From a virus (lineage: Duplodnaviria > Caudoviricetes): a stretch of 64,000 bases of DNA. Shown piece by piece: positions 1-64,000 of this stretch (within the stretch, counting starts at the first letter, position 1; each line of letters opens with the position of its first letter). Location: positions 160,001 through 224,000 of the IMG/VR virus record IMGVR_UViG_3300028886_000028. One strand, written 5' to 3'. A program made the translations under genes and the position numbers. The notes under the pieces were generated by a model, which was not told where the DNA came from, did no database searches, and saw only the letters and a program-made list of their open reading frames with translations.

Positions 1-2
1 AG

Positions 3-929
3 TTCGATGTAACAGATACAAGTAGTCCAACAAAGTTATTAAATAACACAAATCATTTCAGTTCAATTGAGATAGATGACGTTGTTCAACCATCAGTTGT
101 CAGCGCATATACGTTCGATACACTTGGTGAACATACAGTTAAATATACATTGGTAGACCCAACAATTATAGGCAGTAAAGCTTTCAGTGGCTGTACTAGT
201 CTTACAAGTATAGATATACCTGATGGTGTTACAAGTATTGGTACTGAGGCTTTCAGAGGTTGTAGTAGCCTTAGTAGTTGTACAATAGGTGATGGTGTAA
301 TAAGTATTGGTAATAGTGCTTTCAATGGCTGTACTAGTCTTACAAGTATAGATATACCTGATAGTGTAACAACTATTGGTAATAATGTTTTCTATAATTG
401 TAGTGGCCTTACAAGTTGTACAATAGGTAGTGGTGTAACAAGTATCGGTAGTAATGCTTTCCAAGATTGTACTAGTCTTACAAATATAGTTATACCTGAT
501 AGTGTTACAAGTATTGGTAATAGCGCTTTCAATGGATGTAGAAGTCTTACAAGTTGTACAATAGGTAGTGGCGTGACAAATATTGGTGATAGTGCTTTCA
601 GAAATTGTAGAAGTCTTACAAGCTGTACAATAGGTGATGGCGTTACAAGTATTGGTAATAATGCTTTCCAAAATTGTACTAGCCTTGCAAGTTGTACAAT
701 AGGCAGTGGTGTTACAAGTATTGGTAATAATGCTTTCCAAGATTGTACTAGTCTTAGTAACATAACATGCAATGCAATGACAGCGCCTACAATAGATAAT
801 AATACATTCCAAAATGTTAAAACTAATGGAACATTATACGTTCCGCAAGGTAGTACTAGCTATGATGTATGGATGGGAACAGGAAACTATTACTTAGGAA
901 AGTATAGTTGGACAAAAGTTGAACAATAA
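3..929 (+). CDS. BspA-type leucine-rich repeat (LRR_5) protein, 5' truncated by window edge
   Basis: Frame is open from position 3 (FDVTDTSSPT..., matching 56960..58165). Contains tandem 23-aa xLTSIxIPDSVTSIGxxAFxxC repeats and a C-terminal cap (GTLYVP...WTKVEQ). Confidence 0.9.
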   Translation, partial: FDVTDTSSPTKLLNNTNHFSSIEIDDVVQPSVVSAYTFDTLGEHTVKYTLVDPTIIGSKAFSGCTSLTSIDIPDGVTSIGTEAFRGCSSLSSCTIGDGVISIGNSAFNGCTSLTSIDIPDSVTTIGNNVFYNCSGLTSCTIGSGVTSIGSNAFQDCTSLTNIVIPDSVTSIGNSAFNGCRSLTSCTIGSGVTNIGDSAFRNCRSLTSCTIGDGVTSIGNNAFQNCTSLASCTIGSGVTSIGNNAFQDCTSLSNITCNAMTAPTIDNNTFQNVKTNGTLYVPQGSTSYDVWMGTGNYYLGKYSWTKVEQ

Positions 930-945
930 CAGTAGTAAGTAATAT

Positions 946-977
946 AAGGAGTGATTACAGTAGTAGTTACTCCTTTT
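946..977 (+). terminator. Intrinsic terminator (AAGGAGT...ACTCCTTTT)
   Basis: Inverted repeat followed by a T-run just after the stop codon. A related copy is at 4718-4747. Confidence 0.6.
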
Positions 978-1019
978 ATTATACCACCTTATGATTGTGG
1001 TCATACCAATGGAAGTACA
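966..1019 (+). repeat. 54-bp 3' subterminal repeat, copy 1 (copy 2 at 4735-4788)
   Basis: GTTACTCCTTTTATTATRCCACCTTATGATTGTGGTCATACCAATGGAAGTACA is identical apart from one base after two unrelated payload genes. Confidence 0.9.
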
Positions 1020-1030
1020 TCTAATTATTT

Positions 1031-1855
1031 TTAATAATTTAATAGTATTTCTTTATCATTATCAACGTCTTCCACATTTTTTATTTCAAAATCATACAGT
1101 GAATATTCATTTGATAAATCAATAAATTCATGGCTGTTTTTTTCCAAATCCCAAACAACAAATCCATGTTGCGTGACAGTTTCTCCAAATGTTTGTTGTA
1201 TTAATGACCCGGGATAAACAATTGTTACATCACCACGTTTTATTTCTTGACGTTTATGAATATCACCAGCAGCAACAAAGTCACATCCATAAAATTCGTC
1301 ACCATCTATTCCACTTTCAACAACAGTACCATTGTTTAATGTTGCGCCTACTATTGTTCCATGATAAAGTCCAATTATTGTATTATCAGGAAAATCTTTT
1401 TTTGCTTGCTCTATATTTGGTTTTCTATAATCTGTGAATATTGAATATAAAGCCCAACAAACATTGTCATCAGGTACAATACCACTATCATATCCCAAAT
1501 AGCTATCTAAATGTATTGAATTTGAAAATTTGGATGCTGTGAATATTGCTGTAAGCGTATCTACTCTTGACATATTGCCAACCATTAGGTCGTGATTTCC
1601 ACTTATAACAATAACCTTGCCAAATTCTTCAAGGCTTCTTATCCAGGAGCTAACAAATGCTATTAACTCATTTGATATTGAGTTTTTAGAATGGACAATA
1701 TCGCCAGATATAACAATTCTTATTTCATCATTGTTATAGCCTTTTGTTATTTCCTTTATTTTTTCATTTAGTTCATTAAGTTTTGATGTGTATTCTTCCA
1801 ACCTTTGAAAGTTTCTTATATGCACGTCTGCAATATGAATTATTTTTTTTATCAT
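1031..1855 (-). CDS. Calcineurin-like phosphoesterase, SbcD/Mre11/T4 gp47-like nuclease subunit
   Basis: Motifs DVH, GD, GNHD, GDIH and YPGS. Confidence 0.85.
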   Translation of the reverse strand: MIKKIIHIADVHIRNFQRLEEYTSKLNELNEKIKEITKGYNNDEIRIVISGDIVHSKNSISNELIAFVSSWIRSLEEFGKVIVISGNHDLMVGNMSRVDTLTAIFTASKFSNSIHLDSYLGYDSGIVPDDNVCWALYSIFTDYRKPNIEQAKKDFPDNTIIGLYHGTIVGATLNNGTVVESGIDGDEFYGCDFVAAGDIHKRQEIKRGDVTIVYPGSLIQQTFGETVTQHGFVVWDLEKNSHEFIDLSNEYSLYDFEIKNVEDVDNDKEILLNY

Positions 1856-1874
1856 GTCTTAAAAATGTTTTATA

Positions 1875-1882
1875 CAAATATA
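1875..1882 (-). promoter_or_regulatory. Bacteroidota sigmaA-type -7 element TAnnTTTG; other copies at 8405-8412(-), 9522-9529(-), 10441-10448(+), 24229-24236(+), 28846-28853(+)
   Basis: TTTTTGTATATTTG or TATCTTTG lies upstream of the replication/recombination genes and the tRNA cluster, in sense orientation. Confidence 0.7.
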
Positions 1883-1905
1883 CAAAAAAAATATAAAATA
1901 CAGAA

Positions 1906-1914
1906 ATATTTATA
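1906..1914 (+). promoter_or_regulatory. Putative phage late promoter ATATTTAT(A/T); other copies at 4983, 8445, 13961, 14950, 16092, 17971, 27869, 31647-31655(-), 32209, 44722, 51939, 55069
   Basis: The motif recurs roughly 10-75 nt upstream of structural/virion-type genes, always in sense orientation. Confidence 0.6.
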
Positions 1915-1926
1915 TTAAATTAAAAT

Positions 1927-2745
1927 GTGAAAATGGCAGAAAGTATAGAAAAAATAGGATGGACTGCTACAGCTGATAAAGATTGGATAAATGTAATACC
2001 TCCGCATGGTGAAGGTGACATGGATATTGAAATACAGGTTATTCCTTCATCAGCTGTAGGGGATACTAATACGGCAGGCACTGTTACAATAGCTTGTAAT
2101 GATTGTGACACGGGCCCTTATGAAATTAAAGTATATCGTTGCGCCCCATCTGATTGCGAATATAAGTTATATAAGATTGATAATGTAAATATACCTTGTA
2201 GTGGATGCAATGAAAATGATACGTTAAATATAACATGTCATTATAATAGTGAATATTGCGAAGAAACTTCTGCAACTGAGTCATATATTGTGACTCAAGC
2301 CATATCTTGTAATGATACTACATCTACTAAGACTTACACTAAAACTTATAATGGAATAAGTTTCACAATTACTCAGGCAGCAGGAAATTGTTGCTGTACT
2401 TGTGACAATTTAGAATTAAGTAAATATAGTGTTACATTAGAACCTGACGGAGAAGATACAGTTTCAATTAATGATTCTGAAAATTGTGGATTTAATAATT
2501 TTAATGTTACATCTAGTAATGCAAGTATTGCGACAGCCTCAATAAATGGAAATACCATAACAATAAATGGGGTATCTGATGGTAATGCTACAATAACAGT
2601 TAGTTATGAATTAGATGGAACTAACTGTTCAAAAAATATTAGTGTGGCAGTTTCAACAGAATGCAAAGGATATACAATATCTCCTAATATACAGGTAGAT
2701 TGTGAAGGCGGAACAGTAATATTCACGGCAAATCCTAAAAACTAA
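1927..2745 (+). CDS. Cys-rich virion-type protein with BACON-like N-terminus and Ig-like (Big_2) domain
   Basis: WTATADKDWINV..G.G (BACON-like) and VTSSNASIATA..ITINGVSDGNATITV (Big_2-like). Confidence 0.6.
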   Translation: MKMAESIEKIGWTATADKDWINVIPPHGEGDMDIEIQVIPSSAVGDTNTAGTVTIACNDCDTGPYEIKVYRCAPSDCEYKLYKIDNVNIPCSGCNENDTLNITCHYNSEYCEETSATESYIVTQAISCNDTTSTKTYTKTYNGISFTITQAAGNCCCTCDNLELSKYSVTLEPDGEDTVSINDSENCGFNNFNVTSSNASIATASINGNTITINGVSDGNATITVSYELDGTNCSKNISVAVSTECKGYTISPNIQVDCEGGTVIFTANPKN

Positions 2746-2768
2746 TTTGATTAAAAAAATATTGAAAA

Positions 2769-3419
2769 ATGATAATTCTTATAGACAATGGACATGGTTC
2801 TAACACAGAACAAAATGGAAAGTTCAGTCCTTTATTGGAATCTGATATGAAAATTGGGTCAGAATTCACTAATGGAGGAAGGTTTCGTGAGTGGAAATAT
2901 AACAGGGTAATATCTAATATGATAGTAGATAAACTTGTTTCAATGGGATATGATGCGAGACTAGTTGTTCCTGAAGATAAAGATATATCTTTGTCAGAAA
3001 GAATACGCAGGATAAATACAATATGTAATAAGGTTGGAGCAGGCAATGTGTTATTAATTTCAGTTCATGCTAATGCGGTTGGAAATGGTTCTCAATGGAT
3101 GACAGGAAAAGGTTGGGAAGCATATACAACAAAAGGAAAAACAAAATCTGATATTTTAGCAGATTTCCTTTATAAAAGAGCTGATAAAAATATATCAGGT
3201 AGAAAAATTAGAGAAGATTGGTCAGACGGAGATAGAGATAAAGAATCTGATTTTTATATCATTAAAAAATCATATTGTCCGGCCGTTTTGACAGAAAACT
3301 TTTTTTACGACAATAAAGATGATTTAAAATATCTAACATCAGACGAAGGAATTCACGCTGTTGTAAGATTACATATAGAAGGAATTATTGACTTCATTAA
3401 TTATATTAATAAAAAGTGA
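2769..3419 (+). CDS. N-acetylmuramoyl-L-alanine amidase (Amidase_3), probable endolysin
   Basis: IDNGHG, E, SVHANA and PAVLTENFF zinc-amidase motifs. Confidence 0.92.
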   Translation: MIILIDNGHGSNTEQNGKFSPLLESDMKIGSEFTNGGRFREWKYNRVISNMIVDKLVSMGYDARLVVPEDKDISLSERIRRINTICNKVGAGNVLLISVHANAVGNGSQWMTGKGWEAYTTKGKTKSDILADFLYKRADKNISGRKIREDWSDGDRDKESDFYIIKKSYCPAVLTENFFYDNKDDLKYLTSDEGIHAVVRLHIEGIIDFINYINKK

Positions 3420-3431
3420 AAAAACGATATT

Positions 3432-4703
3432 ATGGGAATTTATTTAAAAAAATTTAGCGCTCATACTGATTATGAAGCAGCTAAAAGTAGTTTAATACTA
3501 CCAAATGTATCAATATGCTCTGATGTGCTTGATGAGGTGCATTATAATCCATATGTAGGTATAAGTAGTGTTACACTTAACAAGAGTGAATTAAGTCTTA
3601 ATAAGGGTGAAACTGAGACGTTGGTAGCCACTGTATTGCCAGCTAATGCAAGTAACAAGGGTGTTACTTGGTCATCAAGTGATGATAGCGTTGCCACTGT
3701 GAGCAGTAACGGTCTTGTGACTGCTATTGGTGGTGGTAATACCAATATTACTGTAACAACTGTTGATGGTGGCTTTACAGCGCAATGTTCATTAAACATC
3801 ATTGTAAATGTAGCAGGTGTTACACTCAATAAGAGCACACTTAGTCTTAGCAAAGGTGCAACTGAAACATTAGTTGCAACAGTATCACCAAGCGATGCTG
3901 GTAATAAGAACGTTATTTGGTCATCGAGTAATGATAGTGTTGCTACTGTTAATAGCAATGGTCTTGTAACGGCTATTGGCGATAGTGGTAGTGCTATTAT
4001 TACAGTTACAACAGTTGATGGTGGTTTTACTGCACAGTGTGGCTGTAGTGTAATTGACACTAATGGGCATGATTATGTTGAGATTGGTGGACTTAAGTGG
4101 GCAACAAAGAATGTTGGTGCAAGCAAAATTACTGATAATGGTTTATATTTCCAATGGGGTGATACCCAAGGCTACACTGTTGACCAAGTAGGTAGTGGAA
4201 GCGGCAAGAAAGCCTTTGATTGGCCAGATTATAAGTACATAAGTGGAGTAGGAACATCAAGTTCGGCATTTACAAAATACAATTCAACTGATGGTTTAAC
4301 AACTCTTGAGGCTGTTGATGATGCTGCAAGTGTTAATATGGGTGGTTCATGGCGTATGCCAACATCTGAAGAATTACAAGCTCTTGGTGCTGCTAGTGAT
4401 TTTATCACGTCTGGCGGAACAAAAATAACAACCAGTGATAAGTTAACAACCTTAAATGGTGTCAAGGGTATCTTAGTTGCAGATAAAAACGACTATTCCA
4501 AGAGATTATTCTTTCCTACTGCGGGCTACTGCGCCAACACAACTGTGAACGATAGAGGAAGTAAAGGCTTCTGCCGGACGAGTTCGCTTTACAGTGGCGA
4601 CGTGAGTAAAGCCTACACCTTGCTCTTATTCAGCTACGGAGTGTACTGGGGTAGCGGCGGCCCTCGCAGCAACGGCTATCCGGTTCGTGGCGTGATTGCT
4701 TAA
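3432..4703 (+). CDS. Anchor-peptide + 2x Big_2 Ig-like + C-type lectin (Fib_succ_major/DUF1566-like) protein; probable DGR target
   Basis: Conserved N-terminal peptide; two VTWSSSDDSVATV..G.VTA Ig repeats; KWATKNVGA...YFQWG...WRMPT..E...G.PVR lectin motifs; GC-rich 3' end. Confidence 0.85.
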   Translation: MGIYLKKFSAHTDYEAAKSSLILPNVSICSDVLDEVHYNPYVGISSVTLNKSELSLNKGETETLVATVLPANASNKGVTWSSSDDSVATVSSNGLVTAIGGGNTNITVTTVDGGFTAQCSLNIIVNVAGVTLNKSTLSLSKGATETLVATVSPSDAGNKNVIWSSSNDSVATVNSNGLVTAIGDSGSAIITVTTVDGGFTAQCGCSVIDTNGHDYVEIGGLKWATKNVGASKITDNGLYFQWGDTQGYTVDQVGSGSGKKAFDWPDYKYISGVGTSSSAFTKYNSTDGLTTLEAVDDAASVNMGGSWRMPTSEELQALGAASDFITSGGTKITTSDKLTTLNGVKGILVADKNDYSKRLFFPTAGYCANTTVNDRGSKGFCRTSSLYSGDVSKAYTLLLFSYGVYWGSGGPRSNGYPVRGVIA

Positions 4704-4734
4704 TAAGCACTGCATACAAGGAGTAATCAAATAG

Positions 4735-4788
4735 GTTACTCCTTTTATTATGCCACCTTATGATTGTGGTCATACCAATGGAAGTACA
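4735..4788 (+). repeat. 54-bp 3' subterminal repeat, copy 2
   Basis: Matches 966-1019. Confidence 0.9.
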
Positions 4789-4821
4789 CCTTGTATATTT
4801 ATTCAGAAGGGGAATTTATTA

Positions 4822-4841
4822 CCAACAGGTATATAGTTCCC
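4822..4841 (-). repeat. ~20-bp cassette-end site, reverse orientation (CCAACAGGTATATAGTTCCC)
   Basis: Matches the sites at 14879, 21479, 30843 and 31722. Confidence 0.8.
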
Positions 4842-5011
4842 TAAATTAATATTACACTCACATTCACATATTAAGCCTAAGTAATTATACCGTCGTTGTT
4901 ACTGCAACGATGGTTCTTTATTTATAAAGATAGTTATTTATTTGTTTATTTCAACAATTAATGCTATTTTTACATTAAAAAGATATTTATTAATATAAAA
5001 TTTAGTGAAGT

Positions 5012-5191
5012 ATGTTTAAGTTAGTAAGTAATATAAAAAACTCTAAATGGTCATTCATGAATGGCTACAATATATTTAATATGGAAACTGTTTGGCTATC
5101 AAAGAAAGAAGATGCACGTAAGTATTCTTTATTAGATGAAAATGGCAACAAACTTGATGTTAATGTTGAAGATTTTTTAGTTGATGAATAA
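5012..5191 (+). CDS. Small hypothetical protein (59 aa)
   Basis: ATG..TAA ORF read manually, downstream of an ATATTTAT motif. Confidence 0.5.
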   Translation: MFKLVSNIKNSKWSFMNGYNIFNMETVWLSKKEDARKYSLLDENGNKLDVNVEDFLVDE

Positions 5192-5207
5192 TAAATTAGA
5201 ATCATAT

Positions 5208-5843
5208 ATGATAAATAAAATAACAGATAAAGGCTTTAAATTTTCAAGTATTGTAAATAATGTTTTGAAAGAGTCTTTATCCAGATTGGCGTATCATTTC
5301 ACGTCTTTAAAGAAATTTTATCAAATGGTAGATTCTGATTCAATTATATTTTCCACAGCTCATGGCACTGATGAGTTAATAAATGCTGATTATGGTAGGG
5401 GTGCTCCTTATTATTTGTCAACAACAAGAGTTCGTGATGGAAGATTTGGGTATTCTAGTGGATTAAATACAAGAATAGAATTGAATTCTGATTTCTTCAA
5501 TAGTAGGTTTCATTCAGGGCCCGTTAATTTCTTTGTGCCTGACGAAAGGGAAAGAAATTACCACAGTAAGCAAAATGTAGGAAAAGCAGAAAACGAAGAT
5601 AGAATTTTTTCAAATGTAAAGGTTTTAGAAGGTTTATCTAAATGCATTAATAGGGTAGATATATATTTGAATATACCTAATGAGGAACTGCCTTTATTCA
5701 AGCAAAGATATTATGATATATATTTGATGCTTCGTGACATATATAATACAGGTATAGGTCTTAAAACCTTTATTTATAACGATGAAAAAGAATTTAATAG
5801 ACAAGGAAAAAATATAACAGAAATAATATTAAAAATGTTGTAA
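5208..5843 (+). CDS. Hypothetical protein, possibly ADP-ribosyltransferase-like fold
   Basis: The YHFT...YLSTTR...ENEDR pattern resembles ART catalytic strands; preceded by an LKE-type leader. Confidence 0.4.
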   Translation: MINKITDKGFKFSSIVNNVLKESLSRLAYHFTSLKKFYQMVDSDSIIFSTAHGTDELINADYGRGAPYYLSTTRVRDGRFGYSSGLNTRIELNSDFFNSRFHSGPVNFFVPDERERNYHSKQNVGKAENEDRIFSNVKVLEGLSKCINRVDIYLNIPNEELPLFKQRYYDIYLMLRDIYNTGIGLKTFIYNDEKEFNRQGKNITEIILKML

Positions 5844-5850
5844 AAATCAT

Positions 5851-7332
5851 ATGGGAAGTTATATAAAAATATTTAATACTCATGAAGAGTATCTTGAATG
5901 GGTAGAAACTTCATTGGTAGAGCCTAACATTTCATTTTGTAAAGATAAGCCTCGCCAAGTACATTATCATCCATTGTCTGGATGTACAGAAGGTGTTGTG
6001 TATAAAATTACAAGCACGCCATCTTACCCTTCTATAATTGAAAACGATGTGACATCATTTGATATTAGCTTTGATTATAGAAAGGCTGATATAGATGAAC
6101 ATTGCAGAGAAACAGATATTGTAAACAGCGCTGATACTGTAACAGTTAATTGTGGCGCAAATACAGGCTCAACAGATAGAGTTGTATCAGGAGTCGTAAC
6201 ATGGAATAGAAACGATATTGAATATAACGTTGTTCAAAAAGGAGTTTGTGTTGATTCCACTGTATATGAACTTGTAGGAAATCCATCTTATCCGGCAACT
6301 ATTCAATATGACGTAACATCATTTGATATTAATTTCAATTATAAGAAAACTGTAACAACAAGTGATTGTCAAAAAACTGTTACAAACAGTGCAGATACTG
6401 TAACTGTTAATTGCGGAGCGAATACAGGTTCATCAGATAGAACAGTGTCAGGTACTGTAACATGGAATGGCATAAACATTGAGTATAGTGTTACGCAGAA
6501 AAAAGGTTGTACTGTTTCAACTGTATATGAGCTTGTAGGAAATCCATCTTATCCAGCAACAATTGAATACGATACAACATCATTTGTTATTAACTTTAAT
6601 TACAAAAAAACTGATACAAATGAGTATTGCCAAGAAACTGTTACAAACAGTGCAGATACTGTAACTGTTAATTGTGGCGCGAATACAGGTTCGTCAGATA
6701 GAACAGTATCCGGTACCGTAACATGGAATGGAATTAATATTGAATATAACGTTACACAAAGTGGCTATTCTGACCCGTATGGAGGCTATGAGTATGTTGA
6801 CTTAGGTCTTCCTAGTGGATTAAAATGGGCTAAATATAATATTGGTGCTTCCAATGAAAGCGAAGTAGGAATGTATTTTTCATACGGAAATATAGTCGGG
6901 CATTATAATTGTGACGGGTATGATTTTTCATCCGCTAGTTACAGTACAACAAACGGTTATAGATTAAGCGGAAATATACCTCAAAATTCACAGTATGATG
7001 CGGCTATTGCTATTTGGGGTAATGGATGGAGAATGCCGACGCGAGACGAATTTCAAGAATTAATAAATAATACAACTTGTTCTTATGATTCAAATACATA
7101 TACATTCACTATAACAAGTAAAATAAATGGTAAATCAATTAAAATAAAAGCTTCAGGATATTGGGATAATACTTCTTGCCCTAGCCTTACGACAACATCA
7201 ATATATATCATGTCTTCCACATTATCAGGAAAATATGGAGTATCATTGAATGCCTCTTCTTATGGCGATTATAAAATGCACGTATATGGTAATAGATTTA
7301 CAGGCTTACCAATTCGTCCTGTACATAGTTAA
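5851..7332 (+). CDS. Anchor-peptide + 3 tandem ~87-aa beta modules + C-type lectin domain
   Basis: Divergent N-terminal peptide; three PSYP..I....TSF...DTVTVNCGANTG repeats; YVDLGLPSGLKWA...WRMPTRDE...PIRPV. Confidence 0.8.
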   Translation: MGSYIKIFNTHEEYLEWVETSLVEPNISFCKDKPRQVHYHPLSGCTEGVVYKITSTPSYPSIIENDVTSFDISFDYRKADIDEHCRETDIVNSADTVTVNCGANTGSTDRVVSGVVTWNRNDIEYNVVQKGVCVDSTVYELVGNPSYPATIQYDVTSFDINFNYKKTVTTSDCQKTVTNSADTVTVNCGANTGSSDRTVSGTVTWNGINIEYSVTQKKGCTVSTVYELVGNPSYPATIEYDTTSFVINFNYKKTDTNEYCQETVTNSADTVTVNCGANTGSSDRTVSGTVTWNGINIEYNVTQSGYSDPYGGYEYVDLGLPSGLKWAKYNIGASNESEVGMYFSYGNIVGHYNCDGYDFSSASYSTTNGYRLSGNIPQNSQYDAAIAIWGNGWRMPTRDEFQELINNTTCSYDSNTYTFTITSKINGKSIKIKASGYWDNTSCPSLTTTSIYIMSSTLSGKYGVSLNASSYGDYKMHVYGNRFTGLPIRPVHS

Positions 7333-7368
7333 TAAAAGAGCAATCTTTGTTGATTGCTCTTTTTCATT

Positions 7369-8385
7369 TTAAAATAGTTCATATTCTTGCATTTTTTTTG
7401 CTTGTCTCAAACACATTACAATTCCTTTATATCCATATTTTTCATATATTTCGCTTGGGTCTTTTCCTAAATCTGTATTGATTAATTTTATTTTGCCGTA
7501 TAGTCTTCCATGATTTAATTCTTTGTATATATTTTTATTTTCATCCATTGTATCATTATCAAGCCATATATTTATGTTTGCGTTTGCATTTTTGATAATT
7601 TCCCAATATAATTTAAACTCTTTATTAATTGCTTTTCCCAATAAAGGAACTGAATTTGGAACTACTATATGGTCGAATGGGCCTTCTACTATCGTAATAT
7701 CTGCATCCCATTGAAGTTTATCTTCATTGAAAATTATATTTTTCCTTTCTGTTTTTGGATTGAAATATTTTACCATTCCTTTTCTATCAAGATAATCTCT
7801 TCCTGTCCAGTAATTTAAATCGCCATATAAATCATGTGATGGAATATATATTCTATATGATGAAATATATTCGTCTTTGTTGTATTCCGTGAAACCTATG
7901 TTAAATCTATCAATAATATCCCATCCAATTCCTCTATTGTTTAGATATTCAAGTGCTTTTTTTGGATAGTATTTATCTTTCCTAAACTGTTTAAAGGTTT
8001 TGGGCAGCATCAAATCTTCAATATCAATTGATTTTGTATCAATGTTAAATTCATCTTCCGAAAATTTTAATTTATATAGTTTACTTTCACGAAATGAACG
8101 TATTGCTTCTTTATAATCATTCAATAATTGTTCATTTCCATACAGTTTAATGAGCTTCAAAATAGAGCCACTCATTTGTTCCCCTTCATTAGAACACGAC
8201 CAACAGTGATAACGCTGAATCTGTAAATTAACTTCCAGATTAAATTTATGTGCTTCCTTTTCTCCTTTATTTTCTATACATTTTGGACATCCAAACTGTA
8301 GCTGCATGTTTTTACCATCAAATCCATTTTTTGCTTCTCCAAGAAATGATGCTAATATATTATACATTTTATCAAGTTCATCCAT
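7369..8385 (-). CDS. DNA primase (T4 gp61/DnaG-like)
   Basis: Zn finger CPKC...HCWSC, YL..RGI, TOPRIM EGPFD and LDND, KDP. Confidence 0.88.
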   Translation of the reverse strand: MDELDKMYNILASFLGEAKNGFDGKNMQLQFGCPKCIENKGEKEAHKFNLEVNLQIQRYHCWSCSNEGEQMSGSILKLIKLYGNEQLLNDYKEAIRSFRESKLYKLKFSEDEFNIDTKSIDIEDLMLPKTFKQFRKDKYYPKKALEYLNNRGIGWDIIDRFNIGFTEYNKDEYISSYRIYIPSHDLYGDLNYWTGRDYLDRKGMVKYFNPKTERKNIIFNEDKLQWDADITIVEGPFDHIVVPNSVPLLGKAINKEFKLYWEIIKNANANINIWLDNDTMDENKNIYKELNHGRLYGKIKLINTDLGKDPSEIYEKYGYKGIVMCLRQAKKMQEYELF

Positions 8386-8473
8386 AATTAAATATTTTTG
8401 TAGGCAAATATACATAAAAATTTTAGAAAAACAAAGCTGAATAGATATTTATATTTAAAAAATATTATTTTAA

Positions 8474-8752
8474 ATGGATAAGAAAAAAGTAATTAGGGAT
8501 AGTGATATTTTGAGAGGAATGGAAATGATGGTTGATTATGAGCCTACTGTTTATGGCTATAATGGTCATTATTATTACACAAATCTTGCTGAAGAATCAG
8601 CAATAATTGATGACCACACACATAGATTTGATGAACATTCTCTTGATGATACTCAGGGAATTATTTGGCAAGATAATTCTTTAGATGAAAATAATTTGGA
8701 AGAAAAACAAGTTGAATGGCTTAAAAAGGCATTCTGGTTGTATTATTATTAA
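8474..8752 (+). CDS. Hypothetical protein
   Basis: ORF downstream of the late-type motif. Confidence 0.6.
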   Translation: MDKKKVIRDSDILRGMEMMVDYEPTVYGYNGHYYYTNLAEESAIIDDHTHRFDEHSLDDTQGIIWQDNSLDENNLEEKQVEWLKKAFWLYYY

Positions 8753-8772
8753 ATAATTGAAAAATATATAAT

Positions 8773-9435
8773 ATGATGAAAAGGCAAATAAAATTAACAG
8801 AATCTGAATTTAAATCAGTTATAGAAGGAGCAGTTAGCAAATTGGTTAAAGAATATACTGATTTTGATAAACGAAAATTTTATGGCAGGGCGTCTTCAGA
8901 TGAAGATGATGATTTTAACGAGCAGCCGGCAAATAACATTGCTTCAGAAGGAAAACAGTATAAAGTGAATGAATCTCAGCTTTATTCAATTATAAAAGAG
9001 TCTGTAATGAAAATTTTGAAAGAATCAGGCGATACTCATAGATTCGGAGCAGGAAAGTATGGATTGGCTATGGATGCTGCCAGCAAAGCAAGGTCTTTAG
9101 GCAGAATTAGACAAAGTGATAATTTAAAATCATATGCAGCTGATGATTTTAATGAAAGATATGGCATGAATGGATTTGAAATGGATGAATATGGCACGTT
9201 AAGGCATAGAGGTGAAGATGGAAAAGAAAGAATGTATAGACCGTCCAGTATGATTAAAAATCTTGAAGCACAAAAAGGTTTGCAAGGAGGAAATGATAAA
9301 CTTGATAATGCTTTAAGGAATAATTCTTATATTAAAAATGCAGCTCAAATTGCAAAAGCATACCCAAGGAAAAAAATGACAAGCGGAATTGATACAATTG
9401 AAAAAGTTGATAACGGAATATATGGGAATCAATAA
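8773..9435 (+). CDS. Putative internal head protein with two LTES/VNES-type leader motifs
   Basis: IKLTESEFKSVIEGAVSKLVKE and YKVNESQLYSIIKESVMKILKE. Confidence 0.6.
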   Translation: MMKRQIKLTESEFKSVIEGAVSKLVKEYTDFDKRKFYGRASSDEDDDFNEQPANNIASEGKQYKVNESQLYSIIKESVMKILKESGDTHRFGAGKYGLAMDAASKARSLGRIRQSDNLKSYAADDFNERYGMNGFEMDEYGTLRHRGEDGKERMYRPSSMIKNLEAQKGLQGGNDKLDNALRNNSYIKNAAQIAKAYPRKKMTSGIDTIEKVDNGIYGNQ

Positions 9436-9538
9436 AAGCGAGGTTAAGTAGCCTCGCTTTTTTATATACTTTATTAAACCGCAATCGTATTTTTTATAAA
9501 ATTTCAATTTTACTCATGCAGCAAATATACAAAAAAAA

Positions 9539-10318
9539 TTAAATGTATGTTATTCTATGAACTTTTTTATCCCAATACTCAACATCATATTCAATTTTAG
9601 TCGGAGTTGTTTCATTTCCATCAGTTGATATTGAAGATGAAATTGAATCAACTTTCATTTCAAGTTCTCCGTATTTTTTTTTGTTTAAATACCCAAGACA
9701 AGCAACATAACTATCACTAGCATCGAAGTTTTCTTTCCTAAGTTCTCCTTTTTTGTCATAGACCCATTCAATATCAGGAAATAATTTTGCCACTTTATCT
9801 TGCATGACAGTTTTTTTATCGACCTCCCAACTATAGCTTCCAAATAATACAAATTTGCTATTTGTTATTTCGTTCATAATTTTTTTATATTCGTATTGTT
9901 TTCCGTCTTTTCCATATTTTCTTATTGCCATAAGTTCTGGGAAGGAGTATTTTCTTGCATCATAACTTGAAATATATTCTGGTACAATTCCTAATACATT
10001 ATAAATGCAATCAGAAATCATGCCGTTAAATCTAAGTAAAGTGCCGCAGGTATTGATATTGTTTGAGCGCAAAAGAGGCTCTTCAATTACTGCTTCATCT
10101 ATACCTATTCCTTTAAATTTCTCTATGAATTTTTCAAAAATTTGTTTTTTTAGAAATAATTGTTCTATTCCTTTTATTTTTGAAGAGACTTTTGGGCTTA
10201 TGTGAGTTAATTCAATTATTTTTCCATAATCTGAACCATCATCAAGAAGTAACGTTATGCCAATTGTTTGCGTTGATACGTCGCACCCTAGTATAATTTT
10301 ATTTCCGTTTTTATCCAT
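9539..10318 (-). CDS. RuvC-like Holliday junction resolvase
   Basis: RNase H-fold acidic motifs ILGCDVST, IEEP and DASDS. Confidence 0.7.
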   Translation of the reverse strand: MDKNGNKIILGCDVSTQTIGITLLLDDGSDYGKIIELTHISPKVSSKIKGIEQLFLKKQIFEKFIEKFKGIGIDEAVIEEPLLRSNNINTCGTLLRFNGMISDCIYNVLGIVPEYISSYDARKYSFPELMAIRKYGKDGKQYEYKKIMNEITNSKFVLFGSYSWEVDKKTVMQDKVAKLFPDIEWVYDKKGELRKENFDASDSYVACLGYLNKKKYGELEMKVDSISSSISTDGNETTPTKIEYDVEYWDKKVHRITYI

Positions 10319-10465
10319 GTATATTATATATTATTAATATTATTAACCGGAATATATACCGGATTTTTTTAAAAAATATATAATTTTAAATATTTTTAAA
10401 CATTAATTTAAAAAAATTACTTTTTTACATATTTTTTTTGTATATTTGTAAAAATAATATATATT

Positions 10466-10825
10466 ATGTTTATAACCATACCTAGAGTATTAGAGAATGA
10501 TATAATGAATTTTGTTAGGTTAAACAATGTGGAAGATGTAAACAGTTTTCTTGCAAGTTGTTTACGTGATGGGTTTAATATAGCAAAATATGGTTATTCA
10601 CCACAAGATAATTTCAATAAAGAAAATAAACCATTTAAAATAGAAGAATATGGAACAGAAGAAAAAGTTGACATTGAAGGATTGGAGAAAAAAGAAACAA
10701 AGAAAAGAGGAAGGCCAAAAAAGCAGCAATCAACAGAGGAAGAAAATGTCAAATCAGTTGAAGAAAGAAAAGAAGAGCAGCAGCCAATAAAACCGAAGAA
10801 AACAATTAGAATAATTAAGAAATAA
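10466..10825 (+). CDS. Hypothetical protein with AT-hook-like KKRGRPKK
   Basis: ORF behind a TAnnTTTG promoter. Confidence 0.65.
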   Translation: MFITIPRVLENDIMNFVRLNNVEDVNSFLASCLRDGFNIAKYGYSPQDNFNKENKPFKIEEYGTEEKVDIEGLEKKETKKRGRPKKQQSTEEENVKSVEERKEEQQPIKPKKTIRIIKK

Positions 10826-10827
10826 TT

Positions 10828-13206
10828 ATGCTTAATATAAAAAATAATTCGAGAATAACTTTCCACTGGAAAGTATCTCCTTATGATTATTCAAAAGATA
10901 AAGTTAATAGTATTATTTCAAAAGCAAGTAAAAAATATGGCATACCAAAAGAGCATATAAGGGTTATTCCTGATTTTACCCTCGCTGATGAAAGTGGGTC
11001 AGAAATATCAATTAATAAAGATATTATACAAAATATTCAAGACCCAAATTTTCAAGTTAAATTATTTAAAGATTATCTCAAAATTAACAATATTGATAAT
11101 TGTGATTTTGATTTGATAAAAAAAATTGATTCAGAAATAAATGCAAAAATTGATTACCAAGTTTACGATAAATATAGGAAATATTCTATCAAGTGGATAC
11201 GATGGGATAATTTTCTGTCATATGGAACCGGCAACTATTTTGACTTTACAAATCTTAAAGACATTGTTCTATTAAGTGGAAAGCCAAGCAACCAAAGTGG
11301 TAAAACTACATTTGCTATTGATTTGCTACATTTCCTATTGTTTGGCAAAACAGAAAAAGCAGAGGTTCAAAGCAAAATTTTCAATAAACACATTCCGGAA
11401 GCAACAAATGTTATTGTTGAAGGATGTATAAATATTGATGGGGAAGATTACATAATTAAAAGAACTCTTTCAAGGCCTTCTTTAGATAAAAGAACTGAGA
11501 AAAGCAAAGTTACGCAAAAAGTAGAATACTATAAAATAGTAGGCGGTAATAAAGAAGAATTAGAAGAATATATAGACAATCAGCAGGAAGAAAACACAGC
11601 GAAAACAAATAAAGTAATAAAAGAAGCTTTAGGAAGAGAAAGTGATTTTGACCTTATAATGTCTATTACAGAGTCTAATCTTGATGCTTTAATAGGTATG
11701 AAAGAAACCGAAAGAGGCAGAATATTATCACGTTGGATAGGACTTTTGCCTATTGAGGAAAAAGATTCATTCGCTAGGGAAAAATATAATACAGAAATAA
11801 AACCTTATTTGCTATCTAACAGATATAATAGCGAAGCGTTAAAACAAGAAAAAACTGCTTATGAAATTAAAATAAAGTCCAATCAACAAGTCATAGAGGA
11901 AATAAACAAGTCAAATGCTGTTTTGGAAAAGGAAATTGAAAATCTTGAAAAAAATAAAAATGCACTTATTCAATCAAAACAAACAATAGATGAAACTTTA
12001 TTAAAAGTAGATATTTCAACTCTTAATGCAAAAATAGAAAGACTTACAAATGATGGCATTAAGAAAAAATATGAATTAGAAAAAGGAGAAAAGAGGATAA
12101 AAGAAATAGGCGATGTAGATTTTTCTGTTGAAAAATATGACAATGCAATCCAAGAGCTTTCAAATCTTAAAGAGAAAAGAGGAAGTTTACTGGCAATGCA
12201 CAATAATATAAAGCATAATTTAGAACATCTTAAAAGTAGTGAAATATGCCCGGTGTGTCATAGGAAACTTGACAATGTTGATAATAGTAAGCAAATAAAA
12301 GAAACTGAAAAAGAACTTTTGAATATTGTTGAAGAAGGCAAAAAAGTTTCAGAGAATATTTCTAAAGTTGAAAAATTAATAGTTTCAATGAAAGAAAACA
12401 GAGAACTTTATACAGAAAGGTCTAAACTTTCAATGTCAAATGCTGCTCTTGAGGTCTCAATGTCAAAATTAAGGGAAGAGTTAAGAGAATCAAGAAACGT
12501 CTTAAAAGAATATAATAAAAACAGTACAGCTATTGATAATAACAATAAATTAGATATTCAAATAAACAATAATGAAATTCATTTGAAGAATAAAAGAAAC
12601 CAGAAAGAAGTGAATTTAAAAAACATTCTTAATAAAGAAAACGAAATAAACAATTTCAAAAAAGACATTTCTGATAGGGTTGAGATTTTATCTAAAATGG
12701 ATGAAGAAGAAAAGTTGATAAGAAATTGGAAGATTTATCTTGAAATGGTAGGTAAAAACGGAATTTCAAAAATGGTATTTAGAAAAACGTTGCCTATTAT
12801 AAATGCTAAATTATCACACTTATTGAGTGATGTGTGTGATTTTGATGTTGAGGTTGGAATAAATGTTAAAAATGATGTCATGTTCTATTTGATTAAAGAT
12901 GGAGTGAAATCTGATTTGTCAAGTGGAAGTGGCTTTGAAAAAACAGCAGCATCTTTGGCATTAAGAACAGTTCTCGCAGAATTATCAACAATACCGAGAA
13001 ATTCATTTTTATTGTGTGATGAAATAACAGGTAGAGTTTCTGAAGAAAATTTGGAAAATATACATAATTTGCTTAATAAAATGTTAAAAAATTATGACCA
13101 TATATTTATAATATCACATTTAGACCAAATTAAATCATGGGCATCCAGCAATGTTATTGTTGAAAAAACAGATAATATAAGTAAAATTACTCTTATTAAA
13201 AAATAA
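10828..13206 (+). CDS. SbcC/Rad50/T4 gp46-like recombination ATPase
   Basis: Walker A G..NQSGKTT, coiled coil with CPVC zinc hook, signature SGSGFEK, Walker B LLCDE, H-loop ISH. Confidence 0.92.
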   Translation: MLNIKNNSRITFHWKVSPYDYSKDKVNSIISKASKKYGIPKEHIRVIPDFTLADESGSEISINKDIIQNIQDPNFQVKLFKDYLKINNIDNCDFDLIKKIDSEINAKIDYQVYDKYRKYSIKWIRWDNFLSYGTGNYFDFTNLKDIVLLSGKPSNQSGKTTFAIDLLHFLLFGKTEKAEVQSKIFNKHIPEATNVIVEGCINIDGEDYIIKRTLSRPSLDKRTEKSKVTQKVEYYKIVGGNKEELEEYIDNQQEENTAKTNKVIKEALGRESDFDLIMSITESNLDALIGMKETERGRILSRWIGLLPIEEKDSFAREKYNTEIKPYLLSNRYNSEALKQEKTAYEIKIKSNQQVIEEINKSNAVLEKEIENLEKNKNALIQSKQTIDETLLKVDISTLNAKIERLTNDGIKKKYELEKGEKRIKEIGDVDFSVEKYDNAIQELSNLKEKRGSLLAMHNNIKHNLEHLKSSEICPVCHRKLDNVDNSKQIKETEKELLNIVEEGKKVSENISKVEKLIVSMKENRELYTERSKLSMSNAALEVSMSKLREELRESRNVLKEYNKNSTAIDNNNKLDIQINNNEIHLKNKRNQKEVNLKNILNKENEINNFKKDISDRVEILSKMDEEEKLIRNWKIYLEMVGKNGISKMVFRKTLPIINAKLSHLLSDVCDFDVEVGINVKNDVMFYLIKDGVKSDLSSGSGFEKTAASLALRTVLAELSTIPRNSFLLCDEITGRVSEENLENIHNLLNKMLKNYDHIFIISHLDQIKSWASSNVIVEKTDNISKITLIKK

Positions 13207-13232
13207 TTTTTTAGAAAAAATGTTTAATTTTA

Positions 13233-13961
13233 ATGGCAAATCAATATGTTAATGATTTTAGCACCACCGTTAAAACGTATTATGACGAGTTAAAACGATA
13301 TAAACCAATATCTAGAAATAAAGAAAGAGAATTAATTTTAAGGGCAAAAATTGGTGATATTGAAGCACAAAATGAAATTCTCACATCAAATTTAAGATTT
13401 GTATTTAATGTTGCTAGTAGATATAAAGGTAATGGGGCATCAATGTCTGATTTAATATCAGAAGGAAATTTAGGACTAATTAAGGCAATACAAAAATTCG
13501 ACCCAAACAAAAATGTTAAGTTTATTTCTTATGCTGTGTGGTGGATAAGAAATGCAATGCAAGAATTTATTAAAAAAAGGCAAACATGCTTGAATATTGA
13601 AAAGGACGAAGAAGAATTAAATAGACCAGTAATGGTAACGAGCTTTCATTTTGATGAAGAAGATGAACGTGTAGTTAAGAAAGAAGTAGTTATGTCTAAT
13701 GAGGAAGAAGAAGAAAAAAGAGAAATACAAAAAAAACAAGGCATAATTATTAATAAAATCCTTTCAATTCTCTCTGATAGAGAAAGATATATAGTGGAAG
13801 ATTATTACGGCATTGATGGAAAAAAAGAAAAAAATCTTGAAGAAATAGGAAAAGTATTAGGTATAACAAAAGAACGTGTTAGACAAATTAAACAGGTGTC
13901 TTTAAATAAATTGCGTTCAGAAATATTACTTATCGAAGGAGCAGATTTTATTTTTAAATAA
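13233..13961 (+). CDS. RNA polymerase sigma-70 family factor (RpoD/RpoH-like, regions 1.2-4)
   Basis: NLRFV, DLISEGNLGLIKA..KFDP, KFISYAVWWIR, LEEIG...ITKERVRQI. Confidence 0.95.
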   Translation: MANQYVNDFSTTVKTYYDELKRYKPISRNKERELILRAKIGDIEAQNEILTSNLRFVFNVASRYKGNGASMSDLISEGNLGLIKAIQKFDPNKNVKFISYAVWWIRNAMQEFIKKRQTCLNIEKDEEELNRPVMVTSFHFDEEDERVVKKEVVMSNEEEEEKREIQKKQGIIINKILSILSDRERYIVEDYYGIDGKKEKNLEEIGKVLGITKERVRQIKQVSLNKLRSEILLIEGADFIFK

Positions 13962-13985
13962 TATTTATTATAAAATATAATTATA

Positions 13986-14291
13986 ATGGCAGCAAAAAAA
14001 GAAACATCAAAGAAAAAAGATACTACTAAAAAACAAACAGTAAAAAAAATTACTAAAATGGTAGAAGAACCGATAAATCAAGTTATTGAAGAAAAAGATG
14101 ATGTAAAACAAAATGAAGAAATACCTACTGCTGATGTTGCAATAGATGAAGCAATTGCTAATACAATTGAAGAAGTTGTTGAAGCACCGGCTAAAGAAGT
14201 AGAAAAGGTTGAGAAAGGCGTTAAAAAAATAATTAAAAAGCTTAACCATAGTTTTGGTTATCTTTGGAATGGACAAATGATAGATTATTAA
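13986..14291 (+). CDS. Hypothetical protein
   Basis: K/E-rich ORF. Confidence 0.6.
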   Translation: MAAKKETSKKKDTTKKQTVKKITKMVEEPINQVIEEKDDVKQNEEIPTADVAIDEAIANTIEEVVEAPAKEVEKVEKGVKKIIKKLNHSFGYLWNGQMIDY

Positions 14292-14293
14292 AT

Positions 14294-14875
14294 ATGGGAA
14301 CAGATTTTACTAAGAAAATGCTTAAAACCATTAGGGAAGGAGTTGAAAAAACAAGAAAACAAACGGTCAATCCATTAATAGTTGAAACTACTATTGCTGA
14401 AGAAGACAATTTTTTGACACGTTCAAAAATATTAATGGAAGAAGCCGAGAAAAAAAATCAAAAAAAAAACTTAAATGAGGAAAAAGATTTTAATGATGAT
14501 AAACATGATAAATCTTTCCCTATAACGAAAAAAACTCCACAATTTGGTGACGTAAGAACATCACAAGAAGAATCAGTCTTGAAAACAATAGGAGAACAAG
14601 TAAAGTTTAATGATGATTCTTTATTATACTACCCGGACGCTGATGACCTTGTGCTTAATGGGGAAATCCCATCAATGAACACAACGTTTCAATTTAGATA
14701 TAATGACCCTTCAGGAGAAGGACTATACGTATGGTCTGAAGGACTACAATTAACCGATTCAAATTCAAGAACACTTGGAAAAATCAGGGATGCATATTTA
14801 AATTGGAAACAAACATTAGTAACTGATGGCGATTTGCTCGATAAGTTAAAGAAAGTTTCAGAAAGAAACAATTAA
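14294..14875 (+). CDS. Hypothetical protein (possible head protein)
   Basis: ORF with IRE/LNE-type motifs in the N-terminal part. Confidence 0.6.
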   Translation: MGTDFTKKMLKTIREGVEKTRKQTVNPLIVETTIAEEDNFLTRSKILMEEAEKKNQKKNLNEEKDFNDDKHDKSFPITKKTPQFGDVRTSQEESVLKTIGEQVKFNDDSLLYYPDADDLVLNGEIPSMNTTFQFRYNDPSGEGLYVWSEGLQLTDSNSRTLGKIRDAYLNWKQTLVTDGDLLDKLKKVSERNN

Positions 14876-14878
14876 GTA

Positions 14879-14897
14879 GGGAATTATATACCTGTTT
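14879..14897 (+). repeat. ~20-bp cassette-end site, forward orientation (GGGAATTATATACCTGTTT)
   Basis: Lies about 110 nt upstream of the anchor-peptide gene at 14991. Confidence 0.7.
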
Positions 14898-14990
14898 ACA
14901 ATAAACTATAGAATGCAGTCAGAAATGGCTGCATTTTTTGTTGCCTTAGATATTTATATAAAAAAATTAGATTTTAAAAAAGTAATAGCT

Positions 14991-16028
14991 ATGAAAAATT
15001 TTAAATTATTTAGTGCTCATACTGATTATGAGGCAGCTCAGAGCAGTTTAATACTACCAAATGTATCATTTTGTCTTGATACGCCAAATGAGGTACATTA
15101 TAATCCATTTGAGTGGTGTGAAGAAACTAGTATATATGAAGTAATAGGTAGTCCTTCATATCCATCTACAATAAATGGTGATATAACATCATTTGATATT
15201 GCAATTAGTTATAGAAGGACTGATACAAGTAGCTCTTGTACTGAAACTGTGACTGAAGGCACAGATACTGTTACCATTGAATGTGGTCAGAATCCAAGCA
15301 CAAGTGATACAAGGACTGTAAGTGGTACAGTTGATTATCATGGTAACGAGATTGAATATAGTGTTACTCAAAATAAGCTTAGTAATAATTCAGCAATTAC
15401 ATATTACGCAGAAAGTAAATTACTTGAGACAACTGATAGTAAATCAGATGGATTACGTACAAATGCGTTTAATGTATCAATTAAAAGCCATACATTCAGT
15501 AACGGTATAGGAACAATAACATTTAGTGGAACTTTAGGAACTATAGGTAGTTATGCTTTCCAAGGTTGTACTGGTCTTACAAGTATAGTTATACCAGATA
15601 GTGTAACAACTATTGGTTATGATGCTTTCAATAGATGTAGAAGCCTTACAAGTATAAATATACCTGATAGCGTTACAAGTATTGGTGACAATGCTTTCTA
15701 TAAATGTAGCGGCCTTACGAATATAGTTATACCTGATAGTGTTACAAGTATTGGTAGTAATGCTTTCGATAGTTGTTCTAATATGACAAGCTGTACAATA
15801 GGTAGTGGCGTAACAAGTATTAGTAATTATGCTTTCTATAATTGTAGTGGTCTTACAAGTATAACATGTAATGCAATGACAGCACCAACAGTAACATCAA
15901 ATTCATTTTACGGCGTCAAAAACGGTGGTACATTATATGTTCCTATAGGTAGCAGCGGTTATGACACTTGGATGGGAACAGGAAGTTATTACTTAGGAAG
16001 TATTAATTGGACTAAGGTAGAACAATAA
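14991..16028 (+). CDS. Anchor-peptide + one PSYP module + BspA LRR protein
   Basis: MKNFKLFSAHTDYEAAQSSLILPNVSFC...VHYNPF; module shared with 5851; about 5 LRRs; WTKVEQ cap. Confidence 0.88.
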   Translation: MKNFKLFSAHTDYEAAQSSLILPNVSFCLDTPNEVHYNPFEWCEETSIYEVIGSPSYPSTINGDITSFDIAISYRRTDTSSSCTETVTEGTDTVTIECGQNPSTSDTRTVSGTVDYHGNEIEYSVTQNKLSNNSAITYYAESKLLETTDSKSDGLRTNAFNVSIKSHTFSNGIGTITFSGTLGTIGSYAFQGCTGLTSIVIPDSVTTIGYDAFNRCRSLTSINIPDSVTSIGDNAFYKCSGLTNIVIPDSVTSIGSNAFDSCSNMTSCTIGSGVTSISNYAFYNCSGLTSITCNAMTAPTVTSNSFYGVKNGGTLYVPIGSSGYDTWMGTGSYYLGSINWTKVEQ

Positions 16029-16114
16029 TAAGCAATAAAAAGAAATAAATGTTTAACCCCTTTTTAAAAGGGGTTTTTTTGTGTTTTAAAGATATTTATA
16101 TAAAAATATTGTAT

Positions 16115-16330
16115 ATGAATGAAAACGAGAAGAAATTACAACAAATAATAAGTGAGGAACTTAGTAAATCTGATGTCAATTCTATGATTAGTAATAAGTT
16201 AAATTCTGCTTTATCTTCTCGTGAATTTAAACAGAAGGTTAAAGAATTAAGTTCTGAGGTTGTAAGTGAATTATTTAAAATATTATGGCAGAGAAATAAT
16301 TTCTGGAAATCAAGTGTATCAAGAGCATAA
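16115..16330 (+). CDS. Small hypothetical (virion-type) protein
   Basis: ORF behind the late-type motif; IISEEL leader. Confidence 0.6.
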   Translation: MNENEKKLQQIISEELSKSDVNSMISNKLNSALSSREFKQKVKELSSEVVSELFKILWQRNNFWKSSVSRA

Positions 16331-17157
16331 TGAAAATATATATAAATGAAAATAAATTGGTTCTTATAAAAGAAAGTGAGGATGAAAACGTTACATTTTT
16401 CAAATTTTTCACTGAGGTTAAGAATTTTATAAAGGATTTGCTTGATGACCCAATAGGCGCTAAACCAAGTGATTTTTTTGAAAAACATGGTATAAGCAAG
16501 AAAAGCCTTTTGAATAAAATGATGGATAAAGACATCATTACTAAAAAAGAAAATATTGATGAGCCTAATGATGCAGATGGAAAAATGAAGTCGAGGCATT
16601 ATTTACAATACAAAGTGCCAAGAAAAAATTTTGAGCAAAAAATAAAAAGGCTTTATAGTTACTATTTTGAAAACGAAAAGAGAAAAGAAAAAATAGACGA
16701 ATCCTTTGATAATATAGTAAGGCCTCAAAAATATGATTCTGTTGCAGTATATATATTTTGCAAAGATAATAAAGGTATTACATATGTATTAGGAGGAAAA
16801 AGGAGAGGAAGCAATAATGGAGGGTTATATAATGTTCCAACAGGGCAAGTTGGAGATAAAATATTCGATGAAACAGTAGAAGATGCTGCTGTAAGAGAAG
16901 TAAGAGAAGAAAGTGGATTATTTATTGACAAATCGTTATTAAACGATATTGGCGATGAAGAATATTCTAGCCGTTATGGAATTTGCCTTGGTAAGAATTA
17001 TATGGTAGTTTTAAATGGTACTATAGATAATAATAAACCTTCAAAAGGTGATGGTGAAAATGAACCATTCCAGTGGATTCCAATAGAAGCAGTTGGTTGC
17101 ATTGGATGGGCATTTGGGCAAGATAAAAATATATATAATATAATAAATTCATTATGA
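16330..17157 (+). CDS. NUDIX hydrolase with N-terminal extension
   Basis: Nudix box G...ETVEDAAVREVREESGL. Confidence 0.85.
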   Translation: MKIYINENKLVLIKESEDENVTFFKFFTEVKNFIKDLLDDPIGAKPSDFFEKHGISKKSLLNKMMDKDIITKKENIDEPNDADGKMKSRHYLQYKVPRKNFEQKIKRLYSYYFENEKRKEKIDESFDNIVRPQKYDSVAVYIFCKDNKGITYVLGGKRRGSNNGGLYNVPTGQVGDKIFDETVEDAAVREVREESGLFIDKSLLNDIGDEEYSSRYGICLGKNYMVVLNGTIDNNKPSKGDGENEPFQWIPIEAVGCIGWAFGQDKNIYNIINSL

Positions 17158-17807
17158 AGCAAATAATTAGATTAACAGAATCAGATTTACATAACATTAT
17201 AAAAAAATCTGTAAACAAAATATTAAAAGAAGCACATGGTGAGCCTGATGAATCTACTGCTTTGATTTATGACGGTATAATAGAAGATTACAAGGCTCAA
17301 GAAATTGCTGATGAACAAGGCATTTCAGAGGAAGAGGCTGCTGCTGAATGGTTTAAGGATGTTGCAGAGGATGGTAATTTCGAGGAAAACAGTATGCCAA
17401 TTCATAGAAAATATGTAATGGATATACCTGAAGCAGGCGCAGAAATGTATTATGATTATGGTGCAGGCTATTATTTTCTCGTTAAGCAAGAACGTATAGA
17501 TATGCCTGGTTTTGAAGGTACTTGGGATGCATTGGATAGTTTAACAAATCCATTTAACGAAAGTGTATTGAGAGAGGAAAATGGTGGTGGAGCTCCAAAT
17601 TGCGCAAGTGTAATGCAAACTGGTAGTGGTAAATCTCCATTGGGAACTAATCCTGAAGCCGGGCAATATACGGTAGCTTTTGGCGCTGATAAAGATACTT
17701 CTGATAGGCATGGAGGTTTTTCAGTTGATGGAAAAGCAAAATGGAATTCAAATCCCGGAAATGTTCAAAGAAGGCAAATTTATAATCCAAAAAGTGGAAA
17801 GAAATAA
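17154..17807 (+). CDS. Putative internal head protein
   Basis: MKQIIRLTESDLHNIIKKSVNKILKE leader. Confidence 0.65.
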   Translation: MKQIIRLTESDLHNIIKKSVNKILKEAHGEPDESTALIYDGIIEDYKAQEIADEQGISEEEAAAEWFKDVAEDGNFEENSMPIHRKYVMDIPEAGAEMYYDYGAGYYFLVKQERIDMPGFEGTWDALDSLTNPFNESVLREENGGGAPNCASVMQTGSGKSPLGTNPEAGQYTVAFGADKDTSDRHGGFSVDGKAKWNSNPGNVQRRQIYNPKSGKK

Positions 17808-17980
17808 TGATAGATTATTATAATGAAAAGGGTTATTTTGACGAAAAAAAAGTCATAAATGCTGTGAAGGAAATAGATGAAAAATTGAAAACTGAAACTG
17901 ATAAAGGAAAAAGAACACAGTTAATGTTTGAACAAATGCTTCGCGGGTTGTATTTAACTCAAGTACAAGAATATTTATAA
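17807..17980 (+). CDS. Small hypothetical protein (57 aa)
   Basis: Coupled TAATG stop/start; read manually. Confidence 0.55.
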   Translation: MIDYYNEKGYFDEKKVINAVKEIDEKLKTETDKGKRTQLMFEQMLRGLYLTQVQEYL

Positions 17981-17982
17981 TT

Positions 17983-18237
17983 ATGAAAATATCTGAAAAT
18001 AAATTAAAAAAAATAGTAAGAGAATCAATTGATAATGTAATGGATGAATCAGTTGATGAAAATGCTATAATTGATAAAATTGGTGTTGAAGTAGAGCCAT
18101 TGTATAAAACTCTTGTTAAATTGTCTTATATATATGAAGAATATGCTAATAACAATAGTTTTCTAGGCTCTGTTGTTAAAGATGTAATTGAAGCCAAGGA
18201 TAGATTAGAGCATTTAATATACATAGTTAAGCATTAA
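17983..18237 (+). CDS. Putative internal head protein
   Basis: MKISENKLKKIVRESIDNVMDE leader. Confidence 0.6.
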   Translation: MKISENKLKKIVRESIDNVMDESVDENAIIDKIGVEVEPLYKTLVKLSYIYEEYANNNSFLGSVVKDVIEAKDRLEHLIYIVKH

Positions 18238-18263
18238 TTATTTTATATAAAAACAAATCATAT

Positions 18264-19094
18264 ATGAATAGAACGTATAATGTAGGCGAATTGAGAGCAA
18301 TTATCAAGGAAAGAGTAGAGGCAAAAAACGAGTTTGAACCAGTTTTTGGAGAAAATGTACCAAAGGATAATAAAAAAATCAACGACCAGGCCTATAATGA
18401 CATTAAGAAAGAGACTGAAGCGTATGATGGAGGTTTGGGAGCAAAGAATAAAAAGGGAAATGCTGTCACACCTGCTAATAACAGAGGTATGTCTGACCTT
18501 GATTATGATTCAATTTCAAAGCCGTTTAAGGACAGGGTAAAAGCTCAGATTAAAGGTTATCCTTCAGCAGAGAATGAAAAACTTCATAAAGAGGATAAAG
18601 AATTTGGTAATGCTTACTATGATTCAAATGAATTAAGTAAAGATATTGCCGACCATGCTAAAGAAGCCAAAAAAGAAAAAGATAAGAGTAAAACAGATGG
18701 TTTGGTTAGCAGCAAATATAAAGATGAGACAAAAAATAACAGTGACACCATGTTTGAATCAAAGAAAATTAGCAAAATCCAATTTAAGCACACTCAGTTC
18801 CTTTCAGAAGGCCACATGCTTTCAAAAGTGCCTGACGAATTTAAGGTAGAAGGAAAAAGATTTATCATGAAAGATACTGCTGATAATGAGTATCTTGTAG
18901 AATGGACTAATAAACAGCCTAATGTTACGAAAAAGTTAAATAAAACGCTTGTAAACGAAGAAATGAATAGAATTAAAGCTCTTTATGGCTATAAGAGCAA
19001 AGACTATTTCACAACAACTAATTCACAATCAAGAATGAATGAGAATAAAGAGTTTTCTGATATGATTAATAAGGCTAGAAAGTTAATGAAATAA
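18264..19094 (+). CDS. Hypothetical charged protein (possible prohead core/internal protein)
   Basis: IIKE, MFE and LVNEEMNRIKALYGY motifs. Confidence 0.6.
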   Translation: MNRTYNVGELRAIIKERVEAKNEFEPVFGENVPKDNKKINDQAYNDIKKETEAYDGGLGAKNKKGNAVTPANNRGMSDLDYDSISKPFKDRVKAQIKGYPSAENEKLHKEDKEFGNAYYDSNELSKDIADHAKEAKKEKDKSKTDGLVSSKYKDETKNNSDTMFESKKISKIQFKHTQFLSEGHMLSKVPDEFKVEGKRFIMKDTADNEYLVEWTNKQPNVTKKLNKTLVNEEMNRIKALYGYKSKDYFTTTNSQSRMNENKEFSDMINKARKLMK

Positions 19095-19126
19095 TAAACC
19101 CTTATAAAAGTATTTGAAAATTAAAA

Positions 19127-19930
19127 ATGAAAAAGAATAGTGAAATAGGAGGCAATAACATTATAAATGTTAATGTGCCGGCTTCAGATGGTGGTGCAGG
19201 AAAAAAAGGAGTTAATAAATACATAACAGCCTTTAAAGATACATTTGATTTTTTAGCAAGTGCATCTTTTGTATCTGTGGTTAAAGTTATTAGTATATTA
19301 ATTGTTTCTTCATTTATTGTAATATCAAGCGTGATGTGCTATAAAGCAGTCACAAGTGAGGCATTTATTGACGCTTTAGCTAAAAAAGTTACAGAAAAAC
19401 AAGATAAAGAAGAAGTTAAAAATCTTGATTTAAGAGACGATAAAGTTACTCCAAAAATTCAAAAGGAAATAGAAATTCTATGTTATACATTAAGTTCGGA
19501 TAGGGTTTTTATATTTGAAATGCATAACGGTAAAAAGAATTCTAGTGGCTTACCTTTTAGATATGCTGATATGTCATATGAAGAAGTAAATGATGCTAAA
19601 CATGTCGAAAGAATTGCTATGAAGTATCAAAACGTCCCATTGACATTATATAAATTCCCACATTATGTTGCGGAACATGGATATATGTTTGGAACAGTAC
19701 AAGACGTAGCAAAAGTTGATGTTGGTTTTGCAGATGAAATAAAGGATAGTGGAGGAAACTATATTGCTATTATATATATCACATCAAATGGTACGCCTTT
19801 GGGCTTTCTAGGTGTTGCTTTCCATGAAAGGCCATCATTTTCTGATGAATATATAAAAGGAATAATTGAAAGTCATTCAAGAGTTATTACGCCGCTTCTT
19901 GATTTAAGAATGCAAATTTATTGGTCTTAA
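19127..19930 (+). CDS. Single-pass membrane protein with GAF-like C-terminal domain; candidate T4 T-type holin
   Basis: One TM segment followed by DRVFIFEMHNG...PLGFLGVAF (GAF-like); adjacent to a spanin-like gene. Confidence 0.5.
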   Translation: MKKNSEIGGNNIINVNVPASDGGAGKKGVNKYITAFKDTFDFLASASFVSVVKVISILIVSSFIVISSVMCYKAVTSEAFIDALAKKVTEKQDKEEVKNLDLRDDKVTPKIQKEIEILCYTLSSDRVFIFEMHNGKKNSSGLPFRYADMSYEEVNDAKHVERIAMKYQNVPLTLYKFPHYVAEHGYMFGTVQDVAKVDVGFADEIKDSGGNYIAIIYITSNGTPLGFLGVAFHERPSFSDEYIKGIIESHSRVITPLLDLRMQIYWS

Positions 19931-19942
19931 AATATTAGTATT

Positions 19943-20623
19943 ATGATTACAAAAAAATGCATTATCGTTGTGTTGTCTTTATTGCTTTTATTAGCCGGGT
20001 TAATTTGTTTTACTCATTATAAAATGATTGAAACAAATAGGAAGATTGACGAAATTGAATTTAAAGATAGTACAAACACTTATAATAAGATTTATTATGA
20101 AACTAGTATCAAAGAATTAAAAAAGAAAAATAAACAACTTTACGATTCTTTAGCCGCTAGTAAAGATAAAATAGACTATCTCATTCAGTTTACTTCAAAA
20201 CAAGAATATAATACAGGCAAAGTAATAGTTAAAAAAGAGAAAGTACATGATACAATTTATGTTGATAGCATCAAATTTGCGAATGATAAAACATTTGAAT
20301 ACACAAATGTGAATCCAAATGATACTATGAATTATAAATTGCAAATTAACGCAAAAGAAGAACCAAATTGGTATTCCCTTAAAATTAACACAAGTACAAA
20401 ATACACAATTGTAAATAAAGAAGGGGAAAATGGGCAAAACCATATTACAATTGGAGAAGATACGCATTCTGCTGACATAACAGATGTAACAGTATTTAAA
20501 AAGGATAAAAAAACAGTTTGGAAAAGATTTTCAATCGGCCCTAGCGTTACAGGAGGATATGATTTAATAAATAAACAATTTGGCGTAATGGCGGGAGTAT
20601 CAATAACATATAATTTGAAATAA
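19943..20623 (+). CDS. Spanin-like membrane protein
   Basis: N-terminal TM, coiled coil, and C-terminal amphipathic beta strands (GPSVTGGYD...GVSITYNL). Confidence 0.5.
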   Translation: MITKKCIIVVLSLLLLLAGLICFTHYKMIETNRKIDEIEFKDSTNTYNKIYYETSIKELKKKNKQLYDSLAASKDKIDYLIQFTSKQEYNTGKVIVKKEKVHDTIYVDSIKFANDKTFEYTNVNPNDTMNYKLQINAKEEPNWYSLKINTSTKYTIVNKEGENGQNHITIGEDTHSADITDVTVFKKDKKTVWKRFSIGPSVTGGYDLINKQFGVMAGVSITYNLK

Positions 20624-20635
20624 TAAACAATAAGT

Positions 20636-21373
20636 ATGAAATATTTAAAATTATTTAATGACCATGCTGAATATGAAGTTGCTAAGAATGGTTTAATACT
20701 ACCTAATGTATCAAATTGTGTTAATACACAAAATGAAGTGCATTATAATCCTTATGACCCATATGCAGGCCATGAGTATGTTGAGATTGGCGGCTTGAAA
20801 TGGGCAACAATGAACATTGGTGCTTCGCAGCCAAGTGATTATGGTTTGTATTTCCAATGGGGTGACACACAAGGCTACACTGCTGAACAAGTAGGTAGTG
20901 GTGAAGGACAGAAATACTTTGGTTGGGAAGACTATAAATACGGTAATGGTACAAGTTCGCCAGGTGCTACAGGAATGACCAAGTATAACTCTACTGATGG
21001 CTTAACAACACTTGAGGCTGTTGATGATGCTGCTGTTGCTAATTGGGGTGGCAGTTGGCGTATGCCAACAACTGATGAATTCCAAGCTCTTGGTGCTGCC
21101 GTAAACACTGCATGGACTCAAGTTAACAACGTGTATGGTATGTTATGTACAGATAAGGAAGATAGTTCCAAGACATTATTCTTCCCTGCTGCTGGCAGCT
21201 GTCTCAATGGCAGTGTCAGATTCGTAGGCAATGACGGTGGCTATTGGTCTAGTTCTCTTGACACTGATGGTGGGCAGGACGCCTACGACTTGGACTTTTT
21301 CAGTAGCTATGCTGACTGGGGTAGCAGCGGCAGCCGCTGCTGCGGCTTCGCAGTTCGTCCTGTGGTTGGTTGA
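20636..21373 (+). CDS. Anchor-peptide + C-type lectin protein; probable DGR target
   Basis: Conserved N-terminal peptide; KWATMNIGA, YFQWG, WRMPT, FFPAAG, YWSSS, G.AVRPV; GC- and NNC-rich 3' region. Confidence 0.88.
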   Translation: MKYLKLFNDHAEYEVAKNGLILPNVSNCVNTQNEVHYNPYDPYAGHEYVEIGGLKWATMNIGASQPSDYGLYFQWGDTQGYTAEQVGSGEGQKYFGWEDYKYGNGTSSPGATGMTKYNSTDGLTTLEAVDDAAVANWGGSWRMPTTDEFQALGAAVNTAWTQVNNVYGMLCTDKEDSSKTLFFPAAGSCLNGSVRFVGNDGGYWSSSLDTDGGQDAYDLDFFSSYADWGSSGSRCCGFAVRPVVG

Positions 21374-21500
21374 GAATTCATCATCACCAATAAACCAAAA
21401 TAAACTTGATTGCCACAAGCGTCAGCCCAAGGCAATCAAGTTTTCTATTTATGCCACCTTGTTATGCATATACTAATGCCAACAGATATATAGTTTCCAA
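21350..21500 (+). repeat. Conserved 3' end + hairpin + cassette end, nearly identical to 30841-30990 (reverse strand)
   Basis: About 150 bp near-identity, including a 13-bp stem (AAACTTGATTGCC 21402-21414 / GGCAATCAAGTTT 21431-21443) and the end site at 21479-21498. Confidence 0.92.
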
Positions 21501-21591
21501 ACTTAAAGCGAACTTTTCATGTTAAATTCTTTATTTATTAGTATTTTTTTTTATTTTTTATAAAAATAATAATTCAGAAAGCAAAAAGTAA

Positions 21592-22065
21592 ATGTTACAG
21601 GATGAAATAATGAAATTGGGAGATTACTTTAGAGGAATTGAATATTTCAATGATGCCCTAATTGTAAAAGTTAATTTCCCACCACGATGGCAAGTATATC
21701 CTTCAATAGATGGCAATATAAAGCCCGCCAGTGGAGAAAAAATAGCAGGTGAGTACTTTTATTATGGGGATATGAATAAAGTGTCTCTTGATGAAATTTT
21801 TGAACTGATTAAGGAAACAATTGATGCAAATAAGGATGCAGAATCTAAAATTCAATTGCTCAATGATAAAGTTAATGAACTTAAAGAGTTGTTTAAAAGA
21901 GAGCCATTAGATAGGCTTTTAAAATTGAATTTCATAATAGAAGAAGCGAAAGAAAAAAAACCAAAAAGAAAATACAATAAAAAAAAGAAAGTTGAAGATG
22001 TTAAAGTTGAATCAGATACTATTTTAACAGAACCGGTAATTATTGAAAATGAAAAGGAAGATTAA
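21592..22065 (+). CDS. Hypothetical protein
   Basis: ORF track. Confidence 0.7.
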   Translation: MLQDEIMKLGDYFRGIEYFNDALIVKVNFPPRWQVYPSIDGNIKPASGEKIAGEYFYYGDMNKVSLDEIFELIKETIDANKDAESKIQLLNDKVNELKELFKREPLDRLLKLNFIIEEAKEKKPKRKYNKKKKVEDVKVESDTILTEPVIIENEKED

Positions 22066-22068
22066 AAT

Positions 22069-22419
22069 ATGATTTTATTAATTTATTTTTTATTAGCTTA
22101 TGGCATTTGTAATATTATAATTTTTGCAAATGGGCCGTTTCATATATTTAAAAAAATGCATTCATATTTAAAAGAAAACCATCCATTACTTGAGGAAATG
22201 AGTTCCTGTTTTATATGTTTGCCAACATGGGTGGGAATGTTTTTAAGTGCTGTTAATTTGGTATTATTTCCATTCATTCCATTCACTCCAATGAATTTTG
22301 TATTAGAAAGCAAAAGCCTATGGTTTATTATTATATTTTTTGATGGTTTAATAACATCTGGTGGATGTTGGCTGATGCATACATTGCAAGAGGCCATAGA
22401 ACGTAGTAATAATAGTTAA
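22069..22419 (+). CDS. Small membrane protein (DUF1360-like, C..C..W motif)
   Basis: Hydrophobic helices with SCFICLPTWVG. Confidence 0.55.
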   Translation: MILLIYFLLAYGICNIIIFANGPFHIFKKMHSYLKENHPLLEEMSSCFICLPTWVGMFLSAVNLVLFPFIPFTPMNFVLESKSLWFIIIFFDGLITSGGCWLMHTLQEAIERSNNS

Positions 22420-22444
22420 AAAGGAATAATATTGTGAAATAAAA

Positions 22445-22696
22445 ATGGAATATGAATTAGTTAGAGAACTAAGGGGTTTGAAAAATGATAAATTAATGAC
22501 GGATAGAGCCGTTGATTTTGAAAAAAATCGTTGGGCTGAAATGCTTAAAGGCGATGTCGGACAAGATATTAAAGATGTTTTAAGTGGTAAGAAAAAAGTT
22601 AAATTGACGTTTAACGAAGTTATAAATTATAAATTGAAGTTTTATAAAAATAAAATTAAAAAAATGTTTACGAAAAATGAAAAGCACATTGTATGA
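22445..22696 (+). CDS. Hypothetical protein
   Basis: ORF track. Confidence 0.6.
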   Translation: MEYELVRELRGLKNDKLMTDRAVDFEKNRWAEMLKGDVGQDIKDVLSGKKKVKLTFNEVINYKLKFYKNKIKKMFTKNEKHIV

Positions 22697-23258
22697 AAAA
22701 GTTAAATATGTAATAGAAAGGCTGTTTTTCCACGGTAAAAGATTTGTAGAAGATACTGGAGAAATTTTTAAAGATAGAATTGACACAGCAGAAAAAGCAA
22801 GAGAACTGTTATCAACAGCAAGAGTTAATGATTTATTTGAAATAGAAAATGCAGTACGTGGAGTATATTTTTCAAATGGTAAAATTAATTCACATATGCC
22901 GGCTGATGAATATACATTAAATGATGATTATGGCTTTAAATTATATTATTTCAATAAACAAAAAGCAGATTTTATTCCTGATGAAGAAATGATAAAGGTA
23001 TCAAATGTAATTAATTCTTTGACAAACAAACCTAATATTGTGTTTGCAATAAGAAATGGATTTGGGTATCAATATTATTTTAGAATACACGAAGGGAAAA
23101 ATGGAAACGGAGATTTTGTCGATAATGATTTGAAAAATGTTGTTAAATATCTTGATTCAATGAAAGAAGCAGGCGCAACATGGAGAACAATAACTGATTT
23201 GTTAAACGATATTCAAGATGACGTTTCAAATTGGGTAATAACATTTACAGTATATTAA
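22677..23258 (+). CDS. Hypothetical protein
   Basis: ORF track. Confidence 0.65.
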   Translation: MKSTLYEKVKYVIERLFFHGKRFVEDTGEIFKDRIDTAEKARELLSTARVNDLFEIENAVRGVYFSNGKINSHMPADEYTLNDDYGFKLYYFNKQKADFIPDEEMIKVSNVINSLTNKPNIVFAIRNGFGYQYYFRIHEGKNGNGDFVDNDLKNVVKYLDSMKEAGATWRTITDLLNDIQDDVSNWVITFTVY

Positions 23259-23506
23259 TGGAACTTTCACTTAATAGTATCAAGATTTATGAACTTGGTG
23301 AATATATCACTAAATTCCTTGGAGAAAATGGTTTAACAAGAGAAAATGACCTCGTAATAAAGGTTACAAAAGAAGAATTAAAAAAAATAGATGAAGACCT
23401 TTATTATAGAAATAAACCAGAAGGAAAAGAATTTATACCATCAGATAATGATGTTGTGGTTAAATTTGAGAATCTAAATATCATATTTACAGTTGAAGAA
23501 AATTAA
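23258..23506 (+). CDS. Hypothetical protein
   Basis: Coupled TAATG start. Confidence 0.6.
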   Translation: MELSLNSIKIYELGEYITKFLGENGLTRENDLVIKVTKEELKKIDEDLYYRNKPEGKEFIPSDNDVVVKFENLNIIFTVEEN

Positions 23507-24189
23507 GGTCTTAATGAGTTTCTACGAATTTTTAAATCTGACCAGTTGGTCAGATTTTTTATTTTTTGAAACCAAGTTTTTCTAAGTTTGCTATGAAAAG
23601 CGTCTCCTGAAAAGAAAACATATTTAAGTTTATTTTTTTCGCATTCTCTTTCTAATTCATTAAATAGTCTTATGCAATCTGATTCATTTTTACACATAAC
23701 CATGTTAAGTGAATTTGTTGTAGAAATTAAAAGTTTATTTTGGTAAATTAATATTTGTTTGAAATTATATTTATTTGATTCATTTGATATTAAGTTACCA
23801 TATATCCATTCAAAATTTTTTCTTTGAAAAACTGGATGAAAGCCATATACCCAAAAAGTCTCTTCTTTATCATAGTTTTCCCTGTCATATATTATCCAAT
23901 TTTCATTATTTGTTTTATAATTAATTATTTTACCGTTCTCGTCTTTTAATTTGGTACTTTCAGTATTATCATCATTTCTTTTAATAATATACAATTCATA
24001 ATTTGCATTTATTAATTTTCCAACATTGATATATCTAACCGGAAATTTTATTTTTTTATTTTCTGAAATTAATTCTTCAAACTTTTTATTAACCAATTTT
24101 TCCGATGCGCAGTTATACAATGTTTTAATCATTTTTCCATTGCTTACTAATATAATATGATATATATTTTTTTTGGGTATTTTTTGCAT
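23503..24189 (-). CDS. Hypothetical protein
   Basis: ORF track. Confidence 0.65.
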   Translation of the reverse strand: MQKIPKKNIYHIILVSNGKMIKTLYNCASEKLVNKKFEELISENKKIKFPVRYINVGKLINANYELYIIKRNDDNTESTKLKDENGKIINYKTNNENWIIYDRENYDKEETFWVYGFHPVFQRKNFEWIYGNLISNESNKYNFKQILIYQNKLLISTTNSLNMVMCKNESDCIRLFNELERECEKNKLKYVFFSGDAFHSKLRKTWFQKIKNLTNWSDLKIRRNSLRP

Positions 24190-24293
24190 ATTTTAATTAA
24201 ATTATTTCTTTTTTTTAATATTTTTTTGTATATTTGTTGTGAATTATATAAAATATTTGTTAAAATAAGTTAAAATAAATAGAAATTATAGGT

Positions 24294-24752
24294 ATGAAAC
24301 TATTTGAGACATCACAAGACATTAAAGATTTGGTGCAAGAAAAATGGGAAGATACTGGTTTGGCTCAGGTTGGCATAGATTTAAAAGTAATTTCAACTCC
24401 AAAGGCTAAAACTATATTGAAGGCCCAAAGGTCAAACGCAACAACTCATTTTTTAACAAAAAAAGATGTAATAGTAACAGTGTTTGAGGAAGCATTTGAT
24501 AGATTATCTGACGAGCATAAAAATTTGCTTGTTGAAGGGGCGTTGAGCAATATAAATTATGATTCAGAAAAAGACAAAATAAGTGTAGATGGAGATTTTG
24601 CTAGAGAAGTTTTCAGAATGAGGCGTAAATATCCAAATTATGTTGATGTTGCTGAAGAATCATACATAGTTATTGAGCAAATAGAGGAAGAAGAAAAACG
24701 TAGAAAAGAAGAAGAACGTCTTGCAAAAAAAGAAAAGAAAAATAATAGATAA
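24294..24752 (+). CDS. Hypothetical protein
   Basis: ORF behind a TAnnTTTG promoter. Confidence 0.65.
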   Translation: MKLFETSQDIKDLVQEKWEDTGLAQVGIDLKVISTPKAKTILKAQRSNATTHFLTKKDVIVTVFEEAFDRLSDEHKNLLVEGALSNINYDSEKDKISVDGDFAREVFRMRRKYPNYVDVAEESYIVIEQIEEEEKRRKEEERLAKKEKKNNR

Positions 24753-24765
24753 AATTATATAAGTA

Positions 24766-25455
24766 ATGAAAGATAAATTAATACATGTATGTTTCATAAT
24801 TGATTCTAGTGGGTCAATGGCGGGAAGCGAAAAAGATGTTATAGGAGGATTCAAGAAAACAATTGATGAACAAAAAGCAGTAAAGGATGGAGAGTGTATA
24901 GTTTCTTTGTATGATTTTGCTAGCGAAGTGAGACAAGTATATCTTGGTAAGTCTCTTGACGAAGTTGATAATATTGACTATAAGGTTGGAGGCATGACGA
25001 AGCTATACGATGGTATAGGGACTGCTATTGATGAAATTGGAAAATGGCTTTCTGATATGAAAGAGGAAGACAGACCAAGTAAAAATCTTATAGTAATCAT
25101 AACAGATGGCGGAGAAAATTCATCAATTGAATATTCTTTAAAAGACGTTAAAGACAGAATAAAAACTCAAACAGATGTATACTCATGGGATTTTATTTAT
25201 TTGGGTAATGACCTTTCTGATGCTAAAGATGCGAATGACTTAGGCTTTAAATTTAAAGGGTTCACAACAAAGAAAAAGTTCTATAACAATTATAATGCCA
25301 TTAGCACAGGCTTAACTGCTTTTAGGTGTGCAGCAACTGTTTCTGAAGCAAATTTGGCACTTACTAGTAGTATAGAATCTTCTATTAATTCCTTAAATGA
25401 AGAATATAAGGATGATACTGGCATAGATTTTACTAATAGTGATAATTATGATTGA
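24766..25455 (+). CDS. von Willebrand factor A domain protein
   Basis: MIDAS motif DSSGSM, T.LYD, IITDG.EN.S. Confidence 0.9.
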   Translation: MKDKLIHVCFIIDSSGSMAGSEKDVIGGFKKTIDEQKAVKDGECIVSLYDFASEVRQVYLGKSLDEVDNIDYKVGGMTKLYDGIGTAIDEIGKWLSDMKEEDRPSKNLIVIITDGGENSSIEYSLKDVKDRIKTQTDVYSWDFIYLGNDLSDAKDANDLGFKFKGFTTKKKFYNNYNAISTGLTAFRCAATVSEANLALTSSIESSINSLNEEYKDDTGIDFTNSDNYD

Positions 25456-25495
25456 AAGATATGGGAGTGGTAGAACACTCCCTTTTTGAATTAAA

Positions 25496-26311
25496 ATGGC
25501 AGAATATGATTTATATTTAGACGATTGCATTAGTAGAATGCAAAAATTAGTCAAAGAAGGCGTTAAAGTAGATTTAACTATAAGCAGCCCCCCTTATGAT
25601 GAAATATATGATTATAGTGGCACTCTGATATGGAATTATGATATATTTAAAGAAGTAGCAAAAAAACTATATGAAATCACAAAAGACGGTGGCATTGTTG
25701 TATGGGTTGTAAATGACCAAATGAAAAATGGGTCTGAATCAGGTACATCGTTTAAGCAAGCGTTATATTTTATGGAGGTTGGTTTTAAATTGCATGATAC
25801 TATGATTTATGCCAAGAATAACCCTGTTCCAAATGCAAAGACAAGATACCAACAGTCATTTGAATATATGTTTGTGCTTTCCAAAGGAAAGCCTAAAACA
25901 ACTAATATACTGACAGAGCCGCGTAGTAACAAATGGAACGATAAAAGGTGCTTCAGGAAAGAAAAAAGGTTCAACAGAGATAAAGATGGACAATTTTCTG
26001 TTAAAAAGGATTTTAAGTTTGACATTAACGAAGAAGTACCAAGAAGAAATATTTGGTATTATTCTGTTGGACTAAATGGTAGTACCAAAGATAAGGATGC
26101 ATTTAAGCATCCTGCTATTTTTCCTGAGAAATTAGCGCAAGACCACATATTAAGTTGGTCTAATGAAGGAGATTTGGTTTTAGACCCATTTATGGGAAGT
26201 GGAACGACTGGTAAAATGGCTATTATTAACAATAGGAATTTTATTGGTATTGAAAAAGTTGATGAATATTATAATATAGCCATTGAAAGAATTAGTCAGG
26301 CTACTAAGTAA
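25496..26311 (+). CDS. DNA methyltransferase, beta class (probably m4C)
   Basis: SPPY catalytic motif precedes HPAIFP and DPFMGSGTT. Confidence 0.92.
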   Translation: MAEYDLYLDDCISRMQKLVKEGVKVDLTISSPPYDEIYDYSGTLIWNYDIFKEVAKKLYEITKDGGIVVWVVNDQMKNGSESGTSFKQALYFMEVGFKLHDTMIYAKNNPVPNAKTRYQQSFEYMFVLSKGKPKTTNILTEPRSNKWNDKRCFRKEKRFNRDKDGQFSVKKDFKFDINEEVPRRNIWYYSVGLNGSTKDKDAFKHPAIFPEKLAQDHILSWSNEGDLVLDPFMGSGTTGKMAIINNRNFIGIEKVDEYYNIAIERISQATK

Positions 26312-26327
26312 ATATATTTTTAGCATA

Positions 26328-27140
26328 ATGATTGATATAAATAAAATATATTGCGGCGATGCTGTAAAAATTCTTGAAAATATTGATAACGATAGTGTTG
26401 ACCTTGTTGTAACATCGCCGCCATATAGTAATCTTAGGAATTACGGTAACACTTTAATTGATTGGAATCATGATAAATTCAAAGAAATAGCCAATGAATT
26501 AAATAGGGTTTTAAAGCCGGGAGGGGTTATTGTATGGGTTGTTGGTGATAAAACAGAAAATGGCTCTGAAACTTGTATTCCTTTTAAGCAAACATTGTAT
26601 TTCAGAGATATAGGACTAAACCTTAACGATACGATGATATTCTTTAAAAGTAATCCTATGCCACAAGTTAAACAGCCAAGGTATAGAGATTGTTTTGAGT
26701 ATATGTTTGTTTTTTCTAAAGGGAAGCCAAGCACATTCAATCCTATCATGAGAAAATGTACTGAGAGTGGAAAACATTATAAATCAACTGTTAGAGTTAT
26801 AAACACAGATAATGATAGAAAAGATATTGATTATTTTGTAAGCGATGAAACAGTTGACTATAATGTATGGAGAATGTCCGTAGCGCAAAATAAAATTTTG
26901 TATGATTTAGGAGATAAAAAAATAAAACATCCGGCAGTATTTCCGTATGATATTCCGTTTAAACATATAAAAACCTGGACAAATGAAGGAGATTTAGTTT
27001 TAGACCCATTTATGGGAAGCGGAACCACAGCATTAGCAGCAATAAATTTGAAAAGGAATTATATAGGTATTGATGCTAATGAAGATTATTGTAAAATTGC
27101 TGACATTAGGATAAAAGCAAACGAAACATCTAAAAAATAA
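26328..27140 (+). CDS. DNA methyltransferase, beta class (probably m4C), tandem paralogue
   Basis: TSPPY, HPAVFP, DPFMGSGTT. Confidence 0.92.
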   Translation: MIDINKIYCGDAVKILENIDNDSVDLVVTSPPYSNLRNYGNTLIDWNHDKFKEIANELNRVLKPGGVIVWVVGDKTENGSETCIPFKQTLYFRDIGLNLNDTMIFFKSNPMPQVKQPRYRDCFEYMFVFSKGKPSTFNPIMRKCTESGKHYKSTVRVINTDNDRKDIDYFVSDETVDYNVWRMSVAQNKILYDLGDKKIKHPAVFPYDIPFKHIKTWTNEGDLVLDPFMGSGTTALAAINLKRNYIGIDANEDYCKIADIRIKANETSKK

Positions 27141-27151
27141 AATTATAAGTA

Positions 27152-27826
27152 ATGGACAGTTTAATAAAAGATTTTAGAAAGTTCGCATTTGATAAAACAA
27201 ATGTAAGGCCATCAGCGTTAGATGCCAAAGTTAAATCAGTAGATAATATAATGCCATTTATTTTGGAAGAAAGAAAAATGAATGTCACCCAAATGGATGT
27301 TTTCAGTAGACTATTATTTGATAGAATTATTTATTTTTCCGGCGTGGTAGATGAAGATTCTTGTAATACAGTTATTGCACAATTGCTTTATTTATCATCT
27401 ACAGATAATAGGGATATAAACATATACATCAATAGTCCCGGTGGCTCAGTTGTAGATGGCCTTGGTGTAATTGACACTATTAATTTTGTTCCTTGTGACA
27501 TAACAACAACGTGTGTTGGAATGGCAGCATCAATGGGTGCAGTTTTGTTGAGTTGTGGCGCTAAAGGAAAAAGGCTTGTTTTGCCACATAGTAGAGTTAT
27601 GATTCATCAAGTATCTAGCAGCCAATCTGGTACTTTTTCAGACTTGGCAATTGAACTTGAACAAACTTTAAGATGCAAAAGGGATATATATAACATACTT
27701 GCTAAAAATACAGGCAAATCATATGAGCAGATAGAAAAAGATTGTGATAGAAACTTTTGGCTTATAGGTAAAGAAGCTGTAGATTATGGTATTGCTGATA
27801 AAGTTTTAAGTAAAGCTGAAAAATAA
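27152..27826 (+). CDS. clpP: ATP-dependent Clp protease proteolytic subunit
   Basis: DVFSRLL, YINSPGG, GMAASMG, RVMIHQ, DRNFW. Confidence 0.95.
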   Translation: MDSLIKDFRKFAFDKTNVRPSALDAKVKSVDNIMPFILEERKMNVTQMDVFSRLLFDRIIYFSGVVDEDSCNTVIAQLLYLSSTDNRDINIYINSPGGSVVDGLGVIDTINFVPCDITTTCVGMAASMGAVLLSCGAKGKRLVLPHSRVMIHQVSSSQSGTFSDLAIELEQTLRCKRDIYNILAKNTGKSYEQIEKDCDRNFWLIGKEAVDYGIADKVLSKAEK

Positions 27827-27896
27827 AGGAGAATGAAACGTTTCTCCTTTATTTTTTAAACTAATATTATATTTATTAAAAAATAAAGTAGCAAAT

Positions 27897-28301
27897 ATGA
27901 TATTAAGGTTAATAGAATCTGATTTGCATAAGCTAATATCTTCTACAGTTAAGAAAATATTAAAGGAGAATTCAGAAAATAATGTAATATTAAGTAAAAT
28001 AGTTGAAGGCTTATCAATCTCTGGTATTCCATCAAAAATAGGGATGAATCAGGTAGACATCCCTCTTGATTACAATGGTAATGTTATCGCATGCATAGAT
28101 TATGAAATAGAAGAAAAACAAGGAGATTATAATGTGTTTATAACGTCTATTGTAATAGATGACGATGGTAAAGAATTCGAAATTGAAGATAATGGCATGG
28201 TTACGAATGCATTAAAAAATTTAATTGAACCGTGGACAGAAGATGTTGGATATTATGAAGAAGATGACGACCAATCTGGATGGAATGAAAATTGGAAATA
28301 A
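27897..28301 (+). CDS. Putative internal head protein, acidic
   Basis: MILRLIESDLHKLISSTVKKILKE leader. Confidence 0.6.
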   Translation: MILRLIESDLHKLISSTVKKILKENSENNVILSKIVEGLSISGIPSKIGMNQVDIPLDYNGNVIACIDYEIEEKQGDYNVFITSIVIDDDGKEFEIEDNGMVTNALKNLIEPWTEDVGYYEEDDDQSGWNENWK

Positions 28302-28333
28302 ATAATAATTATTATATAAAAACATTAAGAAAC

Positions 28334-28462
28334 ATGGCATGTGGATGTAAAAACAAGGCAGCAAATGCAAGTACAAATGTGGTAAAATCAGCCCCAACAC
28401 AGGAGTCTAAGCCTCAGAAGACTTCAAATGGAGCAAGAATAATCAAAAGAGAAATTAGATAA
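28334..28462 (+). CDS. Small basic protein MACGCK... (42 aa)
   Basis: ATG..TAA ORF read manually, filling the intergenic gap. Confidence 0.55.
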   Translation: MACGCKNKAANASTNVVKSAPTQESKPQKTSNGARIIKREIR

Positions 28463-28464
28463 TT

Positions 28465-28821
28465 ATGATTGACGCACCAAAAACAACATTATTAAATAAT
28501 ATAGATGACTTGGATTTAGTATTTCTTGAAGGGGAAAACGATTTAGAGTTTGAAATAGATGATTATTCATTTGTTGTAACATATTCCCTAGAAGAAGATG
28601 ATTTTTTCACTGAAGATGATGAGGAAATCAAAGGAGGAAAAAAACTGAAAATTTTATCAATAAACGCATATGATAATGTAGAGAATGAAGACATAAACGT
28701 TAACGTTGATGACGAAATGCAAAAATTATTCTCAGATTATTATAAAAATATGTTAAATGATGAAGGATATGAGCCATTAAATGTTAATTTTGGTGAATTT
28801 TCTGATTTTATGGATGAATAA
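28465..28821 (+). CDS. Highly acidic hypothetical protein
   Basis: D/E-rich ORF. Confidence 0.6.
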   Translation: MIDAPKTTLLNNIDDLDLVFLEGENDLEFEIDDYSFVVTYSLEEDDFFTEDDEEIKGGKKLKILSINAYDNVENEDINVNVDDEMQKLFSDYYKNMLNDEGYEPLNVNFGEFSDFMDE

Positions 28822-28910
28822 TTTCTTTTTTTGATATTTTTTTTGTATCTTTGCTAAAAGAAATTAATGGGGCAGAGCGTTACCTAAGAGACAACAGCCC
28901 CATTAAATTT

Positions 28911-28992
28911 GGCAGAATGGCGGAATTGGCAGACGCGCATCACTCAAAATGATGTATCTCATGGTGTAAGGGTTCAAGTCCCTTTTCTGCTA
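28911..28992 (+). tRNA. tRNA-Leu(CAA)
   Basis: GGCAGAA/TTCTGCT acceptor, CATCA-CTCAAAA-TGATG anticodon arm, long variable region, GGTTCAAGTCC T arm. Confidence 0.88.
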
Positions 28993-29039
28993 CAATTATA
29001 AAAGTAGTCCAACCTTGGCAAAGGTTAAAATATAAAACA

Positions 29040-29180
29040 AGGAAAGTAACAGCAAGCATTTGTAATACGCGATGGCTCCGCTGACTAATATGGTCGTTTA
29101 GGTTCGAATCCTAACATATGAGGATAACTCGTAGTGTGGTGGAATTGGTAGACACGGCGGAATAATTAAAATTCTTTCCT
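29040..29180 (+). ncRNA. Circularly permuted tRNA-like RNA (YrlA/Y-RNA-like architecture)
   Basis: Order is variable arm, T arm (TTAGG-TTCGAAT-CCTAA), acceptor-like hairpin closed by GATAA, then Leu-type D arm. TCCGC/GCGGA and AGGAAAG/CTTTCCT form closing stems. Confidence 0.7.
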
Positions 29181-29188
29181 AAATAGAT

Positions 29189-29276
29189 GCTCTTGTGGTG
29201 GAATTGATAGACACCCCAGAATTAGAATCTGGTGCGAAATAATAGTAGCGTGTGGGTTTGAGTCCCTCCAGGAGCA
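29189..29276 (+). tRNA. tRNA-Leu(TAG), atypical
   Basis: GCTCTTG/CAGGAGC acceptor, CCAGA-ATTAGAA-TCTGG anticodon arm. The D loop has GA instead of GG and the T loop is TTTGAGT. Confidence 0.75.
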
Positions 29277-29617
29277 CTTTTTTGAAATAAATAATATTTA
29301 TATTATGAGTCCTTGTTGGCATTGCCCTTATTTCAATAAAATGGGAAAAAGGTATTTTTGCTCATTGAAGGGTATCTATTTAACAGAAAATGGTGTAGAT
29401 TTTTGCTCTGGGCCGAGTTACAAATATAAAAAGAAACATAAAAATAGAAAAAAATGAAGAATATAACACGACAACAACAGCAACAAAGTTAAGTCGTATC
29501 AACCATATGGGAACGGTTGATACTGATATTGTATTAACCAATCCTATTTATATTATAATTATTTTTTACCTTAAGTTCCCATTAGTAACAATACTGATGG
29601 GATTTTTTGTTTTATAA

Positions 29618-29689
29618 TGGAGAGTGGTATAACGGCCATTACACGAGATTTTGGTCCTCGGAATCCGGGTTCGATTCCCGGCTCTCCAA
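29618..29689 (+). tRNA. tRNA-Gln(TTG)
   Basis: TGGAGAG/CTCTCCA acceptor, anticodon loop TT-TTG-GT, CCGGG-TTCGATT-CCCGG T arm. Confidence 0.88.
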
Positions 29690-29696
29690 CAAAAAA

Positions 29697-29783
29697 TGGG
29701 AGTTGGCCGAGTGGTTTAAGGCGTGTGCCTCTGGAACACATGTAGACATAAATCTACCGTAGGTTCGAATCCTACATTCCCAA
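29697..29783 (+). tRNA. tRNA with CTG (Gln) anticodon and long class-II variable arm
   Basis: TGGGAGT/ATTCCCA acceptor; TGTGC-CTCTGGA-ACACA anticodon arm; GTAGA-CATAAA-TCTAC variable arm; GTAGG-TTCGAAT-CCTAC T arm. Confidence 0.8.
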
Positions 29784-29853
29784 CTTTGAAAAAATGTTTT
29801 TTAACGTTAGTATATATTTATTCAAAATAAGAAATTAATTTTGAATAAAGAAA

Positions 29854-30045
29854 ATGGAATATTTTGTAGATACAGAAAGAATTAGTTTGGATTATTCATA
29901 TGATAGAATATTTAAAGAAATACCAAAATATAGATTAACATTATATGATAAATATGGGCATTTTGATGCTGACGTTTATTTAACAGATGAACAAATTGAA
30001 GATTTGCTCACGGGACTTGAAAAAATAAAAAATAACATTAAATGA
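29854..30045 (+). CDS. Hypothetical protein
   Basis: ORF track. Confidence 0.55.
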   Translation: MEYFVDTERISLDYSYDRIFKEIPKYRLTLYDKYGHFDADVYLTDEQIEDLLTGLEKIKNNIK

Positions 30046-30182
30046 TATGGGTACATTATTTAATTTTGCAATGCATGTTATTTTATGGCCTATTGTTTTG
30101 TTTCTGGTCTTTACAGCGACTACGAATATTGATTTAATTTTTTATGCTATAAAGAAAGTATTAATTAAAATAAAAGAATATT

Positions 30183-30392
30183 ATGAATTTATTAGAAAAC
30201 GTATTTGTAAAAAAAGCAATAAAGTCGATGATGACGGCGGAGCAATTCGAGACTATGCAGAATTTTATGACAGCAGTTCAGTCTGGGAAGATTGACCAAA
30301 ACAAACTTAAAAATGTTGGTGAAAAATTATCTAAAATATCGCCGGAAGAAGTGAATAATCTTTTGGACATAATAGACAAAAACTTGAAGTAG
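30183..30392 (+). CDS. Hypothetical protein
   Basis: ORF track; overlaps the 30047..30295 ORF. Confidence 0.5.
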   Translation: MNLLENVFVKKAIKSMMTAEQFETMQNFMTAVQSGKIDQNKLKNVGEKLSKISPEEVNNLLDIIDKNLK

Positions 30393-30438
30393 TAATTCAA
30401 CTACTCAAGTTTTTCTTTTTTTATAAAAACATTTTTAA

Positions 30439-30825
30439 ATGGTACATGTTATTAATATAAAAACTGATGATAAGACAATGGATGAAGGATATTTCTACGT
30501 AGGCCGTAGCAAATATAATAATTCTCCACTTGGAAACCCCTTTACATGTAAAGGAAAGCGAACAAGTTTAGCAAAACTATCATTTCCAACAGTTGAACAA
30601 GCAATAGAAGCCTACGAAATGTATTTTGATGCCATGTACGGTAAAGATGAAGATTTCACGAAGGCTTTTGATGAAATATACGAATATTATAAAACTGGAA
30701 AAGATGTATATCTTGGATGTTTTTGTGCACCGGGTAAATGCCATGCATCTATCATTGCTAAAAAATTGCAACAGAAATTAATAAAGGAAAAAATGGAAGA
30801 AAGAAAAAAGGAGAAGCTCAAATAA
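30439..30825 (+). CDS. DUF4326-like protein
   Basis: YVGR...SPLGNPF...LGCFCAP..CHA. Confidence 0.8.
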   Translation: MVHVINIKTDDKTMDEGYFYVGRSKYNNSPLGNPFTCKGKRTSLAKLSFPTVEQAIEAYEMYFDAMYGKDEDFTKAFDEIYEYYKTGKDVYLGCFCAPGKCHASIIAKKLQQKLIKEKMEERKKEKLK

Positions 30826-30842
30826 GCCTCTCCTTTTTATTT

Positions 30843-31741
30843 GGGAACTATATATCTGTTGGCATTAGTATATGCATAATAAGGTAGTATAAATAGAAAA
30901 CTTGATTGCCTTGGGCTGACGCTTGTGGCAATCAAGTTTATTTTGGTTTATTGGCGATGATGAATTCTCAACCTACCACAGGGCGAACCGAGAAGCCGTA
31001 GTAACGGTAGTCCTTGAACACGCCCTTGGCACCATTGAGAAAGAAGAAGCTGTAAGCGTTACCACTACCATTAGGAGAAGAACCCCAATAGTAACCGCTA
31101 TTGCCTACATCGCTCTGGCTACCATTGTACCAGCGGCCAACAGCAGGAAGAAATAAAACAGCCCCATTGGTGGCTGTGAATGTACCACCATTTATTCCAC
31201 TACCTTTGTAGTTTGTTACCCACTGATAAGTAGTATTAGCTGTCAATTCTTGCATTTGTACACTCGTTGGCATATGCCAAGAGCCACCCCACACTTGCAC
31301 TGCTGTATCTACAGAAGAATCTAATGGGTATTCTGTTCCACTATAGTTGCTATCGCCACTTGTTGCTGCATATTGAGCAGCGCCCTTACCGTATTGATAG
31401 TAATTACCATAATCCGTTTCTGATGAAGCACCCACGTTCATTGTAGCCCAAAGTGTACCACTTGGTAGACCAAGGTCAACATACTCATGGCCTGCATATG
31501 GGTCAACATAAGGATTATAATGCACTTCATTAGGCGTATCATTACATGTTGATACATTTGGTAGTATCAAATTACTCTGTGCTGATTCGTAATCAGTATG
31601 AGCATTAAATTTTTTTAAGTATTTCATAATTCTATTTTGTTTTTACTATAAATATCAGTTATATGTATAAATGAGCAATCCTTTGGTTGATTTTCTCATT
31701 ATTATAAACTAATAGATATTACCAATAGGTATATAATTCCG
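30843..31741. mobile_element. Putative non-autonomous gene cassette (IR-promoter-lectin gene-hairpin-IR)
   Basis: Imperfect terminal inverted repeats at 30843-30862 and 31722-31741; flanks TTTTATTT / TTTTGTTT; no transposase inside. Confidence 0.6.
30968..31627 (-). CDS. Anchor-peptide + C-type lectin protein; probable DGR target
   Basis: MKYLKKFNAHTDYESAQSNLILPNVS...; YVDLGLPSGTLWATMNVGA; FLPA.G...YW.SS...GFSVRPV. Confidence 0.88.
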   Translation of the reverse strand: MKYLKKFNAHTDYESAQSNLILPNVSTCNDTPNEVHYNPYVDPYAGHEYVDLGLPSGTLWATMNVGASSETDYGNYYQYGKGAAQYAATSGDSNYSGTEYPLDSSVDTAVQVWGGSWHMPTSVQMQELTANTTYQWVTNYKGSGINGGTFTATNGAVLFLPAVGRWYNGSQSDVGNSGYYWGSSPNGSGNAYSFFFLNGAKGVFKDYRYYGFSVRPVVG

Positions 31742-32066
31742 TTTTGTTTTGCTTAAAGTAAAATGGATTATCTTTTAATGATTCTATAATATCCATTTTT
31801 TCATCACAGATGCTTTTAAAAGCCTCTGTATCGTTTTCAAACAACTCAAACCATTCTCCTATAATGTTGGATGAATTAAAGTGATTATGAAGCATCTTTT
31901 CAAGTTTGAAAGGATGGCTTGTTTCATAAAAGTCTTTTATATATAATTCATAAGAACTTCCAGTTTGAAGCTGTTTCAATCTTTTATTAATATCTTTCGA
32001 CCTAGTAGAACCTATTTTAAACCTACCAGGATTTTCTTTTTCACCTATCAAATATACATATCCCAT
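31719..32066 (-). CDS. GIY-YIG superfamily (T5orf172/MUG113-like) protein
   Basis: GYVYLI...FKIG.T...KRLKQLQTG...E..LH......GEWF. Confidence 0.85.
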   Translation of the reverse strand: MGYVYLIGEKENPGRFKIGSTRSKDINKRLKQLQTGSSYELYIKDFYETSHPFKLEKMLHNHFNSSNIIGEWFELFENDTEAFKSICDEKMDIIESLKDNPFYFKQNKTELYTYW

Positions 32067-32169
32067 ACATATAAAATATAATGTTTTTTATTTTTGTTTC
32101 AACGTTTATAAATAAAAAACGGAAAGCCAAATTTAGGAAAAAATGTTGATATTATCGGATAAGTTTGCA

Positions 32170-32200
32170 AAAGAGCACTAGAAATAGTGCTCTTTTTTTT
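32170..32200 (+). terminator. Intrinsic terminator-like hairpin (AAAGAGCACTA...TAGTGCTCTTTTT)
   Basis: Perfect stem plus T-run. Confidence 0.65.
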
Positions 32201-32283
32201 GGTTAATTATATTTATTATTAAATAACATTTAAGCAGGTCTTTACTTGCTTTTCTTTAATAATCTATTTAGATAAATAAAATT

Positions 32284-35200
32284 ATGGCAAAAGACAGAAA
32301 AAAGCTGCAACATATTCACAGCAGTATTGCTGATAAGCAGCCAACACCAGCCACACTTGAGGTTGGAGAAATAGCGGTTAATAATGCCGCAGGACAAGAG
32401 TTCCTTTCAGTTAAAAATTCTCGTGACAAAGTAGTTAGATTTTCTTCAGATGAACAAATTGTTACAATCATGGAGAAAAAAGAAGTTATGCCTTATAAAG
32501 GCTATGTAAGAGGTGCTGAAGGCCCTGCTTCCACAAGCGCAGACACATATGGCTCTTATGGTATTACAAATCAAGACCTTATTGAAAATAAATCTAATAT
32601 CATTGTTAAATTAAACCAAGTTGCTGCTGGTAATACAGCAAAACATGGCGAAGTCAATGGAGCAAGAGACGCATATGATTTGTTAGTAAATCCAACATCT
32701 GATGGAGGTTTGACTGATGGAGCCGGATTCTTTATTGATATGTCACGTTATGCAATGCAAGGTGCAAACCCATCATTTAGTTCAGTTACAACTAATTGCC
32801 ACGCAGTACTCAACGGAACAACCGAAGTAAAAGGCACTGATGGAGAATGTGGTAGCAAACTTGATATTGATGTAAATGAGATTGAAGCAAGTGCTAATAC
32901 TATTATTAATATTGCTGACACAAGCATCATCAATTCTACAGATTTATTTGAAATTTCAGAAAATATAAGTGGTGGTACTGTTAATATTAACACTACAAAT
33001 GTAAACGTTAGTGCTGATACTACTGATATTAAATCTTGTGATAAAGTAAAAACAAGCACTAATGATTTTGAAATTGTTGAGTGTGAAGATGGCGGCCATG
33101 TTTTAGTTGATGTTACTAACGTTGGAATATCCGCAAGTAGCACAAATATTGAGTCTTGTGATGGTATTAAAGCAGAAACAAATAAATTTGAAATTGTTGA
33201 ATGCGGCGATGGACAAATTATTGTAGATGTTACTAATGTTAATATTAGTGCAGATACAGAAGAAATTAAAGCTTGTGATAGTTTTAAACTTGGCACAAAC
33301 AATTTTGAGTTAAATGAATGCGAAAATGGTAGCGGTAATACAATTGTAAATACAACAAATGTAAGCATATCCGCAAACACTGCTAATATTAAGTCTTGTG
33401 GAGAAATTATAAATGAAACAGACAAGTTTGAAATAAAAGAATGCAATGATGGTGGACAAGTTGTTATAGATAGTACAAATGTTATCATTAGTGCAGCAAC
33501 AACAGATGTAAATTCTTGTGAAGCAGTAAATACGTTCACTAATAAGTTTAACGTAAATGAATGTGGTGAGAACGGAGAAGTTTCGTTTAACACAACTAAT
33601 ATGAATGTAAGTGCTGACACGACTGGCATTAAATCTTGTCAGGAAGTTAAAGCAGAAACAAATAGTTTTAAAGTAGTTCAATGTAACGAAGGTGGTGAAG
33701 TTGAATTAAACACTACAGATGTAAATATTAGTGCTGATACTACTGATATTAAATCTTGCCAATCTATAAATGCCAACACAGATAATTTTAACATCAATCA
33801 ATGTAATGCGGAAAGTGGCAATGTTATTATCAATACAACAAATGTATCTACTTCTGCAAAAATAGTTAGTGTAGATGCTTGCGATAACGTTGAAATTAAA
33901 TCTGACAATATTGAATTAACTCAATGTGGAGAAGATGGAATAGTTAAAATTGATTCTAGTAAAACTAATATTAAGTCTTGCGATGAAATTAAACTTGAAT
34001 CTATGAATATAATTTTGACTGATGGGGAATGCGGCGATGGCCAAATTACAATTTCAGTCGATGATTTGTGTTTAATTGGCGAATCAAAAGTTAACGTATA
34101 TGGTGACGAAACAAATGTAGGATTGGATTGCATTGATGAACAAATTGCAAGTAATACTAACATATACGGTAATACTACTTTAATCACAACAAATATCAAT
34201 AAAAGCGGTAGTACTAATGAGGGAGATATTAGTGTATATGCAGACGGTAATATTAATATTGAAGCAAGTGGCGCTACTAATTTAACTAGTGATGGTATTG
34301 TTGTACGTTCAGAAGAAGATGTTTGCGTAGAAGCAAATAATAACGCAACATTGTTTGGACAAGATAATACTAAAATAGGCGTTTCTTGTTATGACAATAC
34401 AGTATCTGAAAATACTACAATCAATGGAAATAATATAGCAATTAGTGGTACTGGAATAAATGTAGATGCTTTAAATAACACTAATATTAATTCTTGTAAC
34501 GAAATTAATGTTAATACTAATAATTTAAATATCAACGAATGCGATAATGGTGGTAATATTGCTATTAATACCACTAATGTAAAAGCATCAGCAGCTACAG
34601 TATCAGTTAAATCTTGTGATAAGATTTCTAATGAAACAAATGAATTTGAAATTGTTAGTTGTGGTAGCGCAGATAGTAAAGTTTCAATTATCACCGATAA
34701 TACAGTTATTTATTCTTGTTCTGGAATAAGCGCAAGCACAAATGATTTGTTTATTAAATCATGTAATGATGGTGATGGAAATGCTCGTGTAGAATTTAAT
34801 AATGTTAATATTGATTCTTGCGGCCATAACTACATCAACACTGATGATTTTAAAATTACAGAATGTACAGAAGGAAACGGTAGTGTAACCATTACTACAA
34901 CTAATACAGATATTAATTCTTGCAATGGTGTTAATATTAATACTGATGAATTAGTTGTTGCTAATTGTAGTGGTAATAGTAATGTTGTAGTTGGAACTGA
35001 TAACGTAAGCATTTCATCTGATACTACAAACATAAACTCTTGTGATGGTATTAATGCAAGCACAAATGAATTTGTTATTGCAAAATGTGATGACTCAAAT
35101 AGTGGTAGCGTTATCGTTAATACTAACAATGTAAGTATTTCGTCTAATACAACTGATATTAACTCTTGTGATAGAATAAGTTTAAAATCTGATGATATAG

Positions 35201-37704
35201 AAATAGGCGAGTGTAGTGATGGCAATGGTAAAGTTGACATCAAAGGATGCAGTGGAATTACGTTAGAATCTGATAACATTGTATTAAAAGAATGTGAAAG
35301 AGGAAAAATTACCATTTCAGCTAGTGACCTTTGCCTTGCAGGTGATGACAAAGCAAACTTATATGGCGTAGAAACAAATGTAGGTTTGGATTGTAATTGT
35401 AATAGCGGAGCAACAATAGCAGAAACTACAAGAGTATTTGGACAAGGTATATTAATTACCAATGAAGAAAATTGCAGTGCTACAACATCTGTTGATAACA
35501 TCAACATTAAGGCAAAAGAAAATATAATAAGCCAAGGTGTTAACATATTTAGCAATGCTGTTAGCGGAATTAATTTTGTTCAAGGTGATGAATATGTCCA
35601 GTTAAAAGGCGGTGATATTGATGAAGAAAACGCAGTGTCTGGAAATGGTGTTAGTGTAAAACTTAATTCTGATGGTAATTTAAAAGAAATAGCATCAGAT
35701 AGCATTGAAAAAATCGCAATTAACAATATAGTTGAAATTGCTGATAGTATTAATAATACCGCATCTTCTAGCATATGTTATGAATCTGAAAGTGCTGCCA
35801 CAATATTTGGTGCTTCAAATACAAACGTAGGTGTAAATTGTGAAAATACTGTTACAGCCGATACTACTAACGTAAAAGGTGGAAAAGTAATTATTCATGC
35901 AGCAGAAACTAATCTTGGTTTAACAGCAAAACAAGATATAATTGAATCATCAGAGAATGACATTATAATTACTGCAAATGATAAAATATGTGAACAAGCC
36001 GGTGATACAGCATCATTCTATGGTAAAAATACCACTAAGATTGGCGTAAATTGTAATGGCGATGTCACTAAAGAATTAGTAATAGAAGCAGAAAATGCTT
36101 GCGTAAATGGAGAAGATAGAGCAACAGTATTTGGATTCACTTATTCAGATTTAGGTATTAATTGCGAAGAAAATAATATTTCAATTAATACACGAGTTAG
36201 TGGCTTTACTACTGATATTGGTGGTGCGGCTGGCGTAAACATATTAGGAGCAATTAATGACGTGAATATTACTAATTTATATGGTAATGTCAATATAAGT
36301 GGAGGCACTTCTATAAATGTAGATTCAGAAGAAATTAATGAGAATGGAACAACTATTAATATAGAAGCAAGTGATGAACTTTTTGAAAGCGGAAATAATG
36401 TATCTCTATTCGCCGCTGAAAGACTTTGTGAAAGTGGTAATAATGTATCTATTTTCGCTAATTCTAATTTACACATAGGTGGAAGTGATTGCACTACATC
36501 AGGTGGCAGCGGAACTATCGTTATTGAGAGAAGACCTACTTATATAACATCAATTTCTTCTACTACTGTTGACTTAGCTTTAGATGAAGTATATGATAGA
36601 AGTAAAGTTTACATGACGGTTTCTCCTAATCCAAGTGGAGATAGCGCAGATACATTAATAACTTATACATTATGGCAAGATAGTGGTGCTACCAATCCAA
36701 GAAAAATTGGTGACATTAATTTACCGAAAGACCATTTGATTAAAGATGCAAGAGTTGTTTATGGTGTTGTATCAGAAAACGCTAGTACTGGCGAACAAAC
36801 TTTCTCTTCATGCAGCACTCAATCAAATAACTGTAGATGGTATATTGAAATGGAGTGGTTTACTTGGGATGGAACGCAGCATAGTAAATTTACTTATATT
36901 CCGGCAGACAGTTTAGTTAAAGACATTAAAGCTGAAAATCCATCAAATAGAGGTGTTACTGTTGATGTGCAGTATAATAGTACAAGCGGAATAAATTTGG
37001 TTTCTGCTGATACGACAATTAGTGTTTCACATAATAACTCAGCAACAACATTTACAAAAAATGATGGAATCCATTCAATAACTTCACATGTTCTTACAGT
37101 TAAAGAAAACGGTTCATCAATTGGTCAATTTGACCCATTTAGCGCTGATAGTGAGATTAATGTAACTATTCCTACTTGCGTTAGTGGGTTTGGAAGAGCA
37201 ACACTTGATTATCAATATTTAGGAACTGGATACACTGTAACCGATAAAACTAATGGTAATTATGACCCAGGTTCGGCTTGCACAAATGATGTAATTAATA
37301 CAATATATATTCCTACAAGTCTCGATAATTTAGCAGAATATAATGGTAATTGTTACGAGTTTGAACACGATGTATGTATGGGCAGAAATAAAATTGTTGC
37401 TAACGCATTTTACAATAGCTCAGATTTAAAATTAAAAGAGAATATAAAAACAATTGACGATGAAACACTTGAAAAAGTAAATGCAATTGATTTAAAATCA
37501 TTTAACTTTAAGTCAGACGCAGAAAAAGAGAAAAAATATGGAGTTATTGCACAAGATGTTGAAAATGCTGGTTTGAATGAAATTGTTCATAAAAACGAAA
37601 ATGGCATATTGAGCGTAGATTATGTCCAGTTATTGATATTGAAACTTGCAAGTTTGGAGAAAGAAGTTAAATCACTTAAAGAAGAATTGAAAAACAAGCA
37701 ATAA
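32284..37704 (+). CDS. Long tail fibre/spike with Cys-rich beta repeats and C-terminal intramolecular chaperone (Peptidase S74)
   Basis: N-terminal GEIAVN fibre motif; repetitive beta-rich body; SSDLKLKENI...YGVIAQDV...VDY plus coiled coil. Confidence 0.88.
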   Translation: MAKDRKKLQHIHSSIADKQPTPATLEVGEIAVNNAAGQEFLSVKNSRDKVVRFSSDEQIVTIMEKKEVMPYKGYVRGAEGPASTSADTYGSYGITNQDLIENKSNIIVKLNQVAAGNTAKHGEVNGARDAYDLLVNPTSDGGLTDGAGFFIDMSRYAMQGANPSFSSVTTNCHAVLNGTTEVKGTDGECGSKLDIDVNEIEASANTIINIADTSIINSTDLFEISENISGGTVNINTTNVNVSADTTDIKSCDKVKTSTNDFEIVECEDGGHVLVDVTNVGISASSTNIESCDGIKAETNKFEIVECGDGQIIVDVTNVNISADTEEIKACDSFKLGTNNFELNECENGSGNTIVNTTNVSISANTANIKSCGEIINETDKFEIKECNDGGQVVIDSTNVIISAATTDVNSCEAVNTFTNKFNVNECGENGEVSFNTTNMNVSADTTGIKSCQEVKAETNSFKVVQCNEGGEVELNTTDVNISADTTDIKSCQSINANTDNFNINQCNAESGNVIINTTNVSTSAKIVSVDACDNVEIKSDNIELTQCGEDGIVKIDSSKTNIKSCDEIKLESMNIILTDGECGDGQITISVDDLCLIGESKVNVYGDETNVGLDCIDEQIASNTNIYGNTTLITTNINKSGSTNEGDISVYADGNINIEASGATNLTSDGIVVRSEEDVCVEANNNATLFGQDNTKIGVSCYDNTVSENTTINGNNIAISGTGINVDALNNTNINSCNEINVNTNNLNINECDNGGNIAINTTNVKASAATVSVKSCDKISNETNEFEIVSCGSADSKVSIITDNTVIYSCSGISASTNDLFIKSCNDGDGNARVEFNNVNIDSCGHNYINTDDFKITECTEGNGSVTITTTNTDINSCNGVNINTDELVVANCSGNSNVVVGTDNVSISSDTTNINSCDGINASTNEFVIAKCDDSNSGSVIVNTNNVSISSNTTDINSCDRISLKSDDIEIGECSDGNGKVDIKGCSGITLESDNIVLKECERGKITISASDLCLAGDDKANLYGVETNVGLDCNCNSGATIAETTRVFGQGILITNEENCSATTSVDNINIKAKENIISQGVNIFSNAVSGINFVQGDEYVQLKGGDIDEENAVSGNGVSVKLNSDGNLKEIASDSIEKIAINNIVEIADSINNTASSSICYESESAATIFGASNTNVGVNCENTVTADTTNVKGGKVIIHAAETNLGLTAKQDIIESSENDIIITANDKICEQAGDTASFYGKNTTKIGVNCNGDVTKELVIEAENACVNGEDRATVFGFTYSDLGINCEENNISINTRVSGFTTDIGGAAGVNILGAINDVNITNLYGNVNISGGTSINVDSEEINENGTTINIEASDELFESGNNVSLFAAERLCESGNNVSIFANSNLHIGGSDCTTSGGSGTIVIERRPTYITSISSTTVDLALDEVYDRSKVYMTVSPNPSGDSADTLITYTLWQDSGATNPRKIGDINLPKDHLIKDARVVYGVVSENASTGEQTFSSCSTQSNNCRWYIEMEWFTWDGTQHSKFTYIPADSLVKDIKAENPSNRGVTVDVQYNSTSGINLVSADTTISVSHNNSATTFTKNDGIHSITSHVLTVKENGSSIGQFDPFSADSEINVTIPTCVSGFGRATLDYQYLGTGYTVTDKTNGNYDPGSACTNDVINTIYIPTSLDNLAEYNGNCYEFEHDVCMGRNKIVANAFYNSSDLKLKENIKTIDDETLEKVNAIDLKSFNFKSDAEKEKKYGVIAQDVENAGLNEIVHKNENGILSVDYVQLLILKLASLEKEVKSLKEELKNKQ

Positions 37705-37768
37705 ATTAAATAATAGGGTAATATCCTAAAAAAATATTACCCTTTTTAATAAATTAAAATAAACAAAT

Positions 37769-38968
37769 ATGGCAGAAATAACATGTTGTTCAAGTGCTAC
37801 TTGTGATGGTTTATTAACCGTTGGGTATATGGAAGACATTATATCTCAAAATTCGCAAAACACTTGTTTCAGTCTTGAAAGAGGTGGTACTGCATATAAT
37901 GAATGCTGTAATGCTCCAAGTTCTTCAACAGTGGTAAATTATTCTCAAGCTATCAGTGGGTATTATGCTAAAAATAGGGTGATTGATAATGATGACCCAA
38001 ATAATGATGAAACTGGATTTGTATTTGTAACTCCATCTAGGAGTTATAATGGCTGTTGTAGTCAAAGTACAATTGGAGTAGGAAATACTATATTAAAAAA
38101 ATCAGAAGTATATTTTGATTATACAAAAGCAGAAAATAATGACGTAACAGCCAATGAAGAACCTGGTATATGCGACTTAAATTATAGTGTAACAGAAACA
38201 AAAACTTATACCAGATATCATAAAGGATGTGATGGCAATGATGGTCAGCCACAAACTATTTCTGTAAGTAAAACTCACAATCAAAACACTGATGGAGTAA
38301 TACAAAAGATTTTTACACGAAACAATAATTATACAAATGCTTGGACTGTTTCATTTAGCCCTAGCATTAAAGAAATAACAGGATTAACAAGAGATTGTAA
38401 AACTTCTATATCAGATTTTGTAAGATGGAAATTCCCAGAATATACTGTAGGGTATAATTTTGAAACGTCACAATTAAGTTCAGAAATACCTTGCGATGGA
38501 ACCAGCGTAACTCTTACCTTTTCTTCTAATACCGAATGCGATAAAGATTTTAATATTGCTGTTACTGCAAAGAGTAGAAGAAGCGAATTGGAAGAAGTTG
38601 ATGATGATACAATAGTTATAACTACTACTTGTCAGCCATTGCAAAGTGTAACCCCTATTGGAGAAGATAGTGGAAGGCAGGCTATTATACCTATATGTAC
38701 TGTTAACATAAATATCGGTACTAATATAAATGGATATGAAAGTGGTACAGTGTACGTTTCAATAAGTGCTAATGATGGAGAAATTACTGGAACAACAGGG
38801 TATACTTTTGAAAGGTCATTGTGTTCTTGGTACGCAGGTACAGTTGAAAGCCCTGGTTGTGACGAATATTGGCCAAAAGTAAATTGGACGAATCCACCGG
38901 GTAATGATGGACAACCAAAAGACGTTCAACAAATTGAAAAAAATTGTAATAATAGTAAATTAAATTAA
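37769..38968 (+). CDS. Cys-rich putative tail protein
   Basis: Located in the tail operon; T/S/C-rich. Confidence 0.55.
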   Translation: MAEITCCSSATCDGLLTVGYMEDIISQNSQNTCFSLERGGTAYNECCNAPSSSTVVNYSQAISGYYAKNRVIDNDDPNNDETGFVFVTPSRSYNGCCSQSTIGVGNTILKKSEVYFDYTKAENNDVTANEEPGICDLNYSVTETKTYTRYHKGCDGNDGQPQTISVSKTHNQNTDGVIQKIFTRNNNYTNAWTVSFSPSIKEITGLTRDCKTSISDFVRWKFPEYTVGYNFETSQLSSEIPCDGTSVTLTFSSNTECDKDFNIAVTAKSRRSELEEVDDDTIVITTTCQPLQSVTPIGEDSGRQAIIPICTVNINIGTNINGYESGTVYVSISANDGEITGTTGYTFERSLCSWYAGTVESPGCDEYWPKVNWTNPPGNDGQPKDVQQIEKNCNNSKLN

Positions 38969-38977
38969 TGATATAAT

Positions 38978-41900
38978 ATGGCTAATGGAATAGGTATTGC
39001 ATATTGTGGCGGCATAATGACTTGTAGCGGTTATTCAGAGCCAAAAGCCTCAAATCTACTATTAGATAACCCAAGGCTTTATGAAGAGCCAAATAGTGCC
39101 AGTACAATAATAAATAATACAGATGCAGATGCGTTTGTATATACTTACTGTGACAGAGACAAACCTAACTCTGGTTCATGCGTGAATGATAGCCCAACAT
39201 CAAAATTGTATGTCATAAAATCATGTTGTTCCCCCAAAATGCCTTGCACATATTATGACGATGTGGATGGAATTGAATGCCCAAAAATAATTAATGATAA
39301 TACAAATATTTGGGCAAAAGAAGTAGAAGCAAGATATGATATACCTTTTGCTCATGGAGATTATGAACTATATGAATATAGCGCTGAAAAACTAAAAAAT
39401 ATGTTGGGTGTAAACACAACAAAAGTAACTTATTTTTCAGGTGATACTAGTTATGATTTAGAACAGTTTAAAGAAAACTTATGTGATAAACGTTATAATG
39501 CTATTAAAAATTACCTAGTTAGTTTGGGGGCAATGGAATATAGGATAAGACGTGATGGAGGAATATTAGAAAACAACTCGCAAGCTTATAATTATTCTAC
39601 TCATGTTATTGCTAATGTTAGTTTTTTACCATTTACTGATAATTTCTCTGGTGGTTCTGAAGCTAATTTAGATACTATTGTGAGACAGCAGTATAATGAT
39701 TTTATTCATGTTACTCCAAACATTACACAATCTGAAGATAACGAAAACACATTTTCAGAATACATCAAAACAAAACGTTTGGCTGAAATAAACAATATTT
39801 TTGGTGATATTAGCAATATTGGATTTTCTGCTAACACTAGAGGTAGTCATGCGTATCCTAAAATTTCTTTTTATGCGAAGAAATCAATATTTTCAGAATA
39901 TGATGATATGACAGGCAATAACACTACCAGGATTACAAATTATGATGCTAATGAACCTTATCATTATTTTACAAATGGTGTTGTAAGTGCTGAATTTTCA
40001 TTTATAAATGACGAAAATTCAAAATGGTATAGCAGTGGAAGAAGTGAATCATATGCTGACGTACCAAGTGCAACAACAGTTGGTATGTTTAAAGATTGCC
40101 CAACATTGGTAACTTGTGATATTCCAGGACAAATGAGATACATTAGTCCACAAACATTTATGGAATGTGGCAAGTTGTCAAGTTATACAACAAATCCTGA
40201 TACTATTGATGTAATTGATGCTGAAGCGTTTAGTGCTAGTGGCATTAAAACTGGAATTATAGGTAGATACACTGTATTGAAGAATCGAGCGTTTAGTGGA
40301 GCAACACAAATGGACACTATCTATTGGCATAATTATATCCCACTTAACAACAGCTTTAGTGGTAATGTATTTGGATATAGTGGAGAACCTAGATGTAGAT
40401 TGGATAGCGGATATACATACTTCTGGGATGATGAAGATATAGACTGGGGAAGAACTGGATATACAATACCAAAAGAAGCATTCAAAGATTGTCATGCATT
40501 AAAACATAGTAAATTCGCTAAAGGAAGTGCTCATACAGAGACAATTACATTGACAGATACGTTATATATACCAAGCGGATTTACAACTATTGGTAAAAGT
40601 GCATTTGAAAACTGTAGTGGGTTAACTGACATATATCTTAATGGAGTTAAATTTGTTAAAGAAAAGGCATTTAATAATTGTAAAAACATGAATGTACACG
40701 ATACTGAGAATGTAATTTATGTTGGAACTGATGCATTTAATAGAGGTAATAATGATTCACGTGAAGTCACAGTTTATGGTGGTGAAAATGCTTGGAAAGA
40801 ACTCGTACAAATTGACAAAAATGCATTTTATGATAAAAACATAAAAAACGGTAATCCATATCCTTCTTCTGATGCTGAAAAAATATTATCTTTGCCAAAA
40901 GTTGTAAGTATTGGGGAAAACGCATTTAGTGGGGCAACAATAGATGGATATTTAAAAATAACCAATAATGTTAGTGCTAAAACAATTTATAACGCTGCTT
41001 TTAACAGTTGTACAATATCTGATAGCACAAGTGATGGTTGGGGATTGATTATAAGTGGAGATACAACAAGATTAAATAGATATTATGTTTTCAGCGGACT
41101 TCATACAGATAAAGGCGGTGTATATTTACGTAATGTTGATATGTCAGATAACTCCAATCCTTTTGCTAATTCTGTAATAAATGGTAATGTTGATATTAGT
41201 GCTTGTACGTTAAGCTTATATGCTTTTAATCGTGCGCATATGAGTGGTTTAACACTTTATCATGAAGGAAAAGAAGTCAACGATTTTGCGTTTGCGGGAG
41301 CAGAAATGAGTGGTAATTGCAATGTTACTGCAAAAACATTTCAAACTCAATCATTTTGGAAAGCTAATATAAGTGGAGATTGTTCAATCTCAGCAAATAC
41401 AATTGGAAAGCAGGCATTCTTTTCGGCATCAGCTAGCACTTTAAATTTATATCCGATAAGTGAAAGTAATTGTATTTCTATAAGTGAATATGCCTTTCAA
41501 AATTTTGTATTAACTTCTAGTAATAGTATTAATTTGAATAAAGTTGGGACGTTTGGAAATTATGCATTTTTAGAGTCTCAAATAAGTTCAGTTATTCTAC
41601 CTTTAGGGGTAGATATAAGTGATAGTTGTTTTGAACGTTCGTCATTATCAAGTGTATCGTTTAATAATTATACAAATTGTTCATCAAACGATGGAAAGTT
41701 TGAAATTAAAGATTATGCGTTTGAACACTGTAGTAATCTTACGTCTATAAATATTCCAAGCGGTGTAACAAAAATTGGTAGTTATAGCTTCGGTGAATGT
41801 ACTAGCCTCTCAAATGTAACTTTTAATAATAATTCACAACTAACAAGTATTAGTGATGGTGCTTTTGATAGCAATACTAGTTTATTAAGTATTACACTTC

Positions 41901-42346
41901 CAAATAGCGTTACAAGTATTGGCATTAACACTTTTAATGGTTGCACTAGCCTTACAAGTATAGATATACCTAGTAGCGTATCAAGTATTGGTATTGGCGC
42001 TTTTAATGGCTGCGCTAGCCTTACAAGTATTACTTTGGGTAATAATGTTACAAGTATAAATTATATTACATTCCAAAATTGTACTAGCCTTACAAGTATT
42101 ACTTTGGGTAATAATGTTTCAAGTATTCAAGTTGACGCTTTTAATGGTTGTACTAGTCTTGTAGAGATAAAGTGTTATTCACAAACAGCCCCAGAACTTG
42201 TTAACGAATCTAGTCAAAATATAAACATAGCAACTGGTGGTACAGTGCATGTCCCAAGTGGATGCGCGGCTCAATATAGATATAGGTGGTCTTATTTAAT
42301 AGATAGCACAGATTATGGTTGGAATGTGGAAGAAGATTTACAATAA
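38978..42346 (+). CDS. Large BspA-type LRR protein (putative receptor-binding/tail protein)
   Basis: Degenerate and canonical I...AF..C..L repeats; Cys-rich N-terminus. Confidence 0.8.
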   Translation: MANGIGIAYCGGIMTCSGYSEPKASNLLLDNPRLYEEPNSASTIINNTDADAFVYTYCDRDKPNSGSCVNDSPTSKLYVIKSCCSPKMPCTYYDDVDGIECPKIINDNTNIWAKEVEARYDIPFAHGDYELYEYSAEKLKNMLGVNTTKVTYFSGDTSYDLEQFKENLCDKRYNAIKNYLVSLGAMEYRIRRDGGILENNSQAYNYSTHVIANVSFLPFTDNFSGGSEANLDTIVRQQYNDFIHVTPNITQSEDNENTFSEYIKTKRLAEINNIFGDISNIGFSANTRGSHAYPKISFYAKKSIFSEYDDMTGNNTTRITNYDANEPYHYFTNGVVSAEFSFINDENSKWYSSGRSESYADVPSATTVGMFKDCPTLVTCDIPGQMRYISPQTFMECGKLSSYTTNPDTIDVIDAEAFSASGIKTGIIGRYTVLKNRAFSGATQMDTIYWHNYIPLNNSFSGNVFGYSGEPRCRLDSGYTYFWDDEDIDWGRTGYTIPKEAFKDCHALKHSKFAKGSAHTETITLTDTLYIPSGFTTIGKSAFENCSGLTDIYLNGVKFVKEKAFNNCKNMNVHDTENVIYVGTDAFNRGNNDSREVTVYGGENAWKELVQIDKNAFYDKNIKNGNPYPSSDAEKILSLPKVVSIGENAFSGATIDGYLKITNNVSAKTIYNAAFNSCTISDSTSDGWGLIISGDTTRLNRYYVFSGLHTDKGGVYLRNVDMSDNSNPFANSVINGNVDISACTLSLYAFNRAHMSGLTLYHEGKEVNDFAFAGAEMSGNCNVTAKTFQTQSFWKANISGDCSISANTIGKQAFFSASASTLNLYPISESNCISISEYAFQNFVLTSSNSINLNKVGTFGNYAFLESQISSVILPLGVDISDSCFERSSLSSVSFNNYTNCSSNDGKFEIKDYAFEHCSNLTSINIPSGVTKIGSYSFGECTSLSNVTFNNNSQLTSISDGAFDSNTSLLSITLPNSVTSIGINTFNGCTSLTSIDIPSSVSSIGIGAFNGCASLTSITLGNNVTSINYITFQNCTSLTSITLGNNVSSIQVDAFNGCTSLVEIKCYSQTAPELVNESSQNINIATGGTVHVPSGCAAQYRYRWSYLIDSTDYGWNVEEDLQ

Positions 42347-42372
42347 TTTTTTAGTAAAATAATATTAGCAAT

Positions 42373-44391
42373 ATGGCTTGGAAAATAGATGATACAAAAT
42401 CTAGTGGTGTTATATCTAATGTACACCCTAATAGCGGTATAATAACATATAAAAAATATGGGTTTAAAACAGAAGCAAGCTGTTGTAATCCAGATACTAG
42501 TGGCCATACGGTTGTAAGTTTAGAGCGCGGTGAAGGATTTGATGACTTTACTAATGTTAGAGAAACCATCACATATTCATATGATATTGGGCCATGTAAC
42601 AAAGATGGATTTGTTACATGGTTTAATAATTCAGGCAATACATTTGAAGTTTTAAACAATAACAATGGCTTTGATGAAAAGGATGTTGATGAGGGTAAAC
42701 TTGTTATTAAAGGTGCGCCTATAATGGCAGGTTCTGGTCAAAATCAATATTTTGATGATGAGAGGTATGAAGATTCTGGCTTCCCAAATATTATTGAGTA
42801 TCCTTATGCGTTAAGTGCTACAAGTGCTACTTGTAACCCCCCAAATTCAGGTTGTAGTAAATATTATAGTACTAGAAAATGGAGAAATGTTTCTAGTGAT
42901 GCTTTCCATAAGATAAAATATCACACAAGTGAATCAACCAGTGGCACGATAAGAACTAATACAATTACAAATAATCAGGATTTGTTGGAATTATATTTTC
43001 CGCATTTATATGATAATAAAATTAGTTCTATTAATAACAACCACATTGTTTATTCAGAATTTGAAGGTTCTAATATTCATGTAATTGAAGATGCCGCATT
43101 TGAGAATAATACTAATTTAACCGCAATTACATTTAGTGCGGTTAGAGAAATTGGTAATAGTGCATTCACCAATTGCCACAGTCTTGTTGACATAGATTGG
43201 GGACACTGCGCATGTAATAATGAGTTTGAATATCCTCTTAATTGTAGTGATGACCATAATTATGATAATAATGGCGAAGCTGTAGATATAACATCAAAAC
43301 GCACATGGAGGGAAAGGAAAATAGGAGATTATGCTTTCTATAATTGTTATAGTCTTCCGGAATTACATTTAGATAGGCTTAAATGCTTAACAGAATTGGG
43401 AGCATATTCATTTTATGATTGTCATTCTTTAAAGGTTTTAACATTTCCGACTAATAGTGGTTTTAAAACCATTAATCCTTATACTTTCTGGAATTGTTAT
43501 TCTCTTTCAGGAGCAGTGAGTTTCCCTGACAATATTGAAAAGATTGACAGTTATGCTTTTGAAAATGGATATAGCCTTAGTGGTATAAATGTAGAACATA
43601 TATCAAGGTTTGGAGAAGGAGCATTTAAGAATTGTAGTGGGGCTTCGTGGGTTAAATTATCTAATAGTTGGTCTGCTATTTCTGAAAGTTGTTTTGAAAA
43701 TTGTACTTCATTGTCAGGAGTTACATTGAGCGGTTTTTATACTGCTTCTACTAGTTACAGTGGAAATACTGTTGGAAGAAGGGCATTCGCCAATTGTACT
43801 AATCTTGCGAAAGTAAACCTTGGAGTTCGCACTAAAAACATAGAAGAAGAGGCGTTTATTAATTGCACTAATTTAAAAGTCTTTGCTGTAAGTGGCTCTA
43901 GTACTGTAATAGGAGAAAGTGCGTTTGAAAACTGTACAAGCCTTAGTTCTGTAACAAATGCTGGATATATTAAAATAGTTTCAGGAAAATCTTTTTATAA
44001 TACAGATATACATACGTTAAGTATGTCTGATGTTGAAGATATAGGAAATGAAGCATTTGAGAAGTCATCATCTTTATCAAGTGTAACTATTGGTAATAAA
44101 ATAAAAGCAATAGGTGACGAAGCATTTAAAGATTCTAGAAATTTAAAAACAGTTAAAATTGGAACAGGAATAACTTCAATTGGAACTGAAGCGTTTATGG
44201 ATTGCCCTGTTTTAAGCAGCGTTACTATTAGTAGAAATATTTCTACCACCACACCTGTTCCTTCTTTGGGTGCTGATGCTTTTAAAAATAGTACCAATAA
44301 TTTAACAATATGGGTTCCAAGAACTTATGTAAATAATTATAAAAGTAGTTGGCCTGAGTACGAAAATAACATTAGTGGAACAACAACTTAA
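42373..44391 (+). CDS. BspA-type LRR protein (putative tail protein)
   Basis: IG..AF.NC..L repeats and an I.VP....Y...W cap. Confidence 0.8.
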   Translation: MAWKIDDTKSSGVISNVHPNSGIITYKKYGFKTEASCCNPDTSGHTVVSLERGEGFDDFTNVRETITYSYDIGPCNKDGFVTWFNNSGNTFEVLNNNNGFDEKDVDEGKLVIKGAPIMAGSGQNQYFDDERYEDSGFPNIIEYPYALSATSATCNPPNSGCSKYYSTRKWRNVSSDAFHKIKYHTSESTSGTIRTNTITNNQDLLELYFPHLYDNKISSINNNHIVYSEFEGSNIHVIEDAAFENNTNLTAITFSAVREIGNSAFTNCHSLVDIDWGHCACNNEFEYPLNCSDDHNYDNNGEAVDITSKRTWRERKIGDYAFYNCYSLPELHLDRLKCLTELGAYSFYDCHSLKVLTFPTNSGFKTINPYTFWNCYSLSGAVSFPDNIEKIDSYAFENGYSLSGINVEHISRFGEGAFKNCSGASWVKLSNSWSAISESCFENCTSLSGVTLSGFYTASTSYSGNTVGRRAFANCTNLAKVNLGVRTKNIEEEAFINCTNLKVFAVSGSSTVIGESAFENCTSLSSVTNAGYIKIVSGKSFYNTDIHTLSMSDVEDIGNEAFEKSSSLSSVTIGNKIKAIGDEAFKDSRNLKTVKIGTGITSIGTEAFMDCPVLSSVTISRNISTTTPVPSLGADAFKNSTNNLTIWVPRTYVNNYKSSWPEYENNISGTTT

Positions 44392-44416
44392 TATAAATCT
44401 TCTAATTTTTTAAAAA

Positions 44417-44677
44417 ATGGGAACTTGGTCAATACAGCCTAGCCATAGCGTGATAAATAAAAATAATGGCACTTTTATTTTTCCAAAAAATGTTAGCGAA
44501 GATAATGTAAATTATCGTATACAATATGAAAATAACGGAATAACATCAAATTATATAGCATATACTTTAAAAAAATGTGATTGCCCCGATTATACAATAA
44601 AATCTGTTATTGATGGACAAGTGATTTCTAAAATTCCTTATGAAGGAACAACAGTTAAGTTTGTGGCTGAAAAATAA
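44417..44677 (+). CDS. Small putative virion protein
   Basis: C-terminus resembles that of 1927..2745 (C..YTI...EG.TV.F.A). Confidence 0.55.
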   Translation: MGTWSIQPSHSVINKNNGTFIFPKNVSEDNVNYRIQYENNGITSNYIAYTLKKCDCPDYTIKSVIDGQVISKIPYEGTTVKFVAEK

Positions 44678-44783
44678 AAGCGTTTTTTTTACGTAAAATC
44701 ATAATTATGATAGGTTTCTAAATATTTATAAGTAATTGAAGCATTAAAAATTCATAATAATATAAATAATATAGATATAAGAT

Positions 44784-46154
44784 ATGGCTTTTAAAAGAAA
44801 AACTAGATTGTATGAGCCTTGGGGTTATAGGGAAGAAAATGACTATCAAAGTACCGAGTCTATACATAGGGATGATTTAGAAAAGTTTTTTGTCGATACA
44901 TCTTATAGTAGGGATGATAATAAAATTTACTTTACCAACCTAGACGAAAAAATAGTAGCATCTATTGATGTTTCTGAATTTATCAAATCAGATTCTATTA
45001 TAGAAAAGACAGAGTACAATGATGGCATTTTAACTATAACTTTTACAAATGGTGATGTTATTACAATAGACCTTACTGAACTTCTTGATGAAAATGAGTT
45101 TAAAGATGGGCTTGTTGTAGATGGCCACGTTGTTAAAGTACTTATTGACCCTGAGTCAGAGCCTTACATTAGCGTAAGTGAAAATGGAGTTAAAGTTTCT
45201 GGCATAGATGCAGCAATAAAAGTTGAAACTGACCGTGCTGAAGCTGAAGAACAAAGGATTGAAGAAAAACTTGACGAAGAAATTGCTAGAGCTAAAGCAG
45301 AAGAAGAAAGGATTGACGACAAACTTGATGAAGAAATTGCTAGAGCTAAAGCAGAAGAAGAAAGAATTGACGACAAACTTGATGAAGAAATTGTTCGTGC
45401 AACAAGGACGGAACAGGGCTTAAATCATAGAATTGACCTTGTAAATGATGAACTTGATAGTGAAGAATCACGCGCATTAGCAACAGAACAAGAACTTAGA
45501 AACCTTATCAATGGTGAATCTTCAGAAAGGGAAGCAGCTGATGCGGAATTGCAAAGAGCAATCAATAATTTAGTAAGCACTAAATTCGATGACGCAAATT
45601 ATGATGACTCTGCTAAAGCCATAAATTTTTATGCTGATGGTAATGTAGTAGCTTCAATTGATGCAACTCCGTTCTTAACAGGCGGAATGATTGAGGAGGC
45701 TTATTTTGACCCTGATACAAGAGAACTTGTTATAGTATGGAATACTTCATCAGGACAACAGGAAACAAGAATCCCTTTGTCAGACATTTTTAATCCTGAT
45801 GATTATTATACAAAAAATGAAGTTGATGAACTTTTAGAAAATGCCAATTCTGCTATTACAGAAGTTGAATCAACATTAGAAGAAAAAATAGCGCGATTAA
45901 GAGAATCACTTAATAGCGAAATAACAAGAGCAGAAAACGCAGAAACTACTCTTGAAGAAAAAATTGCGTTGCTAAGAGAATCACTAAATGGAGAAATAGA
46001 AAGAGCAACAGCAAAAGAAGAAGAATTAGAAGGAGCTGATGTTGCTAGTGGATTTGTTGATGAAAACGCTACAATTTCAGTAACCAAAAATAATGGAAGT
46101 GTAATTACATTTTCTTCAGCAGAGCAAATTAGTCTTGAAGCTGGAGAGTTCTAA
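44784..46154 (+). CDS. Acidic coiled-coil tail-fibre-like protein
   Basis: E.ARAKAEEERIDDKLDE repeats, IDAT.F...GMI knob modules, C-terminal ISLEAGEF. Confidence 0.7.
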   Translation: MAFKRKTRLYEPWGYREENDYQSTESIHRDDLEKFFVDTSYSRDDNKIYFTNLDEKIVASIDVSEFIKSDSIIEKTEYNDGILTITFTNGDVITIDLTELLDENEFKDGLVVDGHVVKVLIDPESEPYISVSENGVKVSGIDAAIKVETDRAEAEEQRIEEKLDEEIARAKAEEERIDDKLDEEIARAKAEEERIDDKLDEEIVRATRTEQGLNHRIDLVNDELDSEESRALATEQELRNLINGESSEREAADAELQRAINNLVSTKFDDANYDDSAKAINFYADGNVVASIDATPFLTGGMIEEAYFDPDTRELVIVWNTSSGQQETRIPLSDIFNPDDYYTKNEVDELLENANSAITEVESTLEEKIARLRESLNSEITRAENAETTLEEKIALLRESLNGEIERATAKEEELEGADVASGFVDENATISVTKNNGSVITFSSAEQISLEAGEF

Positions 46155-46186
46155 AGAAAATAAATTATTAATATTTAAAAACTAAT

Positions 46187-47479
46187 ATGGCAAATTTTAG
46201 GTATTCACATTTATTTACCACTAAGATTGGTAATGAAGCGATTCAAGCAGCTGCTGCAAAGTTAAACGCTGCTGAAATAGCACTTGCTATTGCTGATGGA
46301 GAAGAGAAGATTCTTTTCAAGAATGAGAGTGGTGATGTAGTTTCTGTTGCTACTGAGGAACAAATTTCAACATTACTTTCAAGTGTAACTCAATCAATTA
46401 CTAATGAGGTAGCAAGAGCAATATCTGCTGAGACCGAACTTGGAAACTTGATTGAAGCTGTTGATGACAAGGTAGACCAGGAGATTGCTGATAGAGCTGC
46501 TGATGTTGATGCAGAAGAGGCTCGTGCAATATCTGCTGAAACAGAATTGCAAACTGCAATTGAGGATGAAGTAACTCGTGCGACAGGTGCAGAGGAAGCA
46601 CTTAGCGACAGAATAAGCGCAATTGAGAGTGGTTCTACTCAAGCACTTGAAGATGAAATTGCTAGAGCAGAAGCTGCTGAAGAAGCACTTGATGCAAAGA
46701 TTGATGCTGAAAAGCAAAGAGCATTGAGCGCAGAGACAGACATTCTTGATGTGATTGAAGATGAGATTACAAATCGTAAAGCAAATGCTGTAGCTAGCGT
46801 TGATTATGATGAGAGTGGAAAGACTATCGACTTCTACAATGCTAACAATGTAAAGATTGACTCTATTGACGCAACTGCATTCATCAAGGATGGTATGATT
46901 GACAGTGTTACACTTGAGACAACTGGTGACACAACTTATCTTGTAATCGTTTGGAATACAGACGCCGGTAAGGAAACCACTAATATTGACCTTGGTGACT
47001 TGTTCGATGCTGACAATTACTACACAAAGGCTGAAACTGATGACCTTCTTGCAAATAAAACCGATTATGTAGTTAATGGCACTAACGGTAGAGCACTTAT
47101 GTTCAATGAAACTGATGGCGGTGGCGCTAAATTTGAACATAACGATGGTACTTGGTCTTTCGCCGGCGTAAATGATGGCGGTAAGAATGGCCTTGCTGGA
47201 CAGATTTATGCAATTGACCATAATAATGGTAATAAAGGCGTTAAACTTGATGTTACTGTAGGCGGCTTATACTACACTAAAGGTGATGAGAGCGGAAAAG
47301 CAGTTGCAGAAAGAGACGTTGAAGCTAATGAAGTTGCAACTAAAGGTAATGTTGCAGGCACAAAAGTTGCAGCAGTAAATGTTGGCTCAGATGCAGGTAT
47401 CACACTTACACTTGGAGACGGTACTGAAATCGTTGCAACTGAAGCAGAAGAAATTACACTTTCAGCTGGAGAATTTTAA
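46187..47479 (+). CDS. Coiled-coil tail-fibre-like protein
   Basis: E..RA..AE repeats, IDATAFIKDGMIDSV module, C-terminal ITLSAGEF. Confidence 0.7.
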   Translation: MANFRYSHLFTTKIGNEAIQAAAAKLNAAEIALAIADGEEKILFKNESGDVVSVATEEQISTLLSSVTQSITNEVARAISAETELGNLIEAVDDKVDQEIADRAADVDAEEARAISAETELQTAIEDEVTRATGAEEALSDRISAIESGSTQALEDEIARAEAAEEALDAKIDAEKQRALSAETDILDVIEDEITNRKANAVASVDYDESGKTIDFYNANNVKIDSIDATAFIKDGMIDSVTLETTGDTTYLVIVWNTDAGKETTNIDLGDLFDADNYYTKAETDDLLANKTDYVVNGTNGRALMFNETDGGGAKFEHNDGTWSFAGVNDGGKNGLAGQIYAIDHNNGNKGVKLDVTVGGLYYTKGDESGKAVAERDVEANEVATKGNVAGTKVAAVNVGSDAGITLTLGDGTEIVATEAEEITLSAGEF

Positions 47480-47574
47480 TTTAATATAAAAAAATAAAAT
47501 TTCATAAAGGTGGTGGATGAAAAATTACCACCACCTTTTTTTTAAAAATAATAATAGAATTTATATTCAAAATT

Positions 47575-50500
47575 ATGGCAAAATTTAGGTATCAACACAT
47601 TAAAAGTAGTGTAGAAGGCAAAGCACCAAGTTCAGAGAAAATAAAGGTTGGTGAAATAGCAGTAAATGACTTTGCCGGTGATGAGAAACTTTTTATTAAA
47701 AATAGCGAAGGGACTGTAGTAGATTTTCCACGCGGGTATTCAAGGGATGATATTGATGGAATTGAGAGAATTTTATCAGAATCATTAAATGACTTAAATA
47801 GCAGAAAACTAGATGCTAGCGCATATACTCCAACAGACCTTTCAAATTATTACACAAAGGATGAAACAAGTGGAGCAAGTGAGATTAACAGCGCCTTAAA
47901 CGAAATTGATGGCTCGTTTGACGAAATCAGTGATTTAATTGAAGCTCTTGACGAAAAGAAATTAGATGCTAGTGCTTATACGGAAACAGATTTAACTGAT
48001 TATTACAAAAAAGAAGAAACCAGTGGCGCAAGCGAAATACAAAGTGCATTAGATGGAATTGATGACTTAATTGAAGCACTTGACGAAAAGAAACTTGATG
48101 CTAGCGCATATACTCCGGTTGATTTATCTCTTTATTATACAAAAGATGAGATTGATGATTCAGGTACAGTAATCGCAGAGTCGTTAAATGACCTTAATAG
48201 TAGGAAACTTGACGCTAGCGCATATACTCCAACAGATTTAAGTAATTATTATACAAAGTCAGAGACTAGTGGAGCAAGTGAAATATCTACGGCTTTGTCA
48301 GACTATTACACAAAATCGGAAGTATATGCCAAATCTGAAGTTGATGATATTGTAGAAAGTATTGATGTAACAGACCAATTAAGCGGCTTCGCTGATTCTG
48401 TTATATATAACAGTACGACTAAATACGTAGAATTTTATCACGGAACAACAGCTGGTACAAAGGTATTTGAATTTGATGCAACTGATTTTATTAAAGACGG
48501 AATGATTGATTCCGTTAGTGTTGAAACAAGTGGTGATACATCTGTTCTTGTTATAACATGGAATACTGATGCAGGTAAGGAAGAAACCATTCTTAATATT
48601 GGTGACATTTTTGAAGCAGATAATTATTATACTAAGTCAGAAACAAGTGGTACAACTGAAATTCAAAATGCATTAGATGAAAAGGCTGATAAGGATGATT
48701 TAACACCAATTTATGAGGCTATTGAAGATTTAAGTGGGCAGAATGAAACCATTGCGGCTGCATTGGTAGATTTGGATAGCCAAAGCGAAACTGTTGCAGC
48801 AGCACTTGTTGATTTGGACAGCCAGCACGAAACAATAGCAGCAGCGCTTGTTGATTTAAATGATAGGAAACTTGACGCTACAGCTTATACTCCAGTTAAT
48901 TTATCTAACTACTATACAAAGTCAGAAACAAGTGGAGCAAGTGAAATTTCTACAGCTTTGTCAGGATATTACACAAAATCAGAAGTGTATACCAAATCTG
49001 AAGTTGATAATATTGTAGATAGTATTGACGTGTCTGGCCAATTAAGTGGTTATCTTACCACAAGCGCATTTACATCTTATAGCGCAAACGTAGATAACGA
49101 ATTAGATAGCATATTAGACGATATTAATGACACTATAGAAGCACTCGACGAAAAGAAATTAGATGCTAGCGCATATACTCCAACAGACCTTTCAAATTAT
49201 TACACTAAAGACGAAATTGATGATTCAGGTACAGTAATTGCAGAGTCGTTAAATGACCTTAATAGTAGGAAACTTGATGCAAGTGCGTATACTCCAACTG
49301 ATTTAAGTAATTACTACACAAAATCAGAAACAAGTGGAGCAAGTGAAATAGCTACAGCATTATCAGGTTATTACACAAAGTCAGAAACAAGTGGTGCAAC
49401 TGAAATTGCTAATGCATTATCAGGTTATTACACAAAGTCAGAAACAAGTGGAGCAAGTGAAATAGCTACAGCATTATCAGGTTATTACACAAAGTCAGAA
49501 ACAAGCGGCGCTACTGAAATTCAAAATGCACTAGATGAAATTAGTAATTCATTAAGTGGTGTTGATGATTCAATTGAAGAACTTGATGAGAAAAAACTTG
49601 ATGCAAGTGCGTACACCCCAATTGATTTAAGTAAGTATTATGAAAAAGAGTATATTGATGAAATTGAAGAAATTACTTCAGAATCATTAAATGATTTGAA
49701 TAGTAGGAAACTTGACGCTAGCGCATACACCCCAATAGATTTATCTGACTATTACACAAAATCTGAAGTGGATAATATAGCAGAAAGTATTGATGTATCT
49801 GACCAACTAAGCGGTTATGCTGATTCTGTCATATACAATAGTACAAGTAAATATGTCGAATTCTATCATGGAACAACAGCAGGAACAAAAGTATTTGAAT
49901 TCGATGCTGAACCATTTATCATTGATGGAATGGTAGAAGATGTTGCAATTGAAGATGTAGTGAGTGGAGCAAGCACTGTTAAATGCCTTGTAGTAAGTTT
50001 CAACACGGAAGCAGGAAAACAAGATATAACCATTCCTGTTGCTGATATATTTGATTCAAGTTCATATTACACAAAGGGAGAGATTGATGATGTTGAAAGA
50101 GTTATTTCAGAATCATTAAATGACCTAAATCTTAGAAAACTCGATGTTAGTGCATATACTCCAACTGATTTGTCTAATTATTATAACAAGACAGAAATTG
50201 ATGGAATTATAGAAAATATTGATGTATCTGACCAGTTAAGCGGTTATGTTATGACAAGCACATTCACTTCTTATAGCGCAAGCGTAGATAGTGAATTAGA
50301 TGCAATTGGTGATTTAATTGAGGCTCTTGATGAAAATAAGTTGGATGCTAGCGCATATACTCCAACTGATTTAAGTAATTACTACACAAAATCAGAAACA
50401 AGTGGTGCTACTGAAATTGAAAATGCATTAAACGATATTGTTAGTAGTTTAACAATTACTGTTGATACTGCAATAGATGAAAATTCTAGTAACCCAATTG

Positions 50501-51603
50501 CAAATAGCGCAATTACTACTGTTATATTCAATAATGAAAGAATAGTGGCAGAATCATTAAATGACCTTAATGAAAGAAAACTTGATGCTAGTGCATATAG
50601 TGAAACTGATTTGTCTAATTATTATACAAAAGATGAAACCAGTGGTGCAACTGAAATTTCAACCGCTTTGTCAGGATATTACACGAAAGGTGAAACAAGC
50701 GGAGCAAGTGAAATATCTTCTGCTTTATTAGAGTATTATACAAAGTCAGAAACAAGTGGCGCTACTGAATTGGAAGCAGCATTAAGTGGAAAAGTTGATA
50801 CAAATGATATTGCTGATTTCTTCGATAATGCCGTTTATGAGTTAAGTGGAACAACACATGTTATTAATTTCTATAATGGTAACACAATTAAAGCCACCAT
50901 TGATGCAACTGATTTCATCAAAGACGGAATGATTGATTCCGTTAGAGTTGAAACAAGTGGCGATACATCTGTTCTTGTTATAACATGGAATACTGATGCT
51001 GGCAAATCACAAACTATCCTTAACGTTGGCGACATCTTTGAGTCTGATAACTATTATACAAAGGATGAAACAAGTGGCGCAACTGAAATAACAGAAGCAT
51101 TAAGTGAAATTGACGATTTAATTGAGGCTCTTGATGAAAATAAGTTGGATGCTAGCGCATATACTCCAACTGATTTAAGCAATTACTATACAAAGTCAGA
51201 AACAAGTGGCGCTACTGAAATTGAAGACGCACTAAACGATATTGTTAGTAGTTTAACAATTACTGTTGATACTGCAATAGATGAAAATTCTAATAACCCA
51301 ATTGCAAATAGTGCAATTACTGCTGTTATATTAGATAATGAAAGAATAGTGGCAAAATCATTAAATGACCTTAATAGTAGGAAACTTGATGTTAGTGCAT
51401 ATTCAGAAACTGATTTATCTGATTATTATACAAAATCAGAAACAAGTGGTGCTACTGAAATTTCAACCGCAATATCAGACATGGCAACAAAGAGTGCAGA
51501 CCTTGATAATATAATGCTAAAGAAAATAACTCAAAGTGATTATGATGACCTTGTTTCAGGCGGAACAGTTAATCTTAACACGCTTTATATTATAATTGAT
51601 TAA
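47575..51603 (+). CDS. Highly repetitive long fibre protein
   Basis: GEIAVN N-terminus; repeated KLDASAYTPTDLSNYYTKSETSGA units; DATDFIKDGMIDSV modules; C-terminal ITQSDYDDL...LYII. Confidence 0.75.
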   Translation: MAKFRYQHIKSSVEGKAPSSEKIKVGEIAVNDFAGDEKLFIKNSEGTVVDFPRGYSRDDIDGIERILSESLNDLNSRKLDASAYTPTDLSNYYTKDETSGASEINSALNEIDGSFDEISDLIEALDEKKLDASAYTETDLTDYYKKEETSGASEIQSALDGIDDLIEALDEKKLDASAYTPVDLSLYYTKDEIDDSGTVIAESLNDLNSRKLDASAYTPTDLSNYYTKSETSGASEISTALSDYYTKSEVYAKSEVDDIVESIDVTDQLSGFADSVIYNSTTKYVEFYHGTTAGTKVFEFDATDFIKDGMIDSVSVETSGDTSVLVITWNTDAGKEETILNIGDIFEADNYYTKSETSGTTEIQNALDEKADKDDLTPIYEAIEDLSGQNETIAAALVDLDSQSETVAAALVDLDSQHETIAAALVDLNDRKLDATAYTPVNLSNYYTKSETSGASEISTALSGYYTKSEVYTKSEVDNIVDSIDVSGQLSGYLTTSAFTSYSANVDNELDSILDDINDTIEALDEKKLDASAYTPTDLSNYYTKDEIDDSGTVIAESLNDLNSRKLDASAYTPTDLSNYYTKSETSGASEIATALSGYYTKSETSGATEIANALSGYYTKSETSGASEIATALSGYYTKSETSGATEIQNALDEISNSLSGVDDSIEELDEKKLDASAYTPIDLSKYYEKEYIDEIEEITSESLNDLNSRKLDASAYTPIDLSDYYTKSEVDNIAESIDVSDQLSGYADSVIYNSTSKYVEFYHGTTAGTKVFEFDAEPFIIDGMVEDVAIEDVVSGASTVKCLVVSFNTEAGKQDITIPVADIFDSSSYYTKGEIDDVERVISESLNDLNLRKLDVSAYTPTDLSNYYNKTEIDGIIENIDVSDQLSGYVMTSTFTSYSASVDSELDAIGDLIEALDENKLDASAYTPTDLSNYYTKSETSGATEIENALNDIVSSLTITVDTAIDENSSNPIANSAITTVIFNNERIVAESLNDLNERKLDASAYSETDLSNYYTKDETSGATEISTALSGYYTKGETSGASEISSALLEYYTKSETSGATELEAALSGKVDTNDIADFFDNAVYELSGTTHVINFYNGNTIKATIDATDFIKDGMIDSVRVETSGDTSVLVITWNTDAGKSQTILNVGDIFESDNYYTKDETSGATEITEALSEIDDLIEALDENKLDASAYTPTDLSNYYTKSETSGATEIEDALNDIVSSLTITVDTAIDENSNNPIANSAITAVILDNERIVAKSLNDLNSRKLDVSAYSETDLSDYYTKSETSGATEISTAISDMATKSADLDNIMLKKITQSDYDDLVSGGTVNLNTLYIIID

Positions 51604-51608
51604 TACAT

Positions 51609-51737
51609 ATGGAAACAAATAAGTTATTTTTAAACGGAACAAACATTGGGAGTGTCAAACTTGGCACTTCCGATGTTAAGATTTATCTTGGAACAAAACT
51701 TATATATCCATTAGAGAGTGAACAATCAACTGAGTAG
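51609..51737 (+). CDS. Small fibre-associated peptide (42 aa)
   Basis: METNKLFLNGTNIGSVKLGTSDVKIYLGTKLIYP..., read manually. Confidence 0.55.
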   Translation: METNKLFLNGTNIGSVKLGTSDVKIYLGTKLIYPLESEQSTE

Positions 51738-51968
51738 TAGCATAATGATATATGAGCGATAATGTTATTAATTGGGAACAAGTAAGGATAGATGCATCCA
51801 TTAATATAATGAATGCAATATTATCTAATAGTATCATGGTATTTATTCTTCAATTTTTATTTAAAAAACAAATATCAGACATCGCTGTAAAATATGCTGA
51901 TAAATTGATTGAAGAATTAAAGAAATAACATTAATCAAATATTTATATATAAAAAACAATTAATTATT

Positions 51969-53438
51969 ATGGGAAGATTTATAAGTAATTTTCAAACAAC
52001 ATCTGAATTGATAGCCTTTTCTGGCACAACAATGTTTGGCAAACCTCATGTATCATTGACAAAAGATACGTCATCAGTACATTATTTCAAAAGTGGCGTT
52101 GTTCCGCCAACTCCGCAGTATAGGTTTGTTGATGATGAAGGGTACACTTGTGAAGGATATGATAAATACACAAAGAAAAAACAGCAAGTATCATATGATA
52201 ACGGTGCAACATGGACTGATACCGGAGTTGTTTCAGCCGGTACATTAATTGAAGCAAATTCAGAAGATTGTGGATATGTTCCGCCAACGCCTACTGAAAC
52301 AAGAGTTGTATGTAAGTATAATACTAGTTCTGAAGGAGAAATTTCATTATTCTATTATTTTGAAAGCGGAAGTGGCAGCGGAAGTGGTAGTGGTTCAGGC
52401 AGTGAGCCTCCATTCACATCTATGGAAGTAGATGGCGTTGAAGTAGAGGTGACTCCTACTTACACATTTGACACAACAGGCGAGCACATTGTTAAATTTA
52501 CGCTAGCAGACCCAACAAATATTGGTACGAGTGCTTTCACTCATTGTTATAAACTTACAAGTGTAACTATGCCAGATAGTGTGACAAATATTGGTGATTA
52601 TGCTTTCTTTTGGTGTGATGGCCTTACAAGTATAGACATTCCAAGCGGCGTTACAAGTATTGGTGATTATGCTTTCTATCAATGTTATGGCCTTACAAGT
52701 TGTACAATAGGTAGCGGTGTTACAAGTATTGGTGAGAATGCTTTCTATTATTGTACTGGTCTTACAAGTATAGTTATTCCTGATAACGTAACAACTATAA
52801 GTGAGAATGCTTTCTATGAATGTCATAGTCTTACAAGTTGTACAATAGGTAGTGGCGTTACAAGTATTGGTGGTGAAGCTTTCAGAGATTGTAGTGGCCT
52901 TACAAGTATAGTTATACCTGATAGTGTTATAAGTATAGGCAATAGTGCTTTCGGATGGTGTAGTAGCATTAGTAGTTGTACAATAGGTAGTGGCGTTACA
53001 AGTATTGGTTATGACGCTTTCATTGCTTGTAGCGGCCTTACAAGTATAAACATACCTGATAGTGTGACAATTATTGATAGTAACACTTTCAACGGTTGTA
53101 GAAGTGTTACAAGTTGTACAATAGGTAGTGGCGTTACAAATATTGGTACTTATGCTTTCGCTGATTGTAGAAGCCTTACAAGTATAACATCAAATGCTGT
53201 AACTGCACCTGAAATACAAATTAACACATTCCAAGGAATTGCAGAAAATGGTACATTATATGTTCCAGAAGATAGTACTAGTTATGATACCAATTGGTTG
53301 TCAAGTGAAGAATACTATTTAGGATATTACAGTTGGAATATAGAACATACACAGCCAAGTGGCTCAGGTAGCGGCTCAGGCAGTGGCTCAGATAGTGGTA
53401 CAGACAGTGGCTCAGGCAGTGGTTCTGGAAATGGTTAA
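51969..53438 (+). CDS. Variant anchor-peptide + GS linker + BspA LRR protein
   Basis: MGRFISNFQT...PHVSL...VHYF; GSGSGS linkers; about 10 LRRs. Confidence 0.88.
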   Translation: MGRFISNFQTTSELIAFSGTTMFGKPHVSLTKDTSSVHYFKSGVVPPTPQYRFVDDEGYTCEGYDKYTKKKQQVSYDNGATWTDTGVVSAGTLIEANSEDCGYVPPTPTETRVVCKYNTSSEGEISLFYYFESGSGSGSGSGSGSEPPFTSMEVDGVEVEVTPTYTFDTTGEHIVKFTLADPTNIGTSAFTHCYKLTSVTMPDSVTNIGDYAFFWCDGLTSIDIPSGVTSIGDYAFYQCYGLTSCTIGSGVTSIGENAFYYCTGLTSIVIPDNVTTISENAFYECHSLTSCTIGSGVTSIGGEAFRDCSGLTSIVIPDSVISIGNSAFGWCSSISSCTIGSGVTSIGYDAFIACSGLTSINIPDSVTIIDSNTFNGCRSVTSCTIGSGVTNIGTYAFADCRSLTSITSNAVTAPEIQINTFQGIAENGTLYVPEDSTSYDTNWLSSEEYYLGYYSWNIEHTQPSGSGSGSGSGSDSGTDSGSGSGSGNG

Positions 53439-53515
53439 GAATAATAAATCTATAAAAAGGGGTAATCAGTTAAGATTACTCTTTTTTTATTTGTTAATAC
53501 TTTTATTTTTTGTAT

Positions 53516-55066
53516 ATGAATAATAAATTTTGCATATTAACAGTTATAAAAAATGAACATGAATACCTAGATGAGTGGATAAAATATCACCTTGATTTAG
53601 GTATTAATCATATATTCATATTTGAGGATATTGACAGTGATTCGCATAAGGAAATATGTGAAAAATATGGCGATAAAATAACATTAAATAATATTGATGT
53701 GGTTCTAGATGAACAAAATAAGAAAAAAATAAGGGAACTGAAATTATCTAAAATAAAGAATCCTCAAGAAATATATTTTCCAAAGGCTTTAACGTGGATA
53801 CAGAAAAACTATAATTATAATTGGTGTTTTGTCATAGATTGTGATGAATTTATAACACTAAAAGATAAAACACTTGAAGATATATTAGAATTATATAAAG
53901 ATTATGATGCTTTTGTTTTGCAATGGAAAATATATGGAGCAAACGGTCATATAAACAAACAAGATTATTCTGATAAAGGATTAGTGGGAATATATACAAA
54001 AGAATCTCATTATCCTGGACACCATGTATTAGAATGGACAACTAAGACTTGTTATAATGTTAAAGCGTTCAAAGAATCATATTTGAAATGTTGCCATCAG
54101 CCTACAGATGAATGTAAGTGGTGTAAAACAGACTATTCAAATGATAGAAAAAAATTAGTATTTGATAACGTTTATCTAAGGCATTATATGACAAAATCTT
54201 GGGAAGAATACATTTCCAAAAGAAAGAGGGGATATTTTATGGGATTCGCAAGAACAAGTGATTTTTTCTTTAAAGTAAATCCAGATATGCTTTCTATGAG
54301 GGGTGAATTATTAAATCAAATTAAAAGTGAAACTTTAGTTGTATTACCATATAAACAAAGTAGTTCTCAAGGTAATGAGATTAGATTAAGTTTAAATGGA
54401 TGGAGAAAGTTCTGTAAATTCGAATATCATTTCATTGTTATTGGAGAATTTGATGAAAAATTAAAAAAAGACTTTCCTTGGGTTGAATTCATACATTGTC
54501 CAAGTAAAGAAAAGAAAAATGGACAGTATAATCCACATCTTGATATTCAGAATAAGTTTAAGATAATATCAAGAATGTATTCTCAAATGTATGATGGCTT
54601 TATTTACATAACTGATGACGAATATGCAGTAAAACCATTTGATTTGAGTGATATTAAAGCCACGTATTATCATTCATCAAGTTTTACTGGGTGTGAAAAA
54701 TGCCCAACATCATTCTGGAGGTATGATAAATGGAAAACAAGGCAATTATTGGATAAATACAATTTGCCGCATATAAATTACACAACGCATTATCCTTGTT
54801 ACTTTGAATTTAAAAAATTTGATGAAATACGTAAAAAGTTCAATATGCTTGAAGAAAGCTATGTGTTTGATGATGTGTATTTCAACTATTTCAAGCATGA
54901 AGAACCAATATTGGACAGTGAAATAAGACTAGGTATATGGAGCAATGACATATTCAAGAATGATTTCAAGAAAGCAGTTGAAAATCCAAATATTAAATTT
55001 ATGTGCAATAGTGTTGAAGGATGGAGCAAGGAATTAGAAAAAGATTTGGAAATTATAGTAAATTAA
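53516..55066 (+). CDS. Two-domain glycosyltransferase (GT-A, family 2/92-like)
   Basis: KNEHEYLDEWIKYHLDLG, FVIDCDEF, HYMTKSWEE; second domain with YITDD. Confidence 0.8.
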   Translation: MNNKFCILTVIKNEHEYLDEWIKYHLDLGINHIFIFEDIDSDSHKEICEKYGDKITLNNIDVVLDEQNKKKIRELKLSKIKNPQEIYFPKALTWIQKNYNYNWCFVIDCDEFITLKDKTLEDILELYKDYDAFVLQWKIYGANGHINKQDYSDKGLVGIYTKESHYPGHHVLEWTTKTCYNVKAFKESYLKCCHQPTDECKWCKTDYSNDRKKLVFDNVYLRHYMTKSWEEYISKRKRGYFMGFARTSDFFFKVNPDMLSMRGELLNQIKSETLVVLPYKQSSSQGNEIRLSLNGWRKFCKFEYHFIVIGEFDEKLKKDFPWVEFIHCPSKEKKNGQYNPHLDIQNKFKIISRMYSQMYDGFIYITDDEYAVKPFDLSDIKATYYHSSSFTGCEKCPTSFWRYDKWKTRQLLDKYNLPHINYTTHYPCYFEFKKFDEIRKKFNMLEESYVFDDVYFNYFKHEEPILDSEIRLGIWSNDIFKNDFKKAVENPNIKFMCNSVEGWSKELEKDLEIIVN

Positions 55067-55119
55067 AGATATTTATATAATAGAAAAATAACAAAAAAAT
55101 TAAAAATTGTTTAATAATA

Positions 55120-56931
55120 ATGGGAAGATTTATAAGTAATTTCCAGACTACAGCAGAATTAATGGCTTTTTCTGGAACAACAGAATTTGGCAAGCCTCAT
55201 GTATCATTGACAAAAGATACATCGTTTGTATATTATTTTGCAAGTGGTGTTGTTCCACCAACTCCACAGTATAGGTTTGTGGATGACGGATACACTTGTA
55301 ATGGATTTGATAAATACACACAAATAAAGCAACAAGTGTCATATGATAATGGTGCAACATGGACTGATACGGGAATTGTTTCAGCTGGTACATTAATTGA
55401 AGCAAATTCAGAAGATTGTGGATATGTTCCGCCAACGCCTACTGAAACAAGAGTTGTATGTAAGTATAATACTAGTTCTTATGGACAAACTACTAAATTA
55501 TTCCATTTCGAAGGTGGAAGTGGTAGCGGTAGCGGAAGCGGTAGTGGTTCAGGTAGTGGAACCGGCGGTGATTTACCATTCAGTTCAATGGAAGTAGATG
55601 GCGTTGAAGTAGAGGTGGATTCTAATTACACATTCGACACAGCTGGTGAACACATAGTTAAATTTACATTAGTTGACCCAACAAATATTGGTACGAGTGC
55701 TTTCACTTATTGTTATAATCTTACAAGTGTAATTATACCAGATAGTGTGGCAAATATTGGTGATTATGCTTTCTATAGTTGCGACAGTATTACAAGTATA
55801 GTTATACCTGATAGTGTAACAAGTATTAGTAGTTATGCTTTCGCTGATTGTGGAAGCCTTAATAGCATATCCATACCTAATAGTGTAACAAGTATTGGTG
55901 AAAGTGCTTTCGCTGATTGCCATTGCCTTACAAGTGTAACAATTCCAAGTGGCGTTACAAGTATTGGTGATGTGGTTTTCAGCAATTGTAGAAGTCTTAC
56001 AAGTATAACTATACCAGATAGTGTTACAAGTATTGGCGATTATGCTTTCTATGATTGTAGAGGCCTTACAAGTATAGTTATACCTGATAGTGTAACAACG
56101 ATTGGTTATGAGGCTTTCTATGAATGTAATAGCCTTTCAAGTTGTACCATTGGAAGTGGTGTTACAAGTATTGGCAATGGTGCTTTCATGTTTTGTAGTG
56201 GACTTACAAGCATAGTTATACCTGATAGTGTTACAAGTATTGGCGATTATGTTTTCGAAGAATGTACAAGGCTTACAAGTTGTACCATAGGTAGCGGTGT
56301 AACAAGTATTGGTGAAAGCGCTTTTAAAATATGTACTAGTTTTACAAGTATAGATATACCTGATAGTGTTACAAGTATTGGTTATAATGCTTTCTATTAT
56401 TGTAGTGGCCTTACAAGTTGCACAATAGGTGATAGTGTTACAAGTATTGGTGATTATGCTTTCTATAAATGTAGTTGCCTTACAAGTATAGTTATACCTG
56501 ATAGTGTTACAAGTATTGGGGGACGTGCTTTCGCTGATTGTCACGGCCTTAGTAGTTGTACAATAGGTAGTGGGGTCACAAGTATTGGGGACGAAGGTTT
56601 CGGTAGGTGTACTAGCCTTACAAATATAGTTATACCTGATAGTGTAACAAGTATTGGTAATAGTGTTTTCAATTGTTGTAGTGGCCTTACAAGTTGTACA
56701 ATAGGTAGTGGCGTAACAAATATTGGCATTTACGTTTTTAGTGGCTGTTATAGTCTTAGTAGCATAGCATGCAATGCAATGACAGCACCTGCAATACAAA
56801 GTACCACATTCAATAACGTTAAAACTAATGGAACATTATACGTTCCGGCAAATAGTGTTGGCTATGATGTATGGATGCAGAGCGCCAATTATTATTTAGG
56901 ATTATATAATTGGGCAAAAGTTGAACAATAA
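55120..56931 (+). CDS. Variant anchor-peptide + GS linker + BspA LRR protein (paralogue of 51969)
   Basis: Near-identical N-terminal ~120 aa; about 15 LRRs; WAKVEQ cap. Confidence 0.9.
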   Translation: MGRFISNFQTTAELMAFSGTTEFGKPHVSLTKDTSFVYYFASGVVPPTPQYRFVDDGYTCNGFDKYTQIKQQVSYDNGATWTDTGIVSAGTLIEANSEDCGYVPPTPTETRVVCKYNTSSYGQTTKLFHFEGGSGSGSGSGSGSGSGTGGDLPFSSMEVDGVEVEVDSNYTFDTAGEHIVKFTLVDPTNIGTSAFTYCYNLTSVIIPDSVANIGDYAFYSCDSITSIVIPDSVTSISSYAFADCGSLNSISIPNSVTSIGESAFADCHCLTSVTIPSGVTSIGDVVFSNCRSLTSITIPDSVTSIGDYAFYDCRGLTSIVIPDSVTTIGYEAFYECNSLSSCTIGSGVTSIGNGAFMFCSGLTSIVIPDSVTSIGDYVFEECTRLTSCTIGSGVTSIGESAFKICTSFTSIDIPDSVTSIGYNAFYYCSGLTSCTIGDSVTSIGDYAFYKCSCLTSIVIPDSVTSIGGRAFADCHGLSSCTIGSGVTSIGDEGFGRCTSLTNIVIPDSVTSIGNSVFNCCSGLTSCTIGSGVTNIGIYVFSGCYSLSSIACNAMTAPAIQSTTFNNVKTNGTLYVPANSVGYDVWMQSANYYLGLYNWAKVEQ

Positions 56932-56959
56932 ATAAGCAATAAGAATTAAGAAAAAAATT

Positions 56960-58165
56960 ATGGCAAAATATTTAAGATTATTTGATGAACATACTGATTA
57001 TGAAGCAGCTGAGAGTAGCTTAGTATTACCGAACGTATCATTTTGTCTTGATACGCCTAATGATGTACATTATAAACCATATACTCCTCCAGCGTTAGTT
57101 GTTAAGTTTGATGTAACAGATACAAGTAGCCCAACAACAATTGCGAACAAAACAAGCGGATTTAATTCAATTGAGATAGATGGCGTTGTTCAACCATCAG
57201 TTGTTACTGAATATACATTTCCCACCACAGGCGAGCATACAGTTAAATATACATTAACAGACGAAACTATTATTGGAAATAGTGCTTTTACTGAATGCTA
57301 TAAAATTACAAGTATAGTTATACCTGATAGCGTAAAAACTATTGGCTACTATGCTTTTAGTAGTTGTAGCAGACTTACAAGTTGTACAATAGGAAGTGGA
57401 GTTACAAATATTGGTACTTGTGCTTTCAATCAATGTAGAAATCTTACAAGTATAGATATTCCTGATAGTATTACAAGTATTGGTACTTATGCTTTCCAAT
57501 ATTGTAGAAGTCTTACAAGTGTAAATATAGGTAGTGGAGTTATAAATATTGGCAATTTTGCTTTCGCTAATTGTAGCGGCCTTACAAGTATAGTTATCCC
57601 TGATAATGTAACAAGTATTGGAAGTGGCATGTGTAGCGGTTGTACAAACCTAACAAGTTGTACTATAGGTAGTGGTGTTACAAGTATTGGCAAAAGTGCT
57701 TTCAGAAATTGTAGTGGCATTACAAGTATAGTTATCCCTGATAGTGTTACAAGTATTGGAAATAACACTTTTACTTCTTGCTATAGCCTTACAAGTTGTA
57801 CAATAGGTAGTGGCGTTACAAGTATTAATAGCCAAACATTTGCTTATTGCAGTGGCCTTACAAGTATAAATATACCTGATAGCGTAACAAGAATTGAGAT
57901 ACAAGCTTTCGATGATTGTGATGCCCTTGCAAGCGTTACGATAGGTAGTGGCGTTACATATATTGGAGATGCATCTTTTGGGCGTTGTGATGGGCTACTT
58001 ACAATAATATCAAAAGCAACAGATGCGCCAACAATATTCAATAGCTTTTTATATGTTAGAAAAGGTGGCACATTATATGTTCCGGTAGGAAGTAGAGATA
58101 GTTACAATAATAAATGGGGTAGTGATTTACTAAGTAGTTACGAATGGACGTTAGAAGAACAATAA
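56960..58165 (+). CDS. Anchor-peptide + BspA LRR protein
   Basis: MAKYLRLFDEHTDYEAAESSLVLPNVSFCLDTPNDVHYKPY; about 11 LRRs. Confidence 0.9.
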   Translation: MAKYLRLFDEHTDYEAAESSLVLPNVSFCLDTPNDVHYKPYTPPALVVKFDVTDTSSPTTIANKTSGFNSIEIDGVVQPSVVTEYTFPTTGEHTVKYTLTDETIIGNSAFTECYKITSIVIPDSVKTIGYYAFSSCSRLTSCTIGSGVTNIGTCAFNQCRNLTSIDIPDSITSIGTYAFQYCRSLTSVNIGSGVINIGNFAFANCSGLTSIVIPDNVTSIGSGMCSGCTNLTSCTIGSGVTSIGKSAFRNCSGITSIVIPDSVTSIGNNTFTSCYSLTSCTIGSGVTSINSQTFAYCSGLTSINIPDSVTRIEIQAFDDCDALASVTIGSGVTYIGDASFGRCDGLLTIISKATDAPTIFNSFLYVRKGGTLYVPVGSRDSYNNKWGSDLLSSYEWTLEEQ

Positions 58166-58282
58166 CAGTAAACTATTTTAAAACTAAATTATGTAAAAAG
58201 TTTCAGACGCAATATCTGAAACTTTTTTGTTTTCTATTGATATACGTTTTTATTTTATTATTTTTTATAAAAAAAACAAAAA

Positions 58283-58978
58283 ATGGAAAATAGTATTGCA
58301 GTAGTAGTTTGTTCAAGGGACAACAATGAAATTAAAAAGAGAGTTGTAGAGCATATTAAAGACACTTGTGAATGTAATGCCCATACATATTATATGTATA
58401 ACCCTGAAGGTGTTGGTTTGTCTGAAATATATAATTCAATGCTTTCTCCGGAAAAAACTGAATATGATATTATTGTTTATATTCATGACGATATTGAATT
58501 TTTAAGAAAAGGTTGGGGAAGGGAAATATTACGATTATTTAATGAACATGAAGATTATGGAATTATAGGTGTAGCCGGTTCAGCACAATTTGATTCAAAT
58601 GGCGCATGGTGGCAATATGAAAAGAAATATGGTCAAGTTCTTCATAGGCATGATGGAAAATCATGGCTAACATCATTTTCTCCATTGTTGGATAAAGACT
58701 TACAGGAAGTGTGCGTTATTGATGGTTTATTTATGGCTGTTCATAGGAAAAGAATAAGTAAAGAGTTTGATGTAAACTGTAAGTTTGATTATTATGACAT
58801 TTCTTTTTGTTTAGACAATTATTTAGATGGTAAGACTAAAATAGGTGTAACTACCAATATTAGACTTGCCCATAATTCTATTGGCCAAATGAGAGAAGAT
58901 TGGTATACTACCAGAGAATATATAAATAAGAAATATGAAAATGTATTTCCAATTGATATTACGAAAAAGAAAAAATAA
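58283..58978 (+). CDS. Glycosyltransferase family 2-like
   Basis: YIHDDIEF, GIIGVAG, IDGLFMA, FDYYDISFC, H.S.G. Confidence 0.82.
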   Translation: MENSIAVVVCSRDNNEIKKRVVEHIKDTCECNAHTYYMYNPEGVGLSEIYNSMLSPEKTEYDIIVYIHDDIEFLRKGWGREILRLFNEHEDYGIIGVAGSAQFDSNGAWWQYEKKYGQVLHRHDGKSWLTSFSPLLDKDLQEVCVIDGLFMAVHRKRISKEFDVNCKFDYYDISFCLDNYLDGKTKIGVTTNIRLAHNSIGQMREDWYTTREYINKKYENVFPIDITKKKK

Positions 58979-58981
58979 AAT

Positions 58982-59236
58982 ATGAATGATAAATTAAAAA
59001 AATATTTAAGTAATAAATCTCTTGAAAATTTAGCGTCTTTAAGGGGTTTAGTTTCTTCAATATGTAATGATTATGACAAAAATCTTACAACATATGCAAC
59101 AATAAATGATGATAAATCTTTTTTAAAAATGCCTCAAGATGTTAAAGAAATGCATGAGAGAAGGACAAAATTGTTTAGTTTGCTTATGAGTATAAATGCA
59201 ATGATTGAAGATAAATTATTTAATCTATATGAATAG
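58982..59236 (+). CDS. Hypothetical protein
   Basis: ORF track. Confidence 0.6.
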   Translation: MNDKLKKYLSNKSLENLASLRGLVSSICNDYDKNLTTYATINDDKSFLKMPQDVKEMHERRTKLFSLLMSINAMIEDKLFNLYE

Positions 59237-60218
59237 TTTTTTTAAAAAAGTAAAAGATTTTCTATATGCATTGCCATTTGGTTTAAAGGGTGCTGATACT
59301 GAAATAATGGGTTCTAATATATCAGGTGATGGAAACGATACTTCTATTAATCAACAGGTTAATGATAATAGAGTAGCGAAGCATTTATTAAAAGGCGAAA
59401 TAACCAAAGAAGTATCAGAATTAAGATATAGGACTTACAAAGTTGCAAGAGAAACTGACAATTATGAATATATAGGCAATGGTATAGCAACAAAAAAGGA
59501 AGAAAAAGAAAAAAACGATGTGATTAAGTTTTCTCAGGAAAATAAATTAATTTGTAATGATATTTTAACTGAATTAAACCATGTGGGTTCATATGGAGTT
59601 GAAAAATATACAGTTAATATAAATTATATTTCCCCGGTAAGATTTAAATTACAGGAGTTTTTAACATTTGTTGATGTTGTTATAGAAAAAGGAAAAGATG
59701 CAATAACGACGTTACGTTTTAATGATATTAGAAATCCTCAAGCATTTAAATCAAAGCCATTTATAACTGAACTTGAAAAATTGGAGCAGTTATTTATTAA
59801 TAACGATTCTTATGGCTTAAGCAGAAATGATTTTGCTGAATCCATATTATGTATGAATTTCACCACTTTTAAGGCTACTGATAGGCAACCGGATGTTGTT
59901 TCATATTCTTTTACATCCCCTAAATTGATTGATGTTAAACATGAAGATGGAGAATATAAATTAGTTTATAAATGGGACAGTTATAATCGTATAGACCTTA
60001 CTGATAAATTTTATGATGAAGAGCTTGAAAAAAAGTATGTAAATAAAGAAAGAAAATCCTTTTCCCCTGATGCCACAATAGAAGAAACAAAGCACAAGTG
60101 CAGCAAATGTGGTAAGGAAATAATTGCATATAAAGATGGATTTATTATAGATAAAGATTCAGGAGAGCCGGTTTGTATGGATTGTTATAGTAAATATTTA
60201 CTTAGTTTATCTAAATAA
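59229..60218 (+). CDS. Hypothetical protein with C-terminal zinc ribbon
   Basis: CSKC...CMDC. Confidence 0.65.
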   Translation: MNSFFKKVKDFLYALPFGLKGADTEIMGSNISGDGNDTSINQQVNDNRVAKHLLKGEITKEVSELRYRTYKVARETDNYEYIGNGIATKKEEKEKNDVIKFSQENKLICNDILTELNHVGSYGVEKYTVNINYISPVRFKLQEFLTFVDVVIEKGKDAITTLRFNDIRNPQAFKSKPFITELEKLEQLFINNDSYGLSRNDFAESILCMNFTTFKATDRQPDVVSYSFTSPKLIDVKHEDGEYKLVYKWDSYNRIDLTDKFYDEELEKKYVNKERKSFSPDATIEETKHKCSKCGKEIIAYKDGFIIDKDSGEPVCMDCYSKYLLSLSK

Positions 60219-60245
60219 TATTTTTTATAAAATTAACATAAACAT

Positions 60246-60890
60246 ATGATTAAAATTGGTATAGAATTAAACCACGTAGTAAGAAATGTAAATAAACAAA
60301 TTCTTAAATATTATCAAAAAGATATAGACCCATCAATAGATTTAGATGAGATTGATGAAAAAGATGATGTTTTTAAATATGCTAAATTTGAAAGTTTAAC
60401 TGATAAAAACGAATTTATATATATTGATTATCCTTATGAGATATTTGGCGCAGCCAAGCCTATGGAAAAAAATTTACCTGCTGAAATAAATAATTGGCTA
60501 TCCGAGTTAACAAATTATGAAGATGATTATGTAGAGGTGTCGTTTTTTAGTCTTGATGAAGAAGCATTAACTATTCAATCAACTTATTTCTTTTTAAGTA
60601 AGATAGGTACAAGAGTAAGGAAAATCGTATTCCCAAAGCAAATAAATGAAATGGTAGGAGAATATGATGTTATAGTAACCGGTAATAAGCAAGTTATTTC
60701 TTATTTTTCAAAAGATGATGGGGTATATACAGTATATGTACCAAATGGTTCTGAAGGAGTATTGTGTAAGCACGATAAAGAATATGATTCTTTGAACGAT
60801 TTGATTAAAGATGAAAACTTTTTAAAAAATGTTCAAGAATTTGTTAATAATAAAAACAATAAAGAATTTACAGATGGCGAATCAAATTAA
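60246..60890 (+). CDS. HAD-like 5'(3')-deoxyribonucleotidase-fold protein, degenerate motif I
   Basis: IKIGIELNHVVRN resembles I.ID.DGV..D. Confidence 0.45.
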   Translation: MIKIGIELNHVVRNVNKQILKYYQKDIDPSIDLDEIDEKDDVFKYAKFESLTDKNEFIYIDYPYEIFGAAKPMEKNLPAEINNWLSELTNYEDDYVEVSFFSLDEEALTIQSTYFFLSKIGTRVRKIVFPKQINEMVGEYDVIVTGNKQVISYFSKDDGVYTVYVPNGSEGVLCKHDKEYDSLNDLIKDENFLKNVQEFVNNKNNKEFTDGESN

Positions 60891-61209
60891 TTCGGATTTA
60901 ATTTATGACCTTGATGGTATTAAAAATTTTATTTTTGGTGATGATGATGGTAGAAGTAGTGATGTTGAAATAACTGAGACTCAAACCAGAAATGAAAATG
61001 GTAAGTTAGAGACAGAAACAAGAGTTACAAGAGAAGTTAAAAGTACTGACAGTAATAAACAAACTATAAGATATGATATGATTAAAATGTTTATGGATGT
61101 ACTTGATAATGTTGAAATAGACCAAGAAATAGCCCCTTTATCACTAGGCCAAAAAATGGTTTTAAATACAATGGGTAGTTATGGATTAATTAAGCAAATT
61201 GAGCAATAA
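60874..61209 (+). CDS. Hypothetical protein
   Basis: ORF track. Confidence 0.6.
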   Translation: MANQINSDLIYDLDGIKNFIFGDDDGRSSDVEITETQTRNENGKLETETRVTREVKSTDSNKQTIRYDMIKMFMDVLDNVEIDQEIAPLSLGQKMVLNTMGSYGLIKQIEQ

Positions 61210-61214
61210 TAGTT

Positions 61215-62327
61215 ATGGAAGAAAAGAAAATTAAAGCACTTGATAGAGTAAAAAGTGAAATATCAAAAATTGACAATAAAGAAAATAACATATTTTTCTT
61301 TGTTTTAGATACTAAAGGCGTACCATCTGGCTCGTTGGAATACATTTATAAGCTTGCACTTATTGCAAAGAATGATGGGTATAATGTTGGTATGTTATAC
61401 CAATTGGAAAAAAACGATGAATTTGTAGGAGTAGCTGATTGGCTTGGAGAGACTTATGCTAACATACCTCACTATAATGTTTCAAAGGATGAGGTAGAAA
61501 TAACTCCTTCTGATATTGTTTTTATTCCTGAGATTTTTTCAACTGTTATGAATCAAACAAAAAAGTTGCCATGCAAGAGAGTTGCTATTTTGCAGAATTA
61601 TGACTATTTGGTTGAACAAATGCCTTTTGCAGCACAATGGGGTGACTTTGCTATTTTGGATTGTTTAACGAATACTGAATATAATGCTGAATTGATAAAA
61701 GATATATTCCCTTATATAAAAACTAAAACAGTCACGCCTTATATTGACAAAGTGTTTGGAAATACAATTGAACCTAAGAAAATGGTTATAAATATTGTTG
61801 CAAAAGACCAGTCAGACATTAATAAAATAATTAAGCCTTTTTACTGGAAGTATCCAACATTTAAATGGGTTTCATTCCGTGATTTAAGGGGATTTTCTAA
61901 AGAAGGGTTTGCAAATGCTTTAAGGGAGGCTGCTATTACTATTTGGGTTGACACAAATACAAGTTTTGGATATAGTGCAATTGAAGCTATGAAAAGTGGT
62001 TCTATAGTTATAGCAAAGGTGCCTGATACTACACTTGAATGGATTGATGCAGACGAAAATGATGGAACTTTAAGGAATTGTTGTGTATGGTTCGATAATT
62101 TTAATTCGATGCACAGACAGATTGCTAGTGTAGTTCGTTCTTGGATAACAGATAACGTGCCTTCAGAAGTGTCAGAAGAGGCTAAAAAGGTGACAGAGAA
62201 GTATTCTGAGGAAAAAACAACTAACGAGTTCAGAGAGGCTTTAAATGCGTATTTAGAGGGCAGGAAAAAAGAATTAGAGGCGTTAATTAGAAATGTTGAA
62301 AAGGAAGATAAAGAAAATAAAAAATAA
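61215..62327 (+). CDS. Glycosyltransferase, GT-B fold
   Basis: PSG...IY, D.VFIPEIF, and SFGYSAIEAMKSGSIV (ExxGxxxxEAM-like). Confidence 0.7.
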   Translation: MEEKKIKALDRVKSEISKIDNKENNIFFFVLDTKGVPSGSLEYIYKLALIAKNDGYNVGMLYQLEKNDEFVGVADWLGETYANIPHYNVSKDEVEITPSDIVFIPEIFSTVMNQTKKLPCKRVAILQNYDYLVEQMPFAAQWGDFAILDCLTNTEYNAELIKDIFPYIKTKTVTPYIDKVFGNTIEPKKMVINIVAKDQSDINKIIKPFYWKYPTFKWVSFRDLRGFSKEGFANALREAAITIWVDTNTSFGYSAIEAMKSGSIVIAKVPDTTLEWIDADENDGTLRNCCVWFDNFNSMHRQIASVVRSWITDNVPSEVSEEAKKVTEKYSEEKTTNEFREALNAYLEGRKKELEALIRNVEKEDKENKK

Positions 62328-62333
62328 TAGGCT

Positions 62334-62840
62334 ATGGAAGAATTGTTTAAAAAGATAGATGCTAATAATGCGACATCATTAAGATATGAAGAACTTTCTC
62401 AATGGGAAGTTGGAAGGGCTGTAATAAATGAAGCAATAAATCGTTGGGAGCAACTAGGCTTTTTGGCTTTAATTGACGATGATATTGTGAAGGAAAAAAT
62501 GGCTGTTGCTTTTGATAATATGGCTCTTGATTTGTTATACGAAAATGAAAGAGTTGTGAAGATTCAGAAAAGATACAATTTCAATTGTGCGCCTGACAAT
62601 GGATGCGATATGATATGCAGTTTTGATGTTATAGTATTTCCTATTTTAAGAAGAGTAATAAGCAAAGTTGACAATTTCAATTATGATAAGTTTTTAGACT
62701 ATCTTGAAAAATTATCATTTTTGGCAATTAACTATGATGGATATGAAATAGAAGAATGTGACATTGAGGCTGAATTTTGCGCATTGCTATCAACAGCAAT
62801 TGTAGAAATGTTTAAAAATGAAAAAGTTTCAAATAAATAA
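62334..62840 (+). CDS. Short protein resembling the N-terminal region of T4-like major capsid proteins
   Basis: NRWEQLGFL...KMAVAFDNMA...IVFPILRRV. Confidence 0.45.
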   Translation: MEELFKKIDANNATSLRYEELSQWEVGRAVINEAINRWEQLGFLALIDDDIVKEKMAVAFDNMALDLLYENERVVKIQKRYNFNCAPDNGCDMICSFDVIVFPILRRVISKVDNFNYDKFLDYLEKLSFLAINYDGYEIEECDIEAEFCALLSTAIVEMFKNEKVSNK

Positions 62841-62843
62841 TTT

Positions 62844-63632
62844 ATGAAAGATTTAATAATAATTATACCTTTACACGAATTTAATGAGTCAGTGGAAGCC
62901 TTACTTACAAAGGCGATAAATTCTGTGCCAAAAGATATGGAAATTAGGGTTTCTTGTAAAAATGGCCTTAGCGAAAAAATTAAAAAAACATATAAAAAGA
63001 ATAAAAACATTGTTATATACGAGAGCGAAGCAGTAGACTCACCTAGTGATTTCTGTAGCCTTGTAAATCAGGCTGTTGGGGATTCAAAGTGGTTCAGCAT
63101 TCTTGAATATGATGATGAATATACCCCAATTTGGTTTGACAATTTTAAAAAGTATGTTGATTTTTATTCTGATATTAGTGTATTTCTTCCATTAGAAGAT
63201 TTGATTGATGCTTCAGATAATAAATTTGCAGGTGTCGGAAATGAAGCTCCTTGGGCATCATCTTTTTCTAATGAAATAGGATATATTGATTTAGATTGTT
63301 TGCAAAATTTTTTTGATTTTTATTTAACCGGTTCTATTTTTAATACACAAGATTGGGAGGAAATAGGAGGTTTAAAGCCTTCTATAAAACTTACTTTTTG
63401 GTATGAATTTCTACTCAGGGCAACTCATAATGGTAAGAAAATATATGTAATTCCTAAAATAGGTTATTCTCATAAACTTGGAAGAGAGGGTTCATTAATT
63501 GAAGGTTATAAGAAAACAATTGATGAAAAAGAAAGTAATTTTTGGGTTAATGTGGCTCGTAAAGATTATTTTTATAAAAATCAAAGAGAAGAGTCTAAAT
63601 ACATATATAATGCCGATAAAGAGGCTGAATAA
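62844..63632 (+). CDS. Glycosyltransferase family 2 (GT-A)
   Basis: IIIP, AINSV, EYDDEY (DxD-like), IGG, YVIPK.GY.H. Confidence 0.75.
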   Translation: MKDLIIIIPLHEFNESVEALLTKAINSVPKDMEIRVSCKNGLSEKIKKTYKKNKNIVIYESEAVDSPSDFCSLVNQAVGDSKWFSILEYDDEYTPIWFDNFKKYVDFYSDISVFLPLEDLIDASDNKFAGVGNEAPWASSFSNEIGYIDLDCLQNFFDFYLTGSIFNTQDWEEIGGLKPSIKLTFWYEFLLRATHNGKKIYVIPKIGYSHKLGREGSLIEGYKKTIDEKESNFWVNVARKDYFYKNQREESKYIYNADKEAE

Positions 63633-63812
63633 TACTAAACAAACAAATGGCATTAACAACAATTAATGCCATTTTATTTTGAACACAAGGCAACACAAAG
63701 TTTTTTTTGGAAAAAGTGTAGGTAAGTGTGTTGTAATTTCACAATTTTTGCCTTTGTTTAAATATTTAGTTATATTAATAATCTCATTTAAACATTTTAT
63801 CTAAATATAAAT

Positions 63813-64000
63813 ATGGCAAAACGTGGAAGAAAACCATCTGGTAAGAGAAAGGGGTATTTTTATGAAGAAGAAGAAAAGGCTTTTGTTGATTATTTAAATG
63901 CCACCGATAAAGAAGTTAAAGATTTAATATTTAATTCAAAACTTCTTCCGGCGTTTACAAAAATGACTGAATCAATAATCAGACGATATAATCTTTATCC
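63813..64000 (+). CDS. Partial ORF, candidate late (T4 gp55-like) sigma factor
   Basis: MAKRGRK...YF..EEE.A...Y...KM.ESII..Y pattern; runs off the window end. Confidence 0.4.
   Translation, partial: MAKRGRKPSGKRKGYFYEEEEKAFVDYLNATDKEVKDLIFNSKLLPAFTKMTESIIRRYNLY

Follow-up and report, generated by a model that had tools for sequence, protein, structure and literature searches.

Phage genomes reportedly carry self-contained units of promoter, gene and terminator between their core genes, the so-called morons. The regulatory cassettes of T4-type phages, called PeSLs, are likewise said to be self-contained units between core genes. To our knowledge, morons and PeSLs lack both target duplications and terminal inverted repeats, and their movement is attributed to recombination. 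Mycobacteriophages are said to harbor the mobile elements MPME1 and MPME2, which are very small, have short inverted repeats and are polymorphic among related phages. We know of no transposase family that has been identified for them.

Elements of the IS1595 family make 8-bp AT-rich target duplications, as for example ISApl4 does (PMC12561309). The family includes passenger-carrying 'transporter' members, at least in the form in which Siguier, Gagnevin & Chandler 2009 is cited in PMC12561309. Mobile insertion cassettes (MICs) combine IS ends with passenger genes and lack a transposase, such as MIC231 of Bacillus cereus and the Tn3-type MICs of Xanthomonas (PMC4337579). MITEs are common to prokaryotes and their viruses, including Prevotella and Prevotella phages (Nadal-Molero et al. 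2024, PMC11602168). In phage genomes, IS elements are considered rare and subject to negative selection (PMC11602168), and the text of that paper makes no mention of cargo, passenger or IS1595.

Here we describe an element from a rumen phage. Our window, the whole stretch of 64,000 nucleotides that was analyzed, comprises bases 160001–224000 of a 401,138-bp virus record (31% GC). The element covers 899 bp of it (30843–31741) and has imperfect terminal inverted repeats (TIRs) of 20–26 bp at both ends. Very probably, it is a non-autonomous derivative of the IS1595 family, a 'mobile insertion cassette' that arrived by DDE-type transposition and is presumably moved in trans.

Terminal repeats, target duplication and empty site

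The two 20-mers that the original prediction had singled out as inverted repeats are indeed present, at 30843–30862 on the plus strand and at 31722–31741 read on the minus strand; 16 of their 20 positions are complementary. In a repeat search, the arms reach a length of 24 nt with 79% identity. Taken as 26-mers, the left TIR (GGGAACTATATATCTGTTGGCATTAG, 30843–30868, plus strand) lies on the 3' side of the cargo gene and has two mismatches to the family consensus, and the right TIR (CGGAATTATATACCTATTGGTAATAT, 31716–31741, minus strand) lies on the 5' side and has three. All three fall within the first 20 bases and include the outermost base, which is C, not G.

Read along the minus strand, the element consists of the right TIR, a small hairpin, a promoter-like box, the anchor gene, a 13-bp hairpin and the left TIR. 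The small hairpin (AATGAG..CTCATT, 31670–31700, minus strand) is degenerate and lies immediately inside the right TIR. It is assigned by position and sequence type, and in both it matches the ATGAGCAGC..GCTGCTCAT hairpins of Prevotella and phage elements. The promoter-like motif GATATTTATAG (31646–31656, minus strand) stands 19 nt upstream of the ATG of the cargo gene. This gene is an ORF for 219 aa (30968–31627, minus strand), with a 40-aa 'anchor' N-terminus and a putative C-type-lectin-like/Lcl_C-like domain. On its 3' side there is a terminator-like hairpin (30898–30939, minus strand) with a perfect 13-bp stem and a 16-nt loop. Promoter motif, anchor + lectin-like gene, and 3' hairpin all lie between the TIRs, as had been proposed.

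The element is flanked by TTTTATTT on the left (30835–30842, identified by sequence) and by TTTTGTTT on the right (31742–31749), which differs by one A-to-G change. The predicted 8-bp flanking duplication with a 7/8 match is thus as described. The one mismatch also counts against present mobility of the window copy. To the left and outside of the element lies a DUF4326 gene (30439–30825, plus strand, PF14216), for which the repeat search finds a terminator hairpin (30805–30838). To the right lies the target gene, which encodes a GIY-YIG/T5orf172 protein (31719–32066, minus strand, PF13455 and PF10544). The element supplies its final codons and its stop (..KTELYTYW-stop), which are within the right TIR.

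Contigs from four public sequencing runs were compared with window positions 29500–33000. Two of these contigs hold an empty allele (X3 record 11, 1138 nt; X5 record 18, 874 nt), in which 30265–30839 is joined to 31747 onward. The empty allele skips 907 nt, with an ambiguity of 3 nt. Because 907 nt equals the 899 nt from TIR to TIR plus 8, and because the T-rich flank measures 10 nt, the empty allele contains a single TTTTATTT target. The rebuilt junction reads ..CTCC TTTTTATTTT GC.. and has 10 T-rich bases, compared to 9 + 9 in the filled allele. The flanks of the empty contigs differ from the window at 4/575 (X3) and 18/563 (X5) positions, and in empty-site relatives homology restarts 0–3 nt from the outer edge of the right TIR. 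If the cassette was inserted here, uninterrupted sites with one TTTTATTT should exist, and near-identical phages from two other runs carry them.

The presence/absence polymorphism falls at the exact TIR boundaries. The DUF4326 gene is unchanged in the empty allele. The GIY-YIG gene, into which the cassette had been claimed to be inserted, has a different end: its protein terminates with ..QNKKERLI-stop in the empty allele and with ..QNKTELYTYW-stop in the filled allele. Homologues in relatives terminate with ..NPFYFK-stop.

X3 and X5 are two runs of one 2022 study, and the empty allele is seen only in assembled contigs of that study. No 30-mer is common to both flanks, from which we infer that the join is unlikely to be an error of k-mer assembly. 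When the junction of the empty allele was searched for as an exact sequence, there were 0 matches in the metagenome contig collection and 0 in the viral contig collection. The filled allele occurs in a third study, where X7 records 23 and 30 span both junctions at ~95.5% identity and the interior 31522–31703 is replaced.

The X3 and X5 phages could also have lost the element, either by slippage between the 8-bp copies or by transposase excision, which would leave the identity of the element unchanged. What speaks for a loss is that X7 is only ~95.5% identical to the window yet filled, whereas X3 and X5 are 97–99% identical yet empty. However, L008 and L009, which are more distant relatives, also lack the cassette between the same two genes; in L009, 57 bp separate the DUF4326 gene from the GIY-YIG gene. 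Hence, the locus was ancestrally empty. That occupancy does not follow flank identity can be explained by phage mosaicism. We consider a loss in place of a gain to be very unlikely. The more diverged X7 is filled, and as recent events, gain and loss (precise excision or recombination) are indistinguishable.

The repeat family and the anchor genes

In the 401-kb genome, the 26-mer consensus GGGAAYTATATAYCTGTTGGYAATAA has exactly eight copies at ≤3 mismatches; the next-best match has six. The reversed genome, our control, contains no 26-mer match at ≤5 mismatches, and for the 20-mer at ≤3 mismatches only 0.00–0.01 matches are expected per window. The TIR pair is not a chance occurrence; it belongs to a repeat family. 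When the 26-mer copies are aligned, their inner flanks are partly shared and their outer flanks are unrelated. The GGG end always points outward. The copies are found in two places: 5' of an anchor gene, followed by hairpin and promoter box, or 3' of an anchor gene, past the terminator. One of the eight copies is solo.

Three further copies lie in the window. The copy at 14879–14904 (plus strand) begins 3 nt past the upstream stop codon and stands 5' of an anchor + LRR_5 gene (14991–16028). Compared to the closest relative, G001 (317 kb, ~75% identity), the insertion starts exactly at this copy. The copy at 4816–4841 (minus strand) is one-ended and stands 3' of an anchor + Big_2 + lectin-like gene (3432–4703), in a region absent from G001. 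The copy at 21473–21498 (minus strand) stands 3' of an anchor + lectin-like gene (20636–21373), at the end of 175 nt that are 91% identical to the left end of the cassette. This paralogue has the same hairpin downstream (21396–21437), and the homology of its copy (21334–21508) to the left TIR ends ~10 nt past the outer edge of the TIR.

A second complete TIR pair (genome 325565–327557) bounds a 578-aa anchor gene. Its flanks match at 3/8, that is, there is no duplication. A sister cassette with the related repeat GGCAATAACATATAAGTTGGCCCA (genome 236702–237361) has a perfect ATTATTTA duplication and carries an LTENDLH-leader gene. A comparison of the flanks of the eight repeat ends gave no cross-matching pairs.

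A 20-mer that occurred genome-wide, independently of cassettes, would have refuted the original prediction. This is not the case, the clear copies being either boundaries of anchor insertions or solo ends. The more general claim, that adhesin genes are spread around the genome as cassettes, survives for the two complete cassettes but not as a rule. The 40-aa anchor N-terminus is common to ~13 genes of the phage genome. Complete cassettes contain two of them; another three are accompanied by one repeat and ~8 by none. Their C-terminal fusions vary (LRR_5, Big_2 + lectin-like, or lectin-like alone). G001 has no anchor genes; hence all anchor genes are accessory. Other phages have close cargo homologues (L077–L079) that are 80% identical, all of them without the repeat. 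Thus most of the spread of the cargo gene family is not due to this element. Transposition is one route for the anchor gene family, not the sole route.

The family of the cargo protein comprises 4492 proteins at E≤1e-5. The match of the cargo to Lcl_C (PF07603) is poor (E=0.012, 16 bits, below the curated cut-off of 35); that of the paralogue has an E-value of 5.6e-6 (27 bits). A Foldseek search of the PDB with the AF2 model of the cargo (pLDDT 76) gave no match below E 0.2. With VIA-align, residues 46–219 match C-type-lectin-like folds almost exclusively, among them the Lcl C-terminal domain, InvE, Bd2740 and DGR variable proteins. The Z-scores of 4.6–5.3 are weak by the standard of the tool (Z < 8), and this includes the top matches 8q4e, 5n40 and 8oks (Z 5.1–5.3). 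The probable function of the cargo, which is inferred, is that of a lectin-like binding protein attached to the virion. 'Lectin-like binding protein' is a reasonable label, and 'adhesin', the word used in the original prediction, is not shown. We also rejected the cargo as a DGR target gene: there is no reverse transcriptase (PF00078 is absent), and the 3' coding end has no template-like direct repeat.

As for the promoter box, 66/198 of the ATATTTAT motifs in the genome lie 10–60 nt upstream of an ORF start, compared to 1/166 in the reversed-genome control. Judged by its placement in the sequence, the box behaves like a promoter; its 'late' timing is only an inference.

Alternatively, the cassette could be an ordinary moron acquired through recombination, whether illegitimate or homologous, or through homing by the adjacent GIY-YIG nuclease, with the repeats being incidental. 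The lack of any anchor gene in G001 would fit, and so would the anchor insertions that lack one or both repeats. The 91% identity of the 3' 175 nt to the paralogue suggests recombination between copies, and a GIY-YIG gene is adjacent. Yet the insertion extends exactly from TIR to TIR and comes with an 8-bp duplication, which leaves this explanation a very small chance. The GIY-YIG gene is the only one in the genome and is not found beside the other repeat copies. Furthermore, homing creates no terminal inverted repeats.

Transposase-encoding relatives and classification of the cassette

The phage does not encode a recognizable transposase of its own. PF12762, the IS1595 DDE domain, has no match at E≤0.1 in the 401-kb genome, and Resolvase (PF00239), Phage_integrase (PF00589), TnpB zinc ribbon, rve and Y1_Tnp are all absent from it. 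With the family transposase as query, tblastn finds only short relics of the C-terminal tail, at genome positions 358340 and 124394. Because there are only relics and no transposase in the phage, the cassette is classed as non-autonomous. The 219-aa cargo ORF is the only ORF that the element contains. Since, in addition, the genome is without PF12762, we call the element a derivative and not an IS.

Relatives of the element do encode a transposase. Among 185,579 species genomes, there are 27 loci with the exact 20-mer; ~20 of these belong to rumen Prevotella/Bacteroidales MAGs. In four Prevotella/Bacteroidales MAGs (L064, L069, L072 and L073) an inverted TIR pair encloses a protein of 333–370 aa. 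These transposases score 152–156 bits against PF12762, match the PF12760 zinc ribbon and reach 210 bits against NF033547 (the cut-off, given for L069, is 75). All four loci have 8/8 duplications (AAAAATTA; A8, i.e. AAAAAAAA; TATAAATA; TAAAAAAA). The left end of L064 agrees with the phage 26-mer consensus at 26/26 positions. L069 is chromosomal, with a serine dehydratase gene on one side and an Exo_endo_phos gene on the other; the flanks have 53% GC and the element has 39%. Its cargo is an anchor + LRR_5 gene, the cargo of L072 and L073 is an 'LTESDL-leader' gene, and all three cargo genes have a ATATTTAT box upstream. In a sample of 301 Prevotella genomes, the repeat is found at ≤1 mismatch in 14 and a control pattern in 3. 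MITE-sized relatives of 193–306 bp are present in Prevotella MAGs as well.

Some 16 viral contigs encode a related transposase (58–76% identity); phages of 235, 344, 354 and 412 kb are among them. Both TIRs are present in 7/16 contigs. Perfect duplications are present in five of these (AAAATAAA, TTATTATC, TTTTAATT, ATAAAATG and AAAATTAA), and the other two match at 7/8 and 4/8. The phage-borne elements with 8/8 duplications are L082 (on a 412.5-kb contig), L085, L088, L092 and L093, and L080 has 7/8. This brings the full-length TIR relatives with 8/8 duplications to nine. Anchor genes are the cargo of the phage elements L082, L084 and L085. The transposase of L082, like those of L069 and L064, matches PF12762 (150–156 bits for the three) and PF12760. 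At the cargo end of L082 we find the repeat, a hairpin, GATATTTAT, ~35 nt and the ATG. This order is identical to that in the window (repeat, hairpin, GATATTTAT box, anchor gene). Hence, the window layout is that of such a transposon minus the transposase gene.

The exact 20-mer is found in only one other contig of IMG/VR (L001). The relatives G003 and G005 have no 20-mer copy within 2 mismatches; G005 has a diverged member of the repeat family beside a transposase.

These comparisons show that the autonomous relatives belong to the IS1595 family, that they share their ends with the window element and that they make 8-bp AT-rich duplications. The link to IS1595 that the original prediction had drawn is thereby borne out. 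A transposase flanked by the same inverted repeat is missing from the phage itself, in line with the transposase-less cassettes of that prediction, and occurs in chromosomes of rumen Prevotella and on contigs of related jumbo phages.

The 26-mer could still have a regulatory role or bind a protein, for example as the site of a transcription factor or as one associated with terminators, and travel with duplicated flanks around an immobile cassette. The motif adjoins terminator hairpins and promoters, and some copies are solo or one-ended, as such a site might be. However, both in bacterial chromosomes and in phages the same motif stands at the ends of elements that encode a transposase and have perfect 8-bp duplications, and neither the precise empty site nor the unrelated outer flanks agree with an immobile cassette. 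This explanation is barely credible and was already largely refuted. Extremely improbable, finally, are recombinase sites of a Gin/Hin-type invertible segment or an integron-like cassette: inverted 26-bp sites around host-binding-like genes do recall the G segment of phage Mu, where inverted sites bracket host-binding protein genes, but the genome has no Resolvase or Phage_integrase domain, no inversion joint is seen at the repeats in the contigs of the four runs, site-specific recombination makes no 8-bp duplications, and inversion would alter nothing because the whole gene and its promoter lie inside the repeats.

We return to the non-autonomous IS1595 derivative. Of the features of an IS1595 element, the cassette has the shared TIRs and the AT-rich 8-bp duplication (7/8), and it does not have a transposase of its own. 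As for transposition itself, what is observed is a population polymorphism. It has all features of a MIC: IS-type ends, a duplication, a passenger gene and no transposase. MITE was rejected as a label; with 899 bp and a 219-aa gene the element is neither short nor non-coding.

The cassette went into an AT-rich spacer in which the DUF4326 and GIY-YIG genes overlap with their 3' ends. This insertion, by DDE-type transposition, duplicated the 8 bp of TTTTATTT and replaced the end of the GIY-YIG coding sequence. By inference, the small hairpin inside the TIR now serves the upstream gene as a terminator, in place of the original one that was displaced. The insertions at 14879 and near 21498 also fall between a stop codon and a terminator. 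A transposase supplied in trans by a co-infecting phage or the host may move, or may once have moved, the cassette; this again is inferred, the phage itself encoding none. With a mutated outer base and an end match of 16/20, the window copy may no longer be mobile.

Comparison with known systems

Passenger-carrying IS1595 elements, MICs and the MITEs of Prevotella phages are already described (PMC12561309, PMC4337579, PMC11602168). In the literature that we searched we found no IS1595 lineage that is resident in giant phages, none with virion-type genes as standard cargo, and no gene-carrying, transposase-less IS1595 derivatives that are polymorphic in natural phage populations. The lineage described here inhabits rumen phages of 200–400 kb together with Prevotella hosts, and its usual cargo looks like genes for virion-attached binding proteins. 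It offers a concrete, testable mechanism by which 'moron'-like accessory genes, possibly host-range modules, enter giant phage genomes and move within them. The element family also ties these uncultivated phages to Prevotella, and explains the conserved tails beyond terminators, the long-range inverted repeats and the relics of transposase tails in the phage genome.

A more far-reaching interpretation is tentative, and we think it is rather unlikely to hold in full. The IS1595 lineage could be a phage-adapted gene shuttle that carries virion-docking binding modules (anchor + lectin/LRR and 'LTESDL-leader' genes) from one co-infecting rumen jumbo phage to another and into Prevotella chromosomes. 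If this were true, the chromosomal copies, which keep phage-type promoter boxes, would serve as a reservoir for infecting phages, and the host-binding repertoires of phages would be diversified by transposons.

Among the known systems, the IS1595 family is similar in its full-length relatives, which have DDE_Tnp_IS1595 and a zinc ribbon, TIRs, 8-bp AT-rich duplications and passengers. The window copy differs in that it has no transposase and resides in a 401-kb phage. Its cargo differs too, in that the promoter box is of the phage type and the N-terminal module recurs in many genes of this phage. MICs share the family-specific repeats, the target duplication, the passenger, the lack of a transposase and the presumed mobilization in trans. 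However, they derive from other IS families, and the known ones are found in bacterial chromosomes or plasmids with metabolic, resistance or effector genes. MITEs, too, are non-autonomous elements common to Prevotella genomes and Prevotella phages. They are short and non-coding, whereas the window element has 899 bp and a gene that looks expressed.

Morons and PeSLs are likewise units of promoter, gene and terminator between core genes, and the window element differs from them by its TIRs and its duplication. MPME1 and MPME2 resemble it in being very small and polymorphic and in having short inverted repeats. Unlike for these elements, the autonomous partner of the window element is identified.

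A second cassette and possible transposase remains

The phage genome contains a second transposase-less cassette, 660 bp long, at genome positions 236702-237361, outside the window and 12.7 kb past its end. The ends of this cassette are formed by a sister type of the terminal inverted repeat, GGCAATAACATATAAGTTGGCCCA, and the 8-bp duplication, ATTATTTA, has no mismatch. As cargo it carries a 170-aa gene with the start MNKKLIRLTENDLH. The leader family of this gene is common to the cargo of two Prevotella elements (L072 and L073) and to the window ORF at 27897-28301.

Two short frames in the phage genome (..SESERF(E/A)(D/H)MF(N/D)KSIGL..) are similar to the tail at the C-terminus of the IS1595 transposase. 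Both are on the minus strand, at genome positions ~358272-358394 and ~124394, and one of the two sits just inside a sister-type repeat. These frames are probably the remains of internally deleted elements.

Insertions at gene ends

Window positions 3403-7390, 14876-16054 and 20627-21528 were set against the closest relative phage, G001 (317 kb, about 75% identity, collinear). Every gene of the anchor family (those that share the anchor N-terminus) is missing from G001 (L016-L031). Relative to G001, the anchor-family genes of the window appear as insertions that separate the stop codon of another gene from the terminator hairpin of that other gene.

Repeats at gene ends also occur in other phages. 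In another relative, G004, a repeat of the same family as the cassette ends (L011:6309-6340) starts 2 nt past the stop of a GIY-YIG homologue with 66% identity. This repeat is part of a different element end, which suggests that the AT-rich spacer past the GIY-YIG gene was taken independently by separate elements. An unrelated 8.7-kb phage contig carries a solo repeat (L001:4983-5002) that codes for the C-terminus of a membrane protein, ..NRELYTCWQ-stop, paralleling the ..TELYTYW-stop tail of the window GIY-YIG gene.

Variation within the cassette and its cargo

The filled allele in X7, a sequencing run from a third study, keeps both cassette junctions. Inside the cassette the promoter and anchor segment differ (window 31522-31703), suggesting recombination within the element.

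Elsewhere, at least six genes of the window (93-806, 15468-15905, 41843-42211, 52446-53228, 55612-56700 and 57374-57932) together contain more than 40 copies of a BspA-type LRR unit of 69 nt (23 aa; LRR_5 match).

In the predicted model of the cargo protein, the anchor N-terminus (residues 1-41, window 31505-31627) aligns over 38-40 residues with the trimerisation domains of collagen XV/XVIII (rmsd 1.9-2.4, Z 4.6-4.7), a weak hint that it is a trimerising or docking module. At the other end, variable columns in an alignment of 29 homologues (A2) cluster in the C-terminal ~55 residues (the last ~55 codons, window 30968-31150). The pattern is typical of DGR variable regions, yet this phage genome has no reverse transcriptase.
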